Shown: in pieces, positions 1 through 64,000 of the stretch
Layout of the letters: each line of letters starts with the position of its first letter
How positions within the stretch are numbered: position 1 is the stretch's first letter
Origin: Marsupella aquatica
Lineage: Eukaryota; Plantae; Marchantiophyta
Direction of reading: 5' to 3'
Length of the DNA: 64,000 bases
Assembly (NCBI GenBank): GCA_973895155.1
Contig: OZ316891.1
Span: 9,549,875 to 9,613,874, forward strand
Notes under the pieces: model-generated
The model's input: only the letters and a program-made list of their open reading frames with translations
The model's database searches: none
Told to the model about the DNA's origin: nothing
Position numbers and translations under genes: made by a program

Positions 1-574
1 GAGGACGTCACATTCCATTCCCACCCAAATAATTCGAGGGGCATTTGGTGGGGTAAGTCTTAAGGAATCACCACAGGCAGAATTGAGGGGCCTCCTGTTT
101 TGAAATTCGGGATCACTGGAGTGGCGACCGGAATTTCTATGATTATGATGAGGGAAGAAGAGGATTGAAGAAAAAGTGTCAGTATTAGTCTGTAGATAAT
201 TTACAGCTGCTGCAGTGGAGTTTTCCTCTTTGGGTGCTGGAGAAAGATGAGCAGTTGAGATGGTCCAGTAGAAGCTTCCTTGGCTTCCTTGATTGAATCA
301 AACGACTCGGCAGGGTGGAGAGGGTGACCGTGGACAGGGATGGTCACTGACAACATATCAATGCAAGACTCTACTGCAGCAGTTAAACGTGTGTGGAATT
401 GATGACATTGTTGCAGTGACGTTTGGTATAAAAAGTGTCTGTAGTGGCTGGTCTGATTGATTATGTTTCATCTCATGAGACTGGAGAGCTAGCAATTGAA
501 AAGCAGAATTCTTTGGAAGTGGACCAAATTAGAGGGAGCCAGTCTCGACCGGCCATTCGGAGGCGGGAGGAATC

Positions 575-3132
575 ATGGGTTCTGAAGACAGGCTGTTGCG
601 CTATGGGATCGTGGGTGTTGGGATGATGGGCCGTGAACACTTGCTCAATTTGGCGGCTCTCGCAGGATCTCGTGTAGTTGCTGCAGCCGATCCCCACCTA
701 CCTTCTCGGCAAGCTGCTCTTGATTTAGCGGCTTCGGTGACTCCTGCATCTGTGTCTAAGTTGCAGGTTGGTCTTGTCCTTCACCTTGCACAATTTGTTT
801 GGTATCTTTGTTTTTCTCAATTTTTTGTGTCAATGTTTTTGAAGAGATGTGTTTTTGAAGAGATGTGGTTCCGTTGCCCTCGAATCCAGCTAAGGAGTTA
901 ATAGATTGCTAGAAATTTTCACGCGAGGGAGACGGTTTTGCTCAAATCAGCCAATTTTTGTTCGGTGTAAGTGTCGTGAGGACCAGTAAGGTCTTCCTCT
1001 GATTGTTTACATCAAATGTATATTTCCTGTTCGGGAAGGCTCACAGCATCGTTCGGGTGAATCCTTTTCAAAGTCCTCAAGCATCGTTCTTCAAAGATTG
1101 GCGATCAACAGTCTAAGTTTACCACTGGTTGTGCAGTGTTTTGATAGCCATTCCGCGTTGTTGGACAGTGGGTTATGTGACATAGTGGTGGTCTCAAGCC
1201 CGAATATGACACACTGTCAGATCCTTTTGGATATTCTCAAGCACCCAAAAGTTCATCACATTCTCGTGGAGAAACCTCTGTGTACCACAATTGCTGATTG
1301 CAACAAGGTAGTCCTCTTTCCAGCCTCACCATTGGCATTGCGTGCATTTATCCAATGAGGTGAAAGCTAAGCATTAAGCCAATCTGCATATTGTCGTGCC
1401 CTGGAAGGCAAACGGGTGTTTGTGGTTTGATGATGAAACTTACGTAGCTATAAACAAGAAAATAGCTTTCCCGACTGGCGAAACTTCTATCATTACTATA
1501 ACCATAAAGATAAAGCTAATCTAAAGCAAAGGGAGTGTGCAGACAAAAACTTACTCTCTGGTCAGATCCGCAAAACTTAGAATCAGAGATAGACCGAAGT
1601 AATAGAAAACATGAATTATACAAAGGACAGGGATGAACGAGCAATTGTATGAGGATTTGGAAAGGGTGTTTTAATGAAGCTAACAAAGCGAAAGGGCAAC
1701 AGTAGGATCACGTATGGATACGTTCTGTTCTGACGCGTCACCTTTAATCTGCAGGTGCTAGAAGCAGCGAAAGCCCGGCCGGAAGTGCTCATGCAAGTTG
1801 GGCTGGAGTACAGATACATGCCTCCGGTAGCCAAACTTCTAAAACATGTCAGAGCTCGGACTTTAGGACAAGTCCGAATGGTTGCCATAAGAGAGCATCG
1901 CTTTCCCTTCCTCGTAAAGGTACGTGAGAGCTGGTAGTTGTTTGGAAATGTCGACTCCACTATGTCTAGCCAACGATCTAAATTTTATTTCATGTAGTGA
2001 TTACTCCGATGTGTGAGTCTCATGTCGATCACATCGGTTCAGGTACAGAATTGGAATCGATTCAATGTCAATTCAGGGGGAACCTTGGTGGAGAAGTGCT
2101 GTCATTTTTTCGACCTCATGAACCTCATCATCGATGCAAGACCTGTTCGTGTCATGGCCTCTGGAGCACAGGATTTAAACCACAAGGACGAAATTTACGA
2201 CGGAAAGGCAGTTTCCCTTCCTAATTGATATTTGCAATCCTTAATATTTTATCTCTTGCTCCCGGGAAATCTGTAGTTAGCAGAATGCTACGATTTTGAG
2301 ATGGTTCCGGGTTTCTGTAGCATTGCTTGTTATGAGGCCCAACTCTTAAATTTGGTACTATGGAGGAGTATTTGACAACCGGTAGATTTAATGAACATTA
2401 CATCATTCTAGCATCATGCCCTGCTGCCTGTGTTTCGATGAATCAGGTTCCAGACATAATTGACAGTGCATATGCTGTTGTCGAGTACGAAAATGGGGCA
2501 AGAGCAGTGCTGGACCTATGTATGTTTGCCGAGGGCAGCCAGAACGAGCAAGAGATCTCCGTTGTTGGAGACAATGGCAAGGTAATTTCAACACCTTCCA
2601 AAATTGTTCACTTTGCTTTTGTTTGCCACCTCCAGACTTATCGAACTTCTAATCGTTCCCTCGGCTGTCACATCGTGTCCCTCTTTTGAAAAAACAGGGA
2701 GAAGCGTTTGTCCCGGACAACATAGTGCGAATTGGTAGACGCGTGGATGGCAGAGAAGGAGTCAAGACTTATGAGTGTCACGATGACCGTATCAAGTAAG
2801 TCACTACACTCATTTCCCATGAAAGTTATCGCGGGCCTAGAGTGTCAGGACAGACACTGTTTTCATTTCAAGAAAAACTGTCCCCTGAGCATTTGCTCAC
2901 AGACTTCGAACACTTCTGGCTGTGAAACAGATATGAAGGGCTACATCATGGCTCAAGTTATCTGGAGCACTTGGCGTTTGCTGCTGCTGTCAGATCACAC
3001 GGGAAATCTCGACCTTCAGTTGGACTAGAAGCTGGGTTATTGTCAGTGGCTGTTGGCGTGGCAGCCCAGATATCCATCGAAGCTGGACGTTTCGTACATT
3101 TGAGCGAAGTTTTGGGGACAGATGCTATCTAG
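575..3132 (+). CDS. Gfo/Idh/MocA-family oxidoreductase (myo-inositol 2-dehydrogenase-like), 7 exons: 575-766, 1137-1307, 1755-1919, 2043-2207, 2447-2581, 2698-2795, 2931-3132
   Basis: Rossmann motif [13 protein letters not shown], family motif [30 protein letters not shown] and [13 protein letters not shown]. The ORF pieces join in frame at GT-AG boundaries, except intron 4, which is GC-AG. Stop TAG 3130-3132. Confidence 0.92.
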
Positions 3133-3701
3133 ATTAGGAGCTACGGATTCACTAGATTTATTTTCTAGCTGATCAATTAGAGCCCAGTGCCTACGCAACC
3201 AATTTTTCCAGATTGTGATTATAATACATTAGGCAACACATCGATTGTAGTGAAACCCGTCCAAGAGCTGCAGGGTCCGAATGTTACCCGGCTGGTACAC
3301 AAATTACTGACCTCTTTGTAACTGATTGTACAGAATTTTCCATCAGTTTAATCCAATCGTGTGCCTGCTGTGCAAAGGCGAGTAGGCCATCACCTTGTCC
3401 ATCTATGAGTAAAACTGAACAAAAACTACTTCTTCTCTCATTGAAGAAGACGATCATCTACAATTAATGCCACGTTCTCCACTATTCTAGCCAGGCAAGG
3501 CATGACCCATGGACAATGAGCGCCGCCAAAGATGCCGTCTATCTATATTCATTCTGACGTACACTCACATCTCAGTTAACCTTTCCCATCCACTCACCAT
3601 CCAGTCATCTGAATCAGAAGACAACTTGATCGCCAAGTTCCTGCCCTACCATGCCGTTCTAACCAATCTCTCTAAGAAGTCTTCCAGTGCATCACCTCCA
3701 T

Positions 3702-4025
3702 AGCTCGGAATAGCATTCGCATCTTAGTCTCCAGTCTCATAGTTCAGCACCAGCATCCACTCTGCAGCGTAGTAGCTCCCAAATTTCCCAAATCTTCCAG
3801 ATTGGGGGTGAACATTTCCCCAAAATCTAGCTGACTGATGAATAAACCCATAATTTGCTTGGGAGCTCGGAATAGCATTCGCATCTTAGTCTCCAGTCTC
3901 ATAGTTCAGCACCAGCATCCACTCTGCAGCGTAGTAGCTCCCAAATTTCCCAAATCTTCCAGATTGGGGGTGAACATTTCCCCAAAATCTAGCTGACTGA
4001 TGAATAAACCCATAATTTGCTTGGG
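3702..4025. repeat. Tandem duplication, 2 x 162 bp, apparently identical copies
   Basis: AGCTCGGAATAGCATTCGCATC...ATAATTTGCTTGGG occurs at 3702-3863 and at 3864-4025. Confidence 0.9.
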
Positions 4026-5059
4026 AACTCTGATAAACTTCAACTTCTTGCCCAGAATTCTGAACAGCATCTCCCCTCGCTCCAGTGGAGTAAATGCCTT
4101 CCCAGGCCCTCAGATGGGCAAAGACCTTATTGACTTTCTCCTCATCTGACACACTCAGCAATAAACAGAGCCAGAGTCGCATCACTGATGGGCTTCAGGC
4201 AGTGAGTGGCCCATCCCCAAAATATCACATACGGCCCACCCCCCTGCACGGATTTCACCTGTCTTCCAAAGCTCTTGAAATCCTCTTTTTCTACAGCCAT
4301 AGCTTGGAGCTCCTCTGCTTAGCTATTTGGATGGAAACAAACCGAGACGGTCCCACGGCTCTCCCTGCATCCAACTATTCCTCGTTGCAGTCTAGTCGAG
4401 TCCCTGACTGATCCTCCCGGGCTGGCCAAGCAAGAGATTACCACATCTACTCTACAGTATCTATAGCAAACTGGGTTCGGTTAAATTTTCTGTTGAATTT
4501 TGAGCTTCAGCTCCAGCTCTTGAGGAGAATGATCGCAAATTAACGCAAGTGTGAATTACTGTACCGTTTCCATAGCCACCTGGGCTCGTCAAATTTGAGC
4601 TTGTAGTGGAGGCAAAACTGAAATGGACTAGTCAAGGCTCTGGCGACGCTACCGGTTGGGATGTCCCGCACGTCATCTCTTCCGTTTCCCTCGTATCATG
4701 AAGGTTGCATGACGATTTCCTGACAATCCTATCTATCCCAACTAGGTTGATTACCTCCTTTCCATCCACATAAATTCTGATGGGGCTTTGAATGGGCAAT
4801 CAGGCTCCTTGTCCTTATAAATAATCAATTGAGAGGCTACCGTCTAAAAAATCATTGTGCCTAATATATAATACTAATACCATCTTTCTTTCCATCCACA
4901 TAAATTTTGATGGGGATGAGCATCATTGTCTTGAGGTCGTGAGGTCTCACTGCACTCTAGAAGCCTAGACCCCAACTTTAGTTTCTCATTGGTAATATAT
5001 ATATATTTGTGTTTACTACTTCCACTCAATCTCCTTTATAAATGTGCACTCAATACCCA

Positions 5060-5525
5060 TCTATGTGTTTTACCAAGTGTTTTACTACCCAAGACCCCAA
5101 CCTGGCCTTTGGAGTCAGGATGGACCTCCAAGTTTTCCATCTGCTCTACTAAAGGTGCACTCAACCTGTCTACCAGATAACTGTGTTTACTACTATAGCT
5201 TCCAAGCTGGAAATTGAAGGCACCCGGATGGACTGGGGACCCACATTTTCCAAAATGCTCAGATATACTCCTGCAACTGGGATGGACTAGATAACAGTGT
5301 TTTACTACCCTAGCTAGCCCCCAAGCTGGCAATTGAAGCCCTGATGGACTCCCATGTTTTCCAAAACGCTCAGATATACTGCTGCAACCAGGATGGACCT
5401 GAGAACTGTCTGTTGTTTCCTACCCTACCCCCCAACCCTAGCTGACAACCCACCTGACAATTGAAGCCAAAATTTACCACTACATTTTCCAAATTGCTTG
5501 GATATATTCCTGCAACCAGGATGAC
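5060..5525. repeat. Degenerate tandem repeat, ~115-125 bp unit, 3-4 copies
   Basis: Recurrent CATTTTCCAAAATGCTCAGATATACTCCTGCAAC..GGATGGAC and TGTGTTTACTACC blocks. Confidence 0.7.
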
Positions 5526-6583
5526 ATACTGCAGGTAACCTCACTTTTTTGCTATATATATATCACACAGACGAGTGAACCATTACAAGAAAAGGAGATG
5601 GTACTTACAAACATTTAGGTTGCACTGGAGTTTTAGAGGAATTTGGGAGGACTGGTAGCTGCTATGGCAACAGCCCATTTGTTTATGTAGGTAGGACTGG
5701 CAACCTCTCCCTTACCCATGGTCAATTTATGGCGAGCAAGAGTTCCAACTGATGAGGATCAGGAAAATGAACCACAAAAAGAAGATTTGGCAAGCTTGAA
5801 GGGGGTGGTGTAAGAAGGGCAGGTGAGTTGTGGCGTGAAGACCAGACTATGGAGTTGATAGGAAAGGTGCGGATGTAAATTCTTTGTGAGGAGAATTGGA
5901 ACCTCACAGGACTATTTCCCACTTCCCCAAGTGGTTGAGTCACAGGTGGCAACTTGTATGCAACTTTGCGAGGAGGAGGTGGTGAGCCGAGAAAAGTCAG
6001 GGTGAGAAGAGTGGTGACATTATTGCAGGGGCCAATTAAATTGTAGGATTGTTAGTTATTGGTGGACTTGTCGATTTATTTGGACAACTTTTGTTTCTCT
6101 TCAAGCTCAACGTTTTCCAGCATGTTCTCTAATGTCCAATTTATGATTTAAAACAACATTTGAGACATTTCTGAGATCATTTGTGCCATTTCTGACAATC
6201 AGTAAGATGACCAAATATCATAAATTAACTAAACATGATGTTACTTTCACTTTTATGGAGGAAGCTGTGAGTAGTTTGAGCCTGAGCAGCAAATTACAGT
6301 TGAGAAGTATGCTTAAGTTTTTTCCTGGTTTGTGGGGAAAGGCAGGCGCTGGAAGTATGCTTCACTTTTGCAAGGTGAGGAGAAAATTATCACTGGGAAG
6401 CATGCTTCACTTTTGCAAAGGACTCCCTGAGTAAATTGGGCACTAGCAACTACTTACCACCTGCTAAATTAACTGAAACATGGGCAAGGGCAACTACTTA
6501 CCACCTGATAAACTAACTGAGACAGACTGCAAAAGGTGGGGAGAATCTTTACAGATCAGATACTATTCAAAACTGTCAAAGTC

Positions 6584-7200
6584 TTTTTTTTGTTTTTTGA
6601 AATACATGTTTATTAGAGAAGCCACCAAGGCAAAGACCAGCAAGGCAGAAAACAACCACACTGAGGGCCACACACACCCCAAATGGCAACAACATGCCAA
6701 AAACCACCCCAACAGTTCACAAGGTCACCTCCTAAAGAAAGGCCAAGGGGGGAGAAAGTATAAAAACTAAGCAACACAACAGGAGAACAATGCACTGCCC
6801 GCAGGCAAAGGGGGCCCCAACACTGGATGAACAGGGCTCCAACAACAAGGACCTAAGCTATGTGGGACGAGTGCCAATAGGAGCCCTAGCTAGCAGTCAA
6901 TTCAGTGAGTTCAAGAAGGGTCTGATGTAACCTTCTGGCCTTCTACACACTGTGAGTCAGTTGGAGGGTAGCATGAACTTGAACAACAACATTGTTGAGG
7001 ATGACGTGCAAAGGAAACCTGGTAGAGGTAGCATGATACATGCGTTGCCGTTGCTCAACCCAAATGGTGCAACCCAAATGGTGGTAAGCATCTCGTGGAT
7101 GAGGAGAAGGAAGCCACTATCAACTATCAAAGTCTTGTCAGGTATTCTGTCCATGTGAGCTGTTCTGATCATAGTTTCAACCCACTACAATAGTCTACTA
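6584..7200 (-). mobile_element. Possible 3' end of a decayed LINE (L1-like)
   Basis: The minus strand reads LLIHEMLTTIWVA, which resembles the IWxxRN motif at the end of plant L1 ORF2. It is followed by AATAAA and an A-rich tail (T-run 6584-6598 on +). No RT domain is visible. Confidence 0.3.
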
Positions 7201-7377
7201 GCCAAATTACCCATTACTTGAAATTAAACAAAGGAGACCAAAAAAATCTTAAACAAAGGATTCCTCCTTATTTCCTGTTGATCTTTGCCCCCATCCGTGT
7301 TATTTGCCCCTTGAGTTAGTGTCTAGGGACTTCACTCTAAACAGCAGCTCAGGACGTAGCTTTTGATCATGCTTTAT

Positions 7378-7600
7378 CAGTTAAATGTGAGCTTAGTTTT
7401 CAATGATATATGCGTGGCCTAAATTGCCAATAAGAAAAAATCTTTCACTAGTGCGCTTTATTTGTTAGATGTGAGCTTAGTTGTCAAGAATATATGGCCT
7501 AAATCGCCAACAAGAAAACTCTTCATTAGTGCGCTCTGTTAGTTAAATGTGAGCTTAGATTTCAGTAATGTATGGCCTAAATCGCCAACAAGAAGAACTC
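7378..7600. repeat. Tandem repeat, ~78-85 bp unit, 3 copies
   Basis: GTTAAATGTGAGCTTAG...GGCCTAAATCGCCAACAAGAA appears three times. Confidence 0.8.
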
Positions 7601-7732
7601 TGAAGGGGAGCAATGAGCACGAGCTGAGTGATGATCGTCGAAAGGATCACTGCACCGAGGTCGTGGCCAGGCAGCGAGCTAACTGTGTTGCGTCTGGCTG
7701 GAATGCAATCCTTTGTTAGGCTTGTGGGAAAC

Positions 7733-7995
7733 ACTACTCTCAGTTGCTCAACCTCATCAACTTAGTGAAGGAAAGCTTAGTTTCCAGCCTGGACACAATT
7801 ACTCTCAGTTGCTCAATTACCTCATCAACTTAGTGAGAAATTTAAAGCTTTCCAACTCGAGGCTGGAGTTGAAACAGTCGCAGAAGGGAATTGGAAAAGT
7901 TTTTCCAGCCTGGACACAATTACTCTCAGTTGCTCAATTACCTCATCAACTTTGTGAGAAAAGCTTTCCAACTCGAGGCTGGAGTTGAAACAGCA
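7733..7995. repeat. Tandem repeat, ~120 bp unit, ~2.4 copies
   Basis: TTCCAGCCTGGACACAATTACTCTCAGTTGCTCAATTACCTCATCAACT...CTCGAGGCTGGAGTTGAAACAG is repeated. Confidence 0.85.
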
Positions 7996-8737
7996 GCAGT
8001 AGGGAATTGGAATTTGCTTGTGTTACTGGCGACAGATAGGTAGCACGAACTCTTTCTACTGTAGCCAACTGAGCTCGTGTTAATCATTGCCTTTTTGTGT
8101 CATGGTCAATGTGATGAGAGTCGTATGGTGAATGCCTACTGTAGAGTCTATGCCGAGCTCTGAATTTGTTTAGGAGCGAATCTGGAGAAGCTCAAGGTGG
8201 GGATTCATTTTGTGATCATGCTTTGGCCTGGGTGGTGGTTGCAGATGACAATGCGAAAGTGGAATGTTTTGGTACACTGTTCATGAGCAAGGATAATACT
8301 CCAGCAGATGACGAAGTGGATTGAGATGGGGAAGTCAGCACGTCAGTCGAGTGGGTCATGTGGGCTCCGGGACCGATTTATTACCATCCGAGGGGTGTTG
8401 TGACGTTGCAACCTTGGAGAGCCCGGGAATTCAATCGAAGCACCGGAGAACAGATGGTCATATAGGATTTTGTTCTGGGGACCTCATCAGATTATCATTG
8501 CTCTGGTTGGTTCAATGAGGCTCTCGAGTTGCATGCTTGTCATGGATTGTCTGCGAGACGGTGAGGAGGCTTCAGGATTGGGGCTCGGTCGAGATTTTTG
8601 CACGGTGGAGGAATTCAGAAAGATCGGTGAGATGGAGGGTCTCAGAGCGTGGAGATGTTGAGACTGGCTCGCATCTGATTGAGGTGTGATACTTTTCTGG
8701 AGGAATTTTCCGGAGGGAGATCTGGATTTTAGAAGCG

Positions 8738-11700
8738 ATGGCTGGCGAGCACGAGGGAACGGCGGATGCAAGAACTCCGTTGCTTCGGCCACGTTCCATT
8801 GCACGAAGCAACAAGTTCGTGCTCCTCACGAAGCGCAACCTCGCTCTCGCAATAGGACCCTTGGCCACACTGGTCATCATTCTCGCCTTCAGATCTTTTC
8901 CGGATGCTGGCGGGACGAAGTCGAATCAGAAGATGGGGGCCATGACGGGCATCCTGGTGTGGATGGCATGCTGGTGGACTTTGGGACCCATTCCCATTGC
9001 CATGACCTCCCTCCTACCTCTTGTCCTCTTCCCATTCTTCAAAATCATGGATTCGGACAACGTCGCTGAAGAGTATACCAACAGCGTTGTTGTGCTGTTG
9101 ATCGGAACCTTCATTCTGGCACTGGGAATCCAAAAATACAATTTCCATAAGAGGATTGCTTTAAAGGTTCTTCTGATGTCAGGAGGGGAAGAGATGAATC
9201 CCAGGTATTTCTAATGTGACTCAATCTCCTTTCCTATGAAGGTTGACCGATTTCAATTTTGGAGGATGTCAGCTCGGATTGCGTGGCAGGATTCCTCAAT
9301 GCCAAGGATGATCTCTTGCTTTCACTAGCTAGACTTATATCTGCTGATGGCTGAATCCATCTCTTAATGATTTCATCCCCATTTCAGGGGACTGGGGAAT
9401 GACATCCCTCAATCAAATTCCATCCAAATCCATTGCATTGTCTCTCCCTGTCTGATGTGCCCTCAATTAGCTACCGAAATCTTCATAACTTCTAGCTTGG
9501 CGACAGAAATGATGGTGATAGGAGCTAGTTACATGGACATCTTTGCACAGGTCCTGAAATGTTACGCGATAATCAACAACGCTTGCAGACGCTCTGGATA
9601 CATTCAATCATCTAAGAGAGCTTTGGCCACCTATCAGTTTACTGACTCGGCGTCACTGATCGTGGTATGCTTGGTAACTGAGCAGGAGTGTGATTCTGGG
9701 CTTCCTTTGTGCCGCATTTTTCGTGAGCATGTGGATGTCCAATACGGTAGCTGCGGTGATGCTACTCCCGGTGGTACGTGGTCTTTTGAATAGCTTGACA
9801 TCGGAAGAGTCTGATGTAGGTAGAGCAGTCCTATACGCCGATTCTTCTTCTTCCTGTCTCACGGACGAGGAACAAGGTTAGATTACGGAGACCTGGTTCT
9901 GATTGCACGCATCCTAAGGCTTTATACATAGAGCTTCTTTGAAACATACTTTGGCTCGACTCTGTTACTAAGCTAGACTCTGTATTACTAACAGAGCCAT
10001 TTCCTTGGCTGAATTTCGTTTTTAATTTTGGTCTGGATGCCCGTTAGCCTCGCCTATACCTACCATGACGAGGTTTTATTTTCAGCTGTTGAGTACTTAA
10101 TGATTTTTGTAATCCCAATCAATCCCCTCGATTTCCTACAGCTGAGAGAAGTCCGCGAGCTCAATCGATTTTTGACGGATTCTTTCCACACTGCTGATCC
10201 CATTTTGTAATATCCATATAAGTGTTTTGTTCAATTATCTGATTGAGAAGTGCGAGCAAAGTGTACGATAATCTTCACCTCTGTGGCTGGTCAGGTGCTA
10301 CTTTGGAGCGGAGTGTTTATTTGGAAGAGAAAAAAGCGAGGGCCGCCGCAGTAGCCGAATATGGCAAGGGGATAGTACTTGCCGTCACATATGGGACTGC
10401 TTTGGGCGGTATGGCGACCCTCATTGGGTCGGGACCCAATGTGGTGTTGCCAGGGTTTTACAAAAAGAGATATCCCAACGAGGATGGACTCAACTTTCTA
10501 AGTTTTTCCTGTTTTACCATTCCGATGCTGATTCCATATGGGATAGCAACGTGGCTATACTTGGTGTGGTACTTCTGCCCTGCTTCGACTGGAGCCGTTG
10601 TCGAGGCCAGAATGAACCGGACGATGGTGGAGAAGGACTACGATGCTTTGGGTATTTCCTACAATGACTCAGACTTACTCAAAACTGAATCTCACAGACA
10701 TTGTAAAGGTATAGAAAGGGCCACGAGACATCTGCCATCGAGATTGGACCGTAGTTGACTGACCGACCCTTGGGCAAGGGTATCATCACGAGGTGCGAAG
10801 CTGAAAGGTGGCTAGAATCCCACCGTCCTTTCTACTGATGGTCGAGACAGACTTTCAAGACAGAATTTATAAGGTCGAAGCGAAGGATGATGCGAAAACC
10901 AACCTCAGGATCAGTAAACTTGGCTCTCGAAGGGCTCGTAAACAATTTCACCCCTCGAACTGTGAAATGGAAAGATTTCTCATCATTTGCTACTTCGGCA
11001 GTTTGGTTTGAGTGCATCAATTATGGAGTCAGGCAGCACAGTCGTGGGGAACACTAGCAGCTCGAAAGATGGCCTCCTGATTCCATTCATTCCGGAGCTC
11101 CACATTTACTCGCGAAGTCACGATCTTGATGGATTTTGTTTCTGTAAAGTTTTTCTTTCATGACTTATAGAGATAAAATGAATAGGCTTTCATTTCTTCG
11201 ACGAACAAACCTATCTCTCGTCAACTCCCTCTTATGTTCTGTGCAATGTTTCGACTGCTGCTCAGGGCCGATTACCTTTCCCGAAATTGTCATCCTTACG
11301 GAGTTCATCGTAAGTGCTTATTTCAGATTTACCTCTCCCTTTAAGTACGATGTCCATGATTTTGAAATTTGGCCCTAGACATCGAAAACTGCACCTTGGA
11401 ACGTTCCTGCCATTATGCGCCCATAGAGCCACCTAGGGATTGCATGTTTCCTGGGTTGGGCAAGTCATGTTCCCAAGTCGGATTAAGAACAAGACCTTTT
11501 GCCAATTCTAGTCAAGACTAGACTTTATATCTCTCTTGTCAGCGCATGTACAGGTTCTGATTGTTCTGTGGACTACACGGGTTTTCGGAGCGTCTCCAGG
11601 GTGGGGTACATTATTTCACAACTATCCCAGTGATGGCACAGTGGCGGTAAATACATATTGCAGCCTTCTTTTTTTCATATTAAAAGTTAATCAATTTTGT

Positions 11701-12615
11701 TACGAGCTTACAATTGCCTCGAGAAGTTCTCAAGGTTTTTCTAGTCTTAAATGAGAGCTCAAGACCAGTTTTTCAATTCATTGGACTACGTGTTATGTGC
11801 AGCTTCTGGCAGCCATTTTGCTTTTCATTATTCCCAATAAGCAGACAAAGGGAGAGAAGATCATGGACTGGAAAAGCTGCAAGGAAATTTCTTGGAGTGT
11901 TATTCTCCTTGTGGGCGGAGGTAATTTGATGAGTGTAACTCAGCACCGAGGCTGCAAAATAATCACTCATCTTGAATGCTGTTCTTATGATGCGTTCTCA
12001 ACCTATGGGATATTGGTCAAGCGACTCACAATTGAGGTATTGAAATTGTCTTGAAACCATTTCGTTCGATGTTCAATGTAGGTTTTGCACTGTCGAAGGG
12101 CATTCAAGAGAGTGGTCTGTCAGCGTTGATCGGTGAAAAGCTGCACTTCTTGGGTGCACTACCCTACTATTTGGTTACGCCAGTGATCACCATAATCCTG
12201 AGCATAGTTACCGAGTTCTCATCAAACGTCTCCATGGCCTCTCTGTTCCTCCCCATCCTGGCAGAGGTAGCAGCTGCTATCGACTATCACCCTTTGCTGC
12301 TCATGATACCAGGAACCTTTGCTTGCAATTTCTCCTACAATCTCCCATCTGCCACCCCTCCCAATGCTATTGCTCTGGGCACTGGCTCCCTTACGGTTAG
12401 AGACATGACTTATCCTGGACTTTTCATGCACGGAATTGGGCTGGTCCTTATCTCCATCTTCACTCCAACTCTTGGTAAGCTCCTCAACCCAAACTCTGTG
12501 TTTGAATGGGTGTGAAATTTTAAAAGGATGAGACTCGACAGGCCACTCAGTAAGTTTTGGGTGGCACCCACTTCGATTTTGACTAGGCTTTGGTGGTGTT
12601 TTCTCCAAAGTGTGA
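8738..12615 (+). CDS. TDT: Tonoplast dicarboxylate transporter (SLC13/DASS family), 8 exons: 8738-9204, 9686-9876, 10295-10651, 11266-11309, 11554-11646, 11803-11920, 12082-12474, 12587-12615
   Basis: DASS motifs WMACWW..PIPIAMTSLLPLVLFP, FVSMWMSNT, GGMATLIGSGPN, WSVILLVGGGFAL, TEFSSN and LPSATPPNAIA. All introns are GT-AG and frame-consistent. The last short exon (GFGGVFSKV*) is the least certain part. Confidence 0.9.
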
Positions 12616-15105
12616 AGCCCACTCATATCTCATATTTGTCCGTCTGATGGTGTGCCAGGTGCTTACATATTTGAACTCTCTGCGCCTCTTTAGGATATTC
12701 ACTCCTAAAGCAGCCCTCAGGTTTGGGCACTCTGCCCGTTGCCTACAATTATGATGAGAGTATGAGCGACTATCATGGTTTCCGTTCATGCACAACAACC
12801 AACATCAATTCGTAGGTTAGTTTTCTGTTGAAAGCAAAGCCAATAACAGCCCTGGGCGATTCGGCTACATTTCTGTGCGAAGATGGGGAAATCCGTCTAC
12901 ACCAGGGTTCAAGTCACAGGTTCAGGTGCGTGGGGCATTGCAGCGAACTTACATATCCATGGAGCTTTGGCCTTGGATCGTTCTGAGACCAGAGATCGTT
13001 GTTGTGACACGAGGTTGTAGCACATGATTTGTTAAAACACCTGCCTAATGAGTTGGTCGTCTAGTAGGTTCATATAATTATGAGGACCATCGGATATCTA
13101 GAAATTATTTGTAAGCTCAGCCCTTTTCGCGTACACCAACCTCTTTCCTAAAATAGGAGAATACAGATGAGTAACAGCGTAATGAAGGCCTCGATCTGGG
13201 TTTCGTTTATTAGAAAAGTCCACAAGTTCACCTTGCCGGTTGGTCTAAATTAGAAGAGCAAGCAAGGGGCTACCCCACCGTGTAAAATTATCTCTTTCTT
13301 GACAAACCTTTTTCTCAATGAGAAATTACATCATCCCTCCTTCTTCAACTCCTGGAAATCCAACAGCTGTAATGAAGTTTTGTATTTTCACTCGTTTATT
13401 TGTAATGATGGTTTATCTTTTCGACTGGTCCACCTTCCAGCCTGAACTGTAGTATAATTTTACTTACTAAAATGATTTGTACAGCTGCACATCCTTGGCC
13501 GTGGGATGGGATCTATCAAAGGTCGCCCTCGCTCGATCTCTCGATCTCATTGTGTCTCAGCTCTAACTTGGTCTCTCAAAAAATTTGGCGAGCCCCAGCA
13601 ACGTCGACGCCGAGCATCTCCTCCACCTGAATGTCGTACCACAATTGTTACTTTGCTGAAGGTTTTTCTCCACACTAGAAAGAAGGCTGCAAACTTTGAA
13701 TCAGCTAGATTGAACACAAATGGATCAGCTAGCTGTCAAAGAAACAGACTTGCGCAGCCTCCCCATGGGGAAAATCTCAATCCTGTTACAACCAAACGAT
13801 CCTTTCGTGCCAAGTCATCTAAATAGGCATGGAGCAGACAAGGACATTGGCAAGACAATTGAAAGTATCACGCAAAGACCGGCCCTTTACGAGACTATCA
13901 CATCACATGAGACGTTCTCTATTTTTCACATTTGCTTGCAAATTGTGTGAATAGATCATGTAAGATGTTCTCTATTTCACACATTTGCGAAGCCGTCAGA
14001 TTAACACTTGTTTTAGCGAAGCTTGGTGTATGGGAATTGTGTGATGTTATGTTTTTCGTATTTGCCTGCATGTACTATGCAAGTATGCTCTTAAAGTGAT
14101 GTTTTGTCATCTCCCATTGACAATAGGATAAGTGCAAAAGAAAGATGAGCATGATCGTGAAACCACCGAGCTCTCACCATTTTCTTTTGGAACTCTTTGA
14201 CCAGGAGGTTCACAAGTCACAAGTGAGTTTCTTTTGAAACTATTTCAAAACCGTGAGGTTCACAAGTTCGCGATGCGTGGAGGATCACAAGTTACGAAGT
14301 TTGTTGATTGACACAAATTGCAACGTGGATTATATGAAGCACATGTTATCGCAAAATTGCCATGTCTGAGAGATTTATTACCAACTAAGGGCGAAACCGT
14401 CAGTTTAGCGAGGTTCGGACAGTAGCCAATATGTGTAGTGTTTCTTACCCATAATTGGACTCGAGCAACATTTCCATCCAAATGCCTATGCGTATAGAAT
14501 ATTGAGGGGTTTGGATCATGTTCGGGCAATTCTTCAGAGCGCAAGGTAGAGAATCTTAGTCATCTCATGTTCACAGGACGGGAAGCAGTGGGTCAGTCCT
14601 GTTGAAGAAGTAAAGACAGAGATAGCAATTCTAGAAAAACTTGAGAATTGGTATTTGACTTGGAATATACTGCGTAGGGAATCCGAACATAGTGCTTAGG
14701 AAATCCCAATGACAAGCTACAGCGGAGACATATGTGTTGCATGGAAACACAAGTCAATTAACAACGAATGAACCTCGGAATGAGCGGAACGAGTATTCAG
14801 CTTATTTTTTAAGGCGATCGAAGAAAGAACCTTCCCAAAACGTATAGCAAAAGATTTGTGCGTGGAGGGATTTGTGATACCACCTCTTCAGATTATTTGA
14901 CGCTAGCTGGCCGAACTGGTCTCCCGGGTACCATGGATGCAGATCGAAGAAGTTCAGCTCCCACGTACTGTAAATTCTGAATTTAGATGGGCCGCAAAAA
15001 ATGAACCGCGTTGAATGGATCCGTGGGATCGATTGGAAGTCGCAGCAATTCAGTGCTACGAAGGGTTACTCGATCCCCAGTGAGGTGCTTTGAATCAACA
15101 ACTGA

Positions 15106-16230
15106 TCATGGACTTGTCCTGAGTTGGGCCCAAGCTCGACCCGGGCTGGAGTTTCCATGCCAGACATCGACACACCCGTCCTGCTTCTTATCGACACACT
15201 TGCCCACGATAAAGAGCGAGGTGCCATCTTCTCCCGCCAAGTCCATATTGGTTACCTCAATTAAACCCTCAGCCTTGATTCTCAGTAACAGCTTTCCCTC
15301 CGGTGAGAATTTGACGACCAGACCCTCCAGCCCATTCCTGGCCACGAACAAGTTCCCCTCTATGTCCGCTCTAATCCCATCGATTGATACCCACTCAGTC
15401 CCGTCCAGCTCCCCGAAGTCCACAAACAGTGTCTTGTTCGAAACTCCTCCGGTGCTCGGATCCACGACAAACTTCCAGATTCTGTTCACGACCGAAAACC
15501 CATCTTTGCTGAACTCTTCAGACAAGTAGAGAGTCCTCTCGTCGGGAGACAGCTCGACGCCGTTCGTGTTTCCAAACAATCCCAGGCGTACCGCTGTGAC
15601 GGGCTGCAGCTCATCGATCGACGAATTGTAGAAGGACGATGGCGTCGCGCATATCCAGAGATCGCCATCACCGACCGCCGTCGTCAGTTTGCCGAATTTC
15701 CCTCCTGAGGCATAGATCCGTCCACTCAGAGCCGCCACGGCCATGTCATTGGGCTGCGCCATGGTCTGGTTTCCGCAGAAAGCGTAGAGCCTCACTCGAC
15801 CATCTCGTGTCGACTGCAGAATGTGGACGATCTGGTGCCCTCGGACGTCGGTGGCGATGGCTCTGGACAGGAATTTCTTCGACAGCTCGCTTGACAATGG
15901 CAAGAATCGGAGGCCATTGTACGAGATGCTTCCCGTCTGATCGATGGAGTAGATTTCCTGGCTGACCTTCTCCTCGGGAGTGGCGATGGTGCCCAATCCA
16001 TTCGAAGTGCCGCCCAAGAAGGCCGTGGCATACGCCGTCCCCGTGTAGTCCACCGACGTTCCCTCAATGCCGAGGCCGAATTGTGAATTTCTCGACGTGA
16101 TGAACCGTGTGGCGTAGACTGTCGGTGCTTCATCGCTGTCCGCTGCTGCTGGATTAAGCAGCTGCAGCATGATAAGGCTTGAGCCCAGTGCAATCAAACG
16201 AAGTCTATCCATGAGAAAATATCTCTTCAT
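15106..16230 (-). CDS. Secreted SMP-30/gluconolactonase/LRE-family (Ca-dependent six-bladed beta-propeller) protein, intronless
   Basis: Open ORF with the ATG in an ACCACCATG context (alternative ATG at 16212) and a hydrophobic signal peptide ending at AAA-DS. Metal-ligand motifs are GIEG, QPND, NTNGVELSPDERTLY and IDGIRADIEGNLFVA. Confidence 0.88.
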   Translation of the reverse strand: MKRYFLMDRLRLIALGSSLIMLQLLNPAAADSDEAPTVYATRFITSRNSQFGLGIEGTSVDYTGTAYATAFLGGTSNGLGTIATPEEKVSQEIYSIDQTGSISYNGLRFLPLSSELSKKFLSRAIATDVRGHQIVHILQSTRDGRVRLYAFCGNQTMAQPNDMAVAALSGRIYASGGKFGKLTTAVGDGDLWICATPSSFYNSSIDELQPVTAVRLGLFGNTNGVELSPDERTLYLSEEFSKDGFSVVNRIWKFVVDPSTGGVSNKTLFVDFGELDGTEWVSIDGIRADIEGNLFVARNGLEGLVVKFSPEGKLLLRIKAEGLIEVTNMDLAGEDGTSLFIVGKCVDKKQDGCVDVWHGNSSPGRAWAQLRTSP

Positions 16231-17449
16231 GGTGGTACCAATGATCGAAGTTAATCTATTCACTTCGATACGAAAAGTACTACAGAATTGATTGAGCTCG
16301 AGAGTCCATTAATCAGTCCACAAAATTACAATGTCAGCGTAGATTCAAATCCCCTCGTGAATGACTAGCCACAGTACAGATCGCAAAGTCTAAGAAGAGC
16401 TGAAATCGACGTATCTACTGTGACACTGCCTATTTCTTCGCACATGACTTCAGTCTGTCTGCTGTCGATGTGCTAGACAAAATTTCAACTGCTATTCATG
16501 GTGTTCACTCGACCTACATATGTTTCATCTGATGTGCTGACTTGTGCTCAGGGACCTCTCAACTGTTCCAGTTAGCTTCTGCTATGCCACCGAAGTACCA
16601 AGGTAGTGTTCAGACGGTGATCCTGATGCGAAATTCAGAGAGTAAAATAGAGTGAGCTCAAGGCAAACCATTAAAATCATGATGATGGGTCGGATTTCCC
16701 TGGTTTCGCACTGTCAGTGAACTTAGGCGACATCATTAGATGCAAACGAAGAGCGGCGCAACGTATTTATGTGGGGAGATATCATAAAAAACTTCATTTT
16801 CACAGTTTTTTATTTTAGAAATATTTAAACATTTTTACAATTTATTACGTATCTCATTAGAGGTTTTTTTCAAAATTTCTGGCACCATAGCTTGTCATGT
16901 CAACAATAATTGTAATAAACAAGACTCGGTTATTTTATGAATTAAATTTATAATTTTTATTTGTGTTTGTGTCAATTTGAATGTAAATTTTGGGATACCG
17001 TGTTGTAAAAAGAAAAGTAAAAACATTAAAAATGCAAAGAATAGGACAATTAAAACTGTCACTATGTAACCATTTTAGTTACATTTTCAATTTTAAAACT
17101 TAAATTCAAAGATTTTTAAAAAATATTTTTCATATAATAAATAATGACTAATAACTAACTTGATAATTTCCTTGTTAAAGGGTAATTGGCACCTAGAGTA
17201 AGATTTCCAGCCCTTTGCAATTAAGGTAAACTACTAGCCATGGTCCGAACTTAAACACTGAACGAACTGATATAATTCATTTGATAAGACATTCATCTAA
17301 TTGCAAATGGACTTGTCACAGATTGAATTCTGACTCTTGTAGCTTGTGAATTTGGTAGCATGTAGCGAAAAGGCCTAATTTTGACAACTGCTTGTGATAA
17401 CCATGCTATCAATTAGCCAAGGGAGGGGTCCACGAACTAATTTACTAGT

Positions 17450-18310
17450 GTGGAGGAGGTATATGTTTGATGGGACCTGCCAAAACAAATTTATGTGATA
17501 GGCCATTATTAAACTTTTGTTATAACTTGGTACTCTTTGGACATCTTTTTGTGTCAGATGATATTCTTGTAAAGTTACTGTAAGGAGTGTAGCTTAATAT
17601 TGTCACCAATAAGAGTTACTATAAAGTTTAGGGTAGATCAAACCATGCTCAATGATAACCTACACTGTTGGGGGAACCATGGAATAATGGCGGTTGTCTC
17701 GTCAATTGTGAGTTCTTAATTAAGTGAAGACAATATGGTTTGTGTCTTCAGGGTTTGAATTTCTACTATGTCGTCTCTTTTTTGGTTGCTTCATGCAAAT
17801 TATGCAAAGGGATTGCATGGTGTCTTGACTTTTTTCTTTGTTCTTTTGTTTAAATATGGAATGAATTCTCTACTAGCTTTTGGCCATTGGACTCTATTGC
17901 CATGTTCAAAAATTGTCCAAAGTGTAAGACAAAGACAACATGGATGTTGTCATCTCACATCTAGACCCCATTCAATTGAATTTGTCAAGTATTGAAGGAA
18001 CCAAGGTTCTTTTACTTACATGGCTGTTTGCCCTTGATGCAACTTTAAAATTGTCTAAGTGTGAAACAAAGTCAACATGGAGTCAATCCTAAGCTAGTAA
18101 CAGGAAAATTTTGTTAGCCTGCAAGAACTAGATTACATAATTAGACTAAATGTTGTACAAAGCCACTATCTTGTAACCCGGATCCCCCTAAAACTTTTTA
18201 ATTATATGAAGATATAATCATTATATCTTCAAGCATGGAGGTACATGCAATAGAATATGATGTGATGCATGATGGAAAATGTATGGTTGGCCATGCAATT
18301 AAGCACCACA
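17450..18310 (+). mobile_element. Decayed Mutator-like (MULE, FAR1-type) transposase relic
   Basis: Near 17463 the reading MFDGT / KTNLCDRPLL...VLFGHLFVSDD (one frameshift) resembles the MULE FDxTYKTNxYxxPL...LFGCALLxDE motif. Near 18260, CDA*WKMYGWPCN*A resembles a SWIM zinc finger. Many stops. Confidence 0.5.
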
Positions 18311-20216
18311 TAAGAGCCATGTGTAGGCAACCTATGTAGGGGGCCTAGTTCATAACAACAATGTTGTGGAGTGTCTGGTTTGTAACAAAAAGTCTAGTAG
18401 AGGCAAATTTGTTTTGGCAAGGGTCTCATCAAACATATATCTCAATGTGTAGTGGGTGAAGGTAAAAACATACCAGGTATGTGTATGTTTTACCATTGGC
18501 ACCTGGTAAAATGCTCAGATAGGATCTCTAGAGAGATATGCTTGACTGATCCATGCAAGGTAAAAACATATTTGTGGGGACCTTTTCCTGTTTTTGCTAG
18601 CTTTGCCACTAAAGATTCAAGTTGATAACACTGTCTTGCCATGGTTTTTGTAATTACAAATTTAATATAAATTTGTATAAAGACTAGAAGTTCAAGAAAA
18701 TAACCTAATGAGGAGGAAATAAAAGCCTGGATGGACAAGACATTGTGTCTACCCATCCCCATGCACTGTGTAACTAAGCTATTGTTGCTTTTAAAGAAAA
18801 TGGAACCGGTTGCAGTTTGTACTTAGTTGACTACATTGACTACCTTGGGGAGAAAGTAATCAAGACATCATGATCCTCAGTAATGTCATGAAGTCTTTCA
18901 GATTCAAGGTAGTCAAGTAGTCAAGTTACCTAGGTAGTTCTTAAATAATGTTCTTGCATGGGTTCTTCTAAAGTGAGAATTTGTATACTAGAACCAAACT
19001 GGGTAACTTAATTGTGACTACTAAGACTCAGGGTTTCATTCACAAACTATGTGCAGTCAAACAGTACCACAGGTGTTGAATAAGGGTGGTTATCATTGTC
19101 ATTGCTGGGATGGGCCACTCATTCCCCAACTGTTCGAAATGCAAGAGTAGGGTAATGGGAAAGTGAATACATTCACATGTATGCCTTCCATTTTGTATCC
19201 CTTATCTGCAATGTGCCTTTACCCTATGCCCAAAATGGCAAAATGTGGCAGATGGCAAAATGTGAGCAGATGAATAATTTGCGAAGCAAGCTCAAAACAA
19301 TATCCACGTTGTCATCCAAAAAGGACCAGACTTGGTCATTTACCCTGCCCGAATGACACAAGTGAGGGAAACAGCCAAGAGCCCAAGAAAAATGTCAGCT
19401 GAAGACAATCAGTCCATGTTGTTTTTAAACCCAAGAGCCAAAAATATATAAATGTGTGTTGGCTGAAGAAAATGACCATCTTGTCTTCCAGAAAAAACCA
19501 GTCTGCACGCCATTCACCCCTGCACAGAACATCAGAAAGATGTGGTAAGTCAAGGTAGGAAATTTGTGGAGTATTCACTAAGTCCATCAAGTGAAAGTTT
19601 AGTGGAGCGGGTCCATCAAGCATATATCTGGATGCCATGCAAACCTTGGAACTAGAAGGATTCCAAAATGCTCCATCTATGAAATTCACTGCATGTTACT
19701 CCAATTCCAAGTGCCTCAAGTCAAAATACACACACATGGACGAGAAACAAGACAAAAAATGTGACCAAAATGTGGGTAGTGCTTACGTAGTGTGGACTTG
19801 ACTAGAATAATAATACTAATCTAAAGTATAAAAGTCTGAATTCCACACAAACAACATTTTGGAACTCATCCACTTCCCCAAAAATCTTTAGTCATTTTTG
19901 TCAAAACTTAGCTACTATTTTGCTGTCTCATTAGTCACTGTTCCACCGAATCCCAGGCCCTATTAGCCAGAATCTAAAGGTCAGTCATAAATCTAGGGAG
20001 ATCTGACAGACAGTACAATAATTGCATAAGGAATCTTTCGAGCATCTCCCTCGCACACTTTACATTAGCCACTCTTGTGAAAAAGTGAAATCTTTAAAAA
20101 ATAAGCTGCTTACCACCCAAGGAAACTGCTTCCTAAGTACTAAAAAAGTATTGATCGTATTTCTTTCTTCACGATGCTTTGCCCCGAATAAGTTAAATAT
20201 GTGGGTAGGACATGGG

Positions 20217-20375
20217 TGCCCTAACCTAAATTCTAAGAGCTCCAAAGCACACAGACTTAGTCGTTAACCACTCCCAAAATTAATATTAAAGTCATATGCC
20301 CTACCCTAAATTCTAAGAGCTCCAAAGCACACAGACTTAGTCGTTAACCACTCCCAAAATTAATATTAAAGTCAT
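20217..20375. repeat. Tandem duplication, 2 x ~80 bp
   Basis: CCTAAATTCTAAGAGCTCCAAAGCACACAGACTTAGTCGTTAACCACTCCCAAAATTAATATTAAAGTCAT occurs twice. Confidence 0.9.
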
Positions 20376-20894
20376 GAGAGTTTAGAATAGAATTCATCAA
20401 ACGAGGGTCATGATTACTGCTCATAAAGAGACAAGAGACCGAAGGAAGGCATTGCCGCAAGAACCCCAAGACAGTAGAGTTACGCAAGGGACATCCAGCA
20501 CTTAGTCCATCCAGCGCTGCAAATTCAGTGATTATTATGCTGTTTACATTTCTCGCAGGCCTCAACTCCCGTACCTTCTACATTGGGACCTGGGAACACA
20601 TAATGTAGCAGGAACTTATTATTCTCCACTGAAAACATTATGCGCGGCAAATTAATTAGTGGTGTTTACTTTGCTCATCTTTAGTTAATGCTTTTTACTT
20701 TGCTCACCTTTAATTATTAGACTCAACTCCCGTACCTACAGTATTGTGTGGGATGTGAGGACACGAAAATGTAAAGGTTACCCATGTGTGATTCAAGGAC
20801 ACTATTCTTTGGACACTTATTAATGGTTCCTCATTGCTTGTTCACTATCCACAACAATAAAAATAAATAAAAACATTTTTCTAAGTGTTACACA

Positions 20895-21170
20895 AGCTTC
20901 ATCTAAACCCCACTTTTGTGTGAGATTTGTGTAAACAGCTTCATCTGAACCCCACTTTTGGGTGAGGTTTTGTGTAAACAAGTGCGCACATAGGGGGATG
21001 AACCTGAGAGTGACCTTTTGGGTGGGTTTTGTGTAAACAGCTGTGTGCGTAGGGGATTTGAACTTGAGACCTTTTGGGTGTATTTTGTGTAAAACAGCTA
21101 TGCACGTAGGGGGATTTGAACTCGAGACTTCTGCCTCCCCACTTGCATGAGCTACCACCATGCCATTTGA
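20895..21170 (-). mobile_element. tRNA-derived SINE-like head followed by tandem B-box-containing repeats
   Basis: The minus strand has an A-box-like TGGCATGGTGG (~21166) and a B-box-like GAGTTCAAATCC (~21123). Then come ~60-bp units repeating GTTCAAATCCCCTACG..CAGCTGTTTACACAAAAC. Confidence 0.4.
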
Positions 21171-22239
21171 AGCCTACTGCATGGAAATTGAGAAGCACTT
21201 TTCACGGGACTTTTCAACGCAGACACTTTAGGCGGTGGGCAGTGGGGATGGAAAGTCATTAAATAATCATGGCTTTCCAGGGACCTGTAGCCCTGAATCT
21301 CCTGTGTAAACGGGAATCTCAATGGGAATTCCTTGTTATTTCCATGATTTCTTGTCTCAAAACATGTCATTGTTAATTGTTTTCCATATCACATTTGTAA
21401 ACATGTTAACTACTACAATAGTCTGGGTTGGGATCCTAGACGGTCCAAACCTTGCTTACTCCCAGAATGTTCAGAAAAGTCCCCCTCAGTATAGTTGATC
21501 AGCTTTTCTTCAATTTATAGTCAACAGGTTACAGCCAAATGGCCCTCTGCCTAGCTAGTTTGTTATTATCCTGTACATAATTAAACAGGAACAGGAAGGT
21601 AGCATGTGGCCAGGATGGGGTTGTGTACATAATCTCCCCAGGGGTTGGGCTTTAGGAGCTCCAACAGCTTTTGCTTGAGGGGAGTGGTGGTCAAAAACAA
21701 AATTGGGTACTCTAGCAAGATTTTACCCTTGACCCCTCGTGTGACCCTTGCCTTCCTACAGAGATTCCCATTCACTAAGCTTTGATGTACCCCAGTGCTT
21801 TAATACACCCTACAATAACCCAAATGGTCACCCTTTTGCATGGCATTTTGCAATTTTTTGTGTAAGTGGTGGGCTAGAACAGGCTCATTAAAAGGGCACA
21901 CATAGCTGGTTTCAAACATTGAAAATTTTCACTATTTCTCATGTATTTTGTGCTTAGGGGAGGAGAAAACAGAGAAATAATTCCATGACAACGGGAAAAA
22001 ATTCATCAGCATGAACAGCAAAGATGGGTGATACCCAATAAGCTCTTTTACTCTTGAAAATGCATGAAACTATACCTTAAAGGTGGTGCGCAGGACGGCC
22101 AAGGGCTGGTGCCATGTTGGAAAAAGAGCTATGGGATAGAAATTAACATAATAGTCAACTTTATATCAATAAATGCAAATAATTTTTTCAACACTACAAG
22201 GCCCCCCACAAGTTTGTTTTTTTGTGCGTGGGTGCTTGT

Positions 22240-22547
22240 CGTAAGAAACCGTCGACTCAAACTAGACAGCAAAATAATGCAGAACATAGACACTCAATGC
22301 AATATTAAGACGCTACATCAACAAGAAACCACAAGCGGAGAAACTCATGAATGGTCTATAGCATATGAGAGTACATGTGAAGATGAGGGAAAGAAGACTC
22401 TCCCTCCAACCTATACCCCTGATCAAGGGGGGCTGAGATGTGTGGGTCTAATTAAATGGATCTTATCCTAATGTAATCAAGGGTTAACTAACTAAGTCTG
22501 ATAGGGTCAAACTACCTAAAGCCGGGAACTTGAGTCAATTCCTAACA
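22240..22547. mobile_element. Solo LTR (308 bp) with 5-bp TSD CTTGT
   Basis: CTTGT at 22235-22239 and at 22548-22552. Termini CGTAAGAA...TTCCTAACA form an imperfect inverted repeat of the TG..CA type with the first base changed. Confidence 0.65.
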
Positions 22548-25500
22548 CTTGTTGTTTGGGAAGAGTCACTTCTTGGAGGATTATGGGTATGCATGGTAGT
22601 CAACAAGGTGGAGGGCACAATGACTGGAAGGAGGGCTATGGGCTGGAGGTTGGATGACTATGGGATCTCAGGGGGGGGGAGGGTCACTATATGGAGGGCC
22701 ATACATCATGTGCGACGTTTGAGGGTTTGACCACCTAACTTATAAGTGAAAAATAATTTTTTTGCAAAACCTTTTCTTTCTTTAAATTTTGCCATTTTTT
22801 TAATTAAAAAACCCCTAAAAAAATTTAAGAAAATAATTTTTACCATTAAATAGGCCCATGTGTTATTTAAAGTTGATCGGTCAATAAAATATGCCCTATG
22901 TGTTCTTCCACCAAACTTTGGAAGTCTTCATTCACACTCATTTAAATGGGCCTATACTTTGTTGCACGTGATGTGCCACTTCCGTGAAAGTGACCCCCCA
23001 CCCCCCCCCCCCGAGTATGATGAAGGGCGGAGGCTGTTGTCTTATTGGCAAGAGGGCTATCATGATAGAAGCTAACACAATAGTCTATTTTATGTAAGTG
23101 CAAATAAACTGTTGGCACCAAAAAATAATTTACAGTAAGTGGATCCTCTTTTTGGGGGTCCAAGCATTACTTTTGGGTGAACTACTGGTATGGCAGCCAA
23201 CCTGGTGGAGACTAGGGCTCAGGCAGGATAAGTGGAAGGAGGGCTCCGACATGGAAGGTAGATGTCTCTGGCCTCAAGCACTATGGATGGAGGGCTACTA
23301 CTCTTTGGCAGGAGGGCTCCTTGCCTTGTTTTGGTAAATTACTGGTGATGTTATGAAAGTTACTGAATTTGGTGTGCAATTTGAAAGAAAAAAAAAAGAC
23401 AACTGATGAGAGTCCAAAGGAAGAATGTCTGAAAGTCATGAGCAATTTGAAAAGAAACAGGACAGTTGATGAATGCATAAAAGAAAAATGACAGAAAGCC
23501 ATGAGCGATAAGCAATTTGATATTAAACGACCAGAACAGTTGCTGAGTGTACAAAACAAAAATGACATGAAGTCCTAAGTAATTTAAAATGAAAAAAACA
23601 GAACAGCTGACCGCCTTAAAAAGAAAAATGGCGCACAGTCATAAGCAATTCAAAATTTAAAAAGCAGAATAGCTGACTCACCGGCCTAAAAAAGAAAAAT
23701 GAATTACAGTCATAAGCAATTCAAAAATAAAATAAAATTAGGAAAGCTGATCACGGACTTAGGTAAAATGTGTGAAAGTTATGAGCCATTTGAAAAGGCA
23801 ACAGGACAGTTGATGAGCGTACAAAAGGAAAATCACAGAAAGTCATAAGCAGAACAACTGAGGGGCATTCAAAAGGAGAATGATCGACCCAAGTCTAAAA
23901 GAAATTTGAAATTAAAAAAAGAAGCAGGAAAGTTGATGGTGTACAGAGGAAAAAAGTGGGTGTCATGGCACTAAGATTCTTCAGGGAAATTCTTTCCTTT
24001 CCTTGAATGAAAATAGAGATTAGACAAATTTTGTTACCAAAGAGAGGAATTGTGCTTGCAAGTACACTCAGGAGGATTCTTCCCCCTCCCAGCAATGCAC
24101 GTGGTTTATTTTTCTTTATCTTTTTTAGCTTTGCTTTCCCTATTTTCTTTGACACAAAAAATGCAAAAATTTCCAAGGAGAGCACTCTAAAAAGTGACGA
24201 GACCTCCGATAATAGTTTTTGATATAATGTTTTGTTGATTTTTGTTTCAATTTTGAATGAATGCAAGCTTTACCTACATGGCTGGTCTTTTTGCTAGTGC
24301 ACTTTTTTATACGGTACCGACCTCCAATGTGTCCCTCTACCCTGCTCAGAGTTACGAACGCGTGATAACAGTGTATGTCTTTCGTCCTAGTTCTACTCAA
24401 CTGCTCCCCACTGTGACAATTAGTAATTGGTGGAAGAAAGTAGTCACAGTTCTGCTCAACGGCTCTCACCATAATTGGTAATTAGTGTCGAGTTAAAAAC
24501 TGGCACTTTGGCGCAAATTTTGCAATAGCGGTAAAGTCATAAACGGATAAATGGAGCACCAGAGTTCGCCATTCTCTCTCAACCGGAGTTGTGCTCAACG
24601 GTTCTCACCGTTATTGGTAATTGGTGGACAGTCAAAACTGGCAATTGCAACAGCTCAGTTTGAGGCAAAATTTTGCAACAATCGGAAAGTCATGAACATT
24701 TAAGTTGAGGGTGTATGATGATCTTTTCAAAATATAGGGCCACCATATGTGCAGGGAGGAATATGGGAGATAGTATGCTTGGAAAGGAATATGTACATAT
24801 TTGATCATACTTTGATGTTTGATGTTATGACATCGTGCTTAGTTTTGATTAACTCACATTGACCTTGTCAAAATTTCCACACTGTTTCCAACTTTTAGTT
24901 GTGGACTTAGACATTTCATCTTGTAATGAGACATTAAAAAGAACATGTGTAAATGAATCAATGGACAAAGACCATTACAGCTCAACACATGACCTTAAGG
25001 ATATATAGGGGTCTTTAAACCTGAAAAATTACCGATGATAGCCATCAAAGAATGGTCATAATTTATTCACAAAACAAGAAAACAAACAAAAGGATTGTCA
25101 TAACTTTTTCACAAAGTTATGAAGTTTTTTTCTTTCACCAACCCTACATTGACTTATAGTAATATGGCAACAACCAGCTGTTCTAAATAACTTGAAGAAG
25201 CTTTGGTCAACTGTTATTATCGAGGGTCGACATGTTAACTTTAAGACACAACATTGTTGACTGAAAACAATCTCAATCTACCTTTGTAGTTTGCTTGAAT
25301 TCGAGACGCAGGATTGATCTGAGCAGCATTGGAGTCCACACATTTAGCTATGTGACCTTATGCTCTATGTTGTCAAAGAGACAGATTTTTATTTTCATCT
25401 CTCTTCATGTTCAAAGAATGGGTAGTTGACGAGTTTCCTGGAAAAAGGGCCACAACAATACAAGAAGGGAAAACAGGAAAGACTAAAATACAAAAAACAA

Positions 25501-28359
25501 TTCGCCAAAATTACACCAGGAAAAGAGCATATCCCTTGCATCGAGTTCTAAGGAATCTGCCTTCTTTTGTACTGTTTGCATGAAGCTATGGCTCTTGCGT
25601 TGGTTTGAAATGAAGTTCATGGTCTTTGAGCTTCAATTAAAACATTTAAAACACATCCAGTTGTGGTAGGTTCACATGACTTATGGGGATTGAGATGCGC
25701 TTTTGGAATCAACGGCAGGTGCATGTTCCCATCGTGTTGTTGCACGAGTAGTAACGTGGATTGAGATAAAAGAATTGGTGGTAACATCTTTTGGCCCACC
25801 ATTTGAAGTTGTGGGGCTGACGGAATTTGGATGGATAGTTCCGCCACAATTTCCTAGCAAAGAGAGGACCAGTTTGCCAGAATAAGGACAAGGCAAATAT
25901 AAATAAGCGCACCAAAGAGCACTTTTTTAATAATATTATAGTTTGTTATCCGTGATTCAGTGGGCTTACAGACTTTGGATGGACAGTTCCACCACAATTT
26001 CTTAGCAAGAAAGGGGACCAGCTTATTTTGATCAGGTAACAAAAGGCAAAATTTGAAATTGCCATGGACCTCAAGGTTGGTCTTTGAAGCCCCCATGGAT
26101 CACATTTCTCAAATTTGAGTTTAACTGTAATAATTAGATATTCATAAATTCAGATTTGTTTGTTTGTTTTGGGGTTATCCTAGAGGAGTGGGTAAGCTAA
26201 TTCCATCAAAGTGACATTGCATTTGTGGTCATCTTGGTTGACTTTTTCATCATAAAATGCAGAGGGGTATGTTCCACTAGGACAGTTATTTTTCACTGCC
26301 TTAATATTAAATACGAGCCCTACGCCAGTGCAACTGCACTGTGCAAGGAGGGCCGATGCCTGTGCCTCGTCTGGCCTTTGTTTCATTCGGTACTTATCTC
26401 GCGGACTCAGTCACAGTTGAGACTTACATATCACTGTTGTAGCAGCCATGCGCCGGGGCAAGGAGCCAAGGAGGGCCCGAAGCCCTATAATTTGTGCAGC
26501 GAGGCCAGGCGAGGCGAGGGGAGGGCGTCAGCAGCCCTATAATGAGTGCACGGACTCCACAGAGGGGAGGAGTATTAATTGCAAGGAGGGCTCGAAGCCC
26601 TATGTGCAAGGCATCCACCCTCTTGCCAACTCGCCTTCATGATGCCCTCGATGCCACGCGCCCTCGCATCCTTGATGCCAGGCATAATGAGTGCACAAAG
26701 GGGATCACGAGTGCAAGGGAGCATTTGCACGGGACTGCGCCTGCCTGCGTGCCTCATAAGATGATATTAAAAGATCGGACGGATACAAAAAATCAGATTC
26801 TTGTATCTGACGGTCAAGTTTGATTCCCGCTGAAATTCAAATTTTGTAACGGGACAACGGAAAAAATTGGCAAAATGTGCGACATTGCCTATTATAGTGT
26901 TTGATTTGGTATGGGCTTTTTTTAGTCTCATAATCATCATGTTTTGGGCCCCAAACTCCCTTGGACCACCAAAATATGGTCCAAGAGAGTGTAGTATCCA
27001 ATGGTCCATCCTGGCTTCAGTTTCAACAAAAAGTAACATTTAAAATAACTAAAAAGGAGGACCAAAGAGCATTATTTTGTGATAACCTACAGTAATAAGC
27101 ATACAATAACATTTGCTCCCATTTTTTGGGTACATGAGCATTCCAGTTGGTCCTGAGTTTTGAATAAGAGAACATAATTATGCAGTCTGTTTGACCTTGG
27201 TGGCATTGCATCCTAAGTCTCCCCTCTAGGGTTAAGTTGAGTTCCAAACCAAAAATGGGCACATTCATTCTGTAATGAGTAACCTAAACAATCTGGTTTT
27301 TTCCCAGAGCAAACTTCCAGGTGGTCTTGAGTTGGAGTCTAGATAAGCTCATTTTTGCAATCTATGCATTAGATAAGGGCTATAGTTGAGTTAGCACCTG
27401 AGTTGCCAATCAGAGGTTGCCACATCAGCCGATGGTCTCCCATAAATTCCTGCTTATGGTTTTGAAAGCTGGCATTATAAACCCATTAAAGACTATAATA
27501 TGTCAAGGTTGCGCCTTTTTTTTGAAGTAGTTGTCATTCAAATGTGCAATATCCAAAAAACATTAATCATGTCAAAGAGAAGGAATAAAGGCTATATTAA
27601 ATTTAGTGTGCACCAAACAAATAATAAGTGCAATCCAAACAAGAGGGGACTCAAACTGGACACACAAAGGAGGGAGCCAATGGGACACACAAAACAAGGG
27701 GGCGAATGCACATGCATGAGTATTAAGTAGGTTCCAGATCCATACACAAGAAATACAAAAATAAATAATGTATGTGATACCATATATTATTGCAAGTATT
27801 AAAATATTGCATAATATAAAATGGTAGTAATTTAATTAAAATAGGTTAATTAAACACAATAGGTTAGATGATAGGGAGAATGTCAAAAGCTATAATAAGA
27901 TGTTAATTTTTTTATAGCATGGTAGTCATTCAAATTTGCAATATTCAAAACATGAAAAACATGAAAGAATCTAACCAACTAGAAGGAATAAAACCAAAAA
28001 AATCAATATTGTGAATGAAAATGGAAAGCAATGTTTCGAAGCAAAAAATGAATCTAATAGTACAAAGAAAATAGGGAGGGTCTCTAGCAATGCAGGAGTA
28101 TCAAAGAGACCTCCCTAAACCATGTACCATTACAATCTTGATCCTGCCCCTTTACAAACTTAAAAAAGTGAGAATCAATCTTGAATGTTCATCAATAAAT
28201 AGTTTTTTCCACACTGTCAGAACTATCCATACACCCCTTTTAAAAATGCCCAAGCTACCCTTTAACCTTTCCATATCTGCCACAATGAAATTTTTTTGAA
28301 TAATAATTCTATTTTTTGAAATAATTTTGAATATAAATAAAATATATAGAAAATATTTT

Positions 28360-29501
28360 CTCATCTTGACATCTTTTCTTCATATGAAGATCTTCTCACC
28401 TCAAGATCTTTGCTCATCTTGACATATTTTGCTCACCTCAAGATCTTTTCTCATCTCGACATATATCTTAGTTTTCTCTCCTTGACATGTTTTCTCATTT
28501 CGCCATCTTTTCTCTCCTTGACATATTTTTCTCACCTCAGAATGTTTTTCTCTAATCGACATCTTTTTATCATCTTGCCATCTTTTCTCTCCTTGATATA
28601 TTTTTCTCAGCTCGAAATGTTTTTCTCTCATGGACATCTTTTTTCACCTTGACATATTTTCTCCACCTCAACATGCATCATTTGTGCAATGCACAGGTAT
28701 CAGGCGCAAGATGTATCACGCCCAAGATGTACTTAACAACATCTTTTACTTCTGTCACAACATCTTTGACTATTGACATACTTTATCTATTGACCATTTT
28801 GTACTAACTTAACAACATTTTAATACTTAACGACATCTTTGGCATAACGACATCATTGACATGATATCTATTTACTTGACGACAATTTTTTACTTTATGA
28901 CCTTTTGGGCAACATGCCATCCTTTTTCTTAACAACATCGTTGAACTTCATGACATCTTTCACATAAGAATATCATTCTTGGGAAACACAACATATTTTC
29001 TCGTAATAACATTTTGGGTGCCACAACACTTTTCTCTTAGCGACATCTTGGGGGACACCACATCTTGGGCGCCACAACATCTGTTTTCTTAACGATCTCT
29101 TGGGTGCCACGACATCTTTATTTTTATGACATTTTGGGCAACACAACATCTTTTTTCTTAACGACATCTTTTGTGCAATGCATGGGTATTTTCCCTCAAC
29201 GATGTCTTGGCTGAGATGACAGCTTTTCCCTCAACGATGTCTTTGCTGACATGATATGTTTTTTCTCAACGACATCTTGGCTGACATGACAACTTTTTTT
29301 CAACGAGTTCTTGGCCGACACAACATCTTTTTTCTCAATGACCTCTTGGCCACTTAACACGGCATCTTTTCTCTCCACGACCTCTTGGCCGACAATACAT
29401 CTTTTCTATCAACAACCTCTTGGCCGACACGACATCTTTTTTTCTCAACAACATCTTGGCCGACACGACTTCTTTTGTGCAACGCACGGGTATTGAGCTA
29501 G
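28360..29501 (+). mobile_element. Non-autonomous Helitron 3' portion with internal minisatellite; 5' end not located
   Basis: Ends in GTGC-AAC-GCACGGG (hairpin, 29477-29490), then TATTGAG, then CTAG|T (29498-29502), which is the canonical Helitron 3' terminus. It is preceded by degenerate ~16/33-bp repeats (ACGACATCTT...). Confidence 0.7.
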
Positions 29502-30922
29502 TATATAATATTGAATGCGTGGACTACGACCTACTAGTATGCATACCGTGTGATCATGTCAAGTACAGACCCTGTTTAATGTCTTGACTGAACATGCGGT
29601 TTCATGTTTGTGACACATGGAATTATGTATTACTGCTTTATGGGATGGCCCTGGCCCCTAAACAGCCAAAGAGGGTCACACGTATGACCTGAGCACACTA
29701 CTAGCGAGGTAAGTTACCTCCATGCAAGGACCCGTTTATTGCTACTGAGCAAAGAAAGGTCAAGTCACTCTCGGACCTACCCATGATCTACATGGCTATG
29801 TCAGGATAAAGTAAGAATTGCATAAACAAATCTTTGGGAGTGCTTCTATGGCACTCTCCGGGGGTCTCACTATATGGGGACCTCCCTATCACCTGCAACA
29901 TTTTTTGGCCTCGAACCCCCTAAAATTTAAGATTTTTTTTAATTTTTAAACCCCTATAAAGTTGGAATATTCTTGGAATATTCCAAGAATTGGATTAAAA
30001 AGACCCTAATGTTCTTACAAGTCTCAAAATTGAATTTAAAAGACCCTATTGTTCTTCTACAAAAATTCTTAAGTCTTTCCTTAGAACCAATAAAATGACA
30101 CTATCCTTTGTCGCATGTGATATGTCATTTTTGTGGAAGTGAAACCCCCGAGGACACTCTTAGACTTAGCCCATTTCCAGGCTGCATGTTGCCCAATTGT
30201 TGGTTGTGTTTGTTGAATTATTCTAAGCTTCAGACCAAAGTGCTTCCAGTGTAGCTCACTTTGGAAATGTTTGTGGTCATTACAAAAGTGGTTTATCCAT
30301 TTGATATCCATCTAATTTGTAAGTGTAAGAAATGTATTTGAAATTGACAAGCATTTTGGATGTTGATCTCTATTTTGCATTAGAAATATATATTTTTGAA
30401 GTCAATATGCATCATTTATTGAATATTTTAGGTGACCATGATTGACTGGATGTCATAGAAATGACATCAATCAAATGTAGAAATTTTCACTAATGTACGT
30501 ATGTTACATTAAATAAACATCAAAATGACCCAAACTGATTTTTGTGACGATGAAAAGAAATTTCGTACACCTAATGAGCTAAACCCTGCTACATGTATCT
30601 TCCCCAGAAATCACCTCCCAGTGAACTACATCCATTAGAATGCATGACCCGCTGCATATAAATAATGTAAACTTTAAATGGAGCAGGCTCAGGCAACTGG
30701 AGGAGAGTATATCATTGCACTTCTAGCTAGGGACTTGTCTCCCTTGGTGTATTAAACCTGGTAGACTGTGTATTTTGAAAAGGGAAGAACTCAAAATGTG
30801 AACTCACTGTAGGGGTTAATTAATTTTGCCTATCTATCAAACACATTTGCCAGTGTCAGCCTCCCTGCCAACTGACTCAGCTGAGGTACAGTTGAGCTCA
30901 GAGCCCCATAATTGCTTAGAGC

Positions 30923-31428
30923 ATTTTACTAACCTATCCCCCAAACTACCCGATATTAGTAGCATGCCCCCCCAAATAAAACTTATTATCAACCAATCCC
31001 TCATTTGGTATTGGGTTCAATATTAACTAGTATATGAGTTCAGTTGCCATGATTGTGGCAACTCAATATTTGCTAGCCTTAACCTGCTGGCACCCCCTTC
31101 AACCCCCTGGCTTTCCCCCTTGCAGGGCATAGTTGCAGGTCCGGGAGGGGCAAAAATACATCATTTTTTGCTCCACACTCACTCACAAAATCCCGACACT
31201 TTTGGCCCTGGCTCATTTTTACTCAAAAAAATGCAGCGGGGAATTGAAGGGGGCCCGAGGGATGGTGGAGGGTTAAGGATAGGCACTAGAGAGTTGCCAC
31301 ATGGCAACATGAACCCGTATATAAGTTAATACCAACCCAAGTACAAAATGGGGGATGGGTTGATAATTAATTTTGTTTGGAGGACATGTTAATAATATTG
31401 GGTAGTTTGGGAGACAGGTTAGTAAAAA
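30923..31428. mobile_element. MITE/foldback element with ~140-bp imperfect terminal inverted repeats
   Basis: TTTTACTAACCTATCCCCCAAACTACCCGATATTA...GTTGCCATG..TGTGGCAACTC (30924-31064) is mirrored by GAGTTGCCACATGGCAAC...TAATATTGGGTAGTTTGGGAGACAGGTTAGTAAAA (31291-31427). No clear TSD. Confidence 0.75.
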
Positions 31429-33801
31429 ACTGTACATGCTTAAATCATTGTATCAGGATCCTAGGTGCTGCTTTGAATTGCTTTGATTGAATGATTGATG
31501 TTGCTTAGCTTGTTGTGATTGATTAGTTGAGGTTGAATTGAATCTAGAGACTTACATCTATACTGCGCCCATGACTCCCCACAGATTCAACAGAGCCAGC
31601 TTGTTTGACACCTTCTCTACCTCTGTGATTGAATGATATACACTAGGGTGTGTCAGAGCACTACCCTAAGCTAAGTCTTATGGCTAAAAGTTAATGGCCA
31701 TACCATCCTTATGGGGCACCTATTTTGGTAGCCCATAATATTACATTGCAGCAATAAATAAAATAAAATAAAATGTACCAATTAGAATATAACACATGTC
31801 CTATGCATGTATATGACACAAAAAAACTCTAACTTTCTTAGACAATTCCATTGAATATGATTCATTTAATGAGGGCATAATTATTTTTCTTTAAAGAAGA
31901 CCCAACAATTTAATGTACGTACCCTATTTTTCTTCCACAACTTTGGGAATCTTCCGTAAGGACCATGTAATGTCCTTGGCTATATTTTGTTGAATGTGAT
32001 GTGACACTCCGTGGACACTTATATTCCACATCTGTCAGCCTGGAGCTAGAGTAATGCCGCTATATGGCGGGACACCTTATGCCCTATTTTGGCTTATTAG
32101 AAGACCTTGCTATGCATTTTTATTTAAAACTGGCCTAGTCTATAGTCTATCACTTCACTTTGTGTTGGTTCGAATTTAGCAATTATTATGTAACCCCTTT
32201 AATTATGATATATTATCATGTATGTGATGAGAGTTTTATTGTGTAATTCGGTCCTTCTTATTGCATGACAATTTTTGACTCACCAAGCTGCATCAGTACA
32301 GAAACCTAATGCCCTGTAGGTTATATATCTCCATTTGTGAGTTAGAGAGTAATAGGTGTCGCGTAAATAGAGAACCTCTCAATAGGGCCTAAAAGCTATT
32401 GTACAACCTACTCAATACTGGGCTAAATATCGATGAATATAATTAGTTCAGAAAGGCACGTAAGTTGCAAACTAGTAATCATTTGTTTGTATGATTGGTC
32501 ACTGACTTCGCCCCTTGGCTACAGTACTAACGCCCCCTTCACTAATGGTGGCCTCAACTACTAATGGTGCTCCTTTGTGACAAAGGCGCCTCTGGCTGGA
32601 TTGTACGTGTGACAAAGGTGGCCTTGCTACACTTAATGCCCTTCATGATTTTTTATTTGTATTTGTCATGGCATTCTGGGAGCATAATGAGCATTATGCC
32701 CCCGACAAGATCTGGATCAGCTCCTCTGGAAGAGTCTCTTTACTTTTACTAAAGTTAAATAAAATGAAATTATGTCAGGTCTCATAAGTGTACCAAGGTC
32801 CTGTTTCTGGAGGGAGCATTATGGGCAGTAATAGCCCCTCAAAACTCTGGCGCTCATTTTTTGGGGGCATTATATGCCACACGGACCGAGTTTATTGTAT
32901 CCAAATTGTCCTATGGCGCCTTCTCCAAACCAAAGCAAAACCCTGAAATTTTGCCTATGAGCATTACTTTTAGTAAACGTGAGCTCTCTCAAGATTCCAA
33001 GAGTTTGGAAAACAAAACAAGCTTAGTGGAAGAGCCTAATTACATTGTATTGTTTTGTTGAAGCTGGCAACCAAACATTCCATGTTGAAGCTCTGGCTGG
33101 ACTGAGCCATGCAAGCAGTCTTCTGCGGTCGACAGTTTGTCTGCTAGAGGTGGGAAAATACTCATGGCAAGCCCTCGTTGATCCAGCACTGCTACCAGTT
33201 AACACTGCTGCTGCTGTCGATCATCAGGCTGAGCTCAAGTTCGGACCAGAGTTGAATGCTCAAATTAAGCAATCCATACATAGCTTGATGGTCAAGTTGG
33301 GTCAATCAGTTAGCCGCTCCCTTGAGAACGTCCTCACCTTAACTCGTGAACTCCAAATAATTGTTGTTATGAGACAGGCTTGCAGTAGAAGTTCCTAGAT
33401 CCCTGGGTGTTTCGCCCTACTGTTCTGTCACTGAGTTGTTGCGGACGCATTTCCACTTGTTTTTATTCTAACAACTTACAGCAATGACGATGATGACTTT
33501 GTGATGTATCCAAGGAGAGACAAATCTTTTCAACGTACTGTGCAATCGTTTGAACTTCACGGCCGGGACTTCGTGTGATATATGTATTCCCATGGTTGGA
33601 CAATAAGTGACAATGCCAATGGATTCCATAGCTCTTCGAACAATCATTAGTATTCGACATCTGTAATAACAAATTAAAGAAATCTGAACTCTGCATGCAG
33701 TGAACACAACAGTGCTAGTTGATCTTTTGAAAAATCTCAACGCCACCGTACTGAGTGTTGGAAATGAACCACACTCGAACGAAGATGGATACAGCCACAA
33801 A

Positions 33802-33872
33802 GGGCCTGTAGCTCAGTGGTAGAGCACTATGATGTACACGGGAGGTCCTAGGTTCAATTCCTAGCCGGTCCA
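33802..33872 (+). tRNA. tRNA-like sequence (pseudo-tRNA, anticodon arm degenerate) inside the 5' LTR
   Basis: Acceptor stem GGGCCTG/CCGGTCC (one mismatch), D arm GCTC-AGTGGTA-GAGC, T arm CTAGG-TTCAATT-CCTAG. The anticodon arm is short and poorly paired, so no isotype is assigned. Confidence 0.8.
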
Positions 33873-33996
33873 TGCTGTTGAAAGTTCCAACATGGTATCA
33901 GAGCCAAAGAAAAGGAGTTTCCCTTGTAGCGAGTGCGGCTCAAGGGTGGGTGTTGGAAATGAACCACACTCGAACGAAGATGGATACAGCCACAAA

Positions 33997-34067
33997 GGGC
34001 CTGTAGCTCAGTGGTAGAGCACTATGATGTACACGGGAGGTCCTAGGTTCAATTCCTAGCCGGTCCA
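33997..34067 (+). tRNA. tRNA-like sequence (identical second copy) inside the 3' LTR
   Basis: Same sequence as 33802-33872, offset by 195 bp. Confidence 0.8.
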
Positions 34068-34223
34068 TGCTGTTGAAAGTTCCAACACTGAGAAGAACAA
34101 GATTATCCGTTTTCAACCAGTTTGACTTTTCTAAAGGTCTTGATGGGATTTCAGTGCAAGCTTTAAAGATCTCATTCAGTTTACTGATTCTCAATGAATT
34201 CATTTACTGATTCCGTTCTTGCC

Positions 34224-34359
34224 ATTCCATTCTTGCCAGCGTTGCATCGATCCTGGTCTTGTATATATGTGCGCTCCCTGCTGGGGCTCACCTCAGTCAT
34301 TGAGTATCAGTAAACTGAGGTGAGCCCCAGCAGGAACGCAACGCTGGCAAGAATGGAAT
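34224..34359. repeat. Nested perfect inverted repeats (22 bp outer, 21 bp inner)
   Basis: 34224-34245 pairs with 34338-34359, and 34277-34297 pairs with 34314-34334. Confidence 0.9.
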
Positions 34360-34711
34360 CACTGGTCCCGAGGGGGATCAATGGAGATCAACAGACGAGA
34401 GAATCACGTACAGCTAACGAAGTAAGCGATCGTAGTGAGTGCAGGGAGAGATTGCTCCCGTAAATCCTTCCCTCAGGAAGTGGAGCAAATCTCAAGATAG
34501 TAGTACATAATGATGAAAGACACTTGGTCGCGCGCGCTATACACAGGGAAATTTTCCTACATTCCAACCGTTAATCCTCAGAGCGCAGTCGCGCGCTCTA
34601 CAGCGGCGTGGGCCACTATTTAATCCAGTCCAATCCAACCGACAATCATTCTCGAACATTGAATCAATCGAGTAGCAAAGCGAGACAAATGGACCCTTTT
34701 TCATTTTAGGT

Positions 34712-34837
34712 GCCCTCACCCTCGCCCTCACCTCTCTGAGCAATGGCAATTGAGTGACCAACACGTACTTGGAGGCCCTCACCCTCGCCCTCACCTCTCT
34801 GAGCAATGGCAATTGAGTGACCAACACGTACTTGGAG
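34712..34837. repeat. Tandem duplication, 2 x 63 bp
   Basis: GCCCTCACCCTCGCCCTCACCTCTCTGAGCAATGGCAATTGAGTGACCAACACGTACTTGGAG occurs twice. Confidence 0.92.
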
Positions 34838-34844
34838 CACAAAC

Positions 34845-35330
34845 AGCTGGCCAGGGAATGAGCCGGAATGAGCCTACCGAGAGGTCCCAGGTTCAATCCC
34901 CTCCACATGCAAGGGTTGTGAAGGGTATGTGAGGTTCAATCCCCTCCACATGCAAGGGTTGTGAAGGGTGTGTGAGGTGTAGTGGTGAGAGTTCTGGTCC
35001 AACCCTCTCTCCTTCATGGTATGACCCCCCCTTGTGGGTTACCTTAAAGAGGTGCATGGTACCGGGTATGACCCACCTTGTGGGTTACCCTCCAGAGATG
35101 CATGCTCAGGAGTTAATCAGAGGTGCATGGTACCTTGTATGAACCCCCTTGTGGGTTACCCTACAGATGCACGTTCTGGAGTTAATCCTCTATTCTCTAT
35201 TGGATGGGTCAACTTTCAGTATTGAAGGCACCCGAGTTGATCCTCTATCCTCTGTTGGAGGGGCCAACTTTCAGTATTCAAAGAAAAAAAAATGGATGGG
35301 TCAACTTTCAGTATTCAAAGAAAAAAAAAC
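34845..35330 (+). mobile_element. SINE-like element: tRNA-like B box, internal tandem repeats, A-rich tail
   Basis: GAGGTCCCAGGTTCAATCCC (variable loop plus B box, ~34880-34900) with the B-box unit duplicated. GGTATGACCC..CTTGTGGGTTACC occurs 3 times, and CAACTTTCAGTATT occurs 3 times, the last two followed by A-runs. Confidence 0.4.
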
Positions 35331-35639
35331 AGCAGAGATCACATATATGATTATAGACAAGAGAGCTTTAGATACAGACTAGACAATTCGATCCAGGACG
35401 AGCCTATCAACTCTACTTGTCCGAAAGATCACAGAACCAGGGTCTCATAGATTATTAAAACAATTATAAATTTCGGATGATATAACGTCCACTCGTCGGC
35501 CGCGAGAAGTGTTTACTCTGAATAGTCTCGCTAAAACATTTCACACCAACATGGTTCCGTATGCACCGGAATAAGCTAAACATAGGAGTAAAGTCCAAGT
35601 TTACTCTATCCACCATATGAAGCACTACTACCAGGTCGT

Positions 35640-37340
35640 CTATGAGAACGAATGGTTATTCTCCGCAGCCTTGTGGTCTATGTCTGCTTGTGCCATACCA
35701 TCGGCATCCTCACCAGAGAGGTCTTCCAGTGACCGTCCTTTCGTTTCAGGAACGAAAATCGCGGTAAACCCCAGTCCTAGGGTGCAGCATATTGCGAGAA
35801 GTAGAAAACTGTACTCGAATCCAATACCCTTAGGATAACCGGGGTCTGTTGAACCCCCGTGCGAGTCGTCCTGGCTCGCGTACAGGAAACCGAAGGTTCC
35901 AATGATGGATCCCGCCTTTCCTGCGGCGGACGAAATTCCGTGGCAAGTGGAGCGCAGCCTGGCGGGGAAGAGCTCGGCGGGCACGATGAAGGTGGTGGCA
36001 TTTGGGCCGAAATTGGAGAAGAAGAAAGTGAGTCCGTAGAGGATGATGAAAGCCAGAGCGTTTCCGTTCCTATACCCGGTTGGATACGCGGCTAAATCTG
36101 AAACCTGATATCCCCTCAACTTGTAGAAATCGAATGCCAGAATGTACATGAACACGCTCATCATGAAGAATCCCATCAGCTGGATTGGCTTACGACCAAT
36201 TATGTCGATGAACACAACGGTGAACCAGTACCCAGGCACAGTCCCCGCCAATGTAATGAAAGCCTGCGAGCGCGCAATTTTAAAGGTTTCCTCCAGAGCG
36301 CTCATGCTTTTCGGCGGAGAAACCCATCCGGACGCTTGAAACATTCTGGGCTGGAACAGACTCTGACTGTAAAAGGATACATCCAGCAGGAACCATGTCG
36401 TGCAAGTTCCGATCAACTCCATCCCGTGACGTCTAACAAATTCGTTGCTGAACAAACCAAATTCTGAGTTGTGGGTCGTCGCCGCCTTGGCAACTCCAGC
36501 GGTGTCGAAATTCGTGTGGAGAACTCTTTCCATATCGAGGACTGCTTGCTCCTGATTTTTCACGATCAAGGCAGTGTAGCGGGCAGTTTCGGGCATCTTA
36601 GATCTAGAATAGAAGGTCAAGGCAGCAGGGACTGCTCCGAGCATGAGTACTATCCGCCACACCCAATCCGCGTGCGGTGCAACAGAAGGATCGTTGTCTC
36701 CTGTATGGTTCGTCGCAGCACTGAAAGGTAGACGAGGATCAGAATTGTTGAATATGGCAGTAACACTGAGAGTCACAGCAGCTGCTGCGAGATATCCAAT
36801 TCCTTGCATTGCAAACACCGCAGCGACAAACGCCCCTCGCGTCCTTGTGTTCGAGTACTCCGACATGATGGTCGCAGACAGGGGGTAGTCTCCTCCAATG
36901 CCAAACCCGAGCCAGAACCGGAAGAAGCAGAGGGTGGTGATCACGGCGGTCGGTGAAGTACCAATTGATAGACCTTGGCCAAGCGAAGCAACGACCATTA
37001 GAGCCAGCGTGATTCCGTAAACTCTCTTTCGCCCCCATCTGTCTCCGGCCCAACCGAAGAAGAGCTGGCCGAAGAGAGTCCCACAGAGAGCCACTCCAAG
37101 AACACCAGCAAGCGGAACGGGAGGAAGAGTTCCCGGCTTAAGCTTAGAGGGATCGAGAGAGGCATGGGGATCATAATAGTAGATGCGACCGAGCAGCTTC
37201 TGCACGCATGATATTACAAAAAGATCATAAGCATCAGTGAAAAATCCCATGCCTGCGATCACGATTGCCTTGAAGTGGTACGTTTGCGTCTTCGCTCTGT
37301 CCAATGCTTTTAGCACTGGGTTGCCCCCTACGCTCGCCAT
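35640..37340 (-). CDS. PHT1: PHT1-family H+/inorganic phosphate transporter, copy 1 (intronless CDS)
   Basis: [13 protein letters not shown], the PHT1 signature [43 protein letters not shown] and PETKGRSLE. The first in-frame ATG is at 37340. Confidence 0.97.
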
Positions 37341-37975
37341 CTCCACGTACTGGACTTGCTAAATCTACGACAGGTTGGTCAGAAATTAAAAGTAGAAGAC
37401 AATTCGGGGATGAATGGCCGTCTAGCTCCACCGACGAGCTAATCAATCGGGCAGTCCTCGATCATGGGGATTGAATTCGAGCCTGCTGGCAACGTGGAAG
37501 TAAGGCTCTGCGAGACCTTATGTATCTGTAACTCTAGCCCATACGTGATGATGTTCAGCGATTCGATTGGGAGCGTGTCTGGTCGGGAAACGTGAGAAAA
37601 CGGTAAAACAGTTTGAGCTCGATTCAATCTGTCTTTCTCCGTCAACTGCTACTGAACCACCCCATTCTTTCCTTCGGCAGTGCCACGTACTTCATCAAAA
37701 GCGGACGATGACACTGATGTTGTTGATACTTGGTACCGGATCTATGCAAAGCATATGTCGGAAGGATTCGCCGTGTCTGGATTTTTCCAAGAAAAAGTGT
37801 TGTGTCTGCATATCTATGCGCATAGAAGTTATCCAGAACGCCAAACTGACCCATATTTATGCGCATATAAGTCAGCCAGAGCTCCATAGTGATCACTGTG
37901 TGGAGTACATAATGGATTAGAACGGAAGTTGGGGAAAAAGGGTCAATAGAAAATACCGAGCGATCAATGCTCTTA

Positions 37976-37983
37976 GAATATGC
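37976..37983. promoter_or_regulatory. P1BS (PHR1-binding, GNATATNC) upstream of PHT1 copy 1
   Basis: GAATATGC. The equivalent position in copy 2 is GAATATCC. Confidence 0.55.
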
Positions 37984-38950
37984 TTAGCACTTAACGATAC
38001 TGGCGCGCGACAATATTGATCAAGATCGAGGAAGCTTTCAACCCCTACTGTATACACAGTGGACAGGAAGCTCAAACATTGACTCAGGTGTGATACAGGG
38101 ACGGATCGACCAAGGCATTACATATAATCGATTTTCAAGGCAGCTGTCACCTGTTATCAATACATGACTGTACGACGGACAGAATTGTCAACAAGCCTGC
38201 AGTACACTGCAAGATTGTCGGCCAATTATGCAGCTGAAGCTTGGTTTTTCTTTGTATATTTGGCTTTTGTTGTTCCTCACTCCTCACGTTGATGATAATT
38301 GTTTCAGAAAACGGCAAAATGACGGCACATACACTTAGACCCATGCAAAGGCACCTCACATGCAACAATTAAGCGAAGGAGTATTCTCAGTGGATTCTGG
38401 TGGGACAACATTTCGTTGGACACAATTATGATGTAGGGGTACGAAATGAACATGGGGACCTTGAAGATATGTGCTCGAGCTAACTTCGATGATACGCCAC
38501 AACCAGAGCCTAAACAATACGGCATTGCTCCAATTGCTCTGTTGAAGAGTGTATATATGTACAACTATGTAGATCGATACAACACACACGATCAGAAAAT
38601 TCCATAACATGATATAACGGTTACATCAATTGCTTGCAGGTTCTCGATTTTAAATCTAACAGCTGCAGCCTCCCGATGCTTTCAAATGAATCAACTAACA
38701 ACGGGAATTCCCGTTTATAAATGAAGTTTTGGGAGGTGAAACTCGGTGTATATTGAGCTTGGAACTGTGGCTTGTGTTGACACCGTACCTGATAATGCTC
38801 GTAGAATCGTTGCAAATGAGATCGAGTCTGTCTACACGTACAAGATTCAAATTTATTAATCTTATCCTGATCAAGATGATTCAGACTTGAGATCGAGCTT
38901 GTACGTGTCATGCATCATATTTATCGCAAATAGATCTCTTCCGATCCGAG

Positions 38951-38958
38951 GCATATCC
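38951..38958. promoter_or_regulatory. P1BS conserved in all three PHT1 upstream regions (copy 1)
   Basis: GCATATCC, also present at 45330 and 55757. Confidence 0.6.
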
Positions 38959-41900
38959 ATCCGACCGAGTAACAATCACTCTAACCTAGTACTCGAGCAT
39001 CAATGTCGAATCCAATGACTGGTTTTAAGCAACTTTTGTTTTTATCCTACTGCAACTTATTAAAACGCAGCTTGTACAAGAAATCAATGATGGTGTGATC
39101 TTTTTAGAGATGGACTAACTTATAGCTCAAGATCAGTTACTTCTGACCGTCCAGTTCTCACAGATCGTTTACTGCCGAAGCTTCGGTCAATGGATTGCAA
39201 GCACTAACCTTTTCAGCATGCACTCCACGGAGTAGAATCTGGACGTTCTGGAACTTACTGACAATGATTACAGGACTCCCTTGTTCTGTCTTTTAACCTG
39301 CTGTTGAATTCGGAGCTTTTGACATGCGGATCGGTGGCTAGCTCGTCAAAATGTTTGTCTGAGAGTGCTATTCAAGGGCTTGTTGAATGTGAGTCAACTG
39401 CTGCAAAATCCGAGGATGAGCGAAATCAGGATACACATGAAGCTCAGTTTAATTCCATTGAAGCAATGCTGCAACAAGAGAACTTCAGTTGTCAATTCAG
39501 CTGGCTGGAAAAATTTTCATTTCGTCATATTATGGTGTGTTTCGTCACATTATGGTGTGAGCTACACCTGCTGCTCAATCCGGAGCTAAAGACGCGGTTG
39601 AGTATCAAAACGGTCTCCGTGGTCTGTCTAGTCCGGAAGATGCCAGAAGGGCCCGGTCAACAATTTTTCATGAAGTTTTCAACTAGTTCTGGTATTTGAA
39701 TGGACGACACATGGTAGAGCAATCTGTCACCAGAGCAACTTTCTCTCCCACACAAGAAAAGCAAATAAATCCTGGGATGCATCAGAAAACCAATTTTTCG
39801 GGGACTTTGACATAGTTGTCAGGTGGAGACCTATATTGGTGGACATAACAGTAAACAATTCTGGCAATTGCAACTGAATATAGATCCCTCTATGCAACAA
39901 ATAAAGGAATGGACAGAAAAAGAACGAGTGACACAGATGGAGAGGCCCCGACCTGGTCTCACCACCTTGAAGGAACCTCTCCTGAGCAAGAGCGGCCAAA
40001 TTCCTACTGTACGTAAGACAGAGGAGGGCAGGAAGCAAGGGCAATTGCACTTCAAAATATTGCTCTTGCGTAGCTAAACGAAAAGAACAGAATCTCTCTC
40101 TCAATTTGGAATGTCCATGACCACCGTAGTAGTACCGCAGTGAAATGTTTGCATCTAATGCGGGGAATCGTTGGAATAAAAATAAGGTGATCCGTTCCAT
40201 ACTTTTGCACTTCCAATCTTTTGAATCCGTGGATTAAAATAAGGTGGATTAGCCGCACGAATCTGGTGAATAATTGGATTAAAATAAGGTAGATCCGCCC
40301 CATTCTATAGATTGGTCCCATGAAAATTTCTGCACTTTGAAAACACTGTTCACACATTAGCCCAGTACACAGAGGACCTTGGTAAAGACAGAAATGTGCA
40401 GAAGATGTCATTGGACTTTAATATACGGAATTGCATATTATCTAAAGGGGAAGTGAGCTAAATTCCGCCATAACAAGGCACTTTGAAGCATGTTTACTCT
40501 GCTTGAATGTAAGGTACGAACCTATTCATCTTGATTAATTACTGAATTGTTCTGCTCAGCTGGTATAAAATTCTGAGCTCTAGATTAACTACTTGCCTGC
40601 TCTACCCAGCTGGCATAGAATTCTGAGCTGTCTGTCTAACCCTAGCTATTGGGTTCCACCAGAATGGACAGGGGTCGCTGCTGGAACTAGACATTTAAGC
40701 GCTTTCATCTCATTCTAAGTCCTATTGCTCTTTAACAACTCCGTATGCAACGTTGTGTGTTGTTGTGCTGCATTAAATTGAGCAGGTGGATGTGCTCCTA
40801 CTTTGCCTTCTTTTCATGTATCCTTCAAACCCGCCTTGAAATCCTGTACTTCTCTTCTTTTCTTGAGCTGCAAGGAGCCCCCTCGCAACTTGCCTATCAG
40901 CTAATGCTTGGGTCCTTTGCGTGTCCTTCGTTTGGATATTAATCTGCTGCCTGTACAATCTCTTCATTGTAATGTTGTCCTGGTCGCCATGTTACTTTTG
41001 AATGTAGTTAGTGATGGAGTTGGCATTGCTCTCGTGTTAACCCGAGGTGAACCCGAGGCCTATCAGGTGCAGCCTGTTAGCGGGCCTGTTGATGGTTCAG
41101 GGGATTCAGTTGGTGCTAGTATCCCCTGCAATTCTGATTCCATCGTGCCTGGTGTGTTTGTATTGCTACAGGGCCGTATGTTGCTCAGTAGCTCTCTACT
41201 TTCTTTGGTGCCCTCCGTCTGCATCAGTCACACCTTTGTTGGTCTCCCAACCTGATTATCCCCCTTCTCACAACATCGGCGTCATTCTTGGCAGTTTACA
41301 GATTGACCTGCAATTCTCCACACTTGATTGGAACGATAAGCGTGATCTGGCAAGTGGTCTTCTTGGACACATGCAGCATAGCGAAATTCTCTGGAATCTC
41401 AAGGTCATCCACGATTTTTGTTTCTCTCGACATAGCTTCTTGTTCTCACATGGAATGACCAGTACTGGATGGCCTGGAGGTCGAGGTGGAGCACCTTTCA
41501 ACATAGATTCTGCTGGTGGAGACTGTGAGTCAAACACTATTTCTGGCCGTAGCATAAGTCGAGAAGAAATTTGTGCAGCCGCTGAGAGAATGTACGTCTT
41601 GTCTGCCCTCCATCATACTCTCCACAAATCCTCTGCACTCCTCCTGAACACTAACGAGAAATCTGACGGGGAAGTAGCTATTCAAATCTAGTCTTGCAAT
41701 GTTGCAAATTCATGGCGTCGATATGAACTGTGTGTGGTGTCTTGTTTGCAAAGTAGTGGAGGCGTTCAAAACGGCCTAGTCCGTAGTCCGTTCGAACTAA
41801 ATCTGGTGGCAGGGTGACACTCATGATGTGTGGTGGGTGGGTCTTGTGACCCGTCCCAACCTGACAAGATTTTTTGGTCCTGGCCGCTGACGAATATCCC

Positions 41901-42063
41901 CGTCATGGCTGCTCGGAAATTATCGGGAAAGTAGAGGTTTGAGACGCCCTAGCTAGTAATGCTCATATGGATGTCATGCATACTTATGTACAAGAACAAG
42001 CTAACCATAAGAGGAAGTACAATTTATTTCTATCGATCAAAGGAAGCACCACTACCAGGTAGA

Positions 42064-43761
42064 TTATGCGAACGAACGGCTATTCTCCGCAGCCTTCTGG
42101 TCGATGTCTGCATATGCCATACCATCGCCATTCTCACCAGAAAGGTCTTCCAGTGACCGTCCTTTCGTTTCAGGAATGAAAATGGCGGTGAACACGAATC
42201 CCAGGGTGGTGCATATTGCGAGAAGTAGAAAACTGTACTCGAATCCAATACCCTTAGGATAACCGGGGTCTGTTGAACCCCCGTGCGAGTCGTCCTGGCT
42301 CGCGTACAGGAAACCGAAGGTTCCAACGATGGATCCCGCCTTTCCTGCGGCGGACGAAATTCCGTGGCAAGTGGAGCGCAGCCTGGCGGGGAAGAGCTCG
42401 GCGGGCACGATGAAGGTGGTGGCATTTGGGCCGAAATTGGAGAAGAAGAAAGTGAGTCCGTAGATGATGATGAAAGCCAGAGCGTTTCCGTTCCTATACC
42501 CGGTTGGATACGCGGCTAAATCTGAAACCTGATATCCCCTCAACTTGTAGAAATCGAATGCCAGAATGTACATGAACACGCTCATCATGAAGAATCCCAT
42601 CAGCTGGATTGGCTTACGACCAACCCTGTCGATCAAAAAAACTGTGAACCAATACCCAGGCGCGGTACCCGCCAATGTAATGAAAGCCTGCGAGCGCGCA
42701 ATTTTAAAGGTTTCCTCCAGAGCGCTCATGCTTTTCGCCGGATAAACCCATCCGGACGCTTGGAACATTCTGGGCTGGAACAGACTCTGACTGTAAAAGG
42801 ATACATCCAGCAGGAACCATGTCGTGCAAGTTCCGATTAACTCCATCCCGTGACGGCTAACAAATTCGTTGGTGAACAAGCCGAAATCTGAGTTGTAGGT
42901 CGTCGCCGCCTTGGCAACTTCAGCGGTGTCGAACTTCGTGTGGAGAACTCTTTCCATATCGACGACTGCTTGCTCCTGATTTTTCACGATCAAGGCAGTA
43001 TAGCGAGGAGTTTCGGGCATCTGAGATCTATAATAGAAGGTCAAGGCAGCAGGGACTGCTCCGAGCATGAGTACTATCCGCCACACCCAATCCGCGTATC
43101 GCGCAAGAGAAGGATCGTTGTCTCCTGTATGGTTCGCGGCACTGAAAGGTGGACGAGGATCAGAGTTGTTGAATATGGCAGTAACACTGATAGTCACAGC
43201 AGCTGCTGTGAGATATCCAATTCCTTGCATCGCAAATACCGCAGCGACAAACGCCCCTCGCGTCTGGGTGTTCGAGTACTCCGACATGATGGTCGCAGAC
43301 AGGGGGTAGTCTCCTCCAATGCCAAACCCGAGCCAGAACCGGAAGAAGCAGAGGGTGGTGATCACGGCGGTCGGTGAAGTACCAATTGATAGACCTTGGC
43401 CAAGCGAAGCAACGATCATGAGCGCCAGTGTGATTCCGTAAGCCCTCTTTCGCCCCCATCTGTCTCCGGCCCAACCGAAGAAGAGCTGGCCGAAGAGAGT
43501 CCCACAGAGAGCCACTCCAAGAACACCAGCAAGCGGAACGGGAGGAAGAGTTCCCGGCCTAAGCTTAGAGGGATCGAGAGAGGCATGGGGATCATAATAG
43601 TAGATGCGACCGAGCAGCCTCTGCACGCATGATATTGCAAACAGATCATAAGCATCAGTGAAAAATCCCATGCCCGCGATCAGCACTGCCTTGAAATGGT
43701 ACGCTTGCGTCTTCGCTTTGTCCAATGCTTTGAGCACTGGGTTCCCCCCTACGCTCGCCAT
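42064..43761 (-). CDS. PHT1: PHT1-family phosphate transporter, copy 2
   Basis: Same motifs as copy 1, including [16 protein letters not shown] at 43761. Confidence 0.97.
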
Positions 43762-44081
43762 CTCCACGTACGTGCCGGACTAGCCAAATCTACGACCGGC
43801 TGGTCAGAAATTAAGGAGAAGACAATTCGGGGATGATGGCCGTCTAATTCCACCAACAAACTAACCAATCGGGCAGTCCTCGGGCGATCGTGGGGATCCA
43901 ATTTGGGCCTGCTGGCAATATGGAAGTAAGACCCTGCGGGGACTTATGTATCGGGCACACTAGCCCGTCCGTGATGATGTCCAGCAATTCGTTTTGAAAG
44001 CCTCTCTACTCGGGGACCGTGAGAAAACGGCAAAACAGTTTGAGCTAATTGAGTCAATTTGTCTTTCCTAGTCAACTGCTA

Positions 44082-45337
44082 GTATATCCAATTCTTGCCC
44101 TCAGCTGATACCACGTAATCCTTCATCGAAAGCGGGCGATGACACTGATGTTGTTGATACTTGGTACCGGATCTGTGCAAAGCATATATTGGAAGGATTC
44201 GCCGTGTCTGGGAATTTTTCAAGAAAAAGTGTTCTGTCTGCATATCTATGCACATGTAAGTTGTCTAGAAATCCAGAGTGACAACGAGTGACGTACATAA
44301 TTGAAATGGAACACGGAAGCTTAGTAAAAAAGGTCAGTAAGATTATCATCGAGCGATCAATGCTCATAGAATATCCTCGCCACTTGAGGATATTCTAACT
44401 AAGAGCATTGATACTGGCAACTATTCTGATCAAAATCGAGGAAGCTTTCAACCCCTGATGTACACAGTGGGCAGGAAGCTCAAACACTGACTGTGGTCTG
44501 ATACCTGGACGGATCGACCAGAGTCGTCAACAAGGCATATGTAATGGATCTTCGAGGCAGCTGTCACCTGTGATCAATACATGTACGACGCACAAGTGTC
44601 AACAAGCCTTCAGGACACTGCAAGAGTTTTGGCCAATGATGCAGCTGAAGCTTGGTTTTGCTTGTTGTAATTGGATTTTGTTAGAAGTTAGTGTATATGC
44701 TCCAAGGATGCCGTGTTCTCATGCAAAGGCACCTCACAACAATGAAGCGAAGGGGTACTCAGCCAATTCTGCTGGGACAAAATTTCGTTCGACACAATCA
44801 TAAATGATGCAGGGCTACGTACGTACGACGGACCCATCATGGGGACCTTGAAGATGTATGTTCGTGATACCCTCGATCATACGCCATCGGAGCGCAAACA
44901 ATATGGCCTTGATATCATGCTGAATTGCTAATTGAAGTCAGAGTGTACGTACAACTATGTAGTTAGTGATCAGAAAATTCCATAACATGATATAAAGGTC
45001 ACATGGCTTGCAGATTCTCAATTTCAATTCTAATAGCTGCGCGCGGCCTCCTAAATGAATCAATTTACGGAAGCCTTCCCCGCTGATAAATGGAGTTTGG
45101 GAGGATTGGTGGGTGTATTTTGAGCTGTAGACTGTCGTTAGTTGACTCGGTCCATCGTACATGATAATGATCGTAGAATCGCTGCAAATGAGATCGATCA
45201 AGTCTTTATACACGTTCAACATTCACAATTATAATTATTATTATCGTGATCAAGATGAATCAGACTTGAGGTTGAGCTTGTACGAGTCATGCATGTCTGA
45301 GATTAATTGCAAATCTCTTCAAATCCGTAGCATATCC
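44082..45337. promoter_or_regulatory. Cluster of five P1BS motifs upstream of PHT1 copy 2 (44082, 44369, 44388, 44693, 45330)
   Basis: GTATATCC, GAATATCC, GGATATTC, GTATATGC and GCATATCC all match GNATATNC. Confidence 0.65.
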
Positions 45338-47631
45338 ATCCGAGAGAGTAAGAAGCACTCTAACGTACGTACTGTCTTAGTAATCGAGCATCAATGTCGA
45401 ATCCAGTTACAGGTTTAAGCAACTTTTGTTTTATCCTGGTGCAGTTTCAAATGTAGCTTGTAGAAGAAATCATGCTGAGTGTGATCATTTATGAGATGGA
45501 CTAACTTGACGAGTCACTTCGATCTGTCGGATTAGACATAAGGTTAATTCGCCCTATTCCATAGTTCAGTCCCGTAAACGTGCACTTTGAATCTGGTGCA
45601 TCCTTGGATAAAAAATAAGGTAAATTCGCCCCTTAATTTCATGATTGTTCAGTCTCATTCGCCCCATTTTATCATTGTTCAGTCTCATGCAGATTGGGAA
45701 CAAGTTAGTCCACGATAATGTGAAAGCCCCATATAGCAGGATCGATACTTTTCAATTAAGTATCCTAAACGAATGTAATGGCTAGACGGTAGTCTAGATC
45801 GAGTCACTATAAAACTAAGCAATTATCATGAAGAGAAAGAATTGTCAGCTATAAGAAGCTGACTTCGTGATGAAAGAATGGGCCTTTCAGACTCTCATTG
45901 ACTCGTCCGATGGCTTGAAGCAAGGCACAACCGGGGCCATAACAAATTAAATGTTAGCAGCAAGGGTCTCGCAGTACCGTCTCTTCATACTCAGACGTCC
46001 ATCTTCACAAGGGAACCATGGAATACTATTCATGTATTTCAAAGCAAATCACGTAGGTTTCAGTGCTGAAAATCTCTCCAAGAGAGATGGTGCGCGAAAG
46101 TTCCTGAGGGGACCGGGTCTGAAAGGCTCTCATGAAAAGTACACAGTCCGAAGTTATATTAACATATATGGTATACAACATTTTTTCATACCATGATAAA
46201 TCTTATTATTATTTTTAAATAAATGAGTGCAAACAGTATATCATGATAAATCTTATTATTTTATTTAAATCAATAAGTTATCACATTTTGATGTATGGTT
46301 ACCAACAGGGGTAAATTTGTCTACATGGAAGCACTCTGACCTGCTGTAATGATGGAGGTCATCCTTGTGATGACCCTCTTGAAAAACTTAATATCTTGGA
46401 TGTCAAATGAAACTTTACATATTAAGTTCGTTACTGAGAGGAGTGACATTGGAGATTGCTTTGTTGGTGTTGTTGCCAGAGTTGGGGTCTAGGTTTTTAG
46501 AGTGAAAACTCTAGGTCTACCCTAACCCCTAGGGCCCCACCAAATTTAGTTCTATGAAAAAAATTTATGTATGACTGTCAAAATGACAAGCAAACATTAT
46601 GATTTTTGTTCACATTCAAAAAATGAGAGTTTAGGCTCATTCATACACATCTGACCTTGGCATCCTCACTTATTTCTTTTCTACCCATCACTCAAAAAAA
46701 TTTAACTATTGAATTTCTATAGAAGACCATTAGGGTCTAACTTTTAAATCCAATCTTAAGAAAATTGGGTTTTTGATGTCTTTTTGGAATATTTTATATA
46801 AAGTTACAAATAGCTTTTACATGCTTTATTTCTTAATATTTTTAGGGTGCATGCTTAATATCTAAAACGTCAAGCCTGATTTAAGACCCCTTTAGATTGA
46901 CGCCCCCGAGGATCTGGCTGATCCAAGTATCAGATACGTACTCCGGCTTGACCAAATGTGTAATACTGATTGAATTTGTCGATGCAAGTGGGTGGCAGTA
47001 ACCATGCTCAGTGAGTGCCTCGAATCAGTAAGAGAATCTCAATTGGTGGCAAATTAGTGAGTCTCATAACCTCTTGATCAGACCAGTCAGAATGGTTAAG
47101 TTCATTGCAAAGCTTGAACAGCTTGTTGAAAAGACTTGTCTGATGTAACTACAACCACTGTCAGCTATGACCATCAAATATAAGGCCTCAACTTTGCTAC
47201 AGAGAGTGGTAACCAGTAAGACACAATCACCTAGACAATCAATTACACACTATTGCATGGGCTCCAAATTAGCTCTTGTGTTCTGGAAAAGCTGCTAGGC
47301 AACGTGTTTATAAGTTCATTACTTTGCAACTCAAAACCTTAACTCAAAACCTTTCGTATGTAACATTGAAATGCTGAAGGCTATCATGTAAGCTGTCCTT
47401 AAAATAACATCATGCTCTGAAATTGATTTCAAGATCATGCTTGTCATAAAGCAAGCAATTGGAAATGACAAATTACGTTCCATTTCACTACTACCATCAA
47501 TTATATCAATGCTCTAACTAGAAAGTTCATTACCCCATATATACCTAACTTATGGATATATGGTGTACCTCTCTTTGGACTAAAGTACCAATTTGTGTTT
47601 GGAAAATACCCTTAACTCGGCCTGTGCCGGT

Positions 47632-47822
47632 GAGGCACTTGCTTGATGGGACCCTAAAATGAAATATGTTACTTGATAGGACCCCTGATCGAGGTCTTGG
47701 GATGTCTATTCAAGGTCTATCAAGCTAGGTCAATCAACGATCTGGATCACCAGGGGTCCTATATATCAAACTAATAATACTTTTCATTTTGGGGTCCCAT
47801 CGATCAAACAAGCAAATACCTC
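47632..47822. mobile_element. Small MITE-like foldback (~190 bp)
   Basis: GAGGCACTTGCTTGATGGGACCCTAAAATGAAA...ATAGGACCCCTG is mirrored by CAGGGGTCCTAT...TTTCATTTTGGGGTCCCATC...AAGCAAATACCTC. Confidence 0.6.
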
Positions 47823-48553
47823 CTCGGCCTGTTGTTTATCTATACTTCTTTAATTTACATGAGCTTTTACACTGTCCCTGTAGGTATCCAAGTATATCTT
47901 CCATATTTAAATCCCGATCCCAATATGTCTCCATTATCTCCAAGGCATATTAATTCTGCTAATTGCCAAGTCTGTTAAACTTGGTGGCTACTAGTAAATT
48001 AATTTGGGAATTCATATTGGTTTGGTTAACATTTGTGCTTAGTTAGCTTCTACCAAGACATTAGCTTGACCGGGGGGGGGGGGGGGTGCCTACGCAATGC
48101 CGCCAAAGAGTTCTTTTGTCTGCTTACAAAATTGGAAATAGAGAGAACCAACCTAAGCCCCAACCTGAGAGTCGACACGGAACTCGACTACCTTAACATT
48201 TAGCTCCGGCGTCGCTGACTCCGACGCCGAGCTCCCTTATGGTCCAGGCCCGGAATGACCATCCGGGGAGGACTTGGCATGGGGAGACTTGTGGGCAATG
48301 GGGCGTGGCACCGGCGAAGCAAGCGCTAAGCTGGTGACATACACTAAGGACTGAGACTACCTAGCCGAGGGCTGGTCGGGTCAAGCGGAAAGGGTCGGGC
48401 TCAAGATCTACTGTCCGGACCCCCGGACGGACTTTGAGTTGTGAGGACTTGAGTAAGAGCTCCTCTTGGGCCCAAGGCCAATGGAGTTCATTCCATGGGC
48501 AACGGACACTTGGGGCACAAGTTATGGCCCGATCCGGGTTTGGCCAATCGGGG

Positions 48554-48804
48554 TCCCAGGCGATGATGGGATCTGAGGGCCTAGGCATGAGCACTGAGTC
48601 AGCCCAATCACAATGGGCTAAGGCACTCCGCTTACGGACGCCTAACTAGAAAGTTATGGGCATCACTAGTTGGTGCCACGCTCCCAGGCGACGATGGGAT
48701 CTTAGGGCCTAGGCATGAGCACTGAGTCAGCCCAATCACAATGGGCTAAGGCACTCCGCTTACGGACGCCTAACTAGAAAGTTATGGGCATCGCCAGTTG
48801 GTGC
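48554..48804. repeat. Tandem duplication, 128-bp period, inside a GC-rich probable retroelement relic
   Basis: TCCCAGGCGA.GATGGGATCT.AGGGCCTAGGCATGAGCACTGAG...AGTTGGTGC starts at 48554 and at 48682. Confidence 0.88.
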
Positions 48805-50942
48805 TGCGCCCAGACGTGCGGGTTGAGGTCCAGGGGCCAAAATTTGGGGACCAAAGTAGATCTTGGGATGGCAGGTCTCCAGAAGCATATATGAGGGGAG
48901 TACTGGTGTCTCCCTGGGGGCTAAGGGCGAGCCGAAGTCGTGACCCACGGCGGTGGCGACACTAAGGGAAACGTCAAACGAAAACGGTGATAAGTCCGTT
49001 AAATAGAAAGAGGTCCCAATCACAGGGGGGTTAGGGAGCAGCTTTGGCTTCGTATGGGAGGGACCGCAGACGGTGCGAAAGGCATCAGTTTGTTTGCTCA
49101 AGGTATTCCATGGAGGCGGTCGAGCACCAAGGGCGTTGGGTGACTAGGTCCACCACTCTGAGCCATCATTCAGAGTTTTTTAAACTACATACACTTGGAT
49201 TGACTGACCAGGAGAGTCAAAGGATATACTTCTTCTTATAGCAGAATATATACATAGTACATGTCAAGATGATTCTCATGTGACTTCACCTAAAATGTGT
49301 CTTAATTTTTCTTCTATTAAAGTACACTCATTGGAAGGAGAATCATTTAGGGCACGGTAAACTTTTTGGATTTTTGCATAGTATAATTATAAGACTTTAG
49401 AATTGAACGAAGCAAATGGGTTAATTTTGCTTTGAAGTCCCTCTTTATCTCTTCTCTTTATTTAAATTTCCATTTTTTCTGTTTATTTAATGGTGCCAAA
49501 GGTAAGAAGAGGGGGAGAAATGGAGTGGCAAGGAAGTGAGGAAATAGAAGAAAGGGGGAGAGAAAAATTAAAATGCTTTCCTCCCAATTGCATGGTGCAA
49601 GGCATTGTGCAACCACACCTTGACCCCGCAAAGCCCAGTCAAAGGAGCCATCACCTCTCTTGCACTCCCTCTCACCCTCCCACATCCTTGCTATCCTCAA
49701 CAACATAGCTTTCACAAAAATAACATCTTTTTTATTCCAAAATACAATTAAAATGCAAAAGGACGATGATTGTTTTACATTTTTGATTCATTTGATTTGT
49801 TTTAGCTTTAATTTTGTAGAAAAATGGTCCCAAATTTTGTTATTCCATCTACCTCCAACATGCTTAGTTTTGAAAAAACTTTTCAAAGAATTCTCCTTTA
49901 ATGAAGGCCAATACGATCAAGCTTCCAACATTTTTTCTCCACAAGACCCACCTTGCGCGCTTGACATGCACATCATCTCTACTAGTCTTGCTTGTGCTCT
50001 AATTCTTTCCCCCATTGGGAGCTCAGCTATTTTTCCCCAGTTGCCTCTTTTGTCCCCACTTTTTCCAACTTTTTATGATCAACAATAAAAATTTCTTGCC
50101 AGACTCTTATCCATGTATTTTCACTACCCATTTGAGCTCTATCCCATATTTATGTGTTGACTTGAATTACATAACTTCATGTGCTATTATGAACACACAT
50201 GAAATGAGTAAGAAAGAGTGCAGATCCAATATTTTCAGTTCGATTCACCTAAAACCCCAGCCCTCAATCAACACTAACTTCTTTAATTACCCCGGGCTTT
50301 ACCTAACTTGCCTCAGTGTTTTTATGGAATGTGCACTTTGACATTGGGCTTAGCAACAACATGGCCACAATAACCACAACACCCTCATGATCAACCAGAA
50401 TGATTGCATCAACATAATGACAACATGGTCGCAACAACATGTGAGATGTCTAAACAACTTTCTTGTCTCACTTGAATTTTTTTGCATAATTGTCTACATT
50501 TCTTTGAATTGGTTCAGGTGCATTTCTTTGCCTCTCCTCAACATTTTTGCTTTGCCTTGACATGGGTGTAACAACTATATGGCTGCAATGACATATAACA
50601 TGCCTTCAGGAATGTCTAGTACCTACAACGCCTATTATATTTTCAAATAAACAAAAAAGGGGGTAAAAGAAAGTAAGTAACCTTTGGATGGGTTGTGATT
50701 GATGTATCAGTGTTATTTTCCAGTAGATTAGTTTTCTATTTAATTAGCAATTTTTGGAATAACTATGGGTAGAAAGAAACTCTTTAACTAGAGTAACATT
50801 TACCAAGGTACCATAAGAAACCATTTGGTTACTATGGAAAAAGGAACACCAAGGGAACATAAGAAACCCTTGGACTACTATATATGGATAAAGGAATACC
50901 AAATGAATGTAATTATGGAACCCTTTGGATTCTATATATACC

Positions 50943-51210
50943 GGGGGTTTCATGTCCACAAAAATTATTCATCACGTGTGACGAAAGATAGGGTCATTTT
51001 ATTGGTTCAAAGGGAAGACTTTACAATTTTCTCAGAACAACAACAGGGCCTTTTAAATTCAATTTTGAAACTTATAAGAACATTAGGGTCTTTATAACTA
51101 ATTTTTGGAATATTCTTTATAGGGGTTGAAAAAAAGTTCTTACATTTTAGGGGGTCGGAGGCCTAAAAATGTCGCAGGTGATGGGGAGGCATCCATATAG
51201 TGAGACCCCC
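50943..51210. mobile_element. MITE-like dispersed repeat; a related end lies inverted at ~29860-30060
   Basis: Termini GGGGGTTTCA...TGAGACCCCC. The right part is the reverse complement of GGGGGTCTCACTATATGG...ATCACCTGCAACATTTTT.GGCCTC.AACCCCCTAAAAT at 29860. Confidence 0.5.
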
Positions 51211-52457
51211 AACCCGGGCCCCCAACTTCTATAGCATTTTGTATGGACTCTATGGACACAGGAGTTGTTGCATTCCCTTGGTACAAGGGAATGTTGTGCA
51301 TGTACTTCTTCCATGAATAATCTACTCATTTTTTCCTCTCATCTCCATATTTAAATCTATTTCAATACTCTTCATGTGTTCTGACTAGCTTATTGTTGAA
51401 TAACATCAAATGAACTTACATAACCAAGGGGTCCTACTAATTCCAATGGAGTCATGCCTTTTTTTTGTAAATTTAGATCTAGTAAGTGTTCAGGCCCCAA
51501 TTCAGGCAAAGCCTAGTACTTTGGATAAGAGCCATGATTAATAATACTAGAGCCTTGGTTTATGTTGTGGCAAACTTGGGCCGAGTGGGTAGTAGCATTG
51601 AGGACTTGGGCCAGAGTGGGTGACATCAAGTGAAGGGTGCCAGAACAGAAAGCTGAAGTTGATGACACAAAGTTGATCAGGCCGAAGCAGGTGATAAAAT
51701 CGTAGAGTCTTGGTTTATGTTTTGACAAACTTGGGCAAGAGCAAACAACAACATTGGGAACTAGCTGGGATGGCACTATACGGGGCCCAACAAAACCGGG
51801 AAGCATTAACTCAACGTAGATTTAACTTACGTGTGGTTGTGTTACACAAGTGGGTTCAACATGCAACAACCCATGTTACATTATTCTTACCATTGATGAT
51901 CAATAATATCAATAAATTGACAATTGAATATGATTTACTATCTAATTTAAATGGGTAGAGTATTAATATCTAAGTTTTTATTTGAATTTGACATCAAAGA
52001 ATGAGTATCATTCATGCATATGAACCATACATTTTCGTAGAGTTTGTCACTCTAGAGAGTATCTTCAATTGTCACATGAGTGGTAAGGCATGTTGCACAA
52101 TTGCCACCATTGATAAGTAAAATACAAGTTCAAACATGACTTAATTAATAATCAATGATATGGGATTTTCTAAGAATGTACAAATTTGCAATCTGAGTCT
52201 TTCACTTGACCAGTAACAATGTGCTCCAAATAAACAAAATTTGACCCCACTCCATTCCATCTAGGATGACAAATGGTATACAAACAAACTGTCCCCAACA
52301 TTTTGTAAATTGAAATGTAGTATGTCTTTCCAATGAATGGCCCTAAGTAAGCGCATCGATCATGGAGGCCAGAAAAGAAAAAAAACAAACTGCCACCATT
52401 AACGACGGCTTCATACCTTACCTTACTTTAGATTTAATGCCCTGCTCCTCAGTCGGT

Positions 52458-54143
52458 CTACGCCAACGAACGCTTATTCTCCGCAGCCTTCTGTTCCATC
52501 TCCGCACTCGCCATATCATCCGCATCCTCACCAGAAAGGTCTTCAAGTGACCGTCCTTTCGTTTCAGGAATGAAAATGGCGGTAAACCCCAGTCCTAGGG
52601 TGCAGCATATTGCGAGAAGTAGAAAACTGTACTCGAATCCAATACCCGGAGAAAAATGCGGGTCTGTGCTACCCCCGTGCGACTCGTCCTGGCTCGCGTA
52701 CAGGAAACCGAAGGTTCCAACGATGGATCCCGCCTTTCCTGCGGCGGACGAAATTCCGTGGCAAGTGGAGCGCAGCCTGGCGGGGAAGAGCTCGGCGGGC
52801 ACGATGAAGGTGGTGGCATTTGGGCCGAAATTGGAGAAGAAGAAAGTGAGTCCGTAGAGGATGATGAAAGCCAGAGCGTTTCCGTTCCTATACCCGGTTG
52901 GATACGCGGCTGAATCTGAAACCTGATATCCCCTCAACTTGTAGAAATCGAATGCCAGAATGTACATGAACACGCTCATCATGAAGAATCCCATCAGCTG
53001 GATTGGCTTACGACCAATTATGTCGATGAACACAACGGTGAACCAGTACCCAGGCACAGTCCCCGCCAATGTAATGAAAGCCTGCGAGCGCGCAATTTTA
53101 AAGGTTTCCTCCAGAGCGCTCATGCTTTTCGCCGGATCAACCCATCCGGACGCTTGAAACATTCTGGGCTGGAACAGACTCTGACTGTAAAAGGATACAT
53201 CCAGCAGGAACCATGTCGTGCAAGTTCCGATCAACTCCATCCCGTGACGTCTAACAAATTCGTTGCTGAACAAACCAAATTCTGAGTTGTGGGTCGTCGC
53301 CGCCTTGGCAACTCCAGCGGTGTCGAAATTCGTGTGGAGAACTCTTTCCATATCGAGGACTGCTTGCTCCTGATTTTTCACGATCAAGGCAGTGTAGCGG
53401 GCAGTTTCGGGCATCTTAGATCTAGAATAGAAGGTCAAGGCAGCAGGAACTGCTCCGAGCATGAGTACTATCCGCCACACCCAATCCGCGTGTCGTGCAA
53501 CAGAAGGATCGTTGTCTCCTGTATGGGTCGCAGCACTGAAAGGTAGACGAGGATCAGAATTGTTGAATATGGCAGTAACACTGAGAGTCACAGCAGCTGC
53601 TGCGAGATATCCAATTCCTTGCATTGCAAACACCGCAGCGACAAACGCCCCTCGCGTCCTTGTGTTCGAGTACTCCGACATGATGGTCGCAGACAGGGGG
53701 TAGTCTCCTCCAATGCCAAACCCGAGCCAGAACCGGAAGAAGCAGAGGGTGGTGATCACGGCGGTCGGTGAAGTACCAATTGATAGACCTTGGCCAAGCG
53801 AAGCAACGACCATTAGCGCCAGCGTGATTCCGTAAACCCTCTTTCGCCCCCATCTGTCTCCGGCCCAACCGAAGAAGAGCTGGCCGAAGAGAGTCCCACA
53901 GAGAGCCACTCCAAGAACACCAGCAAGCGGAATGGGAGGAAGAGTTCCCGGCTTAAGGGTAGAGGCATGGGGTTCATAATAGTAGATGCGACCGAGCAGC
54001 TTCTGCACGCATGATATTACAAACAGATCATAAGCATCAGTGAAAAATCCCATGCCTGCGATAACGATTGCCTTGAAGTGGTACGTTTGCGTCTTCGCTT
54101 TGTCCAATGCTTTTAGCACTGGGTTGCCCCCTACGCTCGCCAT
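52458..54143 (-). CDS. PHT1: PHT1-family phosphate transporter, copy 3
   Basis: Same motifs as copy 1, including [16 protein letters not shown] at 54143. Confidence 0.97.
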
Positions 54144-55756
54144 CTCCACGTACTGCACTTGCTAAATCTACGACAGGTTGGTAAGAATTTAAAGGAGAAG
54201 ACAATTCGGGGATGATGACCGTCCAGCTCAACCGACTAACTAACCAATCGGGCAGTCCTCGGTCATGGGGATCCAATTCGAGCCTGCTGGCAATATTGAA
54301 GTAAGGCCCTGCGAGCGAGCTTGCGAGAACTTATGTATCCGCGATACTAGCCCTTCCGTGATGATGTACAGCGATAGAACTTGGGAGTGAGTCTGCTCGG
54401 GAAAACGTGAGAAAACGGTAAAAGCGTTTGGGCTTGATTCAATTTGTCTTTTGCTACTGTACCCAATTCTTTCTTTCGGCATGGCACGTACTCCGTCATT
54501 GAAAGAGGGCGAAGACACTGATGTCGTTGATACTTGGTACCGGATCTTTGCAAAGCATATGTTGGAAGGATTCCCCGTGTCTGGATTTTCTCACCAAGGT
54601 GTTCTGTCTGCATATCTATTGCGCATATAAATATAAGTTATCCAGAACTCCAAAGTGACCACCGCGTGGAGTATATAATGGAACACGGAAGTTGGGGGAA
54701 AAAAGGTCAATAAAATATCACCGAGCGATCAATGCTCTTAAAATATCCTCATCACTTGACAATACTGGCGACTATTTTGATCTGTGGCGACTATTTGATC
54801 AGACAAGATCGAGCTAGGAAGCTTTCAACCGCTAATGTACATAGCGGACAAGAAGCGCAAACATTGACTGAGGTGTGTACACGGACGGATCGACCAGAGT
54901 CGACAACAAGGCATATGTAATGGATGTTCGAGGCAGCTGTCACCGGTGATCAATACATATACTACGCACCAGATTGTCAACAAGCCTGCAGGACAATGCA
55001 AGAGTCTCGGCAGTTTACGCGCGCAAGCTTCATTTTGTTGTTTTTAATTGCTTTGTTGTTCCTCACTCCTTACTTTTATGATAGAAGTTTGAGAACACGG
55101 AAACCTCAGAGCATATATATACACAGCTCGGCCCATCCGAAGGCACCTCACAACAGTAAATTAGCCACGAAATATATTTTGCTGGGACAAAATTCTGCTG
55201 GGACAATTTTTCATTGGACAATCATGCTGCAGGGCTACGTATGACGAAGCGAACATGGGGACCTTGACGATATATGTTCAATTCGTGCTACTCTCGATTT
55301 ACGCCACAATCAGAGCCTAAGCAATACGGCATTGCAGATCCAATTGTTGTATTTGAAGAGTCCACGTAAAATTGTGTCGATCAACCCAATACACTTGTCT
55401 GATGATCACAAAATTCCATAACATGACATAAAGGTCAAGATCCTCAATTTAATTCTAATAGCTGCAGCCTCCTGACGCTTTCAAATGAATCATGTTACGT
55501 ACAACAGCCTGTCCCTTTGATAAATGAAGTTCTGGGAGGTTAAATTGTGTATATATTGAGGTGTAAAATGTGGTTAGTACAGTTGACACCGTATATGAAA
55601 ATGCTCGTTGTAAAGCTGCAAACAAGATAAATTCTTTGTACACGTCCAAGATTTACATTAAGTAATTTTACCCTGATCATGCAAGATGATTCAGACTTGA
55701 GATCGAGCTTGTACGTGTCCTGCATTATATTTATCGAAAATATCGTCAGATCCGAG

Positions 55757-55764
55757 GCATATCC
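55757..55764. promoter_or_regulatory. P1BS upstream of PHT1 copy 3
   Basis: GCATATCC at the position homologous to 38951 and 45330. Confidence 0.6.
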
Positions 55765-57279
55765 ATCCGAGAGAGTAAGAAGCACTCTAAAGTACATACT
55801 AGTACTCGAGCATCAATGTCGAATCCAACGACAGATTTAAGCAACTTAATTTTGTTTTATCCTACTGCGCGCAGCTTCAAACGTAGCTTGTAGAAGAGAT
55901 CAATCCTGGGTGTGATCATTTACGAGATGGACTAACTTATAGCTCAAGACCAATCACTTCTGTACAGTTCCCGGAGATCATCTACTGCCATTCAAAGCTT
56001 CGGTCGATCAATGAATTGCAAGCCTTAATTTGAACGCAGTGACCTTTCCAACATGTACACCACGGATCAGAAACTGTCTGTCCTGCAACTTACAGACAAT
56101 GAGTACATGACTCTCTTGTTCTAACTTTGAACCTGCAGCTGAATTCGGAGCTTTTGACATGCGGATCGGTGGCTAGCTCTTCAAAATGTTTGTGTGAGAG
56201 TGCTATTCAAGGGCTTGTTGAAGGCGGGGTTGAAGGTGAGTTAATCCCTGCAAAATTCGAGGATGAGTGATATCAGGATACACATGAAGCTCAGTTCCAT
56301 TAGTCTAGAGCAGTGCCGCAACAGAAAACTTGTCAATTCAGCTTTTGTCTCGGACTATTGAAACTGTTTTCCTCGAGCTTGAGTGTGATTCATTCGACGC
56401 GGAGTGGCCCTGCGAGTTTTAAATTTGAGGGAGAGACTACAGTGCCTCAGATGCCCACCTGCGGAATTTTAGATCGGAGAGCGAAAGTAAATTGTTTCGA
56501 GAGACAAACTGACAGAGTGACGATCATCTGTCAGTTGAGGGAATTAAGAGCTCTGCCGAACAATGACATGGAAAAATCAGACCGGAAAAATTGAATTCCT
56601 AATAACAGCATTGAAGAGACCCTGCAAAATTCGAATTCGTAATAAATAATGAAGAGACTGATGACCTTGCTTAAAATTGGATTGTTGAGCCAGAGAGAGA
56701 GAGAGTACAGAAACTAGTTGTTGCGGGTATATCTCCTATCCAGAGAGAGAGAGAGAGAGACGGAAATCGATGAGATGTCTAACCCAAAGGTTTTGCTCGG
56801 ATAGGATCTCTAGCTAGAACATGAAGTTTGAGTATGATAGCAGCCTGGTTCACATCTCGTGAGTGAAGACTAGAAGACGAGATGCAATCAATTCACATGA
56901 AAGGTGCATTGAACCAGGGTTTTATGTGAAGTCTCCCAGCAGTCTTCTAGATGAGTGTTTTGGTCAGATCAATGGTTTGAGAAGCTCTCCACCTTGTGAG
57001 GGCATGCCATTCTTCAATTCTATTATTTGCTGAAGTTGAGTTAGCTTTCCTGGCATCCAGGATGCTGCCCTCGCTGTCCATTAATTCTTGCAATCAATAC
57101 TTAAAAAAAAATAGCCTCAAAAGAACCAATGAAATTCATAAAGCAAGCATACAACTGGGCACCCATGAGCAACAGGGAACCCATGAGGGACAAGCACTGT
57201 GGTGCTGTGTTAAACTTATGTCAAGTTAATCTGATCCGTTACTACTATAGTACATCATAACATAAAACCAATACACTAT

Positions 57280-57426
57280 AATTATGATCTACAAATCAAC
57301 TGATTTGAAGTATATGTGTCTTAGTTTATATAAAATTATGATCTACAAAGATTTGAAGTATATGTGTCTTAGTTTATATATAATTATGATCTACAAACCA
57401 TTTGAAGTACATGTGTCTTGGTTTAT
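57280..57426. repeat. Minisatellite, ~48-54 bp unit, 3 copies
   Basis: AATTATGATCTACAAA...ATTTGAAGTATATGTGTCTTAGTTTAT occurs 3 times. Confidence 0.85.
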
Positions 57427-59019
57427 GTTCTGGTTGTATAATTGGACTAAAATCAATGTGCCCAGAAAATCTGGGGAGGCCAGCACCACAAGAGGAGCTG
57501 TCCATTTAATTCTTGCAATCAATAGTTAATTAAGTTTGGACATTCAAACTGGATGTGGCACATGAAATTGGGTGTGCCATATAAACACATCAGTGGGAAA
57601 CTGACTCCCACCACCAGCCAGGAGTGGAAGCATGAGACCCCTACTCCAGGTTCCTGCCCATTGATTCACCACCACCTCACCAGTTTTCTTGTCAACATTG
57701 GACTCATCCCAATTTCCCTGGGTCTTCACTGAATGAAGCTTTAAGAGTTCATTTTTAGGGCACAGAATACTTTCATTTGCAGCGTTTACTAGGGTTTTGT
57801 CATCACAATCTTTGATGGGTTGTCAGCATGGCGATCTATGAATTTTCTTCTTTTCTTTGACGCTGAATCTTTCATGTGCAATAGACTTGCATGGTACATG
57901 GTACAACCCACAAGGGTTCTCTTTCTCCATGGCACCAACAAAACAATGGGTCTTTGATAGGTTGTCAGCATGGAGATCTTTAGGGTTTTTTTATCCTCAC
58001 TTTCCCAGGGGTCTTCAGAGCGTGGAGATCCAAGAGCTTTCTTTTTATGACATGGAAATTTTCATTCACAAGAGATTTATGTGCTACTTGGCACAATCCA
58101 CAAGAGGTTTGGCTGGGTTTGAATATTTTCTGTGATACTTCATCCTGGGTAGATTTGTGTAACACTTGGCATAACCCACACACACCTAGTACCAACCCTC
58201 CTTAACACCCATTGAGAGAGTGGGGCTTGAACCCAACTAAGACCCTCAACCGCAAGTCACTTCAACTAGACCAGTAGACCCTACTCAAGTGGTTTGATGA
58301 AAGTTTTTCCTCAGTTGTTTTGTGTAATTGAATTATCACTTTACTTAGGGTGACTTGTGACCTTTTATCACCAAAACAAACTGGAGGTTCATTTCTTGTT
58401 CTAAAAGTAGACTCCAGGGCAAACACATTTGAAATGAAGCTGAAAAAATACTGCAAATCACTTGAATGAAGTGCCAAGGTTTGGAAATTTTTGGGGCACG
58501 TCTGCAGGGGTGGAAGGAATAAAAAGGAACAACAGTCCCCACTGCTTGTAAATCCGGCCACACCTGAAATGAAATGTCAAAGATGGAATGATACACTAGA
58601 CAAAGCCCATTAGCTCATCACACTCTGGAAGTGGTAGATCTCCCCCCTTTTCTTTTCAAGTGGAATGCTGTAAAATTTTGGAGCTTGTATTTCATGACCC
58701 TATAGTTGATTTGATCTGCATCCATCCATCTTTTCTTTATTAGGGCGTCACACAGCTTCAAACTAAGTTGCAGACAATGACTTTTGGCATATATACACAA
58801 ATGGTTGTAACTTTTTCACAGTGAACATAATGTAAACGCTTAAAAAATCACTAACCTCTACAGTGACTTGCGGTCATGGCATACGACCAATCTTAATTTA
58901 ATATGGCAAAAAGTTAAGGACTACAAATTTGGTAGTCCTAACTTCTTCTGTTCGTAACCTTAACTACTAAGTTAAGGTCCATCAAAATAATTTGAAAATG
59001 TGAGACACCCTATTGTACT

Positions 59020-60430
59020 TTGTTTGGCCCTCTTTTAACAATAAACTGGAGTTAAATTTTTTTTCACTTTGAAGAGGAGCAGAAAAGAGTATTAGATAGC
59101 TAGCAATCATTATTGGTGCTGCATGTTTTTTCTCAGATTGCTTTGATTTCATGACCTTCCTCTAATGTAGATCCACATTCATCCATCTTTTTCTTCATTA
59201 CACTCTGTTTGGCCCTTTTTTTCCTAAAATAAACTTGGAGTGAATTATTTTCCCTTTGAAGAGGAGCAGAAACTGTAGCTAGCCATCATTATTGGTCTAC
59301 CATTTTAGATCCCTTGCTTATATTTCAGGCTACACTAGATCCACATCCACCCATCTTTTGTTTGGCCCTTTTTGGTAATAAACTTGGAGTGTATTATATT
59401 CACTTTGAAGAGGACCAGATAGCCACAGAAGCCATCCATCATCATTCGTCTAACATTTTCGATCCCTTGCTTATATTTCAGCCTACAGTAGATCCACATC
59501 AACCCACCTTTTGTTTAGCCCTTTTTGGTAAATGAACTTGGAGTCTGTTATTTTCACTTTGAAGAGGAGCAGATAGTTATAGAAGCCATCCATCATTATT
59601 AATCTAACATTTCTATCCTTTGCTTATATTTCAGGCTACAGTAGATCCACATCAACCCATCTTTTGTTGGGCCCTTTTTGGTAAATAAAGTTGGAGTGTA
59701 TTATTTTCACTTTGAAGAGGAGGAGGTAGTTATAGAAGCCATCCATCATTATTGGTCTGACTAACATTTTTTATCCTTTGCTTATATTTCAGGCTACAGT
59801 AGACAGACATCAACCCACCTTTTGTTGGGCCCTTTTTGGTAAATAAACTTGGAGTGACTGTATTATTTTCACTTTGAAGAGGAGGAGGTAGTTATAGAAG
59901 CCATGCATCATTATTAATCTAACATTTTTTATACTTTGCTTATATTTCAGGCTACAGTAGATCCACATGAACCCATCTTTTGTTGGGCCCTTTTCGGTAA
60001 ATAAACTTGGAGTGACTGTATTATTTTCACTTTGAAGTGGAGCAGATAGTTATACAAGCCATCCATCATTATTGGTCTAATATTTTTTGATCCCTTGCTT
60101 ATATTTCAGGCTACAGTGGATCCACATGAACCCATCTTTTGTTGGGTCCTTTTTGGTAAATAGACTTGGAGTGTATTATTGTCACTTTGAAGAGGAGCAG
60201 GTAGTTATAGAAGCCATCCATCATTATTGGTCTAACATTTTCGATCCCTTGCTTATATTTCAGGTTACAGTGGATCCACATGAACCCATCTTTGGTTGGG
60301 CCCTTTTTGGTAAATAGACTTGGAGTGTATTATTGTCACTTTGAAGAGGAGCAGGTAGCTCTAGAAGCCATCATTATTGGTGTAACACTCTCTTGCGTGT
60401 ATTGCGTGACCTTCCTCTACAGTAGATCCA
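59020..60430. repeat. Tandem array of ~155-bp units, ~9 copies
   Basis: A CACTTTGAAGAGGA-type anchor recurs at ~59065, 59252, 59401, 59555, 59708, 59870, 60028, 60183 and 60337, with conserved sequence between anchors. Confidence 0.92.
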
Positions 60431-61522
60431 TAGCCATTCATCTGCTAGACCATCTTTGACATCGCTCGCTTGGTTTGTCAATTGCTTCGCAACGACTATA
60501 GTAGATTGAAGCTCTCTGTTCTGGCTTCACGCAGCAATCTTCTCGGCTCTATCAATTGACCTCTGTGTCCTTCAAGCAGTTCCCCACTAGGTCGGAGCAT
60601 TTCCTCAAATCTGAGCTTTACTCACACAGCGTCTCGTTTCTGTTGGCTCGTACCTTTGGTTTAAGCATTTCGTTGAAGCTTAGCACAGACATCTTAGTTT
60701 TTCAAAGATTGCCTTGTCTGTGCACTGGATATTCGAGCATTCTGTGATGAGCGATCTTTGACATACTAAAATTTCGGCTCCTGCAGGTCACCAACTTCAG
60801 CTTCTCTCTCTGGCAGGCAATCGGACTCCCGGTCATCATGGTCTAACAAGAAGCAACTGAAACAGAATTAAGAGTCTGGCCCGGCTCCTTACCCTCCTGT
60901 CTCTTGCGATTTCTCCTTGCAGACAACGATTTTGCTAGGGAGAGCCCTCACTTCGCTCGGGAATCAAGTATCATGGACAACGGGGGTATTTGGTCTGACT
61001 GTTGCCCTTGTTAGCTTTCCTTCTTCGTTTCCTTTCAGAATTGTTTTCCAGAATCGCTTTTCTCTGCGGGACAACCCCAAACCCTAAACCTATTGACTCA
61101 GTTTCCATTTACAGTGAAAAACTGCTGCGTGCTTTGATCCTCAGTGTCCCATCGCCATCACGACGGCTTGGATCTGAATTCCTAGCCGCTGGCAGACCAT
61201 CAGCCAGGGCAGGGTAGTTGCCAATGTGTTTATCTTCCTGCTGTGGGTCCATCTGTTCGTTGCTTGATTACTACTTTGATCATCATGCTCAGCTAGCTTT
61301 CAGAAGTCTTTTAATCATGAGTGTCCTTAAGATACCAAAGGAGAACGGCTGTCCATCTGAATTCCACATTCTTCCTCCTGAGGGAGTGCTGATGAGCAGT
61401 CGAAAGCTTGATTGTCGTGATGGTGTCTCATTTTCTGGTTTCAAAATCTGCGGTTGCAGAACCGGAGGATTTCGCAGGCAACACTGGCGGCAAGTGATAT
61501 AGCCATCCAACATAAGAGAAAA

Positions 61523-62483
61523 ATGTGGGCGCCACTCACTGCAGAGGGAGTAGAGGTTTTCGGGCTGGCCGTTTATCAGTGCTTGCACCGCTGGACAGCA
61601 TTGCAGCTCGCAGTACACAATGAGTGGGGAGGCTCCTCTTCTGTGCTCAAAGCTCAGCAGTTTCAGTCCGAGATTGTGGCCTTCTTTACTCGTTCGAAAG
61701 GTACATTTCTCCCCTACTCTGTCTGGACCATTGCATGCTGAAATTCTTCAACACTCAGTTTGACAACAGGAGTTCTTTTGAGGCGGACGTGGAGCCTCTA
61801 ATTGTGTTGTCTAATTGGGATTGATACTGTTGAATTGTAGCAGAGGTACGATACATTGATGAGCTGGAAGATCTGTTGGACCAGTGCATGCTGGAATTTT
61901 TCAACACTGAGATCGAGGATGGGAGTTTATTTGAGGTGGGTGTGAAGCCTGTTAGTCTGTTGCACAAAGCGAATCTCTACCAGTGGATGCCTCCGGGTAG
62001 TAGTCGTCTTTCTTATATCTCTCTGTGATCAAGTGAAAAGTTGAGTAGTTGTTTTTAAACCCTAAACACATCACTGTTTTCTGCTATGATGTCAAGGAGG
62101 TTTCTGTTCTTTAATCGGGTAGCCTGTGAATGGCCGTCGGTTAAATACAGGTTGCTGAGCAGGTCATGAGCATGCATGAAGAAAGCATGCTTGGAAATTA
62201 TGAGAATGTGAGGCGCATGTGTACTCCAGCTCCTGGAAGTGGACAGTCGGTGCTTGACAGTAGGGAAAAAGAGGTTGAAGATGAGGTTGAAAATTCAGGC
62301 AATCATCAAGTTGCCAACTCACGAGATGAAGAGGGTATGGACATGGAGCAGTCATTGCCAACAGCTGCAATTGCTTCCGGCTCAACATCAAGCCCTGCTC
62401 AAGCGCCAGTATTGACTGAAGAAGAAATGGCTGATGGTTGGCAACAAGCTCCCGTCAGGAAGGGGAGACGTGGCAAGACTTGA
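61523..62483 (+). CDS. TSR2: Pre-rRNA-processing protein TSR2 (WGG domain), 3 coding exons: 61523-61700, 61841/61844-61935, 62151-62483
   Basis: RWTALQLAVHNEWGG, YIDELEDLL..FNTEIEDGSLFEVAEQ, an acidic linker, and a C-terminal DGWQQAPVRKGRR. Introns are GT-AG. Confidence 0.9.
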
Positions 62484-63753
62484 GAGTAAAGTTTAGGTTT
62501 CACAGAAATAACGTTTATAGTAATTCTTTTACAATAGTCCTCTCAGAGATTCGTGAACCCCACACCATATACAAGATTTTATGTCTGCACTATTACAGTG
62601 CGAGTTACTAATGAGAATGAGTCGCACAAACTATTCCACGGTGAGAACCAGAGGCTGCCGGTGTTTATCCCAACGTTCTTTGGCTGAAAGGCTAAAAAAC
62701 ACGACTCAAAAGTACTTGAAGAATTGCATTTATCCTAAGCATTCTTGATTTTGATGTTAAGTTCTTGATAAGCTCACTGGTCCCATCTCTTCAAGATTTA
62801 GTGCCTGTGATATTATTATTATTATTTTGCTTTCGAATAATGACTCGCGTTGCTTTCCTGCATTCTTTGTCGATTGGACTCACCTGTCCGGAGGCAACGG
62901 ATCATGCGGGTCCTCACTTTGCAGCTCAATCTCCAGGCCAGCGTTGTCGATTTTTCTATCAACTGGCTTACTTGGTTGTCAGGATTTCGAAGGATTCATT
63001 CTCGAGACACAATTCGTCTAGTGCATGTAGTGACATTGTTGGTAAATGTGATTTTTGACCTTTTGTATTCAACAATTCAGTGAAGAAACTATTGTGTGAA
63101 AATTGTGCACAAAGCGTTTGCTCTATCTGCATGAAATCTTTGAAGGAGAAAAATCCAATCATCCAATGCAACTGGACTCGACAGCGTACCTGATTTCTCG
63201 ATTTGGCAAGTATTGAGGCAAGGAAGTATTGAGACAGCGTAGCAGGATCGATCAACCAGAACAATCTCAAGATTAAAGTAATGCTGTGTGGGTGCATCAC
63301 TCAATAACCACTTACCACACACCTTCCAAATTTTGGTGGAAGCAGGTAAAACGTGTACTGACAGTCGAGATTGATTGGATGGGCAGTGAAATCAATCCCC
63401 TTGAATGACGGGGTCGTTTCGAATTTTCTATTCATGATTCACGACATCCGTAGAAAACTACAAGACAGCTTTTCCGGAGGGTTGTAGTCTCATAGAATGA
63501 AGTCTAACAGAATGAACGTCTGAGAACCAAACATGTCGAACGGGAAAAACATGCGCTGTTACAATTACAAATTTTGGATCCTTCAATTGATTCCAATCTC
63601 CGCGAAAAGGTTTTACTCGGAGCCTCCTACGAAAATTTAATCGATATGTCGTTGGCAGTATGGTTCGGATTGAATGGCCAGAAGAAATTAATAGAAAATA
63701 CAAGTCTGAATTCGACAGAAACACTATGTACTACACCTAATTAAACGACTGTA

Positions 63754-64000
63754 TCAATATGGCCTCGCTTCTCCTCTGTGTCCAGCCGTCACAACGTTGT
63801 CCTCATCCTCTCCGGAAAGGTCTTCCAATGATCGTCCTTTTGTTTCAGGAACGAAAATGGCGGTAAACCCGAATCCCAGGGTGGAGCATATTGCGAGAAG
63901 TAGAAAACTGTACTTGTATCCAATACCCGGAGAATAATGCGCGTCTACCTTACCCCCGTGCGAATTGTCCTGGCTCGCGTATAGGAAACCGAAGGTTCCG
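63754..64000 (-). CDS. PHT1: 3' end of a fourth PHT1 copy (truncated by the window edge)
   Basis: Minus strand reads [81 protein letters not shown]. Confidence 0.92.
   Translation of the reverse strand, partial: GTFGFLYASQDNSHGGKVDAHYSPGIGYKYSFLLLAICSTLGFGFTAIFVPETKGRSLEDLSGEDEDNVVTAGHRGEARPY

What the first reader, a model, noticed from the sequence alone, without database searches (positions are those of the whole stretch)
33751..34092. 332-bp LTR retrotransposon whose LTRs are built around a tRNA gene (Pol III-driven TRIM)
Seen in sequence: two identical 137-bp LTRs with perfect 8-bp terminal inverted repeats, a 58-bp internal region, a 14-nt PBS (TGGTATCAGAGCCA), a purine tract abutting the 3' LTR, and a 5-bp TSD (CTGAG). 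Each LTR contains a 71-nt cloverleaf with an intact A box (TAGCTCAGTGG) and B box (GGTTCAATTCC) but a decayed anticodon arm. Established knowledge: this PBS is the plant initiator tRNA-Met primer site, and Cassandra TRIMs use 5S-derived Pol III promoters in their LTRs. From memory, a tRNA-carrying TRIM group called Helenus has been described bioinformatically, so the class may not be new even if this family is. Inference: this is a SINE/LTR hybrid that borrows a tRNA promoter and an autonomous partner's RT and integrase. Identical LTRs imply a very recent insertion. A tRNA scanner would misannotate it as two tRNA genes.
Basis: partly seen in the sequence, partly recalled or inferred. Interest (0 to 1): 0.92.

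Follow-up and report, generated by a model that had tools for sequence, protein, structure and literature searches.

The report
Liverwort tRNA-bearing mini retrotransposon (Helenus)
A 332-base, gene-less jumping element with a tRNA look-alike in each end repeat sits at this spot in one sample and is missing from the same spot in others; it belongs to the Helenus type described in 2024, is likely copied by RNA polymerase III, and comes from what is likely a liverwort, a plant group where I found no report of such elements.

Summary
The anatomy is exact: two identical 137-nt LTRs, a 58-nt interior with PBS and purine tract, a 5-bp TSD, and a tRNA-like unit in each LTR (Rfam 46.1 bits). It has moved. 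Public runs hold hundreds of related contigs with unrelated flanks, and 2 of 4 runs laid show this site empty, with one TSD copy and flanks identical to the window.

It meets every testable defining feature of Helenus (Kojima 2024, PMC10886601), so the kind is known. This scan has also noted Helenus-type elements in other genomes.

What is new: the host is likely a liverwort, whereas the only plant Helenus in that paper is from Selaginella. By eye, the tRNA-like core is closest to the Selaginella family and to one from a basidiomycete fungus (22 and 21 of 28 non-box positions; three controls 10-13). That points to a lineage shared by plants and fungi, or to separate captures of the same tRNA type.

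Pol III transcription, the helper element and the parent tRNA are untested. Verdict: new member of a known kind, interest 0.42.

The parts
33751..33755 (+). Left target-site duplication (CTGAG)
   Evidence: a single copy at the empty site (joint skips 337 = 332 + 5)
33756..33892 (+). 5' LTR, 137 nt, TG...CA ends, 8-bp terminal inverted repeat
   Evidence: loose ends of other copies fall at these termini
33756..33801 (+). Predicted U3 part of the LTR (46 nt upstream of the tRNA-like unit; no TATA)
   Evidence: U3 assignment inferred
33802..33872 (+). tRNA-like unit, 71 nt: acceptor stem 6 of 7 pairs, D stem 4 of 4, T stem 5 of 5, anticodon arm one base short
33809..33819 (+). A box
33851..33861 (+). 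B box
33873..33892 (+). Predicted U5 part of the LTR (20 nt, no T4 run)
   Evidence: U5 assignment inferred
33893..33906 (+). Primer-binding site directly after the LTR
   Evidence: the same 12-mer is the Cassandra PBS; match to initiator tRNA-Met is recalled
33893..33950 (+). Non-coding interior, 58 nt
   Evidence: longest ATG-started frame in the whole element is 44 codons
33942..33950 (+). Polypurine tract (8 of 9 purines here; pure in most family copies)
33951..34087 (+). 3' LTR, identical to the 5' LTR
33997..34067 (+). Second tRNA-like unit (A box 34004-34014, B box 34046-34056)
34088..34092 (+). Right target-site duplication (CTGAG)
34110..34113 (+). First T4 run downstream, in the flank: predicted end of a Pol III read-through transcript
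   Evidence: function inferred

Best explanation
[quoted passage not shown] Shown: the anatomy, the dispersed family, the filled and empty alleles. Inferred steps: (1) Pol III starts near 33802 in the 5' LTR, guided by the A and B boxes; (2) it runs through U5, PBS, interior, purine tract and the 3' LTR, and, since the element has no T4 run, would stop at the first T4 in the flank (34110-34113), giving about 310 nt with the tRNA-like unit and U5 repeated at both ends; (3) host initiator tRNA-Met primes at the PBS and the purine tract primes the second strand; (4) a helper's integrase joins the TG...CA ends and makes the 5-bp duplication. The helper is probably a Copia element by analogy with fungal Helenus, but a Gypsy helper is not excluded.
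For: Anatomy. Family: 284, 190, 425 and 452 contigs laid in the 4 runs, from over 99% to under 90% alike; summed depth over the element about a hundred times that of the flanks (X1: 18 against 2265-4063; not a copy number); loose ends at the exact LTR termini with consensus agreement of 0.42-0.53, i.e. unrelated flanks; one X1 contig of 2483 nt carries a whole diverged copy with 41 differences. Polymorphism: X1 has both junctions with 0 differences; X3 and X4 show a joint skipping 337 nt, with 42 letters on the short side, and contigs there match the right flank with 0 differences over 441 and 329 nt. Helenus definition and the Selaginella member: LTR 120, interior 85, 5-bp TSD. Host: best named hit Calypogeia fissa for two window proteins, 71% and 74%.
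Against: No RNA evidence of any kind bears on Pol III use. Kojima states that Pol III function of Helenus is not experimentally validated. The element lacks the T4 run that follows the tRNA-like part in 26 of 26 complete rust-fungal LTRs read in supplement part 1 (by eye) and in the Selaginella LTR, although fish Helenus LTRs lack it too and 73% of shuffles have no T4 either. The cloverleaf is not the predicted best fold (-16.3 against -20.7 kcal/mol; z 0.06). TSDs of other copies could not be read. No helper was found or searchable.
Confidence: 0.85

Rival explanations
1. It is an ordinary Pol II-driven TRIM in which the tRNA-like piece is a captured passenger (old SINE or tRNA) with no role in copying.
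For: No RNA data; no T4 terminator in the element; other SINE-like B-box units exist in this window and could supply such captures.
Against: Both boxes are intact while the anticodon arm has decayed; only 46 nt lie upstream of the unit, with no TATA or AATAAA; the same unit sits in the same position in the Selaginella family.
Confidence: 0.1
2. The tRNA-like unit acts as folded RNA: trimmed by RNase P/Z to set the transcript ends, or used as a decoy for packaging by the helper, in addition to or instead of being a DNA promoter.
For: Against the Selaginella family, 4 of 7 differences in the acceptor and T arms form two double-sided changes that keep pairing, 1 keeps a pair on one side, 1 is in the loop and 1 breaks a pair (by eye). 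No internal terminator, so another way to set the 3' end would be useful.
Against: The same pattern arises if the two families took different working tRNA genes. The cloverleaf is not the predicted best fold. Full P/Z cutting of both units would destroy the template (inference).
Confidence: 0.15
3. The element primes its own reverse transcription with its tRNA-like RNA.
For: A lead from notes on diatom elements; nothing here.
Against: Only 3 contiguous pairs with the PBS as encoded and 4 with CCA added; the longest PBS complement anywhere in the LTR is 5 nt. Kojima also found no such complementarity in Helenus.
Confidence: 0.02
4. It is a local tandem duplication of a tRNA gene or pseudogene that mimics an LTR element.
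For: The window has many two-copy tandem duplications.
Against: The empty allele has neither copy and one CTGAG; related copies end at the LTR termini in unrelated flanks; PBS, purine tract and inverted ends are all in place.
Confidence: 0.01

Closest known systems
Helenus-1_SMo, Selaginella moellendorffii (Kojima 2024, PMC10886601)
   Same: TRIM of about the same size (325 against 332), 5-bp TSD, same PBS type, same last 8 LTR bases and 7 of the first 8; tRNA-like core identical at 51 of 58 positions outside the anticodon arm (by eye).
   Different: LTR 120 against 137, interior 85 against 58 with no evident likeness past the PBS, different anticodon arm and U3, T4 run near the LTR end that this element lacks; lycophyte host. 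A different family.
Helenus-1_AmAr, basidiomycete Amylostereum areolatum (same paper, supplement)
   Same: tRNA-like core identical at 50 of 58 positions with two extra D-loop bases; 5-bp TSD; TGTTG...CAACA ends (by eye).
   Different: Fungal host, LTR 209, total 503, PBS of the type seen in other fungal families, different anticodon arm.
Cassandra TRIM (PMC7215508, passages read)
   Same: Pol III-type promoter inside each LTR, same 12-nt PBS, non-coding plant TRIM.
   Different: Carries 5S rRNA sequence (A and C boxes), 565-860 bp, reported from vascular plants; shown to be transcribed.
Tcn1-like chromoviruses (PMC2864245, abstract read)
   Same: A precedent for an LTR retrotransposon clade found in basidiomycetes, mosses and Selaginella, explained by retention or horizontal transfer.
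   Different: Autonomous, protein-coding Gypsy elements with no tRNA-like unit.

Membership tests
Helenus (Kojima 2024) | Short TRIM with two LTRs (observed range 311-1263 bp) | tested here: met
   332 bp, two identical 137-nt LTRs
Helenus (Kojima 2024) | tRNA-derived sequence inside each LTR | tested here: met
   Rfam RF00005, 46.1 bits, both LTRs
Helenus (Kojima 2024) | Box A with TRGCY and YGG, box B with GGTTC | tested here: met
Helenus (Kojima 2024) | PBS and polypurine tract between the LTRs, no mobilisation proteins | tested here: met
   tract 8 of 9 purines, pure in most family copies
Helenus (Kojima 2024) | 5-bp TSD in plant and fungal members | tested here: met
   CTGAG twice; once at the empty allele. 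TSDs of other copies not readable
Helenus (Kojima 2024) | tRNA-like unit unlikely to be a working tRNA and not complementary to the PBS | tested here: met
   Anticodon arm one base short, ARAGORN negative; at most 4 contiguous pairs with the PBS
Helenus (Kojima 2024) | Interspersed multi-copy family | tested here: met
   (contigs of 4 runs); no exact copy count
Helenus / TRIMp3 | Transcribed by RNA polymerase III (proposed, validated only for Cassandra) | not testable with these tools
   needs RACE, inhibitor or ChIP data
Helenus / TRIMp3 | Mobilised in trans by an autonomous LTR retrotransposon | not testable with these tools
   no host genome held
Helenus-1_SMo family | 120-bp LTR and 85-bp interior matching the consensus | tested here: not met
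   137 and 58; likeness limited to LTR ends, tRNA core and PBS (by eye)
Cassandra | 5S rRNA-derived sequence in the LTR | tested here: not met
   no 5S match in Rfam scans; tRNA match instead
tRNA-derived SINE | Single 5' tRNA head, A-rich or repeat tail, no LTRs (definition partly recalled) | tested here: not met
   two LTRs, PBS, purine tract, no tail

The most novel reading that the evidence does not exclude
The liverwort, Selaginella and Amylostereum elements are one Helenus lineage that crossed between basidiomycete fungi and early-diverging land plants (or has persisted in plants since before bryophytes and vascular plants split), keeping its tRNA-like acceptor and T arms paired while swapping its primer site to each host's initiator tRNA. 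The liverwort family is still moving, so it would be the first system in which the Pol III step and the helper of a Helenus element could be tested in a haploid plant.
Probability: 0.3. Interest if true: 0.68.

Novelty: new member of a known kind. Interest (0 to 1): 0.42.

Why it matters
It extends Pol III-type mini retrotransposons to a likely bryophyte host; the 2024 paper lists one plant species, and my searches found no bryophyte report. The filled and empty alleles with identical flanks are direct evidence of recent movement. That makes the open questions about Helenus (is it really Pol III-driven, which element carries it) testable. The likeness of its core to lycophyte and basidiomycete families raises a plant-fungus transfer question. 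In practice such families can inflate tRNA gene counts: Rfam calls both LTRs tRNA above threshold.

Tried and rejected
No host genome is held, so copies, solo LTRs, other TSDs, host tRNA genes and the helper could not be searched. No second copy or second PBS in the 64-kb window. Pattern scans found 0 matches: generic A box, B box, LTR end and PBS pattern in metagenome and viral contigs; core pattern in metagenome, prokaryote genome and viral contigs. These collections hold little plant DNA, so the blanks say nothing about spread. No RNA holder listed among 13 runs; not evidence on expression. Parent tRNA not identified: best phage tRNA matches were 74-83% and of mixed types among 25 rows listed. 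The acceptor has G3.U70 and A73, recalled as alanine marks; untested. Self-priming rejected. Tandem tRNA duplication rejected. Folding of the LTR and interior is not unusual (z 0.52 and -1.26). Weak miRNA and mascRNA Rfam hits were below threshold and ignored. Earlier notes found by sequence were unrelated prokaryotic tRNA cases; none exist for this genome. The Marchantiales preprint had nothing on TRIMs.

Full report
OBSERVATION. Everything described is at the stated coordinates: identical 137-nt LTRs at 33756-33892 and 33951-34087, an 8-bp terminal inverted repeat, a 58-nt interior opening with the PBS, and CTGAG on both sides. Rfam scores a tRNA in each LTR at 46.1 bits (gathering 29), with acceptor, D and T arms aligned and the anticodon arm not; these are the only two above-threshold RNA family matches in the window. 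ARAGORN calls none. Pairing is 6 of 7 in the acceptor stem, 4 of 4 in the D stem, 5 of 5 in the T stem; the anticodon arm is one base short. A combined box, LTR-end and PBS pattern occurs once here and in 0 of 100 shuffles. The purine tract has 8 of 9 purines.

HOST AND SETTING. Two window proteins have the liverwort Calypogeia fissa as best named hit: an SGL-family protein at 71% (then Riccia 52%, Marchantia 48%) and a phosphate transporter at 74% (other Calypogeia copies 63-68%, Riccia and Marchantia 59-65%, Selaginella 61%). The host is therefore likely a liverwort; this is inference from best hits, without a tree. The element lies about 1.5 kb beyond the stop of a PHT1-type gene on the minus strand (35640-37358) and about 350 nt after a frame with no Pfam match, so it does not interrupt a recognised gene.

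IT IS A FAMILY AND IT HAS MOVED. Thirteen runs hold part of the stretch; I laid the 4 with the largest shares. They gave 284, 190, 425 and 452 contigs spanning identity classes from over 99% to under 90%. Summed depth rises about a hundredfold over the element and drops at its ends (X1: 18 in the flanks, 2265-4063 inside); the tool warns that this is not a copy number, so I read it only as many copies. Loose ends cluster at the exact LTR termini (in X1, 6 contigs before 33756, 6 before 33951, 5 behind 33892, 8 behind 34087) with consensus agreement near 0.5, so the flanks differ; only the best-supported rows were shown. X1 carries both junctions of this site with 0 differences; it may be the source sample and is not independent support. 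X3 and X4 (another organism label, another study) show a joint from 33749 to 34087 that skips 337 nt, the element plus one TSD, with 42 letters on the short side. Their contigs match the right flank with 0 differences over 441 nt (X3) and 329 nt (X4), and two X3 contigs of similar depth match 422 nt of the left flank exactly. X2 barely covers the flanks and says nothing. Zero differences in 441 nt bounds flank divergence to under 0.7%, tighter than the 2.2% from the LTR pair. An empty site with one TSD copy is the pre-insertion state, as LTR elements do not excise cleanly (established knowledge). Most family depth (77-94% across the 4 runs) has A at 33947, a pure purine tract.

HOW IT LIKELY WORKS. 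The boxes are intact, the anticodon arm is not, and only 46 nt without a TATA lie upstream, so the unit most likely serves as an internal Pol III promoter. Transcription from about 33802 would cover tRNA-like unit, U5, PBS, interior, purine tract and 3' LTR. There is no T4 run on the plus strand of the element; the first lies at 34110, so a read-through RNA of about 310 nt is predicted, with terminal repeats enough for strand transfer. Absence of T4 is not significant in itself (73% of shuffles lack one). It differs from 26 of 26 complete rust-fungal Helenus LTRs in supplement part 1 (by eye) and from the Selaginella LTR, but matches the fish LTRs. The PBS 12-mer is the one given for Cassandra; that it pairs with initiator tRNA-Met is recalled. 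Self-priming fails (at most 4 contiguous pairs). The helper is unknown. Kojima argues for Copia in fungal Helenus; the PBS and TSD length here do not exclude Gypsy (recalled). All of these steps are inferred; no RNA holder was listed.

COMPARISON WITH WHAT IS KNOWN. Kojima 2024 (PMC10886601; I read the outline, parts 1-4 of 6, the tables and legends, passages, supplement parts 1 and 5 of 11 and four searches in it; figures not held, Fig. S1 isotype calls not read) defines Helenus as TRIMs with tRNA-derived LTR sequence, 311-1263 bp, 5-bp TSD in fungi and plants, with Selaginella moellendorffii the only plant host. Every feature I could test is met. It is not the Selaginella family itself (LTR 120, interior 85). 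Marchantia, Riccia, Calypogeia, Physcomitrium and Anthoceros do not appear in the supplement, so bryophytes may simply not have been screened. A search for Helenus or TRIMp3 from 2024 on gave 21 papers, 20 listed, 4 about transposons; besides Kojima I read passages of two, which only cite it (PMC12859917; PMC13570524), and saw PMC10946416 in the listing only. Searches combining liverwort or bryophyte with TRIM or Cassandra terms gave no such report. Gao et al. 2016 (PMC4717578, passages) found no TRIMs in Physcomitrella and do not mention Marchantia. The library lacks most subscription journals and Repbase was not searchable, so absence from print is not proven. This scan has noted Helenus-type elements in several other genomes, fungi, a yeast and a diatom among them (8 notes, unchecked).

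A POSSIBLE PLANT-FUNGUS LINK. All comparisons here are by eye on published consensus sequences, for 5 families picked from the parts of the supplement I saw, not a systematic ranking of all of them. Outside the anticodon arm the core matches Helenus-1_SMo at 51 of 58 positions and the basidiomycete Helenus-1_AmAr at 50 of 58 with two gaps; an oyster family gives 41 and a wasp family 36. At the 28 positions outside the boxes and D arm the counts are 22 (Selaginella), 21 (Amylostereum), 13 (Coprinopsis), 12 (oyster) and 10 (wasp); Selaginella and Amylostereum share 26 of 28. A 20-nt core motif occurs once in the whole supplement, in the Selaginella LTR, and a 9-nt one twice, in Selaginella and Amylostereum (line breaks can hide hits). 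Against Selaginella, two stem pairs have changed on both sides and still pair. Two readings fit: one lineage, old in plants or transferred between fungi and plants, with selection on the fold; or separate captures of the same tRNA type. U3 and the interior show no clear likeness, which gives no help. A precedent for basidiomycete, moss and Selaginella sharing exists for Tcn1-like elements (PMC2864245, abstract only). Host tRNA sets would decide, and were not available.

VERDICT. Real, mobile, recently inserted; a new family of the known Helenus type in a likely new host group. Novelty: new member of a known kind. Interest 0.42; 0.68 if the shared plant-fungus lineage holds (probability about 0.3).

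Noticed in passing
window 20890-21165 (minus strand): tRNA/SINE-like unit with an A-box-like stretch and a B box, followed by tandem units of about 56 nt that repeat the B box; no Rfam tRNA match.
   Followed up: partly
window 34860-34978: 3' half of a tRNA-like sequence with a B box and a 43-nt two-copy tandem, 800 nt from the element; perhaps a SINE remnant.
   Followed up: partly
window 34176-34361 and 30924-31427: Long nested inverted repeats, MITE- or hairpin-like; the first has only sub-threshold miRNA matches.
   Followed up: no
window 35640-37358, 42064-43779, 52458-54161, 63800-63999: Three intronless PHT1-type phosphate transporter copies in duplicated blocks of about 83% identity, plus the end of a fourth at the window edge; closest solved structure is named inorganic phosphate transporter 1-11.
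   Followed up: partly
window 15106-16308 (minus strand): Single-exon SGL/gluconolactonase gene whose named plant hits are all liverworts and whose next hits are mostly Glomeromycota fungi (39-45%); a possible old fungus-liverwort gene transfer.
   Followed up: no
window 59017-60443: Satellite-like array of about 154-158-nt units, over 7 copies.
   Followed up: no
PMC10886601 supplement part 1: 26 of 26 complete rust-fungal Helenus LTRs carry a T4 run just after the tRNA-like part, which could be a leaky Pol III terminator; a search of the main text for terminator terms showed them only for Cassandra.
   Followed up: partly
window 33300-34600, runs X3 and X4: Besides the allele identical to the window flanks, both runs hold a second, more diverged version of the flanks, in X3 also without the element.
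   Followed up: no
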